Position numbers and translations under genes: made by a program. Positions 1 to 64,000 of a DNA stretch of 64,000 bases are shown in pieces. The stretch lies in NCBI GenBank assembly GCA_047600485.1, contig JASGKS010000001.1, positions 6,656,259 to 6,720,258 on the forward strand, in the 5' to 3' direction. The notes under the pieces were generated by a model, which saw nothing but the letters and a program-made list of their open reading frames with translations, had not been told where the DNA came from and did not search any database. Numbering within the stretch: position 1 is the first letter of the stretch; each line of letters begins with the position of its first letter. The stretch comes from Archangium sp. GTDB lineage: Bacteria > Myxococcota > Myxococcia > Myxococcales > Myxococcaceae.

Positions 1-487
1 CACCGTGCAGGATTACAGGTCGGCCATCATGCAATACGCGCAGGCGTCGCTGCGTGACGTCGCGGGCGGCATGAGCCTCGACGACCTGCTCTCGGAGCGT
101 GAAAAGATTCAGGAGCAGATCGCGCAGCACGTGGAGTCGCGTTCGACCGCGTGGGGCATTCACGTCGACGCGATTCGGTTGCTCGACATCGACATGCCGG
201 AAGACCTGAAGAAGATGATGTCGCGTCAGGCCTCGGCGGAACGCGAGAAGCGCGCCACCATCACCAAGGCCGAAGGTGACCGCGATGCGGCCGTGAATCT
301 CGCGGCGGCGGCGAAGACGATGTTCGAAGCGCCGGGCGCGATGCAGCTGCGCACGCTGCAGACGTTGGATGGGTTGGGCAGCTCGCCGTCGAACACCGTC
401 GTGCTCGCGGTCCCGGTCGAGGTGCTCGAGCTCGCGCGGCGGCTCGGCGTCACCGTCGAAGCGGGGCCGAGCGGGCGCGAGCGCTGA
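1..487 (+). CDS. SPFH/band-7 (stomatin/HflC-like) domain protein, 5' end truncated by the window edge
   Basis: ORF 5..487 stays open in frame back to nt 2. The translated C-terminal part (..AIMQYAQASLRDVAGGMSLDDLLSEREKIQEQI..IHVDAIRLLDIDMPEDL..QASAEREKRA..AEGDRDA..) resembles the coiled-coil tail of band-7/HflK/HflC proteins. GC3 is high. Confidence 0.6.
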   Translation, partial: TVQDYRSAIMQYAQASLRDVAGGMSLDDLLSEREKIQEQIAQHVESRSTAWGIHVDAIRLLDIDMPEDLKKMMSRQASAEREKRATITKAEGDRDAAVNLAAAAKTMFEAPGAMQLRTLQTLDGLGSSPSNTVVLAVPVEVLELARRLGVTVEAGPSGRER

Positions 488-496
488 CTTCGATTC

Positions 497-542
497 AGCC
501 CCTCACCCCGGCCCTCTCCCCGCTTCGCAGGGAGAGGGAGAC
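497..542. repeat. 45-nt GC-rich hairpin repeat (CCCTCTCCCC-loop-GGGAGAGGG family), copy 1
   Basis: cccctcaccccggccctctccccgcttcgcagggagagggag lies between the convergent stops of the SPFH gene and the 545..1009 gene. The 9-bp stem is ccctctccc/gggagaggg. Confidence 0.7.
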
Positions 543-544
543 AA

Positions 545-1009
545 CTACTTCCAGTCGACCGTAAGCGTCGCGCTGCCGTCGGCGTTCTTCACGACCTTCG
601 CCGCGTAGTCGCCGTTGCCGTTCACCTTCGCGGCGATGGCCTTCGCCACCTGCTCCGCGCTCTGACCGGCCTTGGTGCCGATGTCGGCGCAGTGCGCGAA
701 GTACCACTTGTTCTTCTCGGTGTAGCCGTTGGTGGTGTCGAACTTCGGCATCGCGTCTTTGTCGAACTCGATGCCGATGGAGCCGCCGAACTCCTCCATC
801 TTCTCGAAGTCGGACTGCTTCTCGCGCTGCGCGTGCGTGGAGCGCGTGTCACCCGGAATGCGCGTCTCGACGCCGTGCGCGGTGCCCTTGATGGTGAGCG
901 ACTGCTTCTTCGCGTCGTATTTCACCTTCAGGCCATCGTCGGAGTTCTTGATGTTCGACAACGTCACGTGAGCAGGAGTGCTGCGGCGAACAGGAGGCAT
1001 GCGCGGCAC
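545..1009 (-). CDS. hypothetical protein (Lys-rich, no recognisable family)
   Basis: 154-aa ORF with ordinary amino-acid composition. The overlapping plus-strand ORF (692..1237) is Arg-rich antisense noise. Start could be MPRM or MPPV. Confidence 0.45.
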   Translation of the reverse strand: MPRMPPVRRSTPAHVTLSNIKNSDDGLKVKYDAKKQSLTIKGTAHGVETRIPGDTRSTHAQREKQSDFEKMEEFGGSIGIEFDKDAMPKFDTTNGYTEKNKWYFAHCADIGTKAGQSAEQVAKAIAAKVNGNGDYAAKVVKNADGSATLTVDWK

Positions 1010-1018
1010 ACTGCCAGA

Positions 1019-2449
1019 TCAATTCGCCGCTTTGAACGACAGCGGGTACTTCACCGCCATCGGCTTGCCGTCAGACGGCTTCGGAAAGCGCATCGCGAGG
1101 AACGTCTTGCTCACGCATTCGGTGACCTTCGAGTCAGGAAAGCCACTGCCCTGCGCCGCGGTGACGCGACCATCGGCGCCGATGGTGAAGGCCATCGTCA
1201 GCGTGCCCTGCAGTTTCGGATTCTTGAGCAACGCTGATTCGTAGCAGGTGCGCGTGCGTCCGGTCGCCGAGCGGACCGTGGAGAGAATCGAGTCGCGATC
1301 GAGGCTGCCGCTCGGAGCTGGAGCCGCAGGCGCCTTCTTCTTCGCCGCGGGTCCAGCAGGCGCGGGAGGAGGAGACGCCACGGCCGCGACCGGCTCGGGC
1401 GGAAGATCAGCACACGCACGGTCCGGAAGCTGCGCGCAGAACGGCCGCATCACCGCCGCCGACAGCGCCGCGTCTTCCTCGTAGTTCGAGTCCTTCGCCG
1501 TCGGAGCGATGGCCGCGATTCCCTCGCAGAGCGTCTTGCCCGAATCGAGCTCGACCATGCGCAGCACGAGCTCGTCTCCGCGACGCACGCCGACGATTCC
1601 GTAGCCGCGTTCCATCTCGCGCTTCTCCAGCTTCGAGCCGGAGAGCGCGTTGAAGAATGTGTCGAGGAAGCTCGGGCGGTACACGAAGGAGTCGGTCGCG
1701 GTGTCGAGCTTCAGCGGAAATTCCGAGCTCAAGTACCCATCGCGCTTGCTCGACCACGACTTGCTCTGCGCTCCGTCGAGCAGCACCGAGATGGCGGGCT
1801 TCAACGAATCGACCGTGCAGTCGTTCCACCGATTTTCGATGTCTGTTTTGCCGAGGGCCGCGAGCGCCTTCGCTTCGGTCTCGTTGCGCTTCACCTGAAT
1901 TTCGTACGCCGCGTTCGCCGACGACATGAAGAGCAACGTCTTCGGCAGCACCAGCACGCTCGCCACGAGGAAGCCGACGAACATCGCCGCGAACATCCAG
2001 CCGATCATCTTGAAGCGTGCGCCGAAGCCGTCATCGGGAGCGAACACGCTCTCACCGTCGTAGCCGCGCGCGTGCGGGAAGCGCTGCTGAAACGGCGCGA
2101 GCGCTTCGGGCACGCTCTTCGCCCACGTCGCGATGCGGTACGTCTTGCCGTCGTCGGCGACGAGCACCACCGGGTAGTGCGTCACGATGCCTTGCACGTT
2201 CTGCACGATGGGGACCACCTGCGCGACGCGCTGCGGGTTGGCGAGCAGCGCGGCGAACTCGGCGGCTTTGACGCGCAGCCTCCAGATGGCGAAACCACCG
2301 CCCGCCATGAGCGCAGCACCGACTCCGGTGAAGGCGGGGAAGCCCGAGACGAGCCCACCGATGAACGGCATCGCGCCGAGCACGATGAGGGGAATCACCA
2401 ACACGCGCTGCGTCTTCCACGTTCGTTCGGCGAGAGCTTCGAGTGACAT
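1019..2449 (-). CDS. membrane protein with C-terminal AgmX/PglI-type (TonB-C-like) domain
   Basis: 476 aa with two predicted TM stretches near the N-terminus and again around residue 150. It has a Pro/Ala-rich linker (PPEPVAAVASPPPAPAGPAAKKKAPAAPAP). The C-terminal block DRDSILSTVRSATGRTRTCYESALLKNPKLQGTLTMAFTIGADGRVTAAQ..VKYPLSFKA matches the AgmX/PglI C-terminal domain that is common in Myxococcota. Confidence 0.6.
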   Translation of the reverse strand: MSLEALAERTWKTQRVLVIPLIVLGAMPFIGGLVSGFPAFTGVGAALMAGGGFAIWRLRVKAAEFAALLANPQRVAQVVPIVQNVQGIVTHYPVVLVADDGKTYRIATWAKSVPEALAPFQQRFPHARGYDGESVFAPDDGFGARFKMIGWMFAAMFVGFLVASVLVLPKTLLFMSSANAAYEIQVKRNETEAKALAALGKTDIENRWNDCTVDSLKPAISVLLDGAQSKSWSSKRDGYLSSEFPLKLDTATDSFVYRPSFLDTFFNALSGSKLEKREMERGYGIVGVRRGDELVLRMVELDSGKTLCEGIAAIAPTAKDSNYEEDAALSAAVMRPFCAQLPDRACADLPPEPVAAVASPPPAPAGPAAKKKAPAAPAPSGSLDRDSILSTVRSATGRTRTCYESALLKNPKLQGTLTMAFTIGADGRVTAAQGSGFPDSKVTECVSKTFLAMRFPKPSDGKPMAVKYPLSFKAAN

Positions 2450-2520
2450 GTGCGCGGCCTTGACCCTTCATCGAGAGCTGCGGTGACAGATATTCCGAAG
2501 CCCGGTGTTCAACGGGCACC

Positions 2521-3231
2521 ATGAACCACGCACTGCTGAAATCAGCCCTGATTCTGAGCCTTTCCACGCTGTCGGCCTGCCAGCTCGCGACCGGGAGCGG
2601 GAATGTCGTTTCTGAAAATCGCGAGGTCTCGTCGTTCCGCAAAGTCGATGTCGCCGACGGCATCACGCTGCACGCGACGACCGGTTCGCGCGCGCTGAAG
2701 CTGACCGCAGACGACAACCTGATGCCGCTGATTCAAACCTTCGTGACCGGCGACACGCTGCACATCCAGCTCAAGCCGACGACGGTCGCTCCGGTGTTGT
2801 CGACGTTGACGGCCGACGTCAGCAACGACCTGTTCGAGGGCCTCGACGCGTCGGGCGGCTGCCTGGTCGACGTCGCCGCGACCTCGACCGACGACTTTCC
2901 CATCACCGCGTCGGGCGGCAGCGACGTCACCATCACCGGGCTCGCGACCAACACCGTCACGATGGACGCGTCGGGTGGCAGCACCATCACCTTGAGCGGC
3001 ACGGCCGTGTCAGGCACCGCGTCGTCCTCGGGTGGCAGTGGCTTGAAGCTGCGCGGGCTGCCGATGCAGCGTCTGGCCGTCGACGCGTCGGGTGGAGCGA
3101 CCGTCGTGGCGCGCGTCTCGTCGTCGTTGACGGGCAGCGCTTCGGGTGGGAGCACGGTGTCCATCATCGGCACGCCGTCCAGCCGGCTCGACGTCTCGGG
3201 CGGCTCGCAGTTGAACCTCAACGTGGAGTGA
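2521..3231 (+). CDS. lipoprotein with head-GIN/DUF2807 (putative adhesin, LiaF-related) beta-rich repeats
   Basis: Signal peptide plus lipobox (LSTLSAC). Repeated ..ASGGS.V.I.G.. beta-strand motifs (DASGGSTITLSG, DASGGATVVARV, DVSGGSQLNLNV) are typical of DUF2807/DUF4097 envelope-stress proteins. The stop abuts the GTG start of the downstream sigma gene. Confidence 0.6.
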   Translation: MNHALLKSALILSLSTLSACQLATGSGNVVSENREVSSFRKVDVADGITLHATTGSRALKLTADDNLMPLIQTFVTGDTLHIQLKPTTVAPVLSTLTADVSNDLFEGLDASGGCLVDVAATSTDDFPITASGGSDVTITGLATNTVTMDASGGSTITLSGTAVSGTASSSGGSGLKLRGLPMQRLAVDASGGATVVARVSSSLTGSASGGSTVSIIGTPSSRLDVSGGSQLNLNVE

Positions 3232-3720
3232 GTGGTGAGCGTCGGCGTCGAGCAGCTGTACGCGAAGTACGGCCCGATGGTGCTGCGGCGCTGCCGCCAC
3301 CTCTTGCGCGATGAAGCGCGGGCGCTCGACGCGATGCAGGACGTCTTCGTGCTGGTGCTGCGCCATCAGCACCGGCTCGACGACGGGAGTGGCAGCTCGC
3401 TGTTGTTCCGCCTCGCGACGAACGTGTGCCTGAATCTGATGCGTGGCACCCGTCGCAAGGCCGAGGACGCCGATGACGAGAAGGTGCTCGCCATCGCGCA
3501 GGAGCTGGACGTCGAGAGTCGCGCGCAGGCGCGGAGCTTTTTGAATCGGTTGTTCGCGGATGAGCCCGAGACGACCGCCAGCATCGCCGTCATGCATTGG
3601 GTCGACGGCATGACCTGGGAAGAAGTGGCGCGTGAAATGAACATGTCGGTCAGCGGAGTGCGCAAGCGCGCCCGCGGAATCACCGAACGAGTGCAGGCCC
3701 TGCAGGAGAGACAGCCGTGA
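3232..3720 (+). CDS. ECF-family RNA polymerase sigma factor
   Basis: 162 aa. Region 2 (DAMQDVFVLVLRHQHRLD..LLFRLATNVCLNLMR) and region 4 HTH (MTWEEVAREMNMSVSGVRKRARG). GTG start immediately after the upstream stop. Overlaps the downstream gene by 4 nt. Confidence 0.8.
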   Translation: MVSVGVEQLYAKYGPMVLRRCRHLLRDEARALDAMQDVFVLVLRHQHRLDDGSGSSLLFRLATNVCLNLMRGTRRKAEDADDEKVLAIAQELDVESRAQARSFLNRLFADEPETTASIAVMHWVDGMTWEEVAREMNMSVSGVRKRARGITERVQALQERQP

Positions 3721-4451
3721 ACGCCATTCCAGACTGGAAACTCGAGCGCTACCGCTTGAAGGAATTGCCGGAGAGCGATGCGCGCCTGGTGTCGGCCGCG
3801 CTCGAGAACGACCCGGAGCTGCGCGCGCGGTTGGCGGCGCTGGAAGCCGATGACGCCGCGACGCTCGCTGCGCATGCGCCCGCGCGGGTTGCTGCTCGTA
3901 TCGAGTTGACGGCGCGTGACAGTGTTGCGCCGAAGCAGTCGCCGCTGCGCTGGTTGGTGCCGGTGATGGCCGTGGCCGCGGCGCTCGTGCTCGCCTTCGT
4001 GCTGCCGCGCAACACCGTGGACGACGACATCATCTTCAAGGGCGACGTCGCGCTGAAGCTGTTCCGTCTCGATGAAGGCTCTGAAGTTCCGGTGCGCCTC
4101 GTCGATGGAGCCCACGTGAAGTCGCACGATCTCGTTCAAGTCGCGTTCGACCTTCAGGGCGCGCAGTACGCGGTGGTGGTGAGCGTCGACGGAAGTGGCG
4201 GCGCGACGCTGCACTGGCCCACGTCGATCGCGTCGGACACGAAGGTGCCCGCGGCGTTCAAGGCGCTGCCGCAGAGCTTCGAGCTCGATGACGCTCCGGC
4301 GTTCGAGCGGTTCTTCCTGGTGGTGTCGAACGAGCCGCTCAACGCCGCGACGGTGCTCGACGACGCGAAGCGTGCGGGCCGCAACGGCACGTTGATCATT
4401 CCTCCTCGCGCGGCGCAGCGTTCACTCTTGCTCGACAAGGTGAACCCGTGA
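3717..4451 (+). CDS. membrane-spanning anti-sigma factor (cognate of the ECF sigma at 3232)
   Basis: 4-nt overlap with the sigma stop (GTGA). The cytoplasmic N-terminal segment precedes a single TM (WLVPVMAVAAALVLAFVLP) and an extracytoplasmic C-domain. This layout is typical of ECF anti-sigma factors. Confidence 0.6.
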   Translation: MNAIPDWKLERYRLKELPESDARLVSAALENDPELRARLAALEADDAATLAAHAPARVAARIELTARDSVAPKQSPLRWLVPVMAVAAALVLAFVLPRNTVDDDIIFKGDVALKLFRLDEGSEVPVRLVDGAHVKSHDLVQVAFDLQGAQYAVVVSVDGSGGATLHWPTSIASDTKVPAAFKALPQSFELDDAPAFERFFLVVSNEPLNAATVLDDAKRAGRNGTLIIPPRAAQRSLLLDKVNP

Positions 4452-4467
4452 GCGTCGGGAGTCTGTT

Positions 4468-4506
4468 TCACCCTCACCCCGACCCTCTCCCTTGCGGGAG
4501 AGGGGG
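4468..4506. repeat. 45-nt GC-rich hairpin repeat, copy 2 (3' arm forms the SD of the caspase gene)
   Basis: ccctcaccccgaccctctcccttgcgggagaggggga. ATG 4516 lies about 10 nt downstream. Confidence 0.7.
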
Positions 4507-4515
4507 ATCGTTTCC

Positions 4516-6609
4516 ATGAACCTCGCACTTGCTCTGAGTCTCCTCGTCGTTTCGCAAACGCAGGCGCCGACCACGCTGCGTCGCTTCGCGCTCGTCGCGG
4601 GCGCCAACGACGGCGGCAGCACGCGCGTGCAACTCCGCTACGCGAACTCCGACGCGCGCGCGATGACCCGCGTGCTCACCCAGCTCGGCGGAGTCGACGC
4701 CCGCGACGTGGTCACCGTCGAAGACCCCACGCCCGAACAGCTCACTGCGGCGCTGCAGCAACTCCAATCACGACTCACGGAAGCCAAGAGCGGCCCAGCA
4801 CGACTCGAGGTCTTCTTCTATTACTCCGGCCACAGCGACGAAGAGGGTCTGCTGCTGCGCGGAGAACGCCTCACCTATTCCGCGCTGCGAGCCAAGCTCG
4901 ACGCCCTGCCCGCCGAGGTGCGCATCGCGGTGCTCGACTCCTGCGCCTCGGGCGCCATGACCCTGCTCAAGGGCGGCGCCGCACGTCCCTCGTTCCTGGT
5001 CGACGCGGCCACCTCGCTCAGCGGTCACGCGTTCCTCACCAGCGCCTCGGCCGACGAAGCCGCGCAAGAATCGGAGCGGCTCAAAGCAAGCATCTTCACC
5101 CACTATTTCCTGTCTGGTTTGCGCGGGGCCGCCGACATGTCGCGCGACGGCCGCGTGACGCTCGCCGAGGCGTACCAGTACGCGTTCAACGAGACGCTCA
5201 CCCGCACCACCTCGACGCGCGCCGGCCCGCAGCGCCCGGGTTGGGACATTCAGCTCGTCGGCACCGGAGACCTGGTGCTCACCGACCTCCGCGCCGCTGA
5301 CGCGAAGCTGGTGCTCGACGCTCCGCTCTCAGGCCGCGTGCACGTGCTCGGCGCCAACGGCGGCCTGGTGGTCGAAGTCGCCAAGCCGCCCGGAAAACCC
5401 GTCGAGCTCGGCCTCGAAGCCGGCGAGTACCGCGTCATCGTCGACGACGGCGCGGGTCACGTCGGAGAGACGAAGCTCGCGCTCACCTCGCAGGGCACGC
5501 AGGTGCTCACGACTGGCTCGCTGCAAGCCACCACGCTCGAAGCCACGGTGCGCCGCGGTGACGAGGAGCGTCCGTACTTGCCGGTCGACGTCGCGTTCGT
5601 GCCGCCGCTGAGCATCTCGGGCGTGATGGGCACTCCGCCGCGCAGCAACTTCGCGTTCGGCATCATCGGCGTACGCTCGGGCGCGGTCGACGGTCTCACG
5701 CTCGGCAGCGTCGGCGCGTGGGTCGACGGTCCGTTGAACGGAGTCGGTATCGGCGGCGTGTTGCTCAAGAACGGCAACATGACGGGGCTGGGAATTTCCG
5801 GAGTGGTGCACGTCACCGCGGGCGACCTCACCGGCTGGAGCGCGTCGACCGTCAGCATCGTCAGCGGCGAGCTGCGCGGCCTGCAGACCAGCATGGTGAA
5901 CGTGACCGGCGGTCGTACCCTCGGTGCGCAGGCGGGCCTCGCCAACGTGGCCGCGGGCTTCACCGGCGTGCAGGCGAGTTTGCTCAACGTGTCGCCCATC
6001 GACTCCACCGGCGCGCAAATCGGCCTGCTCAACGTCGGCGGAGATCTCACCGGCGGCCAAATCGGTCTGCTCAACATCGCGCACAGCGTGAAAGGCACGC
6101 AGCTTGGTCTCTTGAACATCGCGGCCGAGAGCACTGCACCCATCGGGCTGTTGAGCGTGGTGACGAAGGGCAAGTTCAACGCCGCGGTCTGGGCGAACGA
6201 GACGTCGGTCATCAACCTCGGCCTCAAGCTCGGCAGCGCGAACGTGTACAGCTTCGCGGTCGGCGGCATCAACCCGCGCGGCACCAACGGTCGCGTGGTG
6301 TTGAGCGCGGGCCTGGGTCTCGGCGTCCGCGCGCGCTTCGGTGAGCGCTTCTACGGAGAGCTCGAGGGCACCTGCGAGAACCTGCTGCAGACCGGGCCGG
6401 TGTGGAGCAACTCCGGCCTGAGCACCGGCGCGCGGCTCAACGTCGGCTTCCAGCTCTTCGAGAAGCTCGCGGTGTTCGCCGGCCCGCAGTTCCACGTGCA
6501 CGTCGCGATGAACAACGCCGACGTGAAGACGCTGTCACCGTGGGGCTTCGACGTGTCGCCTTCCGTTCGCCTCGTTCCGGGTTTCGTGGTCGGCGTGCAG
6601 GTGCTGTGA
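4516..6609 (+). CDS. caspase-family (peptidase C14) protein with C-terminal Gly-rich repeat/beta region, secreted
   Basis: Signal peptide MNLALALSLLVVSQTQA. The caspase catalytic dyad context is present: FFYYSGHSDEEGLL (His) and IAVLDSCASGAM (Cys). It is followed by about 10 tandem repeats of G.Q.GLLNV/I-type motifs and a C-terminal beta-rich segment. ATG 4516 is preceded by a GGGGGA SD; the ORF-track start at 4492 is less likely. Confidence 0.75.
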   Translation: MNLALALSLLVVSQTQAPTTLRRFALVAGANDGGSTRVQLRYANSDARAMTRVLTQLGGVDARDVVTVEDPTPEQLTAALQQLQSRLTEAKSGPARLEVFFYYSGHSDEEGLLLRGERLTYSALRAKLDALPAEVRIAVLDSCASGAMTLLKGGAARPSFLVDAATSLSGHAFLTSASADEAAQESERLKASIFTHYFLSGLRGAADMSRDGRVTLAEAYQYAFNETLTRTTSTRAGPQRPGWDIQLVGTGDLVLTDLRAADAKLVLDAPLSGRVHVLGANGGLVVEVAKPPGKPVELGLEAGEYRVIVDDGAGHVGETKLALTSQGTQVLTTGSLQATTLEATVRRGDEERPYLPVDVAFVPPLSISGVMGTPPRSNFAFGIIGVRSGAVDGLTLGSVGAWVDGPLNGVGIGGVLLKNGNMTGLGISGVVHVTAGDLTGWSASTVSIVSGELRGLQTSMVNVTGGRTLGAQAGLANVAAGFTGVQASLLNVSPIDSTGAQIGLLNVGGDLTGGQIGLLNIAHSVKGTQLGLLNIAAESTAPIGLLSVVTKGKFNAAVWANETSVINLGLKLGSANVYSFAVGGINPRGTNGRVVLSAGLGLGVRARFGERFYGELEGTCENLLQTGPVWSNSGLSTGARLNVGFQLFEKLAVFAGPQFHVHVAMNNADVKTLSPWGFDVSPSVRLVPGFVVGVQVL

Positions 6610-6611
6610 GC

Positions 6612-6645
6612 TGGGGCGGGTTGAGGTGCCCTGCCCCGCACCAAG
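6612..6645 (+). terminator. possible GC-rich stem-loop 3' of the caspase-family gene (no U-tract)
   Basis: ctggggcgggttgaggtgccctgccccgc can form an 8-bp bulged stem 3 nt after the stop. A T-run is absent, as is usual in high-GC genomes. Confidence 0.2.
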
Positions 6646-6758
6646 CGCATGATTTCGCTCAAGGCACACATTCTGCGCAGAAGTAAGCAACTCGCTTCGA
6701 GCGACATCGAGAATGCTCGCAACCCGCCGCACTGCAGTCACTCCCAAGGACAAAGACC

Positions 6759-7076
6759 ATGACCTCAGTGAAGAAGACGACGCAGACGCAGCAGAGCTCG
6801 CACCCCGCCGGCATCATGATGCCGACGAAAGATCAGCTCATCAAAACCTACCGCTCCATCACCGAGGCGGCCGAGAAGAACCACACCGCGAAGAAGCTCG
6901 CGCGTGCGCCGGCCGGTTGGGAGAAGGCGCCGAGCTACAACATCACGCGTCCGGGCCTGCTCGGCGTCGGCAAGACGGCGTACGTCATCAAGGGCGAAAT
7001 CTACGTGAAGACCCAGGTCGTCTCGCCCACCGCGAAGCCGCGTTGGGAGAAGGTCGGTCCCGCGCCGCTGTTCTGA
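6759..7076 (+). CDS. hypothetical small protein
   Basis: 105-aa ORF with high GC3. No recognisable family. Confidence 0.35.
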   Translation: MTSVKKTTQTQQSSHPAGIMMPTKDQLIKTYRSITEAAEKNHTAKKLARAPAGWEKAPSYNITRPGLLGVGKTAYVIKGEIYVKTQVVSPTAKPRWEKVGPAPLF

Positions 7077-7095
7077 GGGCGCTACACTTCCGAGC

Positions 7096-7497
7096 GTGAC
7101 GCCGACCTTCGCCACGCTCGGAATGCGACTCGCCCGCGCGCTCGGGTTCGACGTCGACCCCGAATACTTCAACGAAGACGCCTGCTGGACGCTGGTCGCC
7201 AAGCTCGAAGAATTCACCAACGAGCAGAAGAAGCTCGACCCGACGGTCCTGCACCTGCTCGAAGAAATCGCGATGACGCTCAACGTGCGCGGAGGCGACG
7301 CCACCCGCTTCCACGACGCCCTCGAAGCGCAGCTCGGCTCGTCACCCTTTCCCGCGAGCACCATCGTCAGCATCGTGCAGCACGTGCGCGGGCAACTTCA
7401 CTTCGCCACTCGCAAGGCACCGGTGCAGCTCCACATGCACCATCGCGAACACGTGCCGCTCAAGTCGCTCGATTACGGTGACGATGACGCGGAGTGA
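7096..7497 (+). CDS. hypothetical protein
   Basis: 133-aa ORF with GTG start and high GC3. Lies immediately upstream of katG. Confidence 0.35.
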   Translation: MTPTFATLGMRLARALGFDVDPEYFNEDACWTLVAKLEEFTNEQKKLDPTVLHLLEEIAMTLNVRGGDATRFHDALEAQLGSSPFPASTIVSIVQHVRGQLHFATRKAPVQLHMHHREHVPLKSLDYGDDDAE

Positions 7498-7501
7498 ATG
7501 A

Positions 7502-10885
<3,384 letters not shown>

Positions 10886-10889
<4 letters not shown>

Positions 10890-21050: not shown

Positions 21051-21884
21051 ATGACCGTTCGCAAAATCTTGAGCGCGCGCAGCGCGAAGCCGAAGGTCGA
21101 AGAGATGCTGCAGGCGCTCGTCGAGGCCGCGGTGTTCATCGGCGGCAGCGATGGGCGGTTCGGCGAAGAAGAGCTGAACGTGTTCATCGACACCATGCGC
21201 GAGGTCGTCACCGCGGCGGTGGGAGATGAGTTCGTCGATTCGATGGCGGCCACTCCGAAGCTGCTCGACCTGGCGCGACGTGCGCGCGCTTCGTTGCGAA
21301 CGAGCGGTGAAGCGAAGTTCCTCGAGGCGGTCGCTCCGAAGTTTCTGAAGCACGGCCCGTTCGCGCGTGACGGCATGGTGCTCGCGTGGCGCGTGGTGCT
21401 CGCCGACGGCCGCGTGACGGAAAAAGAAGCGGCGGCGTTCGAAGCGCTCGCCAAAGCGCTCAACGTCGAAATCGACGAAGTGCGCGTGCTGAAGGAACTG
21501 GCGGCGAAGAGCGAAGCGGCGAGCAAGCTCGGTCACCGCGGCGAAAACATCGAGCGGCTGAACGCGCTGGTGAGCAAGGGCTGGGTCGCAGTGCCGGCGG
21601 GTGCGGACACGGGCTTCGACGCCGGCGTGCACCACCACCAACCGACCGGAGACGTGCTGCAGCTCGAGCTCGACGCGAGTGAGTCGGCGCTCCACGTGCT
21701 GGTCGGCGCCTCGATTCACCTGGTGTGTCTGTTCGGAGAAAACGTCGAGCCGTTGCTCGCGGTGCTCGATGGGCTGCGCAATTCGCTCACGCCCACGACG
21801 TTGATGGAAAAGCTGCCGGCGATTCGCGCGGTGTGCCCGGAAGTGTTCGTCGAGCGCGACGGAAAATTTCAGAAGGCGGAGTGA
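21051..21884 (+). CDS. TerB-like (tellurite-resistance TerB family) domain protein
   Basis: Two TerB-like helical repeats (AAVFIGGSDGRFGEEELNVFID.. and WRVVLADGRVTEKEAAAFEALAKAL). Confidence 0.45.
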   Translation: MTVRKILSARSAKPKVEEMLQALVEAAVFIGGSDGRFGEEELNVFIDTMREVVTAAVGDEFVDSMAATPKLLDLARRARASLRTSGEAKFLEAVAPKFLKHGPFARDGMVLAWRVVLADGRVTEKEAAAFEALAKALNVEIDEVRVLKELAAKSEAASKLGHRGENIERLNALVSKGWVAVPAGADTGFDAGVHHHQPTGDVLQLELDASESALHVLVGASIHLVCLFGENVEPLLAVLDGLRNSLTPTTLMEKLPAIRAVCPEVFVERDGKFQKAE

Positions 21885-21903
21885 TTTTCTCGCAGGACGT
21901 GGA

Positions 21904-22593
21904 GTGATTCCGATGATGCGGACGTTGGTGCTGTGTGCGGCAGTGACTTTGGTGGGCTGTGCTTCGACGACGACCAACAACGCTCCGGCGGTGGCGTCGC
22001 GTCTGCCGAAGATGAAGCAGTTCGTGCTCGCGGCGAAGGCTGAGAGCTGGGGCGCCGACCTGCACCAGATTCCCGCGGTGGTCATCGAGGCGGGCGACCT
22101 GCAGTCGGTGCCCTACATCTCGTTCGGCACGGCCGACATCGAGCTCAACGTGTACGGCGACCCGGCGGCGCCGGCGGGCATCGAAGTGGGCACCAAGAGC
22201 ACCTCGCCTGAGACGCGCGCTGCGATTCGCGCCTTCGTGGCGAAGCAGCTGAGCGAGACCGATGCGAAGCCGCTCGCTGATTTGCCCGACGGGAAGGAAG
22301 TCGAGGCCGACGGCATGGCGCTGGAAATCACTCCGCCGGAAGCGGCCGATGGTTTCGGCGCGTGGTGGGTGACGGCGTTCCAGCCGGTGCTGGTGAAGTC
22401 GGCGCAGGCGTCGGTGGGGGAGATGAACGAGCTCGCGCTCGAGCCGAACGACGAGTTCAACGCCGCGCTGGCCGTGCCCGATGTGAGCTCCGCGACGGCG
22501 TTCATCAAGTACCCGCGCTACCGCGGCGGCGGGAAGAAGATCTACGCGACGTCCTTCTACAAAGAGGGCGGCGTGTACAAACGCCGCAAGTGA
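21904..22593 (+). CDS. lipoprotein, hypothetical
   Basis: Lipobox VTLVGCAS. 229 aa. No known domain. Confidence 0.5.
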   Translation: MIPMMRTLVLCAAVTLVGCASTTTNNAPAVASRLPKMKQFVLAAKAESWGADLHQIPAVVIEAGDLQSVPYISFGTADIELNVYGDPAAPAGIEVGTKSTSPETRAAIRAFVAKQLSETDAKPLADLPDGKEVEADGMALEITPPEAADGFGAWWVTAFQPVLVKSAQASVGEMNELALEPNDEFNAALAVPDVSSATAFIKYPRYRGGGKKIYATSFYKEGGVYKRRK

Positions 22594-22649
22594 GCGCTGA
22601 CAAGTTGTCAAAGCGCAGAGCCGCGTGAATCGGTTTTGAATTCACTCCG

Positions 22650-23903
22650 TTGAGCGCGGGCATGAACTGCAAACACGGAGCAGTGGTGGTCTCGGTGGCG
22701 GTGGCTCTCTGCGCGTGCGGAGAACCGCCGCCATCTTCGTTTCATGAGGTGCACCTGAACCCGCTCATTCGCAAGCGGCTGAATGGCGCAGTGGTGCGCA
22801 CGCCGACGGGCCTCTCGCCGGCGTACGTGGGAGCTGCCGATGCCGGCCAGCCCACGCGCGCCGATGCGACGGGCTACTTCTTCACCGTGCCTCGAGGGCC
22901 GGCGCTCTTCCGCTACGCACCGCAGGAGTACGTCTATTCAGACGCCGAAGAACTCTCGCCGTGTGTCGACCTCGCGGGTGAAATCCCGTGGGTGTCCGAC
23001 CCTGATGGGGGCGTGCCGTTCGATTTGACGCTCGTCGCTCCGTCAAACGCGGGAGACCTCATTCATCTGTCCGGGCCGACGTATCCATTTCTCATCGCCG
23101 ACGCTGGAGCGCTCGACTACCGCAGGTCGTGGTCGACGCTCGTACGTCGCTTCGTGCCGGTGACGCTCTCGTATCTCGAGCGCGAAGACGCTGGCGCCGG
23201 CTTCAGTGTGCATCACACCACCGCCGTCGCAGATGCAGGCGTGATGGACGAGGCGAACCCGCGCGTGACGGCGACCTTCGTGCCGCTCGGTGCGAGCACG
23301 CCGGTGAGCGTCGATTGGAACGCCGATGAGCTCGCGGCGAATCAAGCCGGAGCCAACACGCGCGCGTTCGGCTCGCTGACCGTGAAAGTGCTTCGCGACG
23401 ATGTGTGGCTCGCGTGGATTCAGGGGCCCGCGACCGGTCGGCAGACCATCGGCGTTTCCCTGGCAGCGGCGCAACCTACGCACGTCGAGGTGTGGACGAA
23501 CTCCACGCGCTTCACGCTGGCGCAGGAAGAAGAGGGCTACCAGTTCTCGTTCGCCCTTCCCTGGAATGGCAGCGTCTCGATTCAGCCGCCGGGCCAGCCT
23601 CCGCGCGAGGTGGAGCTGTTTGACGGAGCGGACGGCAAGCGCGTGCGTTGGACTGCACCGGCGACGAAGCCGGGCGCGTATCGCGTGTCGTTCGTGCACA
23701 CGCTCGCCGCGAATTCGTCGACGGTCCTCGGAACCATCTTCACCGGGGAGACCGAGGTGCCGGTTCCTGCGCTCTTCGCGGCGGACGTCTCGTACGTCGA
23801 GGTCGAAGCGCTGACGGGCGGTGGCATCGACGCGAACGGCTGCGTGACTGCCTACCGCGACCAGGGAGCGCCGTGGTCGCAGTTCCTCGCGCGCTCTCCG
23901 TGA
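22650..23903 (+). CDS. lipoprotein, hypothetical
   Basis: Lipobox VALCACG. 417 aa. Confidence 0.5.
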   Translation: MSAGMNCKHGAVVVSVAVALCACGEPPPSSFHEVHLNPLIRKRLNGAVVRTPTGLSPAYVGAADAGQPTRADATGYFFTVPRGPALFRYAPQEYVYSDAEELSPCVDLAGEIPWVSDPDGGVPFDLTLVAPSNAGDLIHLSGPTYPFLIADAGALDYRRSWSTLVRRFVPVTLSYLEREDAGAGFSVHHTTAVADAGVMDEANPRVTATFVPLGASTPVSVDWNADELAANQAGANTRAFGSLTVKVLRDDVWLAWIQGPATGRQTIGVSLAAAQPTHVEVWTNSTRFTLAQEEEGYQFSFALPWNGSVSIQPPGQPPREVELFDGADGKRVRWTAPATKPGAYRVSFVHTLAANSSTVLGTIFTGETEVPVPALFAADVSYVEVEALTGGGIDANGCVTAYRDQGAPWSQFLARSP

Positions 23904-23913
23904 CTGCGTCGCG

Positions 23914-24540
23914 TCAGAAGCGGAAGCCCATCGAGAACGCGAGGCGCGGCGAGCCGAAGTAGCTCGCCAGCAGCGCGAGCTCGAAGCCTGCACCGCCGTC
24001 GCCGAACAACATCGCGGCGCCGAGCCGCACGGTGGGCACGGGCGTGAGCGCGAAGTGCCGTTCGCGTTCGATGCGTGCGCTCGCCACTTCGAGCGTGACG
24101 AGCACGTCGATCCACCCCTGCAGCGCGCCGTCACCGACGCCCGCTCCGACGAAGGGAGAAGCGGTGACGAAGACCAGCGAGGTCACGGAATCGTCGCTGG
24201 TCTCGCTGGTCGCGAGCGGCCCGTTGCGAATCACGCTCACCTCGCGCGGGAAGAGCACCACCTCGGTGCCCACCTGCCCGCCGAGACGAAACGCGCCGAG
24301 CCGCTTCATCAGGTCGACGGTGCCGCCCATCACGAACTCCGAGCCCTCGAGCTGCACCGAGTTCTTTCCGGCGTAGACCTTCGTGCCCTCGAGCCAGCGG
24401 CCGCCGGTGGTGAGGTTGAGGCTGACGCGAAACGGTTCGTCGGCCATCGCGTAACTCGCGCTCATCGTCAGCAAGAGAAGCAGCAATCGCACGTGCCGCT
24501 CGACGACGGGCGTGCGCTCACGATTCACTGCGGCGCTCAC
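23914..24540 (-). CDS. small outer-membrane beta-barrel-like protein, hypothetical
   Basis: N-terminal signal (LLLLLLTMSASYAMA). Alternating hydrophobic beta-strand pattern. C-terminal aromatic end ..SMGFRF typical of OMPs. Confidence 0.4.
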   Translation of the reverse strand: MSAAVNRERTPVVERHVRLLLLLLTMSASYAMADEPFRVSLNLTTGGRWLEGTKVYAGKNSVQLEGSEFVMGGTVDLMKRLGAFRLGGQVGTEVVLFPREVSVIRNGPLATSETSDDSVTSLVFVTASPFVGAGVGDGALQGWIDVLVTLEVASARIERERHFALTPVPTVRLGAAMLFGDGGAGFELALLASYFGSPRLAFSMGFRF

Positions 24541-24541
24541 G

Positions 24542-25870
24542 ATGCGTCGGTGGCTCTCCTTATTAATAGGTGTGTGCGCGCTGGGTTTGACCTGGTGGTG
24601 GTTCGCGGGTTCTCACGCGCGCAGCCAGCCCGAAGCGCCTGAGCGCTACCTGTTCCGGAAGTTGATTCCGAACTGGGTGGTCGCGCGCTCGCGTTCGCCG
24701 GGCGTCGAGTCGTTCGAGGCGTTGCAGAAGGCCGCCGCGCCGTGGCCGCAGGTGAAGGAAGCCATCGACGAACTCGAGCCCGCGTGGCCCGAGGAAGAGC
24801 GCATCAAGACGGCGTGCAGAGATTTGAACGCTGCAGCGCGCGATGCGGGGCTCGAGTTCTGGGTCGACCCGATGTTCGTGAGCCGGAACAAGCCGATTCT
24901 CACGACGTACGAGGTGCTCGAGCGCGTGAAGTGGAGCACGGTCGATGGAGGCGTCACCACCGAAGCGATTCACGTTCGGCGACTCGACCGGCTCAATCTC
25001 GAGCTGGGTTTGCTGGGACACGCGAGCGGCTCGCAGCCGGCGATTCTGCGCGACCGCATGGAAGTGAGCGTCATCGACCGTCTGCGCGTCGACCCCGACG
25101 AGTACCCGAACGCGGTGGACGAGCTGGCGACGAAGCTGTGGCGCGCGGAGCTGTCGAAGCTGGTCGACGCGAAGGGCCTCGACGAAGCAGAGCGGCGCGT
25201 GAACCTGCGCGAGAAGTTGCTGCGGGAAATGGAGAAGCGGCTCAAAGGCGGGCAGGTGCACGTCGAGCGGCCGCAGCGGTTGGTGTTCGGCGATGAGTAC
25301 TTCGAGACGCTGGAGCCGTTCACCTCGACTCGGCGGCGTGGTGGTCCGCTGTTCCTCGCGTCGGACTTGCGAGCGCTGCAGCGAGCTGACGAAGCGCTGG
25401 GAGATTCGGCCGACTTGCCGACGCTGGTGCAGGTCATCGACCTCGAGGCGCGGGTGGTGGAAGCGCACGAGGTGCGACACGCGATTGATCAACGTGAGTT
25501 GCCGGTGCCGGCGTTGCTGCAGCGATTGGTGGGTGAAGGCGACTTGCGGTTCGGCCGCATGAGCGAGCGGGAACTGCGCGCGTTCATCGGGCAGCTGCAC
25601 GACTCGAAGCCGCCGGCGTGCCTGACGGTGATTGCGCTGGCCCAGCTCGCGCGCGGGACGAGGGCGTCGGCGACTCCGCATTTCTTCGCGGCGCACACGC
25701 TGCTGGCGACGCTGGCTGATGCAGAAGCCGAGCGCGGGCTCACACAGGAACAGGTGGTCGAAATTCTCGGAACGCTGTGCGCGCTGTCCGACGCGGAGCT
25801 GCGCGGCAAAGCAGAGGAAGCGAACGTCACGCTCTACGGCGAAGCGTTGCCGCAGATCGCGCCGAAGTGA
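24542..25870 (+). CDS. hypothetical protein (N-terminal TM anchor)
   Basis: ORF 24512..25870. A start at MRRWLSLLIGVCALGLTWWW (24542) avoids a divergent start overlap with the neighbouring gene. No family assigned. Confidence 0.5.
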   Translation: MRRWLSLLIGVCALGLTWWWFAGSHARSQPEAPERYLFRKLIPNWVVARSRSPGVESFEALQKAAAPWPQVKEAIDELEPAWPEEERIKTACRDLNAAARDAGLEFWVDPMFVSRNKPILTTYEVLERVKWSTVDGGVTTEAIHVRRLDRLNLELGLLGHASGSQPAILRDRMEVSVIDRLRVDPDEYPNAVDELATKLWRAELSKLVDAKGLDEAERRVNLREKLLREMEKRLKGGQVHVERPQRLVFGDEYFETLEPFTSTRRRGGPLFLASDLRALQRADEALGDSADLPTLVQVIDLEARVVEAHEVRHAIDQRELPVPALLQRLVGEGDLRFGRMSERELRAFIGQLHDSKPPACLTVIALAQLARGTRASATPHFFAAHTLLATLADAEAERGLTQEQVVEILGTLCALSDAELRGKAEEANVTLYGEALPQIAPK

Positions 25871-25876
25871 GTCGCG

Positions 25877-26164
25877 GTGTCAGCGATGGGTACACCTTTT
25901 CGCGAGGCCTTCGCAGGTCGCGTCACTGTCAGCGATGGGTACAGATCTGCGTGGCCGAGGGGCAACTCCGATTCTCGGCACGGCGCGCGCGACCTGAACT
26001 CACTCGCCCCAGCCTCAAGAGCAAAGTCGGTTTCACGTGTGCGTGCCCTGCCGAAAGTCGCACGTGCCTCTGACTCTCGAGCGAATTCACCTCAATCTGT
26101 ACCCATCGCTGACAGTGACGCGACCCGCGAAGGCCTCGCGAAAAGGTGTACCCATCGCTGACAG
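25877..26164. mobile_element. MITE-like element: 70-bp near-perfect terminal inverted repeats flanking a 148-bp core
   Basis: Left arm gtgtcagcgatgggtacaccttttcgcgaggccttcgcaggtcgcgtcactgtcagcgatgggtacagat. The right arm is its reverse complement with one or two mismatches. Each arm carries two copies of the 17-mer tgtcagcgatgggtaca. No ORF for a transposase. Confidence 0.4.
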
Positions 26165-26189
26165 GCGCTCCGCGTGGCACAACGCCGTG

Positions 26190-26729
26190 ATGGAGCTCCA
26201 GACCGAACGCCTCATCCTTCGCGAACTGCGCGAAAGTGACTGGCCCGACGCTCTCGCGGTCGAAGGAGATCCCGCGGTCGTGCGCTGGCAGAGCTTCGAC
26301 GTCCTCACCGAGGAAAAGGCGAAATCGAACCTCGCAAGGAGCATCGCTGCCGCGAAGGTCGAACCCCGCGTCCTCTACGAGTTCGCGCTCACGCTCAAAG
26401 GCGACGACCGCTACCTCGGCCGCGTCGGCGTGCACGTGACTCGTCCCGAGCATCGCGAAGCGACCGTGTGGATCAGCCTGCATCGTTCACAGTGGAAACA
26501 CGGCTACGCACTCGAAGCGGGGCGCGCAGGCCTCGCGTTCGCGTTCGACGCGCTGAAGCTGCACCGCATCGGAGCCGACTGCGACCCGCGCAACGTCGCC
26601 TCAGCGCGCTTGATGGAACAGCTCGGCTTTCAGCGCGAAGGGCTGCAGCGTCAGAACTGGTGGCTCAAAGGCGAGTGGTGCGACTCGCTGCTGTTCGGCC
26701 TGCTCGCGTCGGAATGGCGCGCTCGCTAG
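26190..26729 (+). CDS. GNAT family N-acetyltransferase (RimJ/RimL-like)
   Basis: MELQTERLILRELRESDW..HGYALEAGRAGLAFAFDALKLHRIGADCDPRNVASARLMEQLGFQREG is GNAT motif A/B. The upstream GTG (26037) called by the ORF track lies inside an inverted-repeat element, so ATG 26190 is preferred. Confidence 0.75.
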   Translation: MELQTERLILRELRESDWPDALAVEGDPAVVRWQSFDVLTEEKAKSNLARSIAAAKVEPRVLYEFALTLKGDDRYLGRVGVHVTRPEHREATVWISLHRSQWKHGYALEAGRAGLAFAFDALKLHRIGADCDPRNVASARLMEQLGFQREGLQRQNWWLKGEWCDSLLFGLLASEWRAR

Positions 26730-26896
26730 CGCTTCGCCCGAAGCGAGTCGAACATGATTCCAGAGAGCTGCCCGAGCGGGATTGCGAGAATTCCGACCAC
26801 CGCGGTCCAGACCTGATGCGCCTGGGCGAACAGCAACACCGCGGCTGTGGCGAGCAGTGCCGTGACCACCAACTGGAGCAGTAGGTCGAATCGCAT
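26726..26896 (-). CDS. possible 56-aa small membrane protein (not in ORF track)
   Basis: ATG preceded by GGAGAGGG 5 nt upstream. Translation MRFDLLLQLVVTALLATAAVLLFAQAHQVWTAVVGILAIPLGQLSGIMFDSLRAKR predicts two hydrophobic helices. Mostly G/C-ending codons. Confidence 0.3.
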   Translation of the reverse strand: MRFDLLLQLVVTALLATAAVLLFAQAHQVWTAVVGILAIPLGQLSGIMFDSLRAKR

Positions 26897-26898
26897 CG

Positions 26899-26942
26899 GG
26901 CCCTCTCCCCGACCCTCTCCCCTATCGGGGGAGAGGGAGAGG
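26899..26942. repeat. 45-nt GC-rich hairpin repeat, copy 4 (perfect 10-bp stem)
   Basis: ccctctccccgaccctctcccctatcgggggagagggagagg. Lies between the acyl-CoA dehydrogenase stop and the small-ORF start on the minus strand. Confidence 0.7.
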
Positions 26943-26948
26943 CTTGCT

Positions 26949-28778
26949 TCAGAACGCTTCTTCGCTCAGCTCCATCGCCAGCAGTTCGCTGCGCGGCACG
27001 TGCTGCATGCGCGCGATGACGTCGGGGAACACCTCGTGCGCGAAGAACTTCGCCGACATGATCTTCCCCTCGTAGAACGCCACGTCATCGCCCTTCGCGG
27101 TCTTCTTCTTCTCGAGCGCCAGCGCCGCGTGCCGAATCAACAACCAGCCGATGACGACCTCGGCGAGCGAGAACAGCAGCCGGTTGCCCTGCAGACCCAC
27201 GTGGTAGACGGACTCTCCGAGCTTCTCCATCAGCGCGCCCAGGCCCGCCTGCACCGCGCCCATCGTCTCCGCGAGCGCCGCGCGTTCCTTCTTCAGCGCG
27301 TCTCCACCCTCGTTCGCGTCGAGCGTGTCCGATTGGATGATGCCCATCAGCCCTTGCAGCGTCGCGCCGCCGTCCTTCGCAATCTTCCGCATCAGCAGGT
27401 CGAGCGCCTGAATGTGCGTCGTGCCCTCGTAGAGCGTGTCGATCTTCTGGTCGCGGATGTACTGCTCCACCGGGTAATCCTGCAGGTAGCCCGAGCCGCC
27501 GTACGTCTGCAGCGACAGGTTGAGCAACTCGTACGCCTTCTCACTGCAGTAGCCCTTGATGAGCGGAAGAATGAGGTCGTTGAGCGCGGTGAGCTTCGCG
27601 GCCTCGGGCGCCTTGTGACCGCCCTTCAGCTCGACCTGGTCCTGCAGCGACGCGTTGAACAGAATCAGCGCGCGCATGCCTTCGGCGTGTGACTTCTGCA
27701 GCAGCAACATGCGCCGCACGTCGGGGTGGTGAATCACCGTCACGCGCGGAGCCTTCTTGTCTCCCGCCTGCAGCAGATCGGCGCCCTGCTTGCGCTCCTT
27801 CGCGTACGCGAGCGCATTCAAGTACCCGCTCGACAGCGTCGCCATCGACTTGAGGCCCACGGCCATGCGCGCGTGCTCGATGACGTGGAACATCTGCTTC
27901 ATGCCGTCGTGCACGTTGCCCACCAGCCAACCGACGCACGGCTTTCCATCACCGAGCGTCATCTCGCACGTGGCGCTCGCCTTGAGCCCCATCTTCTTCT
28001 CGAGGTTGGTGCAGAAGATTCCATTCCGTTCGCCGAGCGAGCCGTCGTCGTTCACCAGGAACTTGGGGACGATGAACATCGACAGCCCCTTGGTGCCCGG
28101 GCCCGCACCTTCCGGCCGCGCGAGCACGAGGTGAATGATGTTCTCGTTGGTGTCGCCCATGTCACCGTTGGTGATGAAGCGCTTCACGCCCTCGAGGTGC
28201 CACACGTCGTCCTTCACCTGCTTCGCCTTGCTGCGGCCCGCTCCGACGTCGCTGCCGGCGTCGGGCTCGGTCAGCACCATCGTGCCGCCCCAGTGCTTCT
28301 CGAGCATCGGGCCCACGAAGCGCTTCTTCTGCGTGTCGGTCGCGAGCGCGTCGATGATGCGCGCCAGCACGTTGCCCAGGAACGAGAACGCCGCCGCGGG
28401 ATTGCTGCCGATGACCAGCTCGAACGCGCCCCAGCCCAGCGTCGGCGGAGCACCCATGCCGCCCAGGTGCTGCGGCAGCTCGAGCGTGTTGAGCCCGTTC
28501 TCGAAGTACGCCTGATACGCCTTCTTCATCGCCGGCGGCAGCGTCACCGTGCCCGTCTTCGGGTCGAACTGCAGCGGCACGCGGTCACCTTCGAGAAAAC
28601 CCTCGGCCATGATGCCCGTGCAAATCGGAAGCATGGTGTCGAGCGTCTGGCGCGCGGTCGCCTCGTCCAAATCACCGAACGGCTTCTTGCCGAACGACGT
28701 CTCCTGAATGCGGAGGAACTCGAAGAGGTTGAAGGTGATGTCGCGAACGTTGGGCTTGTAGTGCGGCGCAGTAGACAT
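26949..28778 (-). CDS. acyl-CoA dehydrogenase (long-form with C-terminal AcdA-type domain)
   Basis: 609 aa. Acyl-CoA dehydrogenase N-terminal, middle and C-terminal domain character (..GGTMVLTEPDAGSDVGAG.., ..RFITNGD..) plus a roughly 150-aa C-terminal extension typical of the FadE-like 600-aa subclass. Confidence 0.9.
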   Translation of the reverse strand: MSTAPHYKPNVRDITFNLFEFLRIQETSFGKKPFGDLDEATARQTLDTMLPICTGIMAEGFLEGDRVPLQFDPKTGTVTLPPAMKKAYQAYFENGLNTLELPQHLGGMGAPPTLGWGAFELVIGSNPAAAFSFLGNVLARIIDALATDTQKKRFVGPMLEKHWGGTMVLTEPDAGSDVGAGRSKAKQVKDDVWHLEGVKRFITNGDMGDTNENIIHLVLARPEGAGPGTKGLSMFIVPKFLVNDDGSLGERNGIFCTNLEKKMGLKASATCEMTLGDGKPCVGWLVGNVHDGMKQMFHVIEHARMAVGLKSMATLSSGYLNALAYAKERKQGADLLQAGDKKAPRVTVIHHPDVRRMLLLQKSHAEGMRALILFNASLQDQVELKGGHKAPEAAKLTALNDLILPLIKGYCSEKAYELLNLSLQTYGGSGYLQDYPVEQYIRDQKIDTLYEGTTHIQALDLLMRKIAKDGGATLQGLMGIIQSDTLDANEGGDALKKERAALAETMGAVQAGLGALMEKLGESVYHVGLQGNRLLFSLAEVVIGWLLIRHAALALEKKKTAKGDDVAFYEGKIMSAKFFAHEVFPDVIARMQHVPRSELLAMELSEEAF

Positions 28779-28871
28779 GCGCGGGCTTCTAGCGCCGGTG
28801 CCGCCCCTGCCGCACGGCGAACTTCGAGAGTGAATCCGTCAGGCATCACCGGTGCCGTTCGACGGCTCCGC

Positions 28872-29330
28872 GTGCCCGGGCCGAACGCGCGTTTTCAGCT
28901 GGTGACCGACGCCCTCCTCTTCATCGGAGCGCACCGCAACGTCCCCATCGTCGTCACCGATGTCCACCTCGTGCCGGCTGCTCCGCCGGAGCTGCACATC
29001 GCGCTCGAGCTGCACTACCGCGTCGCGACCCCGGTCTGCTGCGGAGAGCCCGGCTGCTACGTCGGCTTCCTCGGCCGGTACCGCGAGCGCGTGCCCGAGG
29101 CGTTGCAACGTGCGCTCGCGCTCGACGCTCCGCCGCGCGTGACGATTCGCGCGATGCCTCGCCACGAGCCCGGCTACCGGCACACGCAGTTCTCGTTCGC
29201 CTGCTCTGACGAGTGGACCGCGACGTACGGACCTGAGCACTTCGCTACCGCTGCAGCTGGCCCAGCCGCACCGCGAACTTCGGCGGAGCGAAACCCCAGT
29301 GCGGCGGAATCGGCTGCTTCACCACGGTGA
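28872..29330 (+). CDS. possible hypothetical protein (GTG start) overlapping the 3' end of the kinase gene
   Basis: Tail of long ORF 27726..29330, which is otherwise antisense to the acyl-CoA dehydrogenase. From about 28870 onward the composition is normal and GC3 is high (..VTDALLFIGAHRNVPIVVTDVHLVPAAPPELHIALELHYRVATPVCCGEPGCYVGF..). Confidence 0.25.
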   Translation: MPGPNARFQLVTDALLFIGAHRNVPIVVTDVHLVPAAPPELHIALELHYRVATPVCCGEPGCYVGFLGRYRERVPEALQRALALDAPPRVTIRAMPRHEPGYRHTQFSFACSDEWTATYGPEHFATAAAGPAAPRTSAERNPSAAESAASPR

Positions 29331-32187
29331 GCGCTTCCGCTGACCACACCCACAGCCGCGCCTTCTCGAGCTCTTCGCCGAGCGCCTTCAACGCCGCGGG
29401 CTCTTCCTTCGCCTTCATGCGCGCCTCGGTGAGCCTGAGCATCCACTCGCCCGAGCCGCGCATCGTCACGCGCTTCCCTTCATCGAGCGCGGCGTGCGCT
29501 TCAGCGTCCTTGTGCGCGAACCACAGCGCCAGGGCCTTGCGCGCCAGCAGCTGCGCCTCGAGCCATTCGAGCGGAGCGTTGCCGTGCACCGCCGTCACGC
29601 CCAGCTCACATTCCTTCGCCGCCTCGTCGAAGCGCTTCTGCGCCATCGCCACTTCAGCGCGCAGCACGCGCGTGATGCCGTGCACGCGCGGGAAGTCCTT
29701 CACGGTGGGCAACACCGCGTCGAGCATCAGCTGCGCTTGAGCGAGGTCGTCTTCCACCAGCGGGAACGCGGCGAGCTCGAACTTCGCCATCGCGCGCGTC
29801 TCGTCGCTCGACTCCGGCATGTCAGCTTCACGCGCGAGGTCGTCGATGAAGGTGAAGTGGCCCTCGATGCGGTCGACCTCGGCCTCGAGCAGCGACGCTT
29901 CCTGCGCCATCGCCTCTTCACGCAGCGCGCGCAGACAGTGCCGCGCTTCGCCGCCGACTTGTTTGGCGAGCGCGGTCTGCCCCATGTCGAGGTGGCCGCG
30001 CGCGAGCATCACGTCGAGCCTGCACGCGATGGCCGCGTCCGCCACGCGCGCTTCCTTCGCCGCCGCACGCAGCTCCGCCACCGAGGGCGCGACGCCTCGC
30101 GCTTCCTGCAACAACGCAATCTCGTACATCGCCTCCGACGCGCCGAGCAGGTCACCTGATTCGCGGAAGGTCAGCTGAGCCGCCCGCGCGAGGTCTTCGG
30201 CTTCCTTCTTCTGGTTCAACGCCACCAGCCGCTTCACGCGCTCCAGCTTCACGATGGCCTCGAGGTGCCTCTGACCTCGCGCCGTCGCCAATTGCTCGGC
30301 CGAGAGCAGCAGCTCCATCGCCTTCTTCGCGTCGGGCTCGAGCTGCGAGCGCACCCACGCTGCGCGCGCCTTGTCGGGTTCGGACCACTCGGCGTCGAGC
30401 GTGCGCCGTGCGTCTTCGAGCTGCCCCGACGCCGCGAGCGCCTCGGCGAGGGCGAAGCGAATCTCCGCGCGCGGCGGCAACTTCTTCAGTGCGGCGACGG
30501 CGTCACTCCAATTTCCGAGCGCGCGTGCGTACCGCGCCTCGACCCACGCACGTCCCTCAGCGGTGAGGATGTCGCGGTGCTCCCACGCGTTCTTCAACAC
30601 TGGCAGCGCGGTGGTGCGACCCACCTGCCGTTCTTCGACGTCGGCGAGCCGCAGCGCGATGGCGCTGTTGGTGTTGTCTCCCTGCAGACACTCGTCGTAG
30701 CCGTTCGCCGCTTCGGCCCACGCGTAGCGCGCGAGCGCGAGGTCACCCAGCGCGCACTGCTCGGCGATGTGCCGCTTCGCCACCACGCGGGTGATGGCCG
30801 CGCGCGACGATGCGTCGACCTTGAGCCCGTGCGCGACCCGAAACGCGTCGAGGCCGTCACCGATCAGCTCGTCCAGATTCGGGCGGTCGCCGTCGAACGA
30901 GCCGCCGGGCCATTCGAGGTGCAGGTGGAACTTCTCTCCCTTGCCGCTCACCTTGCCCGTGAGCCACACGTCGAAGTCGAGGCGGCGACCGAGCGTTTCT
31001 CCCAGATCGGCCGGCCACGGAGCGGTCAACGCCGCGTCCTTCACCGCCTCGCGCGCCCACAGCGGTGGCACCAGCGTCGCGTCGGTCGACGCGCTCAGAC
31101 CTGCTTCGGCTTCTTGCGTGGCAGACGCGGCGATCCACGCGTCGCGCGGCTCGAGGCCCGACTCGAACGGCAGCACCGCGATACGCGGCGGCCGCTTCAC
31201 GTTCATCGCGCGCTTCGCGACTCCGACGCCGACGCCGGTGGCCGCGAGCGCCACCACGGCGACCAGCGCCGGCAACAACTTCGAGCGTGGCTCTTCTTTC
31301 TGCGTGAAGCGGGCGGCCACGTCGGTCGCGCGCTGCGGCCTGCGCGACGGGTCTCTCGACAGACACTGCGAGACGAGCTTGCGAACCTTGCGCGGTGCCG
31401 AGTCACCCTCGAGCTCGAGCGGCTGCATGAACAGACGCGCGCGCGCGATTTCGTCGTCGGTCATGCCGCTGAACGGCAGCTTGCGCGTGAGCGCCTCGTA
31501 GATGACGACGCCCAGCGCGAACACGTCGGCGCGCAGGTCGATGGCTTTGCGCTCGACCTGTTCGGGCGCCATGTACCAGGGGCTCCCGCCGAGCGCGGTC
31601 TCGCTCTGCAGCGCGGCGAGGCCGAAGTCGGTCACCACCACGCGGTCGTCTTCGAGCACCACGTTCGACGGCTTGATGTCGAGGTGCACCAGGTTGCGGC
31701 CGTGCAGCTCCGCCAGGCCCGCGCAGATTTGCTCGATGACCGGAGCGAGCTCCGCGGGCGTCATCGGCCGCTTCAGCTGCTCGAGGTGCTGGGCGAGCGT
31801 CGGGCCGCGCAAGAGCTCCATGGTGATGAAGTGAACGCCTTGATCAGACCCGAAGTCGTACAGCCGGCAGAGGTTCTTGTGCGCCACCGAGCGACCGATG
31901 CGCAGCTCCTGCTTGAGCCATTCGAGCGCGTCGCTCTTGTCGGCCGAGCCCGCGCGCAACGTCTTGAGCGCGATGCGCACCCGCAGGTCTTCGTCGTACG
32001 CCTCGTAGACCTCGCCCATGCCGCCGCGACCCAGCAGGCGAATCAACTTGTAGCGACCCGCGAGCACCGTGCCCGTGACGTGGCTCGGCGAACCACGCGG
32101 TCTCGATTCTTCGTCGCGAAGGGTCCCCACGGCGCCCGCCACTCTACCCTCGCGCGCGCGCACGTCCGTTTCGCGTTCTGGTTTCAT
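29245..32187 (-). CDS. Ser/Thr protein kinase with long C-terminal helical/TPR-like repeat region
   Basis: 980 aa. Hanks motifs GRGGMGEVY, IALKTL, HLDIKPSNVVL, DFGLA, GSPWYMAPE. One TM (LLPALVAVVALAATGV). Roughly 650-aa extracytoplasmic/helical repeat domain. Confidence 0.85.
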   Translation of the reverse strand: MKPERETDVRAREGRVAGAVGTLRDEESRPRGSPSHVTGTVLAGRYKLIRLLGRGGMGEVYEAYDEDLRVRIALKTLRAGSADKSDALEWLKQELRIGRSVAHKNLCRLYDFGSDQGVHFITMELLRGPTLAQHLEQLKRPMTPAELAPVIEQICAGLAELHGRNLVHLDIKPSNVVLEDDRVVVTDFGLAALQSETALGGSPWYMAPEQVERKAIDLRADVFALGVVIYEALTRKLPFSGMTDDEIARARLFMQPLELEGDSAPRKVRKLVSQCLSRDPSRRPQRATDVAARFTQKEEPRSKLLPALVAVVALAATGVGVGVAKRAMNVKRPPRIAVLPFESGLEPRDAWIAASATQEAEAGLSASTDATLVPPLWAREAVKDAALTAPWPADLGETLGRRLDFDVWLTGKVSGKGEKFHLHLEWPGGSFDGDRPNLDELIGDGLDAFRVAHGLKVDASSRAAITRVVAKRHIAEQCALGDLALARYAWAEAANGYDECLQGDNTNSAIALRLADVEERQVGRTTALPVLKNAWEHRDILTAEGRAWVEARYARALGNWSDAVAALKKLPPRAEIRFALAEALAASGQLEDARRTLDAEWSEPDKARAAWVRSQLEPDAKKAMELLLSAEQLATARGQRHLEAIVKLERVKRLVALNQKKEAEDLARAAQLTFRESGDLLGASEAMYEIALLQEARGVAPSVAELRAAAKEARVADAAIACRLDVMLARGHLDMGQTALAKQVGGEARHCLRALREEAMAQEASLLEAEVDRIEGHFTFIDDLAREADMPESSDETRAMAKFELAAFPLVEDDLAQAQLMLDAVLPTVKDFPRVHGITRVLRAEVAMAQKRFDEAAKECELGVTAVHGNAPLEWLEAQLLARKALALWFAHKDAEAHAALDEGKRVTMRGSGEWMLRLTEARMKAKEEPAALKALGEELEKARLWVWSAEALTVVKQPIPPHWGFAPPKFAVRLGQLQR

Positions 32188-32199
32188 CGCGCGCGTGAA

Positions 32200-32595
32200 T
32201 CAGCCGGCGCGGCGCTGCCGCTGCCACGAGCGGCGCACCTCGACCAGAATTCGCACTCCGCCCTCGAAGCCACTGCCTTCTTCGAGCGCCTCCCCCAGGG
32301 AGTGCAGCAATTCGACGCACGCGCCGCGCAGCTCGCCGTCCTTCGCGGCGCGCGTCCATTCCATCACCACGCTGCCGTCTTTCGAGTCGGGTGCGAGCTC
32401 GGCCAGGTCCTGCACCGCGACGTACTCACGCGTCGTCAGCCGCCGACGCAGCAATCGCTCACACAGTCGAAGCAATCCTTCTCCGTGTGAGACGTCTTCG
32501 GAAAGCAGCGTGCGCGTCCACGCGACGAACTCAGCCACACGGACTTCGCTCGAACGGCGTTCAGGTGGTGGTGTCTCGAGTCGCGTTTCCAACAT
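32200..32595 (-). CDS. hypothetical protein, immediately upstream of the kinase gene
   Basis: Internal Met (MLETRLETPPPERR..) of ORF 32200..32676. Its stop is 13 nt before the kinase start. No family. Confidence 0.4.
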   Translation of the reverse strand: MLETRLETPPPERRSSEVRVAEFVAWTRTLLSEDVSHGEGLLRLCERLLRRRLTTREYVAVQDLAELAPDSKDGSVVMEWTRAAKDGELRGACVELLHSLGEALEEGSGFEGGVRILVEVRRSWQRQRRAG

Positions 32596-32802
32596 GGGTG
32601 AACGAAGAGCAACGCCCGTGCCTCGCGGGCTGATCAGCGAACGCTTCAGAACCGCTTGCGTGCGCGGCCGGCCCACACCCCCGATGTCCGGTGCCTGTCG
32701 TGCGCCAGTCCCGGGACGTCACGGCTGCCCGGGCAGCGACATCCGAGCGTAGCGGCTCGCGATTAGCGGGAGGCACGACCGTTGCTGAGCTAGAACGCAC
32801 CC

Positions 32803-34194
32803 ATGTCCGGAACCCTTCGCGACACGTCGGATCGCCGTTCACCGCACCTCCGCCCCGTGCTGATTCACGTGATGGGCTACGAGGACCTGCTCGCCGCGCC
32901 GCAAGGCCTGCGCATCGTCGAAGGCACGCTCGTCATCGGCCGCCGTGAAGAAGGCCGCAAAGACGGAGGCATGTGGCTCGACGACAAGCGCGTCTCGAGC
33001 CGCCACGTCGAGGTCGAGAAGAAGGGCGCGGGCGTGTTCGCCACCGACCTCGGTTCGAGCAACGGCACCATCTTGAACGGCAAGCCCATCAGCGGGCCGA
33101 CGCGTCTGACCGACGGAGACTTGATCGAGGTCGGCCGCACGCTGCTCTGCTTCCGTGAGTTGCCCGAAGGCGACATTCCCGCGGGCGGTTGGGCGTGGGG
33201 CGGCGGTCGCACCTTCAACGCGGAGCTGGGGCAGCTCGGCAATCAGCTGGACCGCATGGCGCGCTCGGCTGAGCCGGTGTTGCTGCTCGGCGAAACCGGC
33301 GCCGGTAAGGAAATCGCCGCGCGTCGCGTGCACGAGTTGAGCGGCCGCAGCGGCCCGATGGTGAGCATCGACTGCGGCGCGATGCCGGAGTCCCTCTTCG
33401 AGTCGACGCTCTTCGGTCACGAGAAGGGCGCCTTCACCGGAGCGACGGAGCCCCGCGTCGGCGACATCGCGCGCGCGCACAAGGGCACGCTGTTCCTCGA
33501 CGAGGTCGGCAACCTGCCGCTCGCCACGCAGGCGAAGTTGCTGCGCGTGCTGGAGACGAAGAGCGTGCGCCCGGTCGGCGGTCGCGAGCCGGTGGAGATT
33601 GACGTTCGCTGGGTCGCCGCCACCAACGCGTCGTTGAGCGACGAGTCGAGCTTCCGCAGCGACCTGCGCTTCCGTCTCGCGGGCTTCGTGGCGCGGTTGC
33701 CGCCGCTGCGTCGCCGTCGTGAAGACCTGGGCCTGCTCATCGCCGCGCTGTTGAAGGAAGCGGGCGTGAAGAAGGCGTCGCTCACCCGCAGCGCCGCGGG
33801 CCGGCTGCTCACGCACCCGCTGCCCGGCAACGTGCGCCAGCTGCGTCAGGTGCTGCGCGCCGCCGCGTTCCTCGCCACCGACGGCGAGCTGACCATCGAC
33901 CTCGACTCGCTCGACGAGATGGAGGATTTGGGCTCGAACGCGCCGCCCGAGTCGGAGAACGAAGCCGCCGCGTTGCCGGTGCGCCCGTCGTCGCCGAGCT
34001 CGTCGAACATCGCCGACGCGATTCCCGCCGCGCGCATGTCGGCGCCGGAACGCAGCGTGCTCGAGGCCGCGCTCACCGCCGCGCAGGGTCGTGTCTCGGC
34101 CGCCGCGCGTGCGCTGAACACCTCGCCGCGTCAGCTCTACCGCTGGCTGGAGCGCATGGGGCTCGACCCCGATTCGTTCCGCAAATTGACCTGA
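32803..34194 (+). CDS. sigma-54-dependent transcriptional activator with N-terminal FHA domain
   Basis: FHA core (LVIGRREEGRKDGGMWLDDKRVSSRHVEV..GVFATDLGSSNGTILNGKPI). AAA+ sigma-54 interaction domain with Walker A GETGAGKE and the GAFTGA loop (ESTLFGHEKGAFTGA). C-terminal HTH. Confidence 0.85.
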   Translation: MSGTLRDTSDRRSPHLRPVLIHVMGYEDLLAAPQGLRIVEGTLVIGRREEGRKDGGMWLDDKRVSSRHVEVEKKGAGVFATDLGSSNGTILNGKPISGPTRLTDGDLIEVGRTLLCFRELPEGDIPAGGWAWGGGRTFNAELGQLGNQLDRMARSAEPVLLLGETGAGKEIAARRVHELSGRSGPMVSIDCGAMPESLFESTLFGHEKGAFTGATEPRVGDIARAHKGTLFLDEVGNLPLATQAKLLRVLETKSVRPVGGREPVEIDVRWVAATNASLSDESSFRSDLRFRLAGFVARLPPLRRRREDLGLLIAALLKEAGVKKASLTRSAAGRLLTHPLPGNVRQLRQVLRAAAFLATDGELTIDLDSLDEMEDLGSNAPPESENEAAALPVRPSSPSSSNIADAIPAARMSAPERSVLEAALTAAQGRVSAAARALNTSPRQLYRWLERMGLDPDSFRKLT

Positions 34195-34216
34195 GATCTT
34201 CGCCAGCGGTCGCGCG

Positions 34217-34984
34217 TTGAAGCCTTCGGGCATGCGTGCGCGAAAACGAATTCTGGTCGTCGAAGACGAGCTTCCGATTCGGCGCGGCCTCGCGGACGCT
34301 TTGATTTTCGCGGGGTTTTCGCCGGTGGAAGCCGCCAGCTGCGACGAGGCACGCCGCGCCGTGGAGGCCGGCACCTTCGACCTCGCGCTGGTCGACCTGG
34401 TGCTCCCCGGCGGGAGCGGTCTGTTGGTCGTCGACCATGCGCGCAAGCTGCAACCGGGTCTGCCGATCATCGCCGTCACCGCGTTGGGCGCTGAAGAGGA
34501 GCGCGTCGATGGGCTGCAGCGCGGCGTCGATGACTACGTCGTGAAGCCCTTCAGCGTGCGTGAGTTGCTCGCGCGCATCACCGCGGTGCTCCGCCGCTCG
34601 GCCGAACGCAGCACCGCGCCGCGCGAGCTGGTGCTCGGAGAATTGACCATCGACCTCGCGCGCCGCGAAGTGCGCAGCGGAGACACCGTCACCTTGCTCT
34701 CTGAGCGTGAGGGCGAGCTGCTCACCTATCTCGTGCAGCACGCAGGACGTGCTGTCTCGCGCGACGAGTTGATGCAGCACGTGTGGCGGCTCGAGCCAGG
34801 TGCCGTCGCGACGCGCACCATCGACATGACCGTCTCGCGGCTGCGCGAGAAGACGGGCGGCGACGCGCTGATTCGCACCCTGCGCGGCAAAGGCTACGTG
34901 CTGAAAACCTCCGGCGCTGAAGCACGACTCGGCCCCTCACCCGACCTCTCCCCGTTTCACAGGGAGAGGAGAGAGACGAATTGA
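34217..34984 (+). CDS. OmpR/PhoB-family response regulator
   Basis: Receiver domain (RILVVEDELPIRRGL, LALVDLVLPGGSG, KPF) and winged-helix output (TRTIDMTVSRLREK..RTLRGKGYVL). Possible start at 34232. The 3' end runs through a 45-nt repeat element. Confidence 0.85.
   Translation: MKPSGMRARKRILVVEDELPIRRGLADALIFAGFSPVEAASCDEARRAVEAGTFDLALVDLVLPGGSGLLVVDHARKLQPGLPIIAVTALGAEEERVDGLQRGVDDYVVKPFSVRELLARITAVLRRSAERSTAPRELVLGELTIDLARREVRSGDTVTLLSEREGELLTYLVQHAGRAVSRDELMQHVWRLEPGAVATRTIDMTVSRLREKTGGDALIRTLRGKGYVLKTSGAEARLGPSPDLSPFHRERRETN
34931..34975. repeat. 45-nt GC-rich hairpin repeat, copy 5 (in the 3' end of the response-regulator gene, upstream of the histidine kinase TTG start)
   Basis: ggcccctcacccgacctctccccgtttcacagggagaggagagag. 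Confidence 0.7.
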
Positions 34985-36372
34985 GAGCGTGGCTTCTCCT
35001 CGCGGCGGCACTCCTCGGTTCCGCCCTCGCGCTGCTGGCGGTGAGCGTCAGCCTCGTGCGTCTCGACGAACGCGAGGTCACCAATGAGCAGACGCGCCTC
35101 GCACTGTGGCGCATGGAGCTGGTGCTGAGCCGCGTCGTCGCTGCAGAGAGTGCTCGTCCGTCGCGCTTCGACATCTCACCGAGCGGCGAGCTCTCGGGTG
35201 AACTCCTCGCACGCTACGTGCCGCAGCTCACCGCGCGCGACCAGACGGAGCTGCCCAACAACTTCGCCGCCGACTTCACGCGCCGCAACATTCTCGCCAA
35301 CGCACCCGACCCCGAGCCGAGCCACTCCACGCAGCTCTCCCCGATGTGGATCGACGACGCGCTCTTCCTCGTGCGGCGCGAGTACAGCGGCGAGGGCGTG
35401 CACACGCGCGGCGTGATGCTCGACTGGCCGGCGCTGCGCCGACGACTGCTGCGCGAAGTGACCGACTTGCTCCCCGAAGCCGAACTGCGCCCCGCACGCG
35501 CTGCGACGCCCGACGCTGCGCTCCTCGCCTCGATGCCGCTCGAGCTCGTGCCCGGCAGACCCGCGCGGAGCGAAACGCGTGCTCCAGTTCGCGACGTGCT
35601 GCTCGCCGCGTGGGGCGCGTGGGCGGTGGTCGCGTTCGCACTCGTGGTGTTGGTGCACCGCACTCGTGCGCTCGACAAGCGACGCAAGGCCTTCGTGTCT
35701 GCGGTGACGCACGAGCTGCGCACGCCGCTCACCACGTTCAAGCTGTACGCCGAGATGCTCGAGGGCGGCATGGTGCCGGCCGACCAACAGTCCCTCTACC
35801 TCGCGCGGCTGCGACAGGAAGCGAACCGCCTCGGCTACCTCGTCGAGAACGTCCTCGCCTGGGCGCAGGTCGAGCGCGGACGGCGTCGCAAGCCGCTCGA
35901 AGACGTGGCCTGCGACGAGCTGCTCGACACCATCGTGCCGCGGCTCTCACAGCGCGCTGAGCTGGGCTCCTTCACGCTCGACGTGGGCGACCTTCCGACC
36001 TTGCGCGTGCGCGCCGACCGCATCTCCGTCGAGCAGGTGCTCTTCAACCTCGTCGACAACGCGTGCAAGTACGCGGCGCGCTCCGACGCGCGACGCATCG
36101 CGCTCACCTGCGCGGTTCAGGAATCTCGACTCGAGCTGACCGTCGCCGATGACGGTCCGGGCGTCGCCGCCGAGGTCGCGCGCAAGCTGTTCGAGCCGAT
36201 GCAGAAGTCCGCCAGCGAGTCGGCCAATGGTGCGCACGGCATCGGCCTCGGTCTCGCGTTGAGCCGGCAGCTGGCGCGCGCGATGGGCGGAGAGCTCGCT
36301 TCACGCCCCGCTCCGCAGGGCGCCCAGTTCGTGCTCACCCTGCCGCTGGCCGAAGCAGTTACACGGCAGTGA
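34981..36372 (+). CDS. sensor histidine kinase
   Basis: TTG start overlapping the regulator stop. Two TM segments. H-box AVTHELRTPLT, N-box LFNLVDNACKYA, G-boxes DDGPGV and GIGLGLALSRQLA. Confidence 0.85.
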   Translation: MRAWLLLAAALLGSALALLAVSVSLVRLDEREVTNEQTRLALWRMELVLSRVVAAESARPSRFDISPSGELSGELLARYVPQLTARDQTELPNNFAADFTRRNILANAPDPEPSHSTQLSPMWIDDALFLVRREYSGEGVHTRGVMLDWPALRRRLLREVTDLLPEAELRPARAATPDAALLASMPLELVPGRPARSETRAPVRDVLLAAWGAWAVVAFALVVLVHRTRALDKRRKAFVSAVTHELRTPLTTFKLYAEMLEGGMVPADQQSLYLARLRQEANRLGYLVENVLAWAQVERGRRRKPLEDVACDELLDTIVPRLSQRAELGSFTLDVGDLPTLRVRADRISVEQVLFNLVDNACKYAARSDARRIALTCAVQESRLELTVADDGPGVAAEVARKLFEPMQKSASESANGAHGIGLGLALSRQLARAMGGELASRPAPQGAQFVLTLPLAEAVTRQ

Positions 36373-36406
36373 CGATCTGACGAGCGGCTCGCGCGTTCGA
36401 CGCCGC

Positions 36407-38110
36407 ATGATCAGACACCTCCTCGTGCCCCTGGCGTTGCTGCTTCCTCTCTTTCCGGCGTTCGAATTCGAAGACGTCGCGAGCGCCGTTCCTGCATCGG
36501 TTTCGAAGCCCGCCGAGCCGCAGCCGCACGAACCCGGCGAGCTCGCGCTCAGCACCACCAAGGTCGTCATCTTCAAGGACGGCCACGGCCTGTTCATCAA
36601 GACCGCACGCGGAGTGGCCGACGCGAGTGGCCGCGTGTTCACCGAGAAAGTCCCCGAGCAGGCGGTGCTCGGCACGTTCTGGGCGGTGCCCGACGACCGG
36701 CCGCTGCGCTCCACCATCGCGTCGTGGCACGAGAGCGTGAAGGCGCGCTCCGAAGAACGTTCGTGTCTGTCGACGCTCGAGCTGCTGCGCGCGAACGAGG
36801 GCAAGAAGCTCACGCTGGCCATCGGTGAGCACGAGCTGACGGTGAAGGTCATCGACGTGCTCGAGGCGAGTGGCACCGCGGCGGCGCCCGAGACCGAAGG
36901 CGTGTGGGAAAAGGAAGTGCAGCTCCGCGGCGCTGAGTTGGTGACGGTCGAGACCTCCGAGGGTGTGCGCCAGGTGCTCCCGGTGAGCAGCATCCGCACC
37001 GTGGCGGGCCGCGACCTCAACACGCACTGCGTGGAACGCCGTGAACTGGCGAAGCGCGCGCGACGGCTGACCTTCGACTTCGGGCCCGAGGCCGCGAACA
37101 AGGCCGTGTCGCTGCACGTGATGTATTTCACGCCCGGCGTGCGGTGGATTCCGACGTACCGCGTGAAGACCGGCAAGGGCGCGAAGGCCGAGGTCTCGCT
37201 GCAGGCGGAGATTCTCAACGAGGAAGAAGACTTCGAGTCGGCCACCGTCGACCTGGTGGTCGGCGTGCCGAGCTTCAAGTTCGCGTCGACCGTTTCGCCA
37301 CTCGCGCTCGAGCAGACGATGCGCTCGACGCTGGCGCAGGCGATGCCATCGCTGATGCTCAACAATTACGGCCTCAGCAACGCGAACTTCGACGTGCGCT
37401 CGGGAGAACGCTCCTCCGAGGCAAGGGCGGGCACGCAGTCGACGGAGCTCAACTCGGTCGCCGCGCAGCTGGGCGGCGAGAACAAGCAGGACTTCTTCGT
37501 GTACCCGGTGAAGGGGCTCAGTCTGGCGCGAGGGGCGCGCGCGGTGGTGCCGCTGTGGAAGCGCGAGGTGCCGCAGCGTCACGTCTACACCGCGGAGCTC
37601 ACCGACGATGGCATGGCGCGCAACGTCGGCACGCTGCAGCAGAACATCGTGATGCATCAGCTGGAGCTCACCAACGACACCGACCTGCCCTTCACCACCG
37701 GCGCGGCGATGGTCACCGACGGAGATCTCCCGCTCGGCCAGGACGTGCTCGCGTACACCTCGAGCGGCGGCAAGACGCTGTTGCCCATCACCACCGCGCT
37801 CAACCTGCGCGCCGTGATGTCGAGCACCGAGCTTCAGCGCACGCCGAACGCGACGACCATCGACGGTCGCTTGTTCACGCAGCTCGCTCGACGCACCAAG
37901 GTCACGCTCTCCAACCTCGACCGCACGCCAGTCACGCTGCGGCTGTCGGTGAACGTCACGGGGAAGGTCAGCAACGTCACGATGCGCGGTGACGCGAATC
38001 AGCTCGAGACGTACGACCGCGTGAACTCGCACGGCACGGTGAGCTGGGAAGTGACGCTCGCTCCGGGCGCGCGGCTCGAGGTGGCGTACGACGCGACCAT
38101 GCTGCTCTGA
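36407..38110 (+). CDS. secreted hypothetical protein
   Basis: 567 aa. Signal peptide (LVPLALLLPLFPAFE). No confident family. Confidence 0.5.
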   Translation: MIRHLLVPLALLLPLFPAFEFEDVASAVPASVSKPAEPQPHEPGELALSTTKVVIFKDGHGLFIKTARGVADASGRVFTEKVPEQAVLGTFWAVPDDRPLRSTIASWHESVKARSEERSCLSTLELLRANEGKKLTLAIGEHELTVKVIDVLEASGTAAAPETEGVWEKEVQLRGAELVTVETSEGVRQVLPVSSIRTVAGRDLNTHCVERRELAKRARRLTFDFGPEAANKAVSLHVMYFTPGVRWIPTYRVKTGKGAKAEVSLQAEILNEEEDFESATVDLVVGVPSFKFASTVSPLALEQTMRSTLAQAMPSLMLNNYGLSNANFDVRSGERSSEARAGTQSTELNSVAAQLGGENKQDFFVYPVKGLSLARGARAVVPLWKREVPQRHVYTAELTDDGMARNVGTLQQNIVMHQLELTNDTDLPFTTGAAMVTDGDLPLGQDVLAYTSSGGKTLLPITTALNLRAVMSSTELQRTPNATTIDGRLFTQLARRTKVTLSNLDRTPVTLRLSVNVTGKVSNVTMRGDANQLETYDRVNSHGTVSWEVTLAPGARLEVAYDATMLL

Positions 38111-38232
38111 AGCGATCGTCCGGGCCGGTCGGAATTTCGGGGCCATTTCCGCCCGGAATTCCGACACCTACACCAGTTGATCCAACGCGTTACGGCGCTG
38201 CCCGAATCTCGTGGTGTGTTGTCTAAGAACGC

Positions 38233-38730
38233 ATGCCACCGCTGCCTCCGGTGAAGGTGCTCTTCAGTCAGTACGGAGGCATGGTGCTGCGGCGCGCGCG
38301 GGCGCTGTTGGGCGATGAGCACGCGGCTCGAGACGCGGCGCAGGAAGTGTTTCTGCAGGTGCTGCGCGCGGAAGATCAATTCCGCAGCGAGAGCTCGCCG
38401 GTGACGTGGCTGTACCGCATCACGACCAACGTCTGTCTCAACCTGCTCAAGCACCACTCGCGTCGGCGCGAAGACTTCGCGGGTGAATTGCCGGAGCACC
38501 ACGAAGAGCAGCGCGTCAGCGTCGACGAGAAGTTGTCGATTCACGCGGTGCTGGCGCGCGTGCCCGAGCCGCTGCGCGAAATCGCGACGTACTACTACCT
38601 GGACCAGATGAGCCACGACGAGATCGCCCGGCTCTGCAACGTCTCGCGCCGCACCGTCGGAAATCGACTCGTCGAGTTCCACGCAGCCGCGAGCCTCCTC
38701 ACCGAGCCGAACAAGAAGGTGGTCTCATGA
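38233..38730 (+). CDS. ECF-family RNA polymerase sigma factor (paralog of the 3232..3720 gene)
   Basis: YGGMVLRRARALLGDEHAARDAAQEVFLQVLRA..TTNVCLNLLKH closely parallels YGPMVLRRCRHLLRDEARALDAMQDVFVLVLRH..ATNVCLNLMRG in the first sigma. Region-4 HTH MSHDEIARLCNVSRRTVGNRL. Confidence 0.8.
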   Translation: MPPLPPVKVLFSQYGGMVLRRARALLGDEHAARDAAQEVFLQVLRAEDQFRSESSPVTWLYRITTNVCLNLLKHHSRRREDFAGELPEHHEEQRVSVDEKLSIHAVLARVPEPLREIATYYYLDQMSHDEIARLCNVSRRTVGNRLVEFHAAASLLTEPNKKVVS

Positions 38731-40595
38731 CTGCGCTGCTCTCTCGCCGGGACGATCGCTGCCTCTCGGACCTCACGATGGATCGCTTTCTCCTCGGAGA
38801 GACGAGCGACTCCGACGAGGGCCGCATGCTCGAGCGTCACCTCGCGTGGTGCTCGAACTGCCTCGCGCGCGTGCAGTCGCTGCGCACGCTCTACGCGCAC
38901 GCCGACATGCCGGAAGTGACTGATCAGCCGGCGCCGGTTCCCACTCCGGGGCCGATGCCCGCGCAGCGCGCCGATGCGGTGAGCGGCGTGCTCGAGCTGG
39001 TGCTGATGCGCGACGGGTTGCTCATCGGCACCGAGGTGTTCACGCCGGGCACGTGGTGCGTGGGCTCGGGCCCGCGCGCGAACTTGAAGCTCGACGCCAA
39101 AGGAGTGGCCGCCGAGCACGCGAAGCTCTCGTTCCGCAACGACCGCGTGATCATCGAGCGATTGCAGGGGCCGGTGTTGGTGAATGGGTATCGCGTGGAG
39201 CGCAGTGAGGTTCGGCCGATCGACGAGATCATCGTCGGGCCGTTCGTCATCCGCTCGCGGGTGATCAGTGGTCGGTGGTCGGAAGAATCTGCGCCGCCCA
39301 GCAAGCTCGCGGTGACTCGCCCGATTCGCGCGCTGCCGGTCGTGGAGGTCGAGGACGAGACGCAGCTCGTCACGGTTCCGGCGCAGGCTGCTCCGGTCGC
39401 TCCGGTGGCGCCGGCTGGTGCGGTTGCGGCGCTGCGACTCGATCTCTACTGGGGTGACGCACTGCAGGCGTCCGAGTTGGTGGCGGGCAACGTGCCGACG
39501 TCGGCATTCCCCGCGTTCGCGCCTGGTCGTGAGCCGAGCGCCGCGGCCGTCGCAGGTGGCTACCGACTCTGTGTTCCCGGTGCGCGCGTCGAGGTGTTGC
39601 GGAACGGGAATTGGATCAACGCTGGCGACGAGCTGCTCCTCGCCGATGGAGAACGCGCGCGTGTCATCGACGGTGCGCTGCGTCTCGAAGCGCGTCTGCA
39701 AGTTGCGCCGGCACTCGTGCCGCCGAAGCCGAAGACCGAGTTTCTGCGCGGCGGTTTCGTTCCGGCGCTGTCGTTCTTGATGCTCGGCCTCTTCGTCTTC
39801 GCCGGAGTCGCCAGCGGCATGGAGCCGGAGGACAGCTTCGAGCCGAAGAGCACGGCGAAGCTGTCGGTGTACATGGTGCCTCCGCCGCCGAAGACGAAGA
39901 TCGAGGTGCCGAAGAACACGGCGCCCGAACGTGGCGACGTTCAGCCGAAGTCACCGGTGAAGCGCACGCCTGCTGCTGCGCCGCCTGCGAAGAATCCTCC
40001 GCCGCACCTCGCGGGCCTCGCGGGCATGAGCAAGGTGATGGAGCAGATCAACAAGCTGAAGAACTCCACGCTCCCCACGGGGCCGGGCAAGGGAGCGAAG
40101 CAGCCTGATCTCTTCGCGGGACTGGGAAAGATTGGCGGGAAGAACGGGGTGGGCTTCGGTCTTGGGCCTGACAGCGCGACGGGTATCGGCGCGACGGGCC
40201 TGAAGGGCACGGGCGAGATGAAGGCGGGGCGCACCGGCAAGGGTCGCGTGGGTGGCACGCTGGTCGGGCCCGTGTCGCGTGACGCGGTGGCGCTCAAGGG
40301 AACGATCGATCGCGACGCGGTGGCGAAGGTCATCAACGAGCACCTCGCGGAAGTGTCGGCTTGTTACGAGCGCGGGCTGCTGACGCACCCTGGGCTGAAC
40401 GGAAAGCTCGGCTACGAGTGGGTCATCGGGCTCGGCGGTGAAGTGACGAGCGTGAAGATGAAGGCCGGGACGATGAAGGACGCCGGCGTCGCGAGCTGCG
40501 TGGGCAATGCCATCAAGAAGTGGAAGTTCCCGAAGCCGCGCGGTGGGCAGGTGACGATCAGCTACCCGTTCATGTTCCAGGCGCGCGATTTCTGA
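38727..40595 (+). CDS. anti-sigma factor fused to FHA domain, TM segment, Pro-rich linker and AgmX/PglI-type C-terminal domain
   Basis: 4-nt overlap with the sigma stop. zf-HC2 motif HLAWCSNC. FHA core (WCVGSGPRANLKLDAKGVAAEHAKLSFRNDRVIIERLQGPVLVNG). TM (FVPALSFLMLGLFVFAGVA). Pro-rich linker. The C-terminal block VSRDAVALKGTIDRDAVAKVINEHLAEVSACYERGL..SYPFMFQA is homologous to the C-terminus of the 1019..2449 gene (AgmX/PglI domain). Confidence 0.7.
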   Translation: MTALLSRRDDRCLSDLTMDRFLLGETSDSDEGRMLERHLAWCSNCLARVQSLRTLYAHADMPEVTDQPAPVPTPGPMPAQRADAVSGVLELVLMRDGLLIGTEVFTPGTWCVGSGPRANLKLDAKGVAAEHAKLSFRNDRVIIERLQGPVLVNGYRVERSEVRPIDEIIVGPFVIRSRVISGRWSEESAPPSKLAVTRPIRALPVVEVEDETQLVTVPAQAAPVAPVAPAGAVAALRLDLYWGDALQASELVAGNVPTSAFPAFAPGREPSAAAVAGGYRLCVPGARVEVLRNGNWINAGDELLLADGERARVIDGALRLEARLQVAPALVPPKPKTEFLRGGFVPALSFLMLGLFVFAGVASGMEPEDSFEPKSTAKLSVYMVPPPPKTKIEVPKNTAPERGDVQPKSPVKRTPAAAPPAKNPPPHLAGLAGMSKVMEQINKLKNSTLPTGPGKGAKQPDLFAGLGKIGGKNGVGFGLGPDSATGIGATGLKGTGEMKAGRTGKGRVGGTLVGPVSRDAVALKGTIDRDAVAKVINEHLAEVSACYERGLLTHPGLNGKLGYEWVIGLGGEVTSVKMKAGTMKDAGVASCVGNAIKKWKFPKPRGGQVTISYPFMFQARDF

Positions 40596-40601
40596 GTTGC
40601 T

Positions 40602-40647
40602 TGATGTGTATTCAGTAAGTGCTTTATCACTTACTGAATACACATCA
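40602..40647. repeat. perfect 20-bp inverted repeat hairpin (tgatgtgtattcagtaagtg-ctttat-cacttactgaatacacatca), AT-rich
   Basis: Immediately 3' of the anti-sigma gene stop. About 35% GC in a roughly 70% GC context. Its right arm overlaps the 14-mer direct repeat. Confidence 0.6.
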
Positions 40648-40675
40648 GGCAACGAAGTCCGAGAAGAGACCCGGC

Positions 40676-40885
40676 CCCCGCCACTGTCAGCGATGATGAC
40701 AGGGCCGAGGGGCACGTGCGGTTCTTGGCAGGGCATTCACACGTGACCCGACCGGCGGTCCACCCGGGCTTCTGTGAGTGCGGACCAACAACAGCACCAG
40801 GCGGAGGCAGTGGGCTCGGTGACCTGACGCACTGCCGACAATCGCGTCAGCCCCTCGGCCCTGTCACCATTGCTGACAGTGGCGG
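40676..40885. mobile_element. MITE-like element with 37-bp imperfect TIRs (ccgccactgtcagcgatgatgacagggccgaggggc / reverse complement) in an AT-richer intergenic island
   Basis: 35 of 37 TIR positions match. The tgtcagcgatg core motif is shared with the 25877 element. Flanked on both sides by the 14-mer acacatcaggcaac (about 40640 and 40944). Confidence 0.4.
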
Positions 40886-41018
40886 GAGGCGGGTGCCTTT
40901 TCAGACTCCGCTGCCTGATATGTTCTGAACAGGTAATAAATCACTCATTCACGACACATCAGGCAACTAAAGCAGGCCGAGATGATCCCTTCCAGCGAGT
41001 TCAGTAGAACGCCGCTCG

Positions 41019-42350
41019 ATGAACGCGCGCCTTCTCTTCCTCGGTGGAGTTCTCGTCTTCGGAGCGGTCTCGTGCGGCAAGGCGCCGAAGAAGGACTGCG
41101 ACGCTACGTCGTGTCCGGCCGGCTGCTGCGACCTCGACGGTGAATGCCAGGGCGGCACCCTGCGCGATGCGTGCGGAGCTCCCGGTGGTGTCTGCACGGT
41201 GTGCGGCGCTGATCAGCTCTGCTCGTTCGGCGTCTGCTTCGGTGGCAACACCAGCGGTGGCGGCACCGGCGGCGGAGCGACCGGCGGCGGTGGCGGCACG
41301 ACTGGCGGTGGCGGCACGACTGGCGGTGGCGGCACGACTGGCGGTGGCGGTGCGACGGGCGGTGGCGCGACGGGCGGCGGTGGAGCGACCGGCGGCGGCG
41401 GAGCAACGGGCGGTGGCGGAACGACCGGCGGTGGCGGAGCAACGGGCGGTGGCGGAACGACCGGCGGTGGCGGCTCGACCGGCGGTGGACCTCCGTCCTG
41501 CACGAACATCACCGGAGATCGCCGCACGCAGGTCTGCCTGCGCTGGACCTGCGACCGCGTGGACCTCGACGAAGGCACCTGGGGCGGCAACGTCGCCGCG
41601 TGCATGCCGGGCGATCTCACGCCGGCCGCGCGCGCGAACGCGGTGAAGCTGCTCAACACCTACCGCTTCATCGCCGGCCTGCCGCCAGTGACGAACTCGC
41701 CGACGCGTGACGCTCCGGCGCAAGACTGCGCGCTGATGATGGACGCGGCCAACGCGCTCTCGCACACGCCCGACGCCGGAGCGCCCTGCTACACGACCAC
41801 CGGCGCGATGGCGGCCGGCAGCAGCAACATCTCGAGCGCACGCGCCGTCGAATCCATCGACTACTACATGAGCGACTTCGGCAACTCGACGACCATGGGT
41901 CACCGCCGCTGGTTCTTGTCCAACCAACTCGGGCCCGTCGGCATCGGCGGCACGACCGACGCGAGCTGTCACTGGGTCATCGGCGGCAGCGGCACGGCCA
42001 GCATGCGCTTCGCTGCGTGGCCTCCGCCGGGCCCGGTGCCGCTGCAGGGCATCAACATTCCCAACGTCGGCACCGCGAACTCAGTCGATCGCACCGGGTG
42101 GACGGTGCAGACCTACGCGACGGCCGACAACCTCACCGACGCCGGCATCACCGTCACCGACCTCACCACCGACGCGGGGCTTCCGGTCACCATCAACCTG
42201 CTCGGCGCGAACTACGGCAGCCGCTTCGCGTTGCGCTTCGTGCCCAACGGGTGGACGTCGCAGGCCGGCCACAACTACGCGGTGAGCGTGAGCGGGCCGC
42301 TGCTCACGAATCCGATCAACTACGTGGTCGAGGTTGTGACCTGCCCCTGA
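41019..42350 (+). CDS. lipoprotein with N-terminal Cys-rich module, Gly/Thr tandem-repeat linker and C-terminal CAP (SCP/PR-1-like) domain
   Basis: Lipobox AVSCG. CPAGCCDLDGECQGG..CTVCGADQLCSFGVC module. About 15 GGGxT repeats. CAP-like signature region (..ANALSHTPDAG..MSDFGNSTTMGHRRWFLSN..ASCHWVIGG). Confidence 0.65.
   Translation: MNARLLFLGGVLVFGAVSCGKAPKKDCDATSCPAGCCDLDGECQGGTLRDACGAPGGVCTVCGADQLCSFGVCFGGNTSGGGTGGGATGGGGGTTGGGGTTGGGGTTGGGGATGGGATGGGGATGGGGATGGGGTTGGGGATGGGGTTGGGGSTGGGPPSCTNITGDRRTQVCLRWTCDRVDLDEGTWGGNVAACMPGDLTPAARANAVKLLNTYRFIAGLPPVTNSPTRDAPAQDCALMMDAANALSHTPDAGAPCYTTTGAMAAGSSNISSARAVESIDYYMSDFGNSTTMGHRRWFLSNQLGPVGIGGTTDASCHWVIGGSGTASMRFAAWPPPGPVPLQGINIPNVGTANSVDRTGWTVQTYATADNLTDAGITVTDLTTDAGLPVTINLLGANYGSRFALRFVPNGWTSQAGHNYAVSVSGPLLTNPINYVVEVVTCP
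41255..41485. repeat. in-frame 15-bp tandem repeat (about 15 units, ggcggtggcggnacgac-type) encoding a (GGGxT)n linker
   Basis: Runs of ggtggcggcacgactggc / ggtggcggagcaacgggc units. Coding, not CRISPR: there are no spacers and the units are contiguous. Confidence 0.8.
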
Positions 42351-42364
42351 GCTCGGTCCTGTTG

Positions 42365-42612
42365 CAGCAACTGCATTGAGGGACCGCAGGGCGCGGAGTG
42401 TCTCTGGCCGTGCACGACGCGAACAGCCCCTCGGCATCGAGCGAGTTCTGCGCACGTTCCGAGATCAGGGGTCGGGCTTGTTTTGGCTAGCCGGCTAGCC
42501 AGATCGGGACCGACGCCCCCACCCGCGCGGAATTGGGTCGAAGACCAGGGGCTGCTCGCGTCGTGCACGGCCAGAAACACGCCGAGCCCTGCGGTCCCTC
42601 AATGCAGTTGTC
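42365..42612. mobile_element. MITE-like element (about 248 bp) with roughly 65-bp TIRs of the ctggccgtgcacgacgcg family and a central perfect 20-bp palindrome ctggctagccggctagccag
   Basis: The left arm caactgcattgagggaccgcagggcgcggagtgtctctggccgtgcacgacgcgaacagcccctcg pairs with the right arm ccaggggctgctcgcgtcgtgcacggccagaaacacgccgagccctgcggtccctcaatgcagttg. It fills the whole gap between the convergent CAP and TPR genes. Confidence 0.4.
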
Positions 42613-42625
42613 GTGCGACGCGAGA

Positions 42626-43333
42626 CTACGCCTCGCACTCCGAGCGCTGATCCGTCAGCTCCCCCACCACCTCGAGCACGAGCTTCCCGTCAGCTCCGAG
42701 CTTCGCGCTCAGCGTCTTCTTCCCATCGAGCGGCGCCGACAGCGTGAGCGTCGCTTCACCAGTACTCGCGTTCACCTTGAACGTGCCGTTGTGCGTGACG
42801 ACCTTCACCTCGCCATCATCGGTCATCACCTTGCGCGAGAGCGTGAACGCGCCGCTCGGCAAGAAGTCGAGCTCCGCCATGTTGCCGTACGCACCGGGTG
42901 ACGGGCCGTACCACCTCACGGCCACCAACAACGCGCGCGCATCCGTCACCTTCGCCGGGTCCTTGCCCAACAACCGCTGATACCGGAGCGTGTCGCGAAT
43001 CGACTCCAGGTCCGCGTCGCTCTGCATGCGCTTGCGCCGGCCCTCGTCGAGCTTCACCGCCGCCTCGAGCTCATCGAGCACCGTCGACTGATACGCGTCG
43101 AACTCACACACCTTGTTCTGCTTGCGCATCAGCCCGAGCGTGCAGGCGAGGTTGTAGTGAGACAGTGCGTGGTTCGGATCCGCGGCAATCGCCGCGCGGA
43201 ACTTCTCGATCGCCTGCTCGTATTGCTTCGCCTTGTAGAGCTTGAAGCCCTCGGTGTTCAGCGACGCCGCGGGAGAAACAGGAACCGCCGGGGCTCCAGC
43301 CAGACACACACTCAACAGCAGCGCGAACGTCAC
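42626..43333 (-). CDS. secreted TPR-repeat protein
   Basis: Signal peptide. TPR-like helices (YKAKQYEQAIEKFRAAIAADPNHALSHYNLACTLGL). 235 aa. Confidence 0.55.
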   Translation of the reverse strand: MTFALLLSVCLAGAPAVPVSPAASLNTEGFKLYKAKQYEQAIEKFRAAIAADPNHALSHYNLACTLGLMRKQNKVCEFDAYQSTVLDELEAAVKLDEGRRKRMQSDADLESIRDTLRYQRLLGKDPAKVTDARALLVAVRWYGPSPGAYGNMAELDFLPSGAFTLSRKVMTDDGEVKVVTHNGTFKVNASTGEATLTLSAPLDGKKTLSAKLGADGKLVLEVVGELTDQRSECEA

Positions 43334-43396
43334 GCAGTCACCTCAGGGTTTGGAACTCGGAGACTGCGCGCGACATTCCGCCGACGTTCGGCGAAC

Positions 43397-44398
43397 TCAG
43401 CTCGGCTTCACACGCTCGAGAATCTGATCGACCAGCTTCACGCTGGTGAGGCCTTCGCTCTCGGCGGTGAAGTTCGGCAACACGCGGTGACGCAGCACCG
43501 GCCGCGCGAGCGCACGCACGTCGTCGACGGTGGCGGCGAAGCGACCGGCGAGCACCGCGCGGGCTTTCGCTCCGACCACGAGGTACTGCGACGCGCGCGG
43601 GCCAGCACCCCAGCTCACGTTGCGCGCCACGAAGTCGAGCGCACCCGGCTCCTTGGGACGCGTCGCGCGCGCGAGGTCGACCGCGAACTTCACGACGTGG
43701 TCGGGCACCGGCACCCGGCGCACGAGGTCCTGCAGCGCGAGAATCTGGTCGGGCGCCAGCACCTTGCTCAACGGAGCGCTCGGCCCACCCGTCGTCTGCT
43801 TCACGATCTGCACTTCCTCTTCCGCGCTCGGGTAGCCGACGTCGACGAGGAACATGAAACGGTCGAGCTGCGCCTCGGGCAGCGGGTACGTGCCTTCCTG
43901 CTCGATGGGGTTCTGCGTCGCGAACACCAGGAACGGCGGCTCCAGCGGCCAGGTGCGGCCCGACGCCGTCACGCGCTGTTCCTGCATCGCCTGCAGCAGC
44001 GCAGCCTGCGTCTTCGGCGGCGTGCGGTTCACCTCGTCGGCGAGCACGATGTTCGCGAACAGCGGGCCCTTCATGAACCGCAGCTCGCGGCGACCCGTGG
44101 CGCGGTCTTCCTCGAGAATGTCGGTGCCCGTGATGTCCGACGGCATCAGGTCGGGCGTGAACTGAATGCGGTTGAACGAGAGGTTCAACACCTCGGCCAG
44201 CGTGCTGATCAGCAGCGTCTTCGCCAGACCCGGCACGCCGACGAACAGGCAGTGCCCGCGCGAGAAGAGGCTGATCAACAGATGATCGACCACGTCGCGC
44301 TGACCGACCACGCGCTTCTCGATCTGCTCCACCACCTGCGACCGGGCCTTCGCCAGCGCCTCGACGGCCTTCAGGTCGTCACCGCTCACGTCACTCAT
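43397..44398 (-). CDS. MoxR-family AAA+ ATPase
   Basis: Walker A GVPGLAKT and Walker B LADEVNR. The 333-aa length and overall signature are typical of MoxR/RavA. Confidence 0.9.
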   Translation of the reverse strand: MSDVSGDDLKAVEALAKARSQVVEQIEKRVVGQRDVVDHLLISLFSRGHCLFVGVPGLAKTLLISTLAEVLNLSFNRIQFTPDLMPSDITGTDILEEDRATGRRELRFMKGPLFANIVLADEVNRTPPKTQAALLQAMQEQRVTASGRTWPLEPPFLVFATQNPIEQEGTYPLPEAQLDRFMFLVDVGYPSAEEEVQIVKQTTGGPSAPLSKVLAPDQILALQDLVRRVPVPDHVVKFAVDLARATRPKEPGALDFVARNVSWGAGPRASQYLVVGAKARAVLAGRFAATVDDVRALARPVLRHRVLPNFTAESEGLTSVKLVDQILERVKPS

Positions 44399-44417
44399 GC
44401 GCGAACGTCGTAACGCC

Positions 44418-47400
44418 TCACGGGTCGAACGTCACGAGGAAGGGAGTGAACACCGACGTCGGAGTGCCCGACGCCGGCAGCGTGCGCGCCGCGTTCACCA
44501 TGGTGCCAGCACCGTTGAAGTCGAGCACCGCGTGGAAGTGACTGGTGTCGTCACCGTCGTTCATCATGTTGTTGAAGTCGCTCTCTCCACCGCTCTGCCC
44601 GCCCGGGCCCTGCTGCCCGAGCAACGTGATGCTGCGGTGGAGTGGAACGGCCGTGAACGCCATGGTGTTCCCATTCGGGTTCCCGCTCGTGATGGTGATG
44701 TCGCTGAGCTGCGTCGCTGTGCCCAGCACCCCGCTGCCGCTGACGGGCAACGTCACCTTCGAGACGTTCATGGTGGCGATGGCGTCCGAAGTGCACACCG
44801 TCGGCGGAGTCGTCACGCCACCGCGACGGAACGTGCCGTTGCCGGAGTTGAAGCGCGCGCGCGTGATGCGCTTGCACATCACGTTGGGTTCGGTGGTGGT
44901 CGTGATCTGCGCGGTCATCAACAGGAACGCGTTGGTGCTCGCCGAGAGCGTCATGCCGTAGCTCGGGTTGCCCATGCCGCTGGTGGGAGCCGAGTTGGCG
45001 TGCACCACCGTCGAGCCCGCGAGGCTCACCACCTGGAAGCTCACGAAGCGGTTGGTGGCCGTACCGTTGGCGTCGAGCTGCACCTGCGTCGGGCTGTTCA
45101 GCTTGATGATGGGGAAGCCGTTGCCGTCGTTCTGGGCGCTCTCATAGGTGTTCGACATCAAGATGAACGAGTTGGCGAGCGGCGCCGAGCTCACCGTCTG
45201 CATCGCGGTCGAGCCGGTGAGGTTCACCCGGAAATGCTGCACGGTCGCTCCGAAGCCCGACGCGTAGTCGCGGCCGTACGACACCGTCTGCCACTTGATG
45301 TTCATCGTGCCGTTCGCCGTCTGCCGGTTGCACACCACGTTCACGCCGCTCGAGTTGTCGAGGTGGCACTCCACGTTCTGGTCACTCGCGTCGAGCGTGT
45401 TGCCCGCCTGCGAGGGCCGGCCCGTCGAGGTGATGATGAGGAACGTGCGCGAGATGTCGTCGTTCGGAATCGGCACGCCGATGGAGCACGGCAACGTCGC
45501 CACCGAAACCAGGTCACACGAGCCACGACGCACCAGCGGGTAGACGGTGAGCGAGAGCACTCCGTTGGTCGAGCCGGCCGTCGCGTCAGACGCGGTGAGG
45601 TTGGCGGTCGCCGCGGTGGTCGCTCCAGTCGGTGTCGCTGAGCGGCCGCGCACGTAGACGGTGGTCGAGTTCATGCCGTGCGGGATGGTGAGCGTCGCCG
45701 GAGCCGCCGCCGTGCAGTCACTCGACGTCGACAACGTGCCGCCCGTCGCCACGCTCGGCGTGACGATGGTGGTGCCGTTGTTCAGCACTGCGTTCGCGCC
45801 GTCGCGACGCTGAATCGTGTACTGCTGACACGCTCCGGCTTCGAGGTCGGCCGTGCCCGTCACCACGAAGGAACCGGCCGCTCCCGTCGGCGTCACCGTC
45901 TGGTTCGGAGCGGCGGTGAGCACGCCCGACGTCGCAGACACCGTCGACGAACCGCCGCCGGTCGCGAGCATGAAGAACTCGTTCGACGCGCTGAAGCCCG
46001 AGCTGATGGTGAAGTTCGAGATGACGCTGGTGCACGCCGCGTCGGAATAGAAGGTGAGGCCCGCTCCGGCCGTCGCGGTGGGCGTCACCACCGTGTCCGC
46101 CGCGGTCAGCGCGACGTTGTTCGCCGCATCGAGCGTCTGAATGATGCCCGCCGACACGCAACCAAAACGCGCCGGAGCCGCCGTCGGCGGCTGCTGCCAG
46201 TTGAGCTTCGCGACGGCGCCGGCCGTGACGTTCCACGACTGGTTGGCGCTCAACGTCGGCCCCGTGCCCGACGCCGTGATGGTGTGCATCGTCGCGGTCG
46301 CGGGGTTGAAGGTGAAGGTGCCGGTGGGGCTGGCCGAGGTGAGGTTGAAGGTGGTGCCGGACGGAAGACCGCACGCGGTGCGCGCGAAGAACGTCGCGGT
46401 CGCCGAGCTGCTGGTGGTGATGGTGTACGGCGACGACGGCAACACGGTGTTCATGAACGCGTCGCGCAGCTGCACCGTCAGCGACGCGCTGCACGAACCC
46501 GACGTCACCGAGCCCGCGGCGTTGCTGAAGAAGATTTCAATCGGCGCCGCGGCGTTGACGGTGGTCGTCGCGGTGCCGGTGAGCATCGGCGACATCGAGG
46601 TGGCGACGATGGTGGTCGTGGCCGGCGCCGTGGCCAGGGTCGCGCGCGCGAAGACCGGGTCGGTCGACACCGCGCTCCCGTTGGGGATGACCACGTTCGC
46701 GGTCGCCATCGCGCCGGCGCAGGTGGTCGGCGTCGACGAGAACGAGAAGCGCGGGCTGCTGAACGTCACCGACAAGGGCGGGTCAGCCACGATGTCGTTG
46801 GTGAAGTTGTCCTTGCGGTGCACGACGATGCTTTGCGCCGTGCAGGTGCCGGCGGTGTACATGGACGGCACGTTCTCGACGAGCAACACCGCGAGCGGGC
46901 CCGGGCTCACCGTCAGACCGAGCGTCAGCATCTGCCCCGCGAGCGTCAGCCCGAAGCTCGGCGTCGCGGCGATGGTCGAGCGCACGCTGAAGGTCTTCGA
47001 CGAATTGCCCGGAGTCACCGGCAAACTCGTCGTCTGCGCAGTGCCCGTGCAGTTGTTCGAGTCGAACGCCACGATGCTGCCGCTCGCGACCAGCGCCATG
47101 GTCGTGGTGCCACCGGGAATCGGCACGAGGTTGCCGAAGCTGTCACGCCGCTCGATGGTGACCGTCACGCAGGTGTTGGCCGCCACCGACGCCATGCCGC
47201 CGGTCGGCGCGACGAACGCGAGGTTCGGAGAAGCGGGGCTCACCGTGAGCGTCAATGTCGCCGTCTGTCCGCTCAGAATCGCAGACACGTTCTGCGGAGC
47301 AGGCCCGCCGGTCGGCGCCGAGGCGGTCGCCTTCACGTAGAAGGTCGCGCGCACGTCGTTCGCCGTGAGCGGGATGGTGGTGATGGCCGCCATCGAACAA

Positions 47401-50222
47401 CCCGAGTCAGGGTGAATGGTGGTGCCCGACGGCAGCGTGAAGGTGACGTTCTGCGCCGAGCCCAGCGGCACGTCGTTTCCGAACGAGTCCTTCCGCGCGA
47501 TGGTGACGGGCGTGCAGCCACCCGCGGTCTGCGCGGCAGACGCGGTGCCGAGCAACGTGTTGGGCGTCTCGAACACCAGCGTCGGCGTCCCCGGAGCGAC
47601 GGTGAAGTTGATGACCGCGTTGGTGGTCGCGACCGCGGCCTGCACCATGTGCATGCCCGCCGTCTTGGGGCGAATCGAGAAGCTGGTGGTGTGCGTGTTG
47701 TTCATCGTCACCGGCCCGCCCGCAGCGCCCATGCAGTTCTGCTGCGCGTAGAGGTCCCACTGCGTGCCGTTGGGGAAGGTGATGGACACGTTGTTGTTCC
47801 CGCTCGTCGGCGCGTTGTTGTTGAACATGTCGCGGCGCGAGAGCGTGACGTTCTGGCAGGCGCCGGCGGTGACGCTGGTGCTGCCTCCGGCGGGCACGTC
47901 GACGATGAGGCTCGGCATGCCCGGCGTCACCGTCAGCGTCGCGGGCGTCGAGGTGCTGAAGCCCGCCACCGTCGCGGTCAATTGATACGGAGTCACCGGC
48001 GACGTCACCGTGTGGCGCGCCGAGAAGCTCGCGCTGCCCGTCATCGTCGGCAACGGCAATGAGCTGCCGGTGCACGCGGGCGCAGTGCCCACCGTGACGC
48101 CTGCGGGGTTCGAGCCGACCGTCACCGTCTGCGCAGTCGTGAACACCGTCGGGTTGTCGAAGGTGTCGAGCACGTTCACCACGTACTGCGCGGCGGTGCA
48201 GCTGCCGGCCTGCGCGGTCTGCGTGTTGGGCACGCCGAAGCTCAACTTCGCCGGAATGTTCGGGAGAATCGAGTTGCCGGTGAACATCGTGGGCGGCGGG
48301 TTGAGCGTCGACGAGGCGCTGATGGTGAAGTTCGACACCGCGCGATTGCCGCGGAAATAGATCTGCGTCGAGGTCTGGCCCGAGGGCACGGTGACCACGC
48401 CGTTCAAGTCGGTGAGGCAGCCGGCGCCCGTATAGAAGTGGAACGACGAGTCAGCGCCGGGCGTGGTGAAGAGGTTGAAGTTGAGCGCCGTGGGGCTCGA
48501 CGCGAGGTTCATCGTGGTGTCGCGCAGCTCGATGGTGATGGGGCTCGCGCTGCACACGCCTGCGAGCGTGGTCTGCGGCTGACCGGTCCACGCGAAGGTC
48601 GAAGCAGGGCCCGACGAAATGATGATGTCCTGGGTGTCGGGCAGAATCGGCGGCACGGTGATGTTGGCCGCCGCCGTGATGCGCGTGCCGGTGCCGGTGC
48701 CCATCGAGCCCGCTTGAATGTTGATGGCGGTGGCGCCGGCCGGCAGCGTGAAGTCGGTGAGCGGCACCGTGCAGCCCGTGTCACTGGTCTGGAAGAAGCG
48801 CACCGGTGCCGCGCCCATCACCGACATCGTGAGTGGCAACGACATGTTCAGCGGCGAAGGGTTGTTGAACGAGTCCTGCAGCTCGACCACCAGCTGCGCG
48901 GTGCTGCAGAAGCTGGTGGTGAGCAGCGCGAGCGTGCCGTTGGTGAACTTCAAGTGGTGCGGCGTGCCCGGCATCACGTTGAAGTTCTGCATCGCTGCGG
49001 TGCCAATCGACGGAGCGGCGCGAATGGTGTGCGGCCCGGCGCGCTTGACGCTCAAGTACACGGTCGCGGTGCCCTGCCCCGGCTGCAGCATCACGGTCGG
49101 CGCCGGCGTCATGCAGTTCGCGTCGCCGTAGATCATCTCGTCGGCAGGCACGACCTCACCCGGCGTCGCGCTCAGGTTGATGGTGGTGGGCGCGTCGACC
49201 GCGGTCGGCAGATTTCCCATGTCGAAGAACTCGAGCGAGATGGGCGTCGCTCCGCACGTTCCTGCGTTGAGCGTGAGCGGCTGATTGGTGAAGCGGATGC
49301 CGGTGACCGGGCGCGGGTGCACTTCGACCACCGCGGTGCCCGGCGTCGGCACACGCGAGGCAGTAGCAGTGAAGGTGTTGCTGCCGAAAGCCGTCTCGTC
49401 GGCCTTCAAGAAGACGTCGATGAACGTGGTGTTGAAGAGAATCGGCAGCGACGTGAGCGCCATGTCGCCGCAGTTCGACGTGTTGTGCACCGTCACGCCG
49501 GTGATGGACGAAGTGAAGGTGACTGGCGTGTCGCGCACCGCGGTGCGCGGGCCCGAAGCGTTCGCCAGCTCGATGCGCACCGGCAGGCAGTCGCCGCGAT
49601 TCATGGTCGGCGCCATCGGCGACACCACCACCCGCTCGGCTTGATCGAGACAGAAGGTGGCGGAGCCGCACTCCGAGTCGTCGCAACCGAGGTTGGAGTC
49701 ACAGTCGGTGTCGACCTGGCTCGAGCACACCTGCGTCGCGCCCGGGAAGATGGTCGCGTCGTCGTCGCGGCAGTCGGGGCCGCCCTTCACCGCCGACACG
49801 AAGCCGTCGCGATCACCGTCGAGCGCCACGCCCGGAGGGTCGAGCGAGAGCTCGAAAGGCAACACACCCGACTCGGGGAACGTCGCCGGCTCGAGCCCGC
49901 CCTGCGCGTTCAACTGGAGCGTCGACTCGTCGTCGCACTTGCCGAGGTAACCGGTGACCTGCAGGTTGACGCTCGCCGGGAGGTCTTCGCCGCGCAGCAC
50001 GCCGAACACGAGGGTGTCGTCGGCCGGCCGCTTCACGATTTTGTACTTCTTCTCGACCGCGTCCTGCAGCACCGCGAGCTTGATGCAGTCGGCGCGCACC
50101 TTGGTGGTGCCCTGCGACTTGAGCGTGACGGTGACCTTGAGTGCGGCGTCGGGAGGCTTGCAGCCACTGAGCGCGGCGAGTGCCGCGAGGGTTGCCGGGA
50201 GGAACCCGAGTTGACGTCTCAT
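44418..50222 (-). CDS. giant (about 1934-aa) surface lipoprotein with MopE-type metal-binding motif and more than 12 bacterial Ig-like (Big_1/invasin-type) repeats
   Basis: ORF 44418..50984 is trimmed to the Met giving signal plus lipobox MRRQLGFLPATLAALAALSGC. The upstream 254 codons are Arg-rich antisense of the DUF218 gene. A DGDRDGF..GGPDCRDDDATIFPGATQVCSSQVDTDCDS MopE-like motif is present. The repeat core A/SG.C.....I.....D.F.N.... recurs about 12 times. The roughly 450-aa C-terminal domain is unrelated to the repeats. Confidence 0.7.
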   Translation of the reverse strand: MRRQLGFLPATLAALAALSGCKPPDAALKVTVTLKSQGTTKVRADCIKLAVLQDAVEKKYKIVKRPADDTLVFGVLRGEDLPASVNLQVTGYLGKCDDESTLQLNAQGGLEPATFPESGVLPFELSLDPPGVALDGDRDGFVSAVKGGPDCRDDDATIFPGATQVCSSQVDTDCDSNLGCDDSECGSATFCLDQAERVVVSPMAPTMNRGDCLPVRIELANASGPRTAVRDTPVTFTSSITGVTVHNTSNCGDMALTSLPILFNTTFIDVFLKADETAFGSNTFTATASRVPTPGTAVVEVHPRPVTGIRFTNQPLTLNAGTCGATPISLEFFDMGNLPTAVDAPTTINLSATPGEVVPADEMIYGDANCMTPAPTVMLQPGQGTATVYLSVKRAGPHTIRAAPSIGTAAMQNFNVMPGTPHHLKFTNGTLALLTTSFCSTAQLVVELQDSFNNPSPLNMSLPLTMSVMGAAPVRFFQTSDTGCTVPLTDFTLPAGATAINIQAGSMGTGTGTRITAAANITVPPILPDTQDIIISSGPASTFAWTGQPQTTLAGVCSASPITIELRDTTMNLASSPTALNFNLFTTPGADSSFHFYTGAGCLTDLNGVVTVPSGQTSTQIYFRGNRAVSNFTISASSTLNPPPTMFTGNSILPNIPAKLSFGVPNTQTAQAGSCTAAQYVVNVLDTFDNPTVFTTAQTVTVGSNPAGVTVGTAPACTGSSLPLPTMTGSASFSARHTVTSPVTPYQLTATVAGFSTSTPATLTVTPGMPSLIVDVPAGGSTSVTAGACQNVTLSRRDMFNNNAPTSGNNNVSITFPNGTQWDLYAQQNCMGAAGGPVTMNNTHTTSFSIRPKTAGMHMVQAAVATTNAVINFTVAPGTPTLVFETPNTLLGTASAAQTAGGCTPVTIARKDSFGNDVPLGSAQNVTFTLPSGTTIHPDSGCSMAAITTIPLTANDVRATFYVKATASAPTGGPAPQNVSAILSGQTATLTLTVSPASPNLAFVAPTGGMASVAANTCVTVTIERRDSFGNLVPIPGGTTTMALVASGSIVAFDSNNCTGTAQTTSLPVTPGNSSKTFSVRSTIAATPSFGLTLAGQMLTLGLTVSPGPLAVLLVENVPSMYTAGTCTAQSIVVHRKDNFTNDIVADPPLSVTFSSPRFSFSSTPTTCAGAMATANVVIPNGSAVSTDPVFARATLATAPATTTIVATSMSPMLTGTATTTVNAAAPIEIFFSNAAGSVTSGSCSASLTVQLRDAFMNTVLPSSPYTITTSSSATATFFARTACGLPSGTTFNLTSASPTGTFTFNPATATMHTITASGTGPTLSANQSWNVTAGAVAKLNWQQPPTAAPARFGCVSAGIIQTLDAANNVALTAADTVVTPTATAGAGLTFYSDAACTSVISNFTISSGFSASNEFFMLATGGGSSTVSATSGVLTAAPNQTVTPTGAAGSFVVTGTADLEAGACQQYTIQRRDGANAVLNNGTTIVTPSVATGGTLSTSSDCTAAAPATLTIPHGMNSTTVYVRGRSATPTGATTAATANLTASDATAGSTNGVLSLTVYPLVRRGSCDLVSVATLPCSIGVPIPNDDISRTFLIITSTGRPSQAGNTLDASDQNVECHLDNSSGVNVVCNRQTANGTMNIKWQTVSYGRDYASGFGATVQHFRVNLTGSTAMQTVSSAPLANSFILMSNTYESAQNDGNGFPIIKLNSPTQVQLDANGTATNRFVSFQVVSLAGSTVVHANSAPTSGMGNPSYGMTLSASTNAFLLMTAQITTTTEPNVMCKRITRARFNSGNGTFRRGGVTTPPTVCTSDAIATMNVSKVTLPVSGSGVLGTATQLSDITITSGNPNGNTMAFTAVPLHRSITLLGQQGPGGQSGGESDFNNMMNDGDDTSHFHAVLDFNGAGTMVNAARTLPASGTPTSVFTPFLVTFDP

Positions 50223-50300
50223 GTTCGAACCTGGAGCGCTCGTTGTGGGGGCCGACTTCAGGCGAGCGCGAGTACCTAAGAACTCTAGCGCAGCCGTGAT

Positions 50301-51083
50301 GTGATGCCGTGTGTGTTCTTCGTCCTCTCCAAGCTGCTCGACATCGCGGTCGACCCCTTCTGGTGGAGCTTCGTTTTGCTGCTTTCCGGGCTCCTGCTGG
50401 CCCGCGTCGAGCGCCGGCGCAAGCTCGGTCACGGGCTGAGCGCGGCCGGGCTCGCGACACTGTTTCTGTTCTCGATGCCTCCCGTCGCCAACCGACTGTG
50501 GCGCTCGCTCGAGAGCGGCGTGGAAGCGACCATGAAGACCGGCGAGCCGTACGACGCGGTGGTGTTGCTCGGCGGCGCGGTCACTCCGGCGGGGAGTCTT
50601 CCCGACGAGCCGGCGTGGAACGACAACGTGGAGCGGCTGCTGACGGTACGCGCCCTGCTCGCGAGCGGTCAGGCGAAGGTCGCCATCGTGAGCGGCGGAG
50701 CGCTCGGCAGCGGGCTCCCGTCGGAAGCCGAGTACCTCTCGCGCGAGCTCATCGCGATGGGCATCGCTCCCGAGCGCGTGGTGGTCGAGCCGAAGGCCAA
50801 CAACACGCGCGAGAACGCGACGGAGAGCAAGAAGCTGCTCGAGCAACTCGGAGCGAAGCGTGTGCTGCTCGTCACCAGCGCGTTTCACATGCCGCGCGCG
50901 GTGGGCTGTTTCCGCGCGGTGGGCATCGAGGCCGACGCGCGCCCCGTCGACTTTCGAATTCGTGACACGTCGCTCGACCCGCACCTCGCGCCGCGCGGTG
51001 AGTACCTGGGCTTGAGCTCACGCGCGATTCGCGAGTGGCTCGGCCGGGCCGTGTATTCGGTGATGGGCTACACGAAGAGCTGA
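50301..51083 (+). CDS. DUF218/YdcF-family membrane-anchored protein
   Basis: N-terminal TM helices followed by the YdcF-like Rossmann core (DAVVLLGGAV..AKVAIVSGGALG..RVLLVTSAFHMPRA). Confidence 0.65.
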   Translation: MMPCVFFVLSKLLDIAVDPFWWSFVLLLSGLLLARVERRRKLGHGLSAAGLATLFLFSMPPVANRLWRSLESGVEATMKTGEPYDAVVLLGGAVTPAGSLPDEPAWNDNVERLLTVRALLASGQAKVAIVSGGALGSGLPSEAEYLSRELIAMGIAPERVVVEPKANNTRENATESKKLLEQLGAKRVLLVTSAFHMPRAVGCFRAVGIEADARPVDFRIRDTSLDPHLAPRGEYLGLSSRAIREWLGRAVYSVMGYTKS

Positions 51084-51836
51084 TCAGCTCGCGAGCACCG
51101 CACGCGCGCGCGCGTCGAATTGCGCGAGCACCACGTCGGCGTGCAATTCCAACCACGGTCGCAGCAGCACGAGGAGCGGGAGGCGCGTGAACAACTCAGC
51201 GAGCCGAGCGCGCCAGGAAGCGACGTCGGCGTCGAAGCGCGCGCGACGCTCGGCCGTCATCTTCGAGCGCTCTTCTCTCAGGCGCGCCACGCCATAGGCG
51301 ACGTGACGTGATTCGTCGCGCTGCAGCCGTTCCATCGCCATCGCGAGTTCTCCCAACGTGCAGCGATTGCCGACGGAGAAGAAGCGATTGTCACTCTGCG
51401 ACGAGAGCAACGCAGCCGAAGCGCCGAACAGCGAGTGACCGAGCGTCTCGATGACGAGGTGCGTGCCGATGAGGAGCGCCGGCAGCTCAGTGGCGCTGCT
51501 CGCGTCACACAGCAGCTCGCGCAGATGCGGGTTCACCGGGCGCTCGATGGCGAGTCGGCGGCGCGCGTCGACGAAGAAGGCGACGTGTCGTTCCTGCGCG
51601 CGGAGCTGACGCTCGGCGAGCTGCCGGCCCTCGGCGGAAGTCTCGAGGAGCACCGCGCGGCGGGCCGCTCCGAGCACGGCGCGCTCGCCCTCGAGCACCT
51701 GCGCGACGACGTCGGCGACGATGAAGCGCAGCCACGCCGGGAGCGCCTCGAGCCCGAGCGGTGTGTCGACGTCGGACTGTTCTTCAACGCGAGCGAGAAG
51801 GACGGTGAGTGGTCGCATGTCAGTCATTCGCTGCAA
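51084..51836 (-). CDS. ferritin-like/diiron-oxygenase-like protein, hypothetical
   Basis: Three E-x-x-H-type helices (AQERHVAFF, VIETLGHSLF, RDESRHVAYG) suggest a diiron carboxylate fold (AurF-like). Confidence 0.4.
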   Translation of the reverse strand: MQRMTDMRPLTVLLARVEEQSDVDTPLGLEALPAWLRFIVADVVAQVLEGERAVLGAARRAVLLETSAEGRQLAERQLRAQERHVAFFVDARRRLAIERPVNPHLRELLCDASSATELPALLIGTHLVIETLGHSLFGASAALLSSQSDNRFFSVGNRCTLGELAMAMERLQRDESRHVAYGVARLREERSKMTAERRARFDADVASWRARLAELFTRLPLLVLLRPWLELHADVVLAQFDARARAVLAS

Positions 51837-52003
51837 CGCGTGCTCCGGATGCGGGGACGGAATTCCGCGGGCCTGCGAGCGGTGAATGTGCAGTTCGCTT
51901 CACAGCGCGGGCACGAAGCTTCTCTGTGACACACGCGGGCCTGTGACACCGCGCGTGTCACCAGCGCGGTCTTCGCGATTCGCGCACTTGCGCGTGGCCG
52001 ACG

Positions 52004-52720
52004 GTGGTGGCGCGCCCATCGCAATCAGCGGGCCGCATGAACTCCAACGCGCTGGTCGTCACGCCGCCCGCCGCTCCAGATTTCTTCCTCGCTGCGCGCA
52101 GCAGCCAGGACGAGGTGATGGACGACGTGCGCGTCGACGAGCGCGATTACCGGCAGTGCCTGGCGGACCTCGCAGCAGTGAATCGTGTGACGCGCACGCA
52201 CGCGCCGATTGTGGAGTGGGTGAGCGCGCAGGTGAAACGACTGCCGCGCCGAAAGCTGGTGGTGCTCGACGTGGCGTTCGGGCAGGGCGACTTGCTGCGC
52301 GAGCTCGCGGCGTGGGCGCGGGAGCACGAGGTCGAGCTCGAGCTGCACGGCGTCGATCTCAACCCGCGCAGTGCGGTGAACGCCCGCGCCGCGACGCCGG
52401 CGGAGCTCGACATCACGTTTCACACTGCCGACGTGTTCGCGTTCTCGCCGGTCGTGCAGCCCGACCTCATCGTGAGCTCGCAGTTCACGCATCATCTCGA
52501 AGAGCGCGACGTGGTGCGCTTCCTGCGTTGGCTGGAGCGCACCGCGAAGCACGCGTGGTTCATCGCCGATCTCGAGCGCAATGCGTTCGCGTTTCATGGC
52601 TTCCCGCTGTTGTGCGCGGTGGCGGGTGGCACTCCATCGTCGAGCGCGATGGGCAGGTGTCGATTGCGCGCGCGTTCCGTCGTGAGGAGTGGCGTGTGCT
52701 GGTCGCGGACGCGCGAGTAG
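52004..52720 (+). CDS. class I SAM-dependent methyltransferase (apparently frameshifted near 52615-52630; the native C-terminus continues in another frame to 52773)
   Basis: Motif I VLDVAFGQGD. After ..NAFAFHGFPLLCAVAG the reading frame of ORF 51886..52773 carries the expected continuation GWHSIVERDGQVSIARAFRREEWRVLVADA. Confidence 0.6.
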   Translation: MVARPSQSAGRMNSNALVVTPPAAPDFFLAARSSQDEVMDDVRVDERDYRQCLADLAAVNRVTRTHAPIVEWVSAQVKRLPRRKLVVLDVAFGQGDLLRELAAWAREHEVELELHGVDLNPRSAVNARAATPAELDITFHTADVFAFSPVVQPDLIVSSQFTHHLEERDVVRFLRWLERTAKHAWFIADLERNAFAFHGFPLLCAVAGGTPSSSAMGRCRLRARSVVRSGVCWSRTRE

Positions 52721-52790
52721 AGGCGACCGTCACGCCGAGCTTCCCGTTCCGTCTCGCGATTTCGTCTCGCTGAGTTTGCGCGAGCGAGCC

Positions 52791-52887
52791 TTGAGGACCG
52801 AAGCGGCGGCGAGTTCTGGCCGTGCACGACGCGAGCAGCCCCTCGCATCGGGCACGGCCAGAAACACGCCGACCCCGCGGTCCTCAA
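52791..52887. mobile_element. short (about 97-bp) member of the same ctggccgtgcacgacgcg inverted-repeat family (TIRs fused, no core)
   Basis: ttgaggaccgaagcggcggcgagttctggccgtgcacgacgcgagcagcccctcgcatcgggcacggccagaaacacgccgaccccgcggtcctcaa. Its halves are reverse complements. It shares ttctggccgtgcacgacgcg(a/g)(a/g)cagcccctcg with the 42365 element. Confidence 0.4.
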
Positions 52888-52942
52888 AGCAGTCTGCGCG
52901 CGTCGCCTTCACCTGCACGCGTGGACATGCTTCAAGCGCCCC

Positions 52943-54364
52943 ATGCGCGCCGCGCTCGTCGCCCTCTTGCTCACCGGCTGTGGAGTTCCCGTCACGTCGA
53001 TGGACGGCAGCATCGCTGACGAAGATGCGGGCACTCAGAGCGACGCAGGCACGACGCTCGATGCAGGCACGTCACAAGACGCAGGCGCGTCGCAGGACGC
53101 AGGCACTCCACAAGACGCAGGGACGCAACAGGACGCAGGCACACCGAGCGACGCTGGCATCATCGACGCCGGCACGAGCACCCTCGCCTACCCCGTCGGC
53201 ACCAAGCACTCCCCGCTCACGAACGAAGTCGTCGCGCACCTCCGCGCCATCGCGGCGCTGAACACCACGCGCGCGCCCAACGTGCTCTCGAAGGTCGGCG
53301 ACTCGAACACCGTGAACACCGGCTACCTCAACTGCTTCGCCGGCAGCTCCGTCGACCTCGCCGGCCGCACCTCGCTCGACGCCGCGCTCACGCACTTCCG
53401 CGGCGGCATGGTGCAGGGCTCGAGCGCGTTCACCCGCACCAGCCAGTCCGCCACCATCGGCTGGAGCGCACAGTCAGCCGTCGCCGGCACGCCATCGCCG
53501 CTGCAGCAAGAAGTCGACACCGCGAACCCGCGCTACGCGACGGTGATGTTCGGCACCAACGACGTCGGCTTCATGAACCCCGACCTCTTCGGCCGCAGCA
53601 TGTTCACCATCATCGACACGCTCTCGATGCAGGGCGTGGTGCCCATCATCACCTCGGTCCCGCCGCGCGACGACAGCACCACCGCCGACGCGTGGGTGCC
53701 CCGCTACAACCTCATCGCGCGCGGCATCGCGCAGGCGCGAAAAATTCCGTTCGTCGATTTGAACCGCGAGCTGCTCCCGGTGCCCGCGCACGGCCTCAGC
53801 GGCGACGGAGTGCACCTGAGCACCTACTTCACCGCCGCCGGCGCGCGCGGCTGCGTGTTCACCACCGCGGGTCTCCACTTCGGTCAGAACGTGCGAAACC
53901 TCGCGACGCTCGAAGCGCTCGACCGCGCATGGCGTGCCGTCGAGACCAACACCGCGAGCGACACCACCGCGCCGCGCATCGTCGGCTCCGGTCTGCCGGG
54001 TGATGAAGTGGTCATCGGCTCGCTCCCGTTCGTCGACGCGCGTGACACCCGCACCGACGGAGCGGCCAACATCGCGAGCTACCCGGGCTGCAACGCCGTG
54101 CAGAGCGAGAGCGGTCGCGAAGTGCTGTACCGGCTCGAAGTGACGCAGGCCATCAACCTCCGCGCGTTCGTCATTTCGCTCGGCACCAGTGACGTCGACA
54201 TCCATCTCTTGTCGTCACCTTCCGGCAGCGCGTGCCTCGCACGCAGCGACAAGGTCCTCACCCGCGCGATGACGCCCGGAACCTATTGGCTCTCGCTCGA
54301 CACCTTCGAGGGCTCGAGCGGCGCGCTGCCCGGCGAATATCTCCTCGTGGTGATGGCCGAGTGA
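52943..54364 (+). CDS. SGNH/GDSL-family hydrolase lipoprotein with N-terminal DAGTxQ tandem repeats
   Basis: Lipobox LLLTGCG. Seven DAGT.Q-type hexapeptide repeats. GDS block KVGDSNT, block III FGTNDVG, catalytic DGVH. C-terminal roughly 150-aa beta domain. Confidence 0.6.
   Translation: MRAALVALLLTGCGVPVTSMDGSIADEDAGTQSDAGTTLDAGTSQDAGASQDAGTPQDAGTQQDAGTPSDAGIIDAGTSTLAYPVGTKHSPLTNEVVAHLRAIAALNTTRAPNVLSKVGDSNTVNTGYLNCFAGSSVDLAGRTSLDAALTHFRGGMVQGSSAFTRTSQSATIGWSAQSAVAGTPSPLQQEVDTANPRYATVMFGTNDVGFMNPDLFGRSMFTIIDTLSMQGVVPIITSVPPRDDSTTADAWVPRYNLIARGIAQARKIPFVDLNRELLPVPAHGLSGDGVHLSTYFTAAGARGCVFTTAGLHFGQNVRNLATLEALDRAWRAVETNTASDTTAPRIVGSGLPGDEVVIGSLPFVDARDTRTDGAANIASYPGCNAVQSESGREVLYRLEVTQAINLRAFVISLGTSDVDIHLLSSPSGSACLARSDKVLTRAMTPGTYWLSLDTFEGSSGALPGEYLLVVMAE
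53024..53160. repeat. in-frame 18-bp tandem repeat (7 units, gacgcaggcac...cag) encoding DAGTxQ hexapeptides
   Basis: gatgcgggcactcagagc gacgcaggcacgacgctc gatgcaggcacgtcacaa gacgcaggcgcgtcgcag gacgcaggcactccacaa gacgcagggacgcaacag gacgcaggcacaccgagc. Confidence 0.8.
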
Positions 54365-54381
54365 GGGCAACGCAGACGCAG

Positions 54382-55347
54382 ATGCCGTGGTGGAAGGGCT
54401 ACCGCGCAGGCTCCCAATCAGCCGAGCCGAGCAGCGGGGCGATGCAGATCAACTACCACGGTGCGCGCGTCACCGCCGGGCAGCAGCGAGCGGTCGAGCG
54501 CGCGGTCGTCAGCGCGCCGCGCATGCAGGCGACGATTCTCGAAGCCATCGTGCAGGCGTACCCCGCGAAGGCCACGCGCTCGTCGCTGAAGAAGCTCATC
54601 GAGCCCTGGGAACTGCTGGTGATGAAGGAAAGCCACGAGGGGCTCGCGTACGTCGCCTGGGGCTTCAGCTGCGCGTGGGACCCGTCGGGCTTCTACGTGA
54701 TGACGCACGCGGAGCGCATCGTCGCCGTCGGCGACTTCGACGTGCTCACGTACCCAATCGCCGACCCGCAGAGAGCGCCGCGCACCATTCGCAGCGCGAC
54801 ACCGGCACAGCGCACCGCCGCACGCGAGCGCGCACGCACCGCCGCGCGAAAGAACCCGCCCAGACTCGCTTCCCGCGAAGAGCTTCAAATCACGCTGCCA
54901 GTGTGGGCCGGCTTTTCGTCGAGGCCCGGAGAGAAGGTCGCGAAGGGCTCGATCCTCGTGAGCGTGGGGGAGGACGGAGACGACGTCACGGCTGCGCAGC
55001 AGCGGGCCTACCGCGCGTTGATCAAGGAAGCGCGCGCCACCCAGACCGTGCTGCTCGACGCAATCGTCGCGAGCTACCCCGAGGCGCGGCGACGATTCGA
55101 TGGCTTCTTCATGGCCATGCCCGAGCAGGTGAACCGCAAGAGCCTCGAAGACCTCATCTCACTCACCAGCGTGTGCATTCACGACGTCGAGCGCGGTGGG
55201 CTCGCCTACGTCGGCTTCTCCTTCTCGTGCGCGTGGGAGCGCGAGCACGGCCTCGGCGTGATGACGCTCGGCCGGCGCATCGTGAAGCTCGGCGGGGCCG
55301 ACACCGCCATCCTCGGGTGGATCGCCGCGAGAGACCGCGACGCGTGA
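54382..55347 (+). CDS. hypothetical protein with two tandem copies of an uncharacterised roughly 130-aa domain (FSCAWD/E motif)
   Basis: Internal duplication: ILEAIVQAYPAKATRSSLKKLIEPWELLV..GLAYVAWGFSCAWDPSGFYVMTHAERIVAVGDFD matches LLDAIVASYPEARRRFDGFFMAMPEQV..GLAYVGFSFSCAWEREHGLGVMTLGRRIVKLGGAD. The start is uncertain (54382 ATG or 54361 GTG). Confidence 0.5.
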   Translation: MPWWKGYRAGSQSAEPSSGAMQINYHGARVTAGQQRAVERAVVSAPRMQATILEAIVQAYPAKATRSSLKKLIEPWELLVMKESHEGLAYVAWGFSCAWDPSGFYVMTHAERIVAVGDFDVLTYPIADPQRAPRTIRSATPAQRTAARERARTAARKNPPRLASREELQITLPVWAGFSSRPGEKVAKGSILVSVGEDGDDVTAAQQRAYRALIKEARATQTVLLDAIVASYPEARRRFDGFFMAMPEQVNRKSLEDLISLTSVCIHDVERGGLAYVGFSFSCAWEREHGLGVMTLGRRIVKLGGADTAILGWIAARDRDA

Positions 55348-55381
55348 GTGCGGGTCACCCGCTTGCATTGCCACGCGCCCC

Positions 55382-56359
55382 ATGTGGCTCACGCTCGCCG
55401 TATCTCTCTTCACCGCGCAGGTTCGTGAGGTTCCGCTCACGAAGTTCAACCAGCTCGCCGACGCGCGCGTGATTCACGCCGTCGCCACGTCGCAGAACGG
55501 ACACACCGTGTCCGTGTGGACGCGCTGGTCCGAGTCGGCGCCGTGCCTCGGCTGGTCCTTCGACGACGAGGGTGAGAAGCCCGAAGGCCTCGGCGAAGTT
55601 CCCTGCCCCGCCGCTCCACCGCGCGGAAAGCGACACCTCTTCCTCGACTCCAAACTGCTCGGAGCGCCGAAGCAGCTCGTGCCCGTTCTCGACGCACAGC
55701 GCGGTCTCGTCGCGCTGCAGTTCCCGCACGCGCTCGGCGTCGCGCGCGACGAAGACGGCACGATGGTTGGCGCGTGGGGACTGGGCGACTTCACGCTGCG
55801 CGGCCTCTCGGTCGGAGAGCACGACTGGCTGCTCTGGGTGCAAGACGCGAAGGGAGTGGACCGTTTGTTCTTCGTCGACCCCGCGGCGCTGACGTCGGGA
55901 GAATTCGGCGACCCCGCAGTCGAGACCATTCCACTCATGAACGTCGGCTTCGGGTGGAAAAAGGAATCGACCAAGCAGCAAGTCGGCCCGTGCACGCTCG
56001 AGCGCCGCGGCGTGATGATGGATGAGCAGACGCTGTTGCTCGACTGGCGCGCGTCGACCTCACGCATCGAGCTGCGCGCGACGAGCGTGAACGGAGAGCA
56101 GAAGGTGTGGAAGCTCGACGCCGCGGGAGGCACTCCGGTCGCCGGCCTCGACGTGCAGCGCGTTCACTTCGCGCGCGACGGCGTGTGGCGACTGCACGTG
56201 CGGTTTCCGTGGCCGGTGTCGCAGCTCTCGCTGAGTGAGACAGACAAGCCGGCGCGGCGCTTGAGCCCGGTGGTGTCTGCGGTCGGCGATTCGATGTGCG
56301 TGATGAAGGACGGCGTGCTGCGCCCTTCCGACTTCACGCTCGATCCACGCTGGCGCTGA
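55382..56359 (+). CDS. secreted hypothetical protein
   Basis: 325 aa. N-terminal signal-like segment. No family. Confidence 0.5.
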   Translation: MWLTLAVSLFTAQVREVPLTKFNQLADARVIHAVATSQNGHTVSVWTRWSESAPCLGWSFDDEGEKPEGLGEVPCPAAPPRGKRHLFLDSKLLGAPKQLVPVLDAQRGLVALQFPHALGVARDEDGTMVGAWGLGDFTLRGLSVGEHDWLLWVQDAKGVDRLFFVDPAALTSGEFGDPAVETIPLMNVGFGWKKESTKQQVGPCTLERRGVMMDEQTLLLDWRASTSRIELRATSVNGEQKVWKLDAAGGTPVAGLDVQRVHFARDGVWRLHVRFPWPVSQLSLSETDKPARRLSPVVSAVGDSMCVMKDGVLRPSDFTLDPRWR

Positions 56360-56387
56360 GAGTTCCCGCGTTACGCTGCGCGCCCTC

Positions 56388-57311
56388 ATGACGGCCCAGT
56401 GTTCGCTGCACCCCGAGTCGGAAGCCATCTCCGCCTGCACGCGCTGTGGCCGTTTCTGCTGTCACACGTGTCTCGTCGAGCGAGACCCGCCGCTGTGCTG
56501 GTCGTGCGCGAGCAGCGTGAAGGACCCGTTCGAAATCCGCGCCCGTTACCTCGACGCGCTGCAGGGCATGTTCACCGCCATCAAGCTGGTGCGCTCCGAG
56601 CTCGTCACCATTCTCCTCATCACGCTGGTGTTCTCGATTCCCGCTTCGCTGCTGCACCTCGCGCTCGAGAACGCGCAGAGCGAGAGCGCGAGCGGCGCGC
56701 GCCAGACGGTGCAGCTCGACAACGCCTACGACGGCTTCATCGGCATCATCGGCACGCAGGCCATCGTGCTCCTCTTCTTCGCGCGCCTCGAAGGGCGTCG
56801 GCTCACGTTCGGCCAGGCGATGCGCGAAGGTGGCTCGCGTTGGGGGCGCGGCGTGGGTACCAACATCCGCTCCGGCTTGTGGACGCTGCTGTTCTTCCTG
56901 TTCCTGATCATCCCCGGCATCTGGAAGTCGGTGATGTTCGCGTGGACGTCGATCGCCGCGATGCGCGTGCGCGAAGATCCACTCCCGTGGTCGGAGCAGC
57001 TGGTGCGCGGCCGCTTCTGGACGACGTTCGGTTACCTGCTGGTGTCGAGCGTGCCGGTCATCATCGCCACCGCCTTCAACCTCGCGCTCAACGCACTGCT
57101 CGACTCACTCGAGGCGCCGTACGGAGTCGGAGCCGCCGGGTTGTTCGTTCAAGACTTCGTGCTCCGCTTCGCCGACGACGCGCTCACCGCGGCGATGATG
57201 GTGTGCGGCTTCGTGATGGTGCACCGCGACGCGAACGTGACGCTGCCCCCGATGGAATGGAACACCGGCACGCCGCCGCTCGCTGATCAGTCGCTCTCGC
57301 GCTCGACGTAG
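56388..57311 (+). CDS. membrane protein with N-terminal zinc-ribbon (CxxC..CxxC)
   Basis: CTRCGRFCCHTCLV..CWSC followed by four or more TM helices. Confidence 0.5.
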   Translation: MTAQCSLHPESEAISACTRCGRFCCHTCLVERDPPLCWSCASSVKDPFEIRARYLDALQGMFTAIKLVRSELVTILLITLVFSIPASLLHLALENAQSESASGARQTVQLDNAYDGFIGIIGTQAIVLLFFARLEGRRLTFGQAMREGGSRWGRGVGTNIRSGLWTLLFFLFLIIPGIWKSVMFAWTSIAAMRVREDPLPWSEQLVRGRFWTTFGYLLVSSVPVIIATAFNLALNALLDSLEAPYGVGAAGLFVQDFVLRFADDALTAAMMVCGFVMVHRDANVTLPPMEWNTGTPPLADQSLSRST

Positions 57312-57736
57312 TCAGCCGCTTCGTCGTCGGCGATTGCGCGCGAGAAGTGAATGATCTTCACCGTAGTGTTCGCCGCGTCCCACCGGCCTTCGACCCACAC
57401 GCGCACCGGCCGCGAACCCTTGCTTACCTGCCGCACGCGATCTTCGAAGCTCACGCCGAGCGCGGAGTCGTTCATCTTCACGCTCAACGCTCCAATCTTC
57501 AGCACCCACGGCTCACCGGGAAAACCACCGGACACGACCGTCAACGGCACGCGGATCACGCCGTTCCCCACGCCGTCGAGCCACGCCTTCAACGGCCCCT
57601 CGGAAGTGATCGAAGGACCCCGCTGTTTGGCCTTCTCGACGTACGGGACCATGCTTCCCACGGGTGCCTCCACAGGGGCCTTTTCGGGGGTCGTCGCACA
57701 ACCCGCAAGAAGGGCCAAAACAAGAATGATTCTCAC
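57287..57736 (-). CDS. lipoprotein, hypothetical
   Basis: GTG start. Lipobox LLAGCAT. 149 aa. Confidence 0.5.
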   Translation of the reverse strand: MRIILVLALLAGCATTPEKAPVEAPVGSMVPYVEKAKQRGPSITSEGPLKAWLDGVGNGVIRVPLTVVSGGFPGEPWVLKIGALSVKMNDSALGVSFEDRVRQVSKGSRPVRVWVEGRWDAANTTVKIIHFSRAIADDEAADYVERESD

Positions 57737-57755
57737 GCGTTAGAACCTCACTTAA

Positions 57756-60317
<2,562 letters not shown>

Positions 60318-60326
60318 GGTCTCACG

Positions 60327-60863
60327 GTGCTCGTCTTCGGCCTCGCGCTGCTGCTCGCTCAGACGCCCGCGGCCGAAGACAAGGAGTACCGCGAAGCGTT
60401 GAAGCGCAACGCCGCCATTCTGAAGCGCGACGCCGAAATGGACGCCGCGTTCAATCGCGAGCTCGCTGACTGGAAAGCCGGCAAGGCGTCGACCGCGTGG
60501 GGCCCGCTCCTCGACGAGCCTGACGAAGTGAGCGCCGGGCACGTGAAGCTCGATCTCTTCGCCGAGAAGGTCACGTTCCGGCCGACGAGCGACGTGCGAC
60601 CGCTCGACGCCACCGAACGCGCGGAGCTGCAGAGCATGTTGCGCTCCGGCGTGTTCCTCCGCTCGCGGCCGTCGCCCGGCAAGTGCGGCTTCAACCCGTC
60701 GCTCGGTCTGTTCTGGAAGAAGGGCGAGCAGCGCGGCTCGCTCGTGGTGTGCTTCGAGTGCTGCCAGTCGCTCGCAGAAAACGTCGGCATCGCGAGCGTC
60801 GACTGTCAGAAGCTCGAGGCGTGGGCGGTGAAGCGCCTGTTGGTGCGAGACCCGAAAAAATGA
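60327..60863 (+). CDS. secreted hypothetical protein with C-terminal CFECC motif
   Basis: GTG start 10 nt after the gyrB stop. Signal-like N-terminus. 178 aa. Confidence 0.45.
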   Translation: MLVFGLALLLAQTPAAEDKEYREALKRNAAILKRDAEMDAAFNRELADWKAGKASTAWGPLLDEPDEVSAGHVKLDLFAEKVTFRPTSDVRPLDATERAELQSMLRSGVFLRSRPSPGKCGFNPSLGLFWKKGEQRGSLVVCFECCQSLAENVGIASVDCQKLEAWAVKRLLVRDPKK

Positions 60864-62293
60864 CGATTCTCCAAGCACGCTTCATGGAACCCGAGGCGCT
60901 CCGCACGCACCTGCGCGAGGCGAAGGTCGACGCCCTCACCCGCACCGCCGACACCGGAGTGCTCGACGACGAAGCCGCGCGCGCGTTGAGCGAGTGCATC
61001 ACCGGCTCGGGGGAAAACGGCGGCGCGCTCGATCTCGACGGCGCCGAAGACTGGGAGACGCGCTTTCTGCTCGTCTCGTCGCTCGCGCTCGCCGACGACG
61101 CCCTCGCTTCGCAGTTGATGGAAGGCGGCTGGCTCGATCGCCGCGGCGTCGGCGCGCACGCCTTCGGCTCGTTGCCGCTGCGCATCGTGAAGCGCCAGGT
61201 GTCTCGCGAGTCGCTGCGCGCCGCGCGCGAAGCCGTGCAGTTCGGGTGGGAAAGCGAGCTGGTGAATCTGCTCGAGAGCGCCGCGCTGCGGGCCGAACGC
61301 GCCGAAGAAGAGCACGTCATCTTGCTGCGCGACCGCGTGCCCGCGAGCTCGAGCGCCGCCAGCACCGAGCACGCCGACGGTGACGACGGCTCTCGACTTA
61401 CTTCCCTGCTCGCGCAGCTGCGCAACCTCGACGGCAGCGACCTCACGCTCACCGTCGGTCTGCCACCCACTGCGCACGGCGCGTTCGGCTCCCGCGCGCT
61501 CGGCGACGACGCGCTCACGCCTGACGACATCGCTGAGCTGCTCGCCAACGCGGTGAGCGCTGATTCGCTCGAGCTGCGCGGGCCATCAGTGCACTCCATC
61601 GCGTCGGAAGAAGTGGGCCGCTTCCGCGTGACGTTGAGCACCGAGCGTGGCTTCCGCGCGGCGACCTTCCGCGCGTTGCCTCGTGTGCCGCCGACGCTCG
61701 ACTCGCTGGGTGTCTCTCCGCTGGTGAAGGCCCCGCTGATGCGGCTCGAGAGCGGGCTGGTGTTGCTCGCCGGAGAGCCCGGCAGCGGCCGCACCACGTT
61801 GCTCGCGGCGCTCCTGCAGCAATTCATCAACGACGGTCGTCACGTCGCGTCGCTCGAGGAACCGCTGGGGTTGCCGCTGCGTCCCGGGCCGGGCGCCGCG
61901 CGACAGTTCATGTTGGGCAGCGACGCCGAGCCTGACGACTTCATGCGCGCCACCAAGCTGCAGCCGCTCGACGTGGTGGGCTTCGACCTGGTCGACGACG
62001 GCCTCGGGCTCGAGCTCGCGCTCGACGCCGCGATGGATGGGCGCCTCGCGGTGTGCGTCTTCCGTGCGCCGAACGTGGCGATGGCCGTGCACCGCGCTGG
62101 AGTGCTCGATGCGAGGTTCCACCGCCTCGCCGAGGGACTCGCGGCGTTCTGCTACCAACGCCTCGCGACCTATGACGGCCGCCGCACGCTCGAGCTCGAC
62201 TTCCATCTGCCGAGCGTCGCGTTGCGACGGCACGTGCGCGCGCACGACACGCCGCCGCCGCCCATCGCGTTCGAGACCGAGTCAGTGGGTTGA
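60860..62293 (+). CDS. hypothetical protein with degenerate PilT/GspE-like P-loop NTPase region
   Basis: Internal Met MTILQARF overlaps the upstream stop (ATGA). It is used instead of the ORF-track start at 60683. Walker-A-like LLAGEPGSGRTTLLAALL in the C-terminal half. Confidence 0.5.
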   Translation: MTILQARFMEPEALRTHLREAKVDALTRTADTGVLDDEAARALSECITGSGENGGALDLDGAEDWETRFLLVSSLALADDALASQLMEGGWLDRRGVGAHAFGSLPLRIVKRQVSRESLRAAREAVQFGWESELVNLLESAALRAERAEEEHVILLRDRVPASSSAASTEHADGDDGSRLTSLLAQLRNLDGSDLTLTVGLPPTAHGAFGSRALGDDALTPDDIAELLANAVSADSLELRGPSVHSIASEEVGRFRVTLSTERGFRAATFRALPRVPPTLDSLGVSPLVKAPLMRLESGLVLLAGEPGSGRTTLLAALLQQFINDGRHVASLEEPLGLPLRPGPGAARQFMLGSDAEPDDFMRATKLQPLDVVGFDLVDDGLGLELALDAAMDGRLAVCVFRAPNVAMAVHRAGVLDARFHRLAEGLAAFCYQRLATYDGRRTLELDFHLPSVALRRHVRAHDTPPPPIAFETESVG

Positions 62294-62941
62294 GGCCGTG
62301 ACGCGCGAGCGCGCGAACTGCCAGCCGAGCACCGCAATCACCGCGTAGACCACCAGCGCCACTGCCTCGGTCGCGCGAATGTCGGGCGGAAACGTGGTGA
62401 ACGGAAACGTGAAGAACATCAGCGAGCCGGCGATGCAGAGAATCGGCAGACCGATTCGTTCCGCGCGCGTGCGGTTGGCGCCATCGCGCAAGTAGAGCCA
62501 CGCGGTGCCGAAGAGCAGCACGTTCTCGACCGTGAACGTCAGCCACATCGAGTGCCACATGCCGAAGCCGAACTTCGGCTCACCGCCGTCGAGGAGCAGC
62601 GGCAGGTCCGGCCGGTGCGCGATGAGGTCGCACACGAAGTGCGAGAAGACGCACGCGGCCATCAAGAGCGCCGCCGCGCGGCCCTGACGCATGACGAGCA
62701 GCGCGCCGAGCAGAGACCAGCCGAGCGACGCCACGAGGCTGTGTGAGTACGGGTAGAACGCCAGGTCGAGCGGCACGACGGCGGTGATGCCCGGCACCAC
62801 GATGGCCTTCTCGATTCCCGCGATGACCATCGAGGAATGGAGGATGTCGAGCCACACCACGGCAATCATCGACTGCCACAGTGGCAGCCGCGGAGTGGCG
62901 CGGCTCGCTGCGAAGGCGACGGCGTAGTGACCGATGATCAT
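62282..62941 (-). CDS. integral membrane protein, possible membrane-bound metal-dependent hydrolase (YdjM/DUF457-like)
   Basis: Multi-TM protein rich in His/Asp (SHFVCDLIAHRPD). Start taken at MIIGHY, which overlaps the upstream small-gene stop by 1 nt. Confidence 0.45.
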   Translation of the reverse strand: MIIGHYAVAFAASRATPRLPLWQSMIAVVWLDILHSSMVIAGIEKAIVVPGITAVVPLDLAFYPYSHSLVASLGWSLLGALLVMRQGRAAALLMAACVFSHFVCDLIAHRPDLPLLLDGGEPKFGFGMWHSMWLTFTVENVLLFGTAWLYLRDGANRTRAERIGLPILCIAGSLMFFTFPFTTFPPDIRATEAVALVVYAVIAVLGWQFARSRVTASTH

Positions 62942-63108
62942 CAGCGCCGACGATACCGACATCGCGCCTCGATGCGCGCGAGCGTCTGCGCCAACAACGG
63001 GTCTTCCTCGAGCTGCTGAACGATGGCGTCCACCAAGCTCGGCGAGGCCATGCGCAGCTTGCGCAGCATCTCTTCGACGTACTTCTTCAACTCCTCGTGC
63101 TCGGTCAT
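62941..63108 (-). CDS. small (55-aa) helical protein, hypothetical
   Basis: MTEHEELKKYVEEMLRKLRMASPSLVDAIVQQLEEDPLLAQTLARIEARCRYRRR. The ATG overlaps the upstream gene stop (ATGA) and the stop overlaps the downstream ATG. Confidence 0.35.
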   Translation of the reverse strand: MTEHEELKKYVEEMLRKLRMASPSLVDAIVQQLEEDPLLAQTLARIEARCRYRRR

Positions 63109-63635
63109 CACAGCAGAATCACCAGGCCGAGCGTGACGCTCAGCTGGTGCCTCCACGGGCGATTGAGTTCGACGAACACGTCGTATGAGCCGCGCAGCGA
63201 GAGCGCGAACGATTCGTGAAACACCCAATCGATGCCCACCGATGGGCCCGCGCCGAGCCCCCACACCGCGGAAGGCTGCGTGAGGAGAATCGTCCACGTG
63301 AGCTGGGCTCCGGCCCACGGGCGGAACTGCTCTTCGAGGAAGAGGTAGCGAACGCCGAGGCTCAAGCCGGTGCCGAACACGCGCCCGACTCCACTGGGTG
63401 TGTCGGCGCCCGCCGGCAGCTCGGCGATGACGGCCGGAGCGCGAGCTACGAATTCAAAGCCGCTCTCGAGGTAGCGGTCGAACTCGAGCGCGAGCCCGTA
63501 CTGCGCGCCCTGACCGATGACGGTGTTGATCAGCGGGCCAGCGCTGAGTGAGGAATTGTTGAATTGCGCCTGCGCGGCGCTTCCTGCGAGGCAGGTCAGC
63601 GCGGCGAAAAGTCTCAGCTTCGTCTTGAGTTCCAC
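63108..63635 (-). CDS. small outer-membrane beta-barrel-like protein
   Basis: GTG start with GGAG 7 nt upstream. Signal peptide LRLFAALTCLAGSAAQA. Amphipathic beta-strand pattern. The N-terminal 70 codons of ORF 63108..63842 are Arg-rich and discarded. Confidence 0.45.
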   Translation of the reverse strand: MELKTKLRLFAALTCLAGSAAQAQFNNSSLSAGPLINTVIGQGAQYGLALEFDRYLESGFEFVARAPAVIAELPAGADTPSGVGRVFGTGLSLGVRYLFLEEQFRPWAGAQLTWTILLTQPSAVWGLGAGPSVGIDWVFHESFALSLRGSYDVFVELNRPWRHQLSVTLGLVILL

Positions 63636-63866
63636 GTTCGTCTCCGTGGCTCGCGGGAGAAAGTGCGAGCACGGGCGACGACGGGAGCAGGCTGCGGCAC
63701 GACGACGAGTTCTTCGAGCGCGTTGGTCACCGAACGAACGACGCTGCGAACGAAGGAACGCAGCCAACCGGTGGAAACGAAGCGCACGAAAGAGGTATCG
63801 GTCGGGCACCGACACGAGTTGCGCGCGGGTCTGTAACCTCATTGATCATTCGCACGTAGGAGCGTC

Positions 63867-64000
63867 ATGGGCTTCCTCGTACTGCTCGCCGTCGCCGCCA
63901 ACCCGCCGGAGCTGGGCAAGGTGAAGTGGGAACGTGACTTCGACGCAGCCGTGCGTCGCAGCAAGGAAACGCAGAAGCCGCTGCTGGTGCTCTTCGACGA
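63867..64000 (+). CDS. thioredoxin-fold protein, 3' end truncated by the window edge
   Basis: MGFLVLLAVAANPPELGKVKWERDFDAAVRRSKETQKPLLVLFD.. resembles the N-terminus of DsbD-like/thioredoxin-family proteins just before the CxxC motif. The reading frame stays open to the window end. Confidence 0.35.
   Translation, partial: MGFLVLLAVAANPPELGKVKWERDFDAAVRRSKETQKPLLVLFD

Follow-up and report, generated by a model that had tools for sequence, protein, structure and literature searches.

The BoxC/PIT/TMECO repeat of E. coli has been treated by Bachellier et al. in the 1990s, by Hoyne and Maher in 2000-2002, and by Holder et al. in 2015 (PMC4666352). Holder et al. give its pattern as CCCTCNCCC-N3-6-GGGNGAGGG-N3-GGGNGAGGG, with at most one mismatched triplet, and describe the E. 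coli copies as intergenic, 10-310 nt from ORFs with no trend in that distance, unlinked to gene function and unusually variable between strains. Earlier tests of PIT in E. coli, as they are cited in that paper, revealed neither promoter nor terminator activity and no effect in vivo. Our search of the literature for later BoxC/PIT work returned nothing beyond Holder et al. 2015.

The window analyzed here is a 64-kb stretch, of ~67% G+C, from the 9.42-Mb contig of a Myxococcota MAG labelled Archangium sp., in which genes were called by codon-position G+C together with Pfam. It contains five copies of a three-box element of ~45 nt, all on the + strand, as found with an nhmmer family profile built from 176 copies outside the window. 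Over the 64 kb the profile found no copy beyond these five, and it recovered every one of the hairpin elements named in a preliminary description of this DNA, the fifth weakly. The element follows the plan CCCTC(A/T)CCCC - GA - CCCTCTCCCC - loop of 4-8 nt - GGGAGAGGG(AGA). Copy 1 spans 497..540 (E 1.7e-7), copy 2 spans 4468..4508 (E 7.8e-8; TTCA-CCCTCACCCC-GA-CCCTCTCCC-TTGC-GGGAGAGGGGGATCG), and copy 4 spans 26900..26943 (profile match 26901-26940, E 2.4e-8), while copy 3 (10843..10883, E 4.6e-6) and copy 5 (34934..34976, profile match 34945-34972, E 0.13) are degenerate. A two-box 22-nt pattern matches the window four times and its shuffles not at all; the 9-mer GGGAGAGGG taken alone is not enriched in the window (22 observed, 16 expected). 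Of the five copies in the 64 kb of the genome that were read, three lie between genes and ORFs overlap the other two. All five hairpins represent the BoxC/PIT/TMECO repeat known from E. coli and many other bacteria, and our preferred reading, to which we assign a probability of about 0.72, is that this dispersed repeat occupies tight gene junctions here and is not a dedicated translation-control system.

The kinship with the E. coli family is evident from the sequence of copy 2, whose reverse strand, CCCTCTCCC-GCAA-GGGAGAGGG-TCG-GGGTGAGGG, fits the TMECO pattern exactly, and whose GGGAGAGGGTCGGGGTGAGGG core (G-box, reverse complement) is the same as that of E. coli copy no. 20. Copies 1 and 4 fit the pattern except for a loop 1 of 9 and 7 nt, respectively, and copies 3 and 5 are degenerate against it. 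As a 43-nt query, copy 2 has full-length matches at 84-86% identity in 5090 of 5426 complete E. coli genomes, with a median of 8 places per genome; no annotated feature underlies any of the 10 matches listed. When copy 2 is aligned by eye with the E. coli hrpB-mrcB pair, the identity reaches into the flanks (TTCA...GGATCG), and the hrpB stop lies 13 nt before a copy. The exact 22-mer occurs in more than 120 metagenome contigs that range from 33 to 75% G+C, often as inverted pairs. The preliminary description had proposed that the hairpins form an unusual distributed post-transcriptional regulon; this idea fails because the element belongs to a cosmopolitan repeat family, and the apparent regulon thus becomes a set of copies of a known repeat.

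The junctions that hold the copies are tight in relatives. Copy 1 lies between the stop (487) of an SPFH/Band_7 gene and the stop of a convergent 154-aa gene (545..1009, minus strand), with no start codon close by. At the same site in the nearest relative (L208), which comes from two JGI samples and has 86-89% protein identity, the element is missing and 3 nt separate one stop codon from the other. Copy 2 occupies the gap between a 244-aa gene, which closes a DUF2807/ECF-sigma cluster and has its stop at 4451, and a caspase gene, whose ATG is at 4516; the G-box of the copy ends at 4507. Three orthologues of the caspase have their ATG at the aligned position, and a 697-aa NCBI protein is 100% identical. 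In the more distant relatives L210 and L211, the same junction is an ATGA overlap without the element, which indicates that the element was gained there, and L208 holds a decayed remnant. The nearest relative also lacks the element at the sites of copies 4 and 5, and the empty junctions in relatives are 4-nt overlaps or 3-14-nt spacers. A search for target-site duplications at filled and empty sites gave no clear one, with merely suggestive ATGA/ATGAG repeats at two of them and nothing at copies 1 and 4. At some of the sites, we infer the direction of change, gain or loss.

Copy 4, read on the minus strand, lies 5 nt past the stop (26949) of an acyl-CoA dehydrogenase gene, and 4 nt separate its end from the ATG (26896, minus strand) of a conserved 56-aa membrane-protein gene. 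The 56-aa ORF is real, as a 56-aa homologue with 64% identity (E 5e-13) occupies the same position after an acyl-CoA dehydrogenase gene. In L214/L215 the site is empty, and a 14-nt spacer (TCGAAGGGCTCGGC) precedes the GTG start of the 56-aa gene. In L005, L007 and L008, the element again follows the dehydrogenase stop while the downstream genes differ or are convergent, a pattern that associates the copy with the upstream gene's 3' end and not with a start. Downstream of the dehydrogenase, gene order is variable among relatives without the element as well, and the order around this gene in relatives is too variable to yield orthologous junctions for other copies.

The different genes that follow the dehydrogenase copy in different genomes could also be taken to mean that the element acts on DNA, as an intrastrand-triplex or other non-B-DNA motif that promotes local rearrangement, any effect on translation being incidental. 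According to Holder et al., local variability among E. coli strains is raised at TMECO loci, and the oligonucleotide forms a triplex in vitro (PMC4666352); the patchy presence and absence of the element among close relatives, with partial deletions in L206 and L208, is consistent with such a role. However, the same study reports no triplex signal in duplex DNA or in in vivo footprints, the gene order after the dehydrogenase varies with or without the element, and the placement of copies right at stop codons is left unexplained. We consider an action at the DNA level rather unlikely.

Two of the copies are overlapped by coding sequence. Copy 5 lies inside a 3' extension of an OmpR-type response-regulator ORF (34217..34984), which reads through the whole of the copy, and the regulator TGA overlaps the TTG of a histidine kinase gene (TTGA). 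The purine tract of copy 5 ends at 34976, leaving 4 nt before this TTG (34981); orthologues have ATG or GTG at the aligned position (MRAW.. and VKTW..). The regulator ORF no longer has a stop of its own and thereby carries a 20-aa C-terminal tail that is absent from its orthologues of 230-231 aa. At the corresponding site, L202 has a GTGA overlap without the element, and the 34-nt spacer of L201 may contain a relic. Copy 3, on the minus strand, begins 5 nt past the stop (10886) of a Castor/Pollux-type channel gene, whose TGA is overlapped by the ATG (10889) of a Kelch gene (ATGA). The preliminary description had this copy spanning the Kelch start; instead, the element follows the ATG, takes up about codons 3-16 of the Kelch ORF and encodes part of the signal-peptide n-region, and there is no in-frame ATG, GTG or TTG between the copy and the signal-peptide core that could serve as an alternative start. 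Copy 3 is the single conserved copy: L203 and L207 have it in frame at the corresponding position, as does L206, in which part of it is deleted internally. The peptide SLSPxGERVGER is visible at the N-termini of at least 8 Kelch orthologues, and the maintenance of its frame across orthologues of different lengths argues that the element is translated in the Kelch gene. As a point against the preferred reading, the persistence of copy 3 at one junction in several species fits a function better than junk.

Three of the five copies end 4-10 nt 5' of a well-supported start, namely those of the caspase, the histidine kinase and the 56-aa gene. Four of the five had been placed at a Shine-Dalgarno in the preliminary description; this stands for copies 2, 4 and 5, whose spacings to their starts had been given largely correctly and whose start codons have orthologue or homologue support, and falls away for copy 3, which sits after the ATG inside the Kelch ORF. 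The accompanying claim that the Shine-Dalgarno arm is sequestered by pairing is borne out in predicted structures for copies 2 and 5, in which a stable hairpin takes the GGAG-rich box beside the start into its stem (at 37 C the box has a mean P(unpaired) of 0.06 and 0.27, respectively). It does not extend to copy 4: in the RNA of minus-strand genes, copies 3 and 4 present their boxes in the order C-box, G-box, G-box, and hence the box of copy 4 that adjoins the ATG is the third box, which lies outside the main stem and is not a hairpin arm. Each copy is predicted to form a G-C-rich hairpin of 9-12 bp, and the isolated copy-1 element is predicted to form stem-loops of about -21 to -26 kcal/mol. 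When whole segments are compared with their shuffles, the folding z-scores are weak (-0.7 to -1.9), since a G+C-rich shuffle will itself fold well; what carries the folding argument is the specific stems, computed with Watson-Crick pairing only.

The comparison of such stems with RNA thermometers of the ROSE and fourU type, also made in the preliminary description, can be rejected on the basis of folding over temperature. For the copy 2 box, the predicted mean P(unpaired) is 0.069 at 25 C, 0.061 at 42 C and still only 0.19 at 90 C, the remaining copies respond similarly, and in an Rfam scan of the whole window no family reached its gathering score. As pairing is unchanged between 25 and 42 C, the stems are not predicted to be physiological thermosensors. 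Intrinsic terminators were also considered and set aside: no T-run follows the stem on either strand of the five copies, and a terminator scan of 300-4700 did not call copies 1 and 2.

The pairing of the start-adjoining G-boxes of the caspase and kinase genes in the predicted structures, together with the 3 of 5 window copies in Shine-Dalgarno range, a proportion above a broad null (p 0.015), is what speaks for dedicated cis-regulators that sequester the Shine-Dalgarno of unrelated genes and constitute a distributed, possibly temperature-responsive, post-transcriptional regulon. Against such regulators stand the flat temperature response with pairing that persists at 90 C, the lack of an Rfam match, the absence or decay of the element at three of these junctions in the nearest relative, and the occurrence of copies that run with transcription as well as against it, two of each kind within the window. 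The E. coli family, moreover, has no ORF distance trend and no link to gene function (PMC4666352). We regard a dedicated regulon as very improbable, and the data do not support it.

Positions outside the window also bear on this point. The census covered 159 copies on taxonomically mixed contigs of at least 60% G+C that were chosen by the exact 22-mer; genes were taken from our own GC3-based caller, in which start codons are uncertain, and the null was uniform insertion into element-free gaps of the same contigs. Because the first possible start after the element was taken as the start, distances are biased downward, which favors the hypothesis of the preliminary description. Even so, only 9 of the 159 copies have a start within 3-14 nt, against 8.5-12% expected, so that there is no family-wide preference for starts. 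Loci of close relatives hold about 10 non-orthologous copies: not one of them has a start at 14 nt or less, three are 18-21 nt from a start, and for five a stop lies no more than 19 nt away. The enrichment near start codons that the regulon called for is therefore not seen in either sample. The proportion in the window exceeds that of the metagenome sample (p 0.003) as well as the broad null, which leaves room for a lineage-specific bias; a preference of this lineage, or selection, for proximity to starts is possible.

Stop codons behave differently in the census: 27 of 159 copies have one within 3-14 nt, where 7.6-11% would be expected (p 7e-5 to 0.017), and most of the excess is on the side of the hairpin that comes first along the mRNA. 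Gaps between convergent genes are overrepresented (18 of 63 gaps with an element vs 37 of 263 controls; odds ratio 2.4, p 0.009), and in co-directional gaps there is no bias of orientation (27 vs 29). Such a distribution would be compatible with a REP-like action, in which a hairpin within ~15 nt past the stop would hold up the ribosome at termination or shield the mRNA 3' end, and so tune the upstream gene. The hairpins of copies 1, 3 and 4 begin 5-12 nt past stops, the E. coli hrpB stop has a comparable position, and REPs within 15 nt of a stop codon have been described as stalling ribosomes (Liang et al. 2015, as represented in PMC12306157). This reading, however, is argued by analogy only. 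PIT is cited in PMC4666352 as having no terminator activity or in vivo effect in E. coli, the stems here are not followed by T-runs and the terminator scan is silent at copies 1 and 2, and two copies are misfits, namely copy 2, which is 19 nt from the stop, and copy 5, which is inside an ORF. A REP-like role may be entertained tentatively, and we think it unlikely.

With the dispersed repeat as the preferred reading, the proximity to starts in the window can be accounted for without a regulon. The copies sit immediately after stop codons, where relatives have essentially no spacer, and because the element fills such a junction, its far end abuts the next start. Since both strands end in a GGAG-rich box, a copy in either orientation could plausibly supply a usable replacement Shine-Dalgarno. 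The very stable hairpin would then probably be a constitutive brake on independent initiation downstream, or, alternatively, it would make translation of the downstream gene dependent on ribosomes arriving from the upstream gene. The strongest case for coupling of this kind is copy 5: with a regulator ORF that now continues across the hairpin as far as the TTGA overlap, coupling looks to have been restored. Coding sequence has absorbed two of the copies, copy 3 as the signal-peptide n-region and copy 5 as the 20-aa C-terminal tail.

A bolder version of this idea would have BoxC-type elements integrating preferentially at the stop/start junctions of packed operons, perhaps with duplication of the ATGA overlap, so that each copy serves as a portable cassette of Shine-Dalgarno box and hairpin that re-creates translational coupling and can later be absorbed into coding sequence, as in the Kelch n-region of at least 8 orthologues. 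We offer this as speculation and consider it improbable.

These findings turn what looked like a regulon into further members of a known family; the new elements are the myxobacterial host, the environmental contigs of very different base composition and some of the contexts. Three side results could make the role of BoxC/PIT, a 30-year-old question, more testable: the placement right behind stop codons, the occupancy of junctions that are spacer-free in relatives, and the in-frame uptake of copies into a regulator tail and the signal peptide of another protein. As the process on which to focus, they point to translation termination and re-initiation, rather than to promoters or terminators.

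Set beside other known systems, the element shares with the ROSE and fourU thermometers a hairpin that pairs with a purine-rich ribosome-binding region, but those thermometers have weak, mismatched stems that melt at 30-42 C, whereas the stems here consist of 9-12 uninterrupted G-C-rich pairs that are predicted to remain paired at 90 C. Like REP/BIME sequences, it is a short, G+C-rich palindrome that often lies just after a stop or in a convergent gap, that sometimes comes as an inverted pair, and whose co-transcribed copies form stable hairpins; by inspection, the consensus is unrelated, and the element here has a third box outside the hairpin. Rickettsia palindromic elements and similar repeats are inserted in frame into genes, and they resemble copies 3 and 5 in being short palindromic repeats that are tolerated in coding sequence and add a peptide, although the sequences are unrelated and the insertions here are at the extreme N- or C-terminus, beside the stop/start overlap. 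The closest match remains BoxC/PIT/TMECO itself, with the same three-box sequence, identical cores, TTCA and GGATCG flanks in common with copy 2, and, as far as the 64 kb show, a likewise dispersed, mostly intergenic distribution in either orientation and patchy among close relatives. The window departs from the described family in its host (a Myxococcota MAG vs E. coli and other Proteobacteria), in a loop 1 that is often 7-9 nt instead of the published 3-6 nt, in the two copies that lie inside ORFs where those of E. coli are 'always intergenic', and in the five junctions, all of which are near zero length in relatives.

The response regulator upstream of the histidine-kinase gene has lost its own stop codon at the junction that holds repeat copy 5 (window 34915-34984) and has gained a 20-aa tail, LGPSPDLSPFHRERRETN, which is encoded by the repeat itself. 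A 250-aa NCBI protein is 100% identical to the response-regulator ORF over 98% of the ORF, and its length is sufficient to cover this tail.

The ancestral ATGA stop/start overlap is seemingly present at either side of the insert. The flanks read CCGTGA...CCATGA around copy 2 before the caspase gene (window 4444-4519) and CAATGA...CCATGA at the caspase junction of a relative (L208, 9940-10004), while the spacer at a relative's kinase junction (L201, 10690-10735) is bounded by ATGAG...ATGAG. The repeated ATGA may represent a target duplication, a reading taken from these flanks, which are too few for a claim.

A profile search places all five window copies of the element on the plus strand, irrespective of the direction of the neighboring gene, an arrangement with a chance probability of ∼0.06; among relatives, the orientation is mixed. 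We note that the copy 3' of the dehydrogenase stop in another genome (L008, 11845-11885) is a variant in which all three boxes are altered (CCCTGTCCC, GGGACAGGG, and GGGGCAGGG). Its hairpin arms remain able to pair, and the variant could be either a separate subfamily or the result of compensatory change.

Directly 3' of the acyl-CoA dehydrogenase gene in the window is a conserved minus-strand gene for a 56-aa, two-helix membrane protein (26726-26896; counterpart in a relative, L214, 1744-1914), whose homologues fall in only one cluster among 1.8 billion representatives. The 316-nt gap between the gene at 24512..25870 and a GNAT acetyltransferase gene contains a 69-nt inverted repeat (arms 25878-25946 and 26095-26163, 99% complementary, 148 nt apart), which looks like a small MITE. 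Farther along, a 2188-aa ORF on the minus strand (44418-50984) has an atypical codon-position G+C profile and is overlapped by several plus-strand ORFs that score highly.

When copy 2 (window 4468-4510) is aligned with the BoxC copy at hrpB-mrcB of E. coli (L213, 398-442), the identity runs past the three boxes into the flanks, with TTCA on the left and GGATCG on the right shared by both copies. The flanks are alike despite hosts from different phyla, which raises the question of how the BoxC sequence is maintained or dispersed.

Follow-up and report, generated by a model that had tools for sequence, protein, structure and literature searches.

One of the main ways in which bacteria signal the state of their envelope is through pairs of an ECF sigma factor and an anti-sigma factor; which signal is read depends on the sensor end of the latter. 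RpoE/AlgU-like sigma factors are normally freed by proteolysis of a single-pass anti-sigma factor. The GltG protein of gliding myxobacteria transmits force across the periplasm, starting from a proton channel; the transducers TonB and TolA have an N-terminal transmembrane (TM) helix with a conserved Ser/His motif. In class I anti-sigma factors, helix 4 is the main sigma2-binding element (PMC7406223). The domain layout of GltG has been described (PMC11761067), and its interaction with AglR is published. Kinase-associated ECF groups typically have no co-encoded anti-sigma factor, and the kinase phosphorylates the sigma factor directly (PMC7826278).

The gene pair described here joins an anti-sigma module to a complete GltG scaffold, a rare fusion. 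It lies in a 64,000-nucleotide stretch of Archangium sp. DNA that was analysed as a whole and is referred to below as the window.

The sigma factor gene and its partner

Both open reading frames of the pair and the 4-nt overlap between them (ATGA) were recovered as reported in the initial annotation, and both show coding-type composition (GC3 = 0.84). The coordinates of the two genes, their domains and the relevant neighbours are given in Table 1. The partner protein is identical to an NCBI protein from an Archangium sp. MAG (on a 9.4-Mb contig), where it is called only an "AgmX/PglI C-terminal domain-containing protein"; because this public name covers the C-terminal domain alone, an anti-sigma role is currently unannotated.

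Table 1. Features of the gene pair and of its neighbourhood, with positions in the window; residue numbers refer to the partner protein.
Feature	Position	Strand	Remarks
Hanks Ser/Thr kinase (context only)	29245..32187	-	Pkinase 163.6 bits; divergent from activator gene; syntenic in L001
FHA-sigma54 activator with canonical FHA (context only)	32803..34194	+	FHA 55.1 bits, Sigma54_activat 179.5 bits
Candidate ECF-type promoter, CCAAC-N16-CGAA	38182..38206	+	27 nt upstream of sigma start codon
ECF (group 4) sigma factor, RpoE/AlgU-like	38233..38730	+	165 aa
Credible anti-sigma factor on GltG-like scaffold (partner)	38727..40595	+	622 aa; start overlaps sigma stop (ATGA)
Three-helix zinc-binding anti-sigma module, residues 1-57	38727..38897	+	C12, H38, C42, C45
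Pro-rich unconserved linker, residues 58-86	38898..38984	+	position of helix 4 in class I anti-sigma factors
FHA fold without canonical phospho-Thr pocket, residues 87-182	38985..39272	+	fold kept, pocket residues lost
Second, divergent FHA-like beta sandwich, residues 233-327	39423..39707	+	homologous to GltG central domain
Single TM helix, residues 337-362	39735..39812	+	N-terminus cytoplasmic
Disordered Gly/Pro/Lys-rich periplasmic spacer, residues 363-526	39813..40304	+	one predicted helix, 426-445
AgmX/PglI C-terminal domain, TonB-C-like alpha/beta fold, residues 527-619	40305..40583	+	invariant C546, C591

As is typical of ECF (group 4) sigma-70 factors, the sigma factor consists of regions 2 and 4 only, and both exceed their Pfam family cutoffs (Sigma70_r2, 62.4 bits against 24; r4_2, 39.9 bits against 25.7); it also scores 77.3 bits against a cutoff of 42.9 for TIGR02937. 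The nearest solved structures are AlgU (6in7), Mtb SigE and RpoE (1or7). Paralogy with the sigma factor encoded at 3232 had been proposed and was borne out (E 9e-25), but the description of their region-2 strings as near-identical was overstated: overall identity is 38%, and the strings in common are short (such as YG.MVLRR.R.LL.DE and TNVCLNL). When profiles were compared, the other anti-sigma factor of the window (3717..4451) gave a weak match to the anti-sigma module of the partner (E 0.0013, probability 18%), suggesting that the two sigma/anti-sigma pairs of the window may share a common origin.

The overlap between the ECF sigma gene and the partner start, as ATGA or GTGA, is kept in nine of the nine distinct loci examined (the window, L001, L004, L006, L010, L011, L012, L013/14 and L015), among which partner identity falls to 33-39% and the flanking genes differ. 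This arrangement is that of class I anti-sigma factors, which are encoded beside an ECF sigma gene and co-transcribed with it. At every locus examined, the partner gene comes after a sigma ortholog. A deletion of 233 nt shifts the reading frame of the sigma gene in L002 and L007; because the partner gene is intact there, these two loci hint that the partner could also have a sigma-independent role.

The promoter candidate upstream of the sigma gene is an invariant block in the window and four related loci, as judged by alignment and pattern matches. The same pattern is not enriched in the window (four matches against 1.09 expected, the other three intragenic) and was not found at the same spacing in the distant loci L013 and L015. 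We tentatively propose it as an ECF promoter of the sigma gene. The promoter search returned no sigma-70-type promoter and no informative terminator, and no sigma-54 promoter (GG-N10-GC) was seen by eye upstream of the sigma gene.

Domain architecture and distribution of the partner

At its N-terminus, the partner carries a complete ligand pattern, C-x25-H-x3-C-x2-C, formed by C12 together with HLAWCSNC, and none of the four ligands varies among 12 to 13 family members. AF2 predicts helices at residues 15-22, 30-41 and 43-57 (pLDDT 76-85), with H38 ending helix 2 and C42/C45 opening helix 3. A three-helix bundle with H-x3-C-x2-C and an upstream Cys/His ligand, as predicted here, is a mark of class I anti-sigma proteins. 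The zinc finger that the initial annotation had read from HLAWCSNC is present with its full ligand set, but the Pfam zf-HC2 model (PF13490) does not reach its gathering score of 22.2 (14.9 bits for the whole protein, 19.1 for residues 1-67); it matches 13 of 13 family members, in each case below threshold (best E 1e-4). The top solved-structure profile match of the module is the anti-sigma factor RslA (3hug_B, E 0.17), and one weak database match bears the name "anti-sigma factor RsiW". With 54-61% identity to distant members, the module is the best conserved domain of the partner. The linker behind it has 10-21% identity to the same members, and AF2 predicts no helix 4 in residues 58-86 (pLDDT about 46 to 62). 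Because the zinc-finger module is invariant and best conserved, and because the sigma overlap is kept in nine loci, the partner can, judged on its sequence, credibly be taken for the cognate anti-sigma factor.

Beyond the zinc finger, the protein follows the domain order of GltG: an FHA domain, a central FHA-like domain, a TM helix, a Pro-rich spacer and a TonB-C-like end. The order FHA, TM helix, Pro-rich spacer and AgmX/PglI TonB-C-like end had been described correctly, as had the first FHA domain, but the central, second FHA-like domain had been missed; its presence makes the whole scaffold GltG-like. The partner is not GltG itself, as it scores 106.5 bits against the equivalog cutoff of 650 for NF033760, with its best stretch at residues 460-619; P0006 and P0007, which are true GltG proteins, reach 786 and 702 bits with this model.

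The partner crosses the inner membrane once. Its sole hydrophobic segment spans residues 339-366 (Kyte-Doolittle 19-residue mean up to 2.27), where AF2 places helices at 337-342 and 344-362, and conservation of the TM helix is low (4-23% identity). This helix (FVPALSFLMLGLFVFAGVA) lies in the middle of the protein, contains no His and lacks a TonB-like Ser/His motif. The TonB_C model (PF03544) stays below its cutoff (16.2 bits against 24.6), and on these grounds we rejected an assignment as TonB proper. TIGR01352 gave no match in the partner; true GltG relatives pass it with 31 to 33 bits against 27.1. The spacer is predicted to be mostly disordered (AF2 pLDDT < 50), and its residues 363-520 (158 residues) include 26 Gly, 21 Pro and 18 Lys. 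The C-terminal domain matches the AgmX/PglI C-terminal model NF033768 over the full model length (residues 527-618, 103.8 bits against a cutoff of 40), is modelled by AF2 with a pLDDT of 85-93 and has 31-55% identity within the family. It is indeed common to the gene at 1019..2449, as had been noted: the model scores 77.5 bits there, and the two domains are 32% identical (E 1e-13). A periplasmic TonB-like contact of the partner is plausible.

With family membership set by an exhaustive search of representative sequences, the fusion of zinc finger and GltG-like scaffold was found in about 12 clusters at 50% identity, all of them from metagenomes or MAGs. A scan of genome contigs yielded no more than three related loci, all from MAGs, plus two matches by chance to actinobacterial zinc-finger anti-sigma factors. 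The family thus far comes only from uncultured Archangium relatives and other metagenome bacteria. All 15 representatives bearing the anti-sigma module (ASD) fall into one clade within a family of ASD-less GltG paralogs, the closest relatives of the partner. The sole intruder in this clade, P0042, has its first residue, a Val, precisely at the beginning of the FHA domain and is read as a sequence with a probably truncated or miscalled 5' end; because of P0042, a strict test of monophyly of the clade failed (bootstrap support 2/100). In the literature searched, no FHA-bearing anti-sigma factor is described, in agreement with the initial statement that FHA proteins of the PglI type were not known in this role.

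A proposed mechanism and its alternatives

On balance, we favour a translationally coupled pair of ECF sigma factor and anti-sigma factor in which the sigma factor is held at the membrane and released when a periplasmic contact changes. The partner is most likely the cognate anti-sigma factor, sensing the envelope through its TonB-like end. The zinc-finger module would hold the sigma factor at the membrane, and the FHA domains, blind to phospho-threonine, would act in protein-protein docking. The first FHA domain may stand in for the missing helix 4, which normally covers sigma region 2, and a membrane partner may be bound, as in GltG, by the second FHA-like domain together with the TM helix. 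The C-terminal domain would reach a partner associated with the outer membrane or with peptidoglycan. A change in this contact would release the sigma factor, either through a conformational change or, as with RseA and MucA, through regulated proteolysis, and the free sigma factor would then activate its own promoter and a regulon. In favour of this mechanism are the conserved overlap of the two genes, the features of the anti-sigma module, the GltG-like scaffold, the grouping of the ASD-bearing representatives in one clade and the RpoE/AlgU-like type of the sigma factor. Several findings speak against it: the zf-HC2 score stays under its gathering threshold and the RslA match has E 0.17, helix 4 is not predicted, the TM helix varies and lacks a TonB-like Ser/His motif, the partner is intact beside a broken sigma gene in L002 and L007, and the strict monophyly test failed. 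In addition, the window genes scanned include no glt genes, no Tol/Exb/Agl motor genes and no protease or TonB-dependent receptor genes, and glt, agl, tol and exb were likewise absent from the genes called in the related loci. No DegS, RseP or RseB gene was seen in the window.

Alternatively, the partner could primarily be a structural part of an envelope-spanning machine of the Glt/Nfs type, with capture of the sigma factor acting as a checkpoint on assembly or engagement, like FlgM. The full GltG-like layout would fit this reading, since it includes the central domain, whose counterpart in GltG is the predicted docking site for the AglR5QS motor, as would the ASD-less GltG paralogs as closest relatives and the survival of an intact partner in L002 and L007 despite the broken sigma gene. 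However, no glt, nfs or agl genes adjoin the pair at any locus, the partner falls far short of the GltG model (106 bits against 650), and the central domain and the TM helix are its least conserved folded parts. We regard a structural role of this kind as unlikely.

The anti-sigma factor might also be a motor-coupled transducer of the TonB/TolA/GltG type. Its TM helix and membrane-proximal FHA-like domain would then sit on a Tol/Exb/Agl proton channel and its TonB-C-like tip would grip an outer-membrane partner, with mechanical engagement or disengagement gating release of the sigma factor and the degenerate FHA domain replacing helix 4 over sigma region 2. Such coupling is in our view unlikely; if true, it would amount to cell-surface signalling in one polypeptide, with a force-generating machine linked directly to transcription.

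In the model suggested by the initial annotation, the FHA domain would bind phospho-threonine on nearby Hanks kinases or their substrate and thereby control sigma release. An FHA fold is indeed present: the first FHA domain is a beta sandwich that exceeds the Pfam cutoff (PF00498) and has 41-54% identity within the family. In the window and in L001, a kinase and an FHA-sigma54 activator are encoded just upstream of the pair (in L001, the activator gene is directly upstream of the sigma gene), and a similar activator-like ORF, judged from its N-terminal sequence only, precedes the sigma gene in L006. However, the better Pfam match of the domain is the T3SS YscD-type model, which is non-phospho-binding, and the phospho-threonine-binding core that had been proposed was not supported. 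The GR element has become GS, S-R-x-H has become A/V/L-x-x-H (AAEH here), and the S-x-N-G loop is two residues shorter and without Asn. These three losses of phosphate-contacting elements (Arg, Ser and Asn) are found in every family member, whereas the canonical residues are kept in true GltG, in the neighbouring activator and in 3hx1. The two Hanks kinases reported nearby (15088..17613 and 29245..32187) both contain a Pkinase domain, but the window and L001 are the only loci where a kinase close to the pair was confirmed, none was called in the distant loci L010, L011, L013/14 and L015, and the neighbouring activator with its canonical FHA domain (55 bits) is a more obvious kinase partner. 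With the phospho-threonine-reading residues gone from the FHA domain, the kinase link is unlikely, and we consider sigma control by phospho-threonine recognition decidedly improbable. The FHA fold alone does not imply Ser/Thr-kinase signalling.

A different sensor would be the zinc finger itself, with oxidation or thiol stress causing loss of zinc and freeing the sigma factor, as in RsrA, and with the rest of the protein serving only as a membrane anchor. The complete and invariant C/H-x3-C-x2-C ligand set would allow this, but the motif occurs in about half of membrane-bound class I anti-sigma factors, where it is thought to be structural (PMC7406223), and a mere anchor would leave the conservation of the FHA and C-terminal domains unexplained; we rate redox sensing as very unlikely. 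It is least probable of all, with only a slight chance, that the partner is not an anti-sigma factor and that its zinc finger has another role in a merely co-transcribed gene, for example like the zinc ribbon of GltJ (AgmX): the sub-threshold HMM support, the missing helix 4 and the persistence of the partner after sigma gene loss in L002 and L007 would agree with this, but the match to the GltJ model NF033761 is confined to the C-terminal domain (residues 524-617, 44.7 bits against 450), the N-terminal module is helical with the ligand spacing of zinc-binding anti-sigma factors and is not a ribbon, and all nine loci retain the 4-nt overlap with an ECF sigma gene. GltJ is marked by a zinc ribbon at its N-terminus and a GYF domain, and on these grounds we rejected a GltJ-like assignment of the partner.

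If the fusion works as we propose, with an anti-sigma factor that responds to a periplasmic contact, a transducer resembling TonB and TolA would have been rewired into a transcriptional switch. The pair would then also offer a simple genetic readout for the still poorly understood binding partners of AgmX/PglI-type domains.

Comparison with described systems

In kinase-associated ECF groups (EcfP/PknT, ECF43-like), as here, Hanks kinases are encoded in the same region; in the family described here, however, the anti-sigma factor is always present and the kinase is not. The FecR/FecI system resembles this pair in that a single-pass anti-sigma factor reads an outer-membrane event with TonB-type domains involved. 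Here, the TonB-C-like domain lies within the anti-sigma factor itself, with no separate energiser, and the sigma factor is RpoE-like and not FecI-like. A FecR-type anti-sigma factor was rejected as an assignment, with no FecR match at E up to 1 and no TonB-dependent receptor among the window genes scanned. RseA/RpoE and MucA/AlgU share with this pair a sigma factor of the AlgU/SigE/RpoE type and a single-pass anti-sigma factor with a cytoplasmic N-terminus, and regulated proteolysis, as in these systems, is the default expectation for release. Unlike the partner, RseA and MucA are without a zinc finger, FHA domains or a TonB-like domain.

In the Agl-Glt gliding machinery of Myxococcus, the TonB/TolA-like transducer is GltG (PglI, MXAN_4867). 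The partner and GltG both have a central FHA-like domain with a WGD motif just before the TM helix. In contrast to GltG, the partner has lost the GR and SRxH residues from its FHA domain, is encoded with no glt or agl genes nearby, and has an extra N-terminal anti-sigma module that is always paired with a sigma gene.

The class I zinc-binding anti-sigma factors (RslA, RsrA, ChrR and RsiW) share the following features with the partner: they are encoded directly downstream of an ECF sigma gene and translationally coupled to it, they begin with a helical module carrying H-x3-C-x2-C and an upstream Cys, and they are single-pass membrane proteins with an extracytoplasmic C-terminal domain. The partner departs from them in its three predicted helices and sub-threshold zf-HC2 match, with a Pro-rich linker at the position of helix 4, and in carrying two FHA-fold domains between the module and the membrane and an AgmX/PglI TonB-C-like domain as its periplasmic sensor.

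The sigma gene and its overlapping partner

Both ORFs of the pair called in the initial annotation are present on the + strand, with a coding-type GC3 of 0.84 (window GC 67%), and the sigma stop and partner start overlap as ATGA. The first encodes an ECF sigma factor, matching Sigma70_r2 (62.4 bits), r4_2 (39.9 bits) and TIGR02937 (77.3 bits), with AlgU, Mtb SigE and RpoE as its nearest solved relatives. Its paralogy to the sigma encoded at 3232..3720 holds, but the earlier description of near-identical strings was overstated, as identity is just 38%. For the partner product, an identical NCBI protein exists on a 9.4-Mb contig from an Archangium sp. MAG, and the sole annotation of that protein is "AgmX/PglI C-terminal domain-containing protein".

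The initial annotation had recognized that the pairing would be doubtful if the overlap were not conserved and another anti-sigma controlled the sigma. The overlap is kept across related loci carrying partner homologues: the end of an ECF sigma gene reaches 4 nt into the partner start in the window and in L001, L004, L006, L010, L011, L012, L013/14 and L015. Identity of the anti-sigma proteins in these paired loci falls to 33-39% for the most distant members, and flanking genes vary among loci. No other anti-sigma candidate was found beside the window sigma gene. In L002 (1790..2051) and L007 (about 3817..4078), which represent one population, the sigma ortholog carries a 233-nt out-of-frame, frameshifting internal deletion flanked by GCTGCG microhomologies. 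The conserved blocks upstream of the gene are undamaged, as is the 615-aa partner ORF. The intact partner beside a broken sigma leaves room for a sigma-independent, structural role.

Features of the pair and of other window genes (domain rows give the identity of the window protein to distant family members)
Feature	Location	Strand	Remarks
AgmX/PglI-tail membrane protein	1019..2449		77.5 bits; flanks first ECF pair
DUF2807 protein	2521..3231		flanks first ECF pair
First ECF pair, sigma	3232..3720		
First ECF pair, non-zinc anti-sigma	3717..4451		4-nt overlap with its sigma
Caspase-domain protein	4492..6609		705 aa; flanks first ECF pair
Sigma-70-family gene	14275..15006	-	243 aa; region 4 alone detected
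Zinc-finger Hanks kinase	15088..17613	-	841 aa
Collagen-triple-helix-repeat protein	17633..18772	-	adjoins zinc-finger kinase
OmpR-type response regulator, histidine kinase, DUF4139 gene	34217..38110		
Candidate ECF promoter CCAAC-N16-CGAA	38182..38206		conserved; 27 nt upstream of sigma start
ECF sigma ORF	38233..38730	+	165 aa
Partner ORF	38727..40595	+	622 aa
Partner, anti-sigma module	residues 1-57		54-61% identity
Partner, first FHA	residues 87-182		41-54% identity
Partner, central domain	residues 233-327		21-26% identity
Partner, TM helix	residues 337-362		4-23% identity
Partner, C-terminal domain	residues 527-619		31-55% identity
CAP/SCP-domain protein	41019..42350		hydrophobic N-terminus, several Cys near start, long (T/A)GGGG repeat tract
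TPR protein (235 aa), MoxR AAA+ ATPase (333 aa), giant 2188-aa protein	42626..50984	-	downstream of pair
gyrB	57846..60317		near window right end

The candidate promoter fits ECF promoter geometry and suggests autoregulation of the sigma; outside the window the motif is limited to four related loci, and no second gene of the window is marked by it. The stretch 38130..38163, likewise ahead of the sigma gene, contains CGGAATTTCG and a perfect palindrome, CGGAATTCCG. Two or three GAATT(T/A)CG-like copies, ~11 nt apart, are kept in L001, L004, L006 and L007, and these repeats may form a regulator binding site. Downstream, the TPR/MoxR/giant-protein arrangement recurs after the pair in L001 and, it seems, in L006; an ORF similar in size to the CAP/SCP gene follows it in L001, not in L006.

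Domain organization of the partner and its likeness to GltG

In an AlphaFold2 model built from a 12-sequence alignment, the anti-sigma module has three predicted helices (15-22, 30-41 and 43-57), with C12 before helix 1, H38 at the end of helix 2 and C42/C45 at the start of helix 3. Zinc-binding anti-sigma domains have their ligands in this arrangement, and none of the four residues varies among 13 family members. Pfam zf-HC2 matches 13/13 members, scoring a sub-threshold 14.9 to 19.1 bits on the partner (gathering score 22.2), and the top solved-structure match of the module profile is the anti-sigma RslA (3hug_B), a weak match at E 0.17. The module is the best conserved region of the partner. 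Class I anti-sigma factors contact sigma region 2 through helix 4 (PMC7406223); no equivalent of this helix is predicted by AlphaFold2 in residues 58-86, which are Pro-rich, unstructured and not conserved.

The central domain is a second, divergent FHA-like sandwich (pLDDT 89.5 when modelled separately) with an L.L.L.WGD motif common to true GltG proteins. It is followed by the protein's one TM helix, predicted as helices 337-342 and 344-362, and by a Gly/Pro/Lys-rich disordered spacer (residues 363-526). The AgmX/PglI-type C-terminal domain proposed earlier is borne out by NF033768 (103.8 bits, cutoff 40); it has a predicted alpha/beta fold, invariant C546 and C591, and a weak TonB_C signal.

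PglI is GltG and AgmX is GltJ (PMC3169522). GltG is described as having an N-terminal FHA, a central FHA directly before a TM helix, an extended periplasmic stretch and a TonB-C-like domain, with the TM helix interacting with the AglR motor protein (PMC11761067; PMC3169522). The window partner has this same layout, the zinc finger excepted. It is not GltG itself, scoring 106.5 bits against a cutoff of 650, where true GltG proteins (P0006, P0007) reach 702 to 786 bits. Among the window genes scanned, neither glt nor agl genes were found near the pair.

Proposed phospho-threonine recognition and the window kinases

The initial annotation proposed that the sigma is controlled through phospho-Thr recognition by the FHA domain, and pointed to two nearby Hanks kinases, at 15088..17613 and 29245..32187. 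Both kinases are real. The partner's first FHA retains the fold and has lost the phosphate-binding elements: where canonical domains (3hx1, true GltG and the window FHA-sigma54 activator at 32803 were checked) carry GR, S-R-x-H and an S-x-N-G loop, all family members show GS and A/V/L-x-x-H, and their loop is shortened by two residues and lacks the Asn. The closest relatives lacking the module show the same losses, and in Pfam this FHA is matched more strongly by the T3SS YscD-type model, a non-phospho-binding one. L001 shares the kinase at 29245 and the activator in synteny, an activator-like ORF occupies the corresponding position in L006, and no kinase was called in the contexts of more distant family members. 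The most plausible role of the 29245 kinase is to serve the canonical FHA of the activator. Given the lost pocket, the lack of a called kinase in distant contexts and the activator's own FHA, control of the window sigma by phospho-Thr reading is quite unlikely.

The response regulator, histidine kinase and DUF4139 genes are inserted between activator and ECF sigma in the window; L001 and apparently L006 lack the trio, and there the sigma comes directly after the activator or activator-like ORF. Elsewhere, the kinase at 15088..17613 carries at its N-terminus a zinc finger of the anti-sigma type (zf-HC2 24.8 bits, exceeding the cutoff of 22.2; ligands C2, H27-x3-C31-x2-C34), and the sigma-70-family gene lies directly after it. 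These two genes are a more literal Ser/Thr kinase-sigma link than the pair.

Origin of the family and proposed mechanism

When 1.84 billion representatives were searched exhaustively with a profile of residues 1-187, 515 matches were returned, of which just ~12 clusters (P0001, P0008-P0017, P0020) cover both zinc finger and FHA. In the next ~35 representatives, an FHA of the same "LRDGLL" subtype starts near residue 12 and no zinc finger is present; they are GltG paralogs that score below threshold (212 to 224 bits). Every family member is of metagenome or MAG origin, and no member's name identifies it as an anti-sigma. A neighbour-joining tree of the FHA domain places 15/15 module-bearing sequences in one clade nested in the module-less family. 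The lone intruder, P0042, starts (Val) exactly at the FHA domain start and is taken to have a truncated or miscalled 5' end; its presence made the test of strict monophyly fail (bootstrap support 2/100). Thus, a single fusion event is likely, yet not proven. Sister branches P0043 and P0051 carry another short N-terminal extension, SP.LEEVDLVP.IHDAL, before the same FHA subtype, suggesting repeated gain of N-terminal adaptors by the scaffold.

Variation in the sensor domain is well known among ECF/anti-sigma pairs. A full-text literature search found no FHA-containing or TonB-C-tailed anti-sigma factor, and the ECF reclassification paper makes no mention of FHA. The analysis establishes the coupling of the two genes and, for the partner, its membrane topology, domain folds, pattern of conservation and decayed FHA pocket. 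Beyond this, we propose that the zinc-finger module would sequester the sigma at the membrane, with the FHA domains probably serving as docking modules, the first of which may replace helix 4. The TonB-C-like tip would reach an outer-envelope partner across the ~160-residue spacer, and altered tip contact could free the sigma by conformational change or by proteolysis, the latter as in RseA and MucA.
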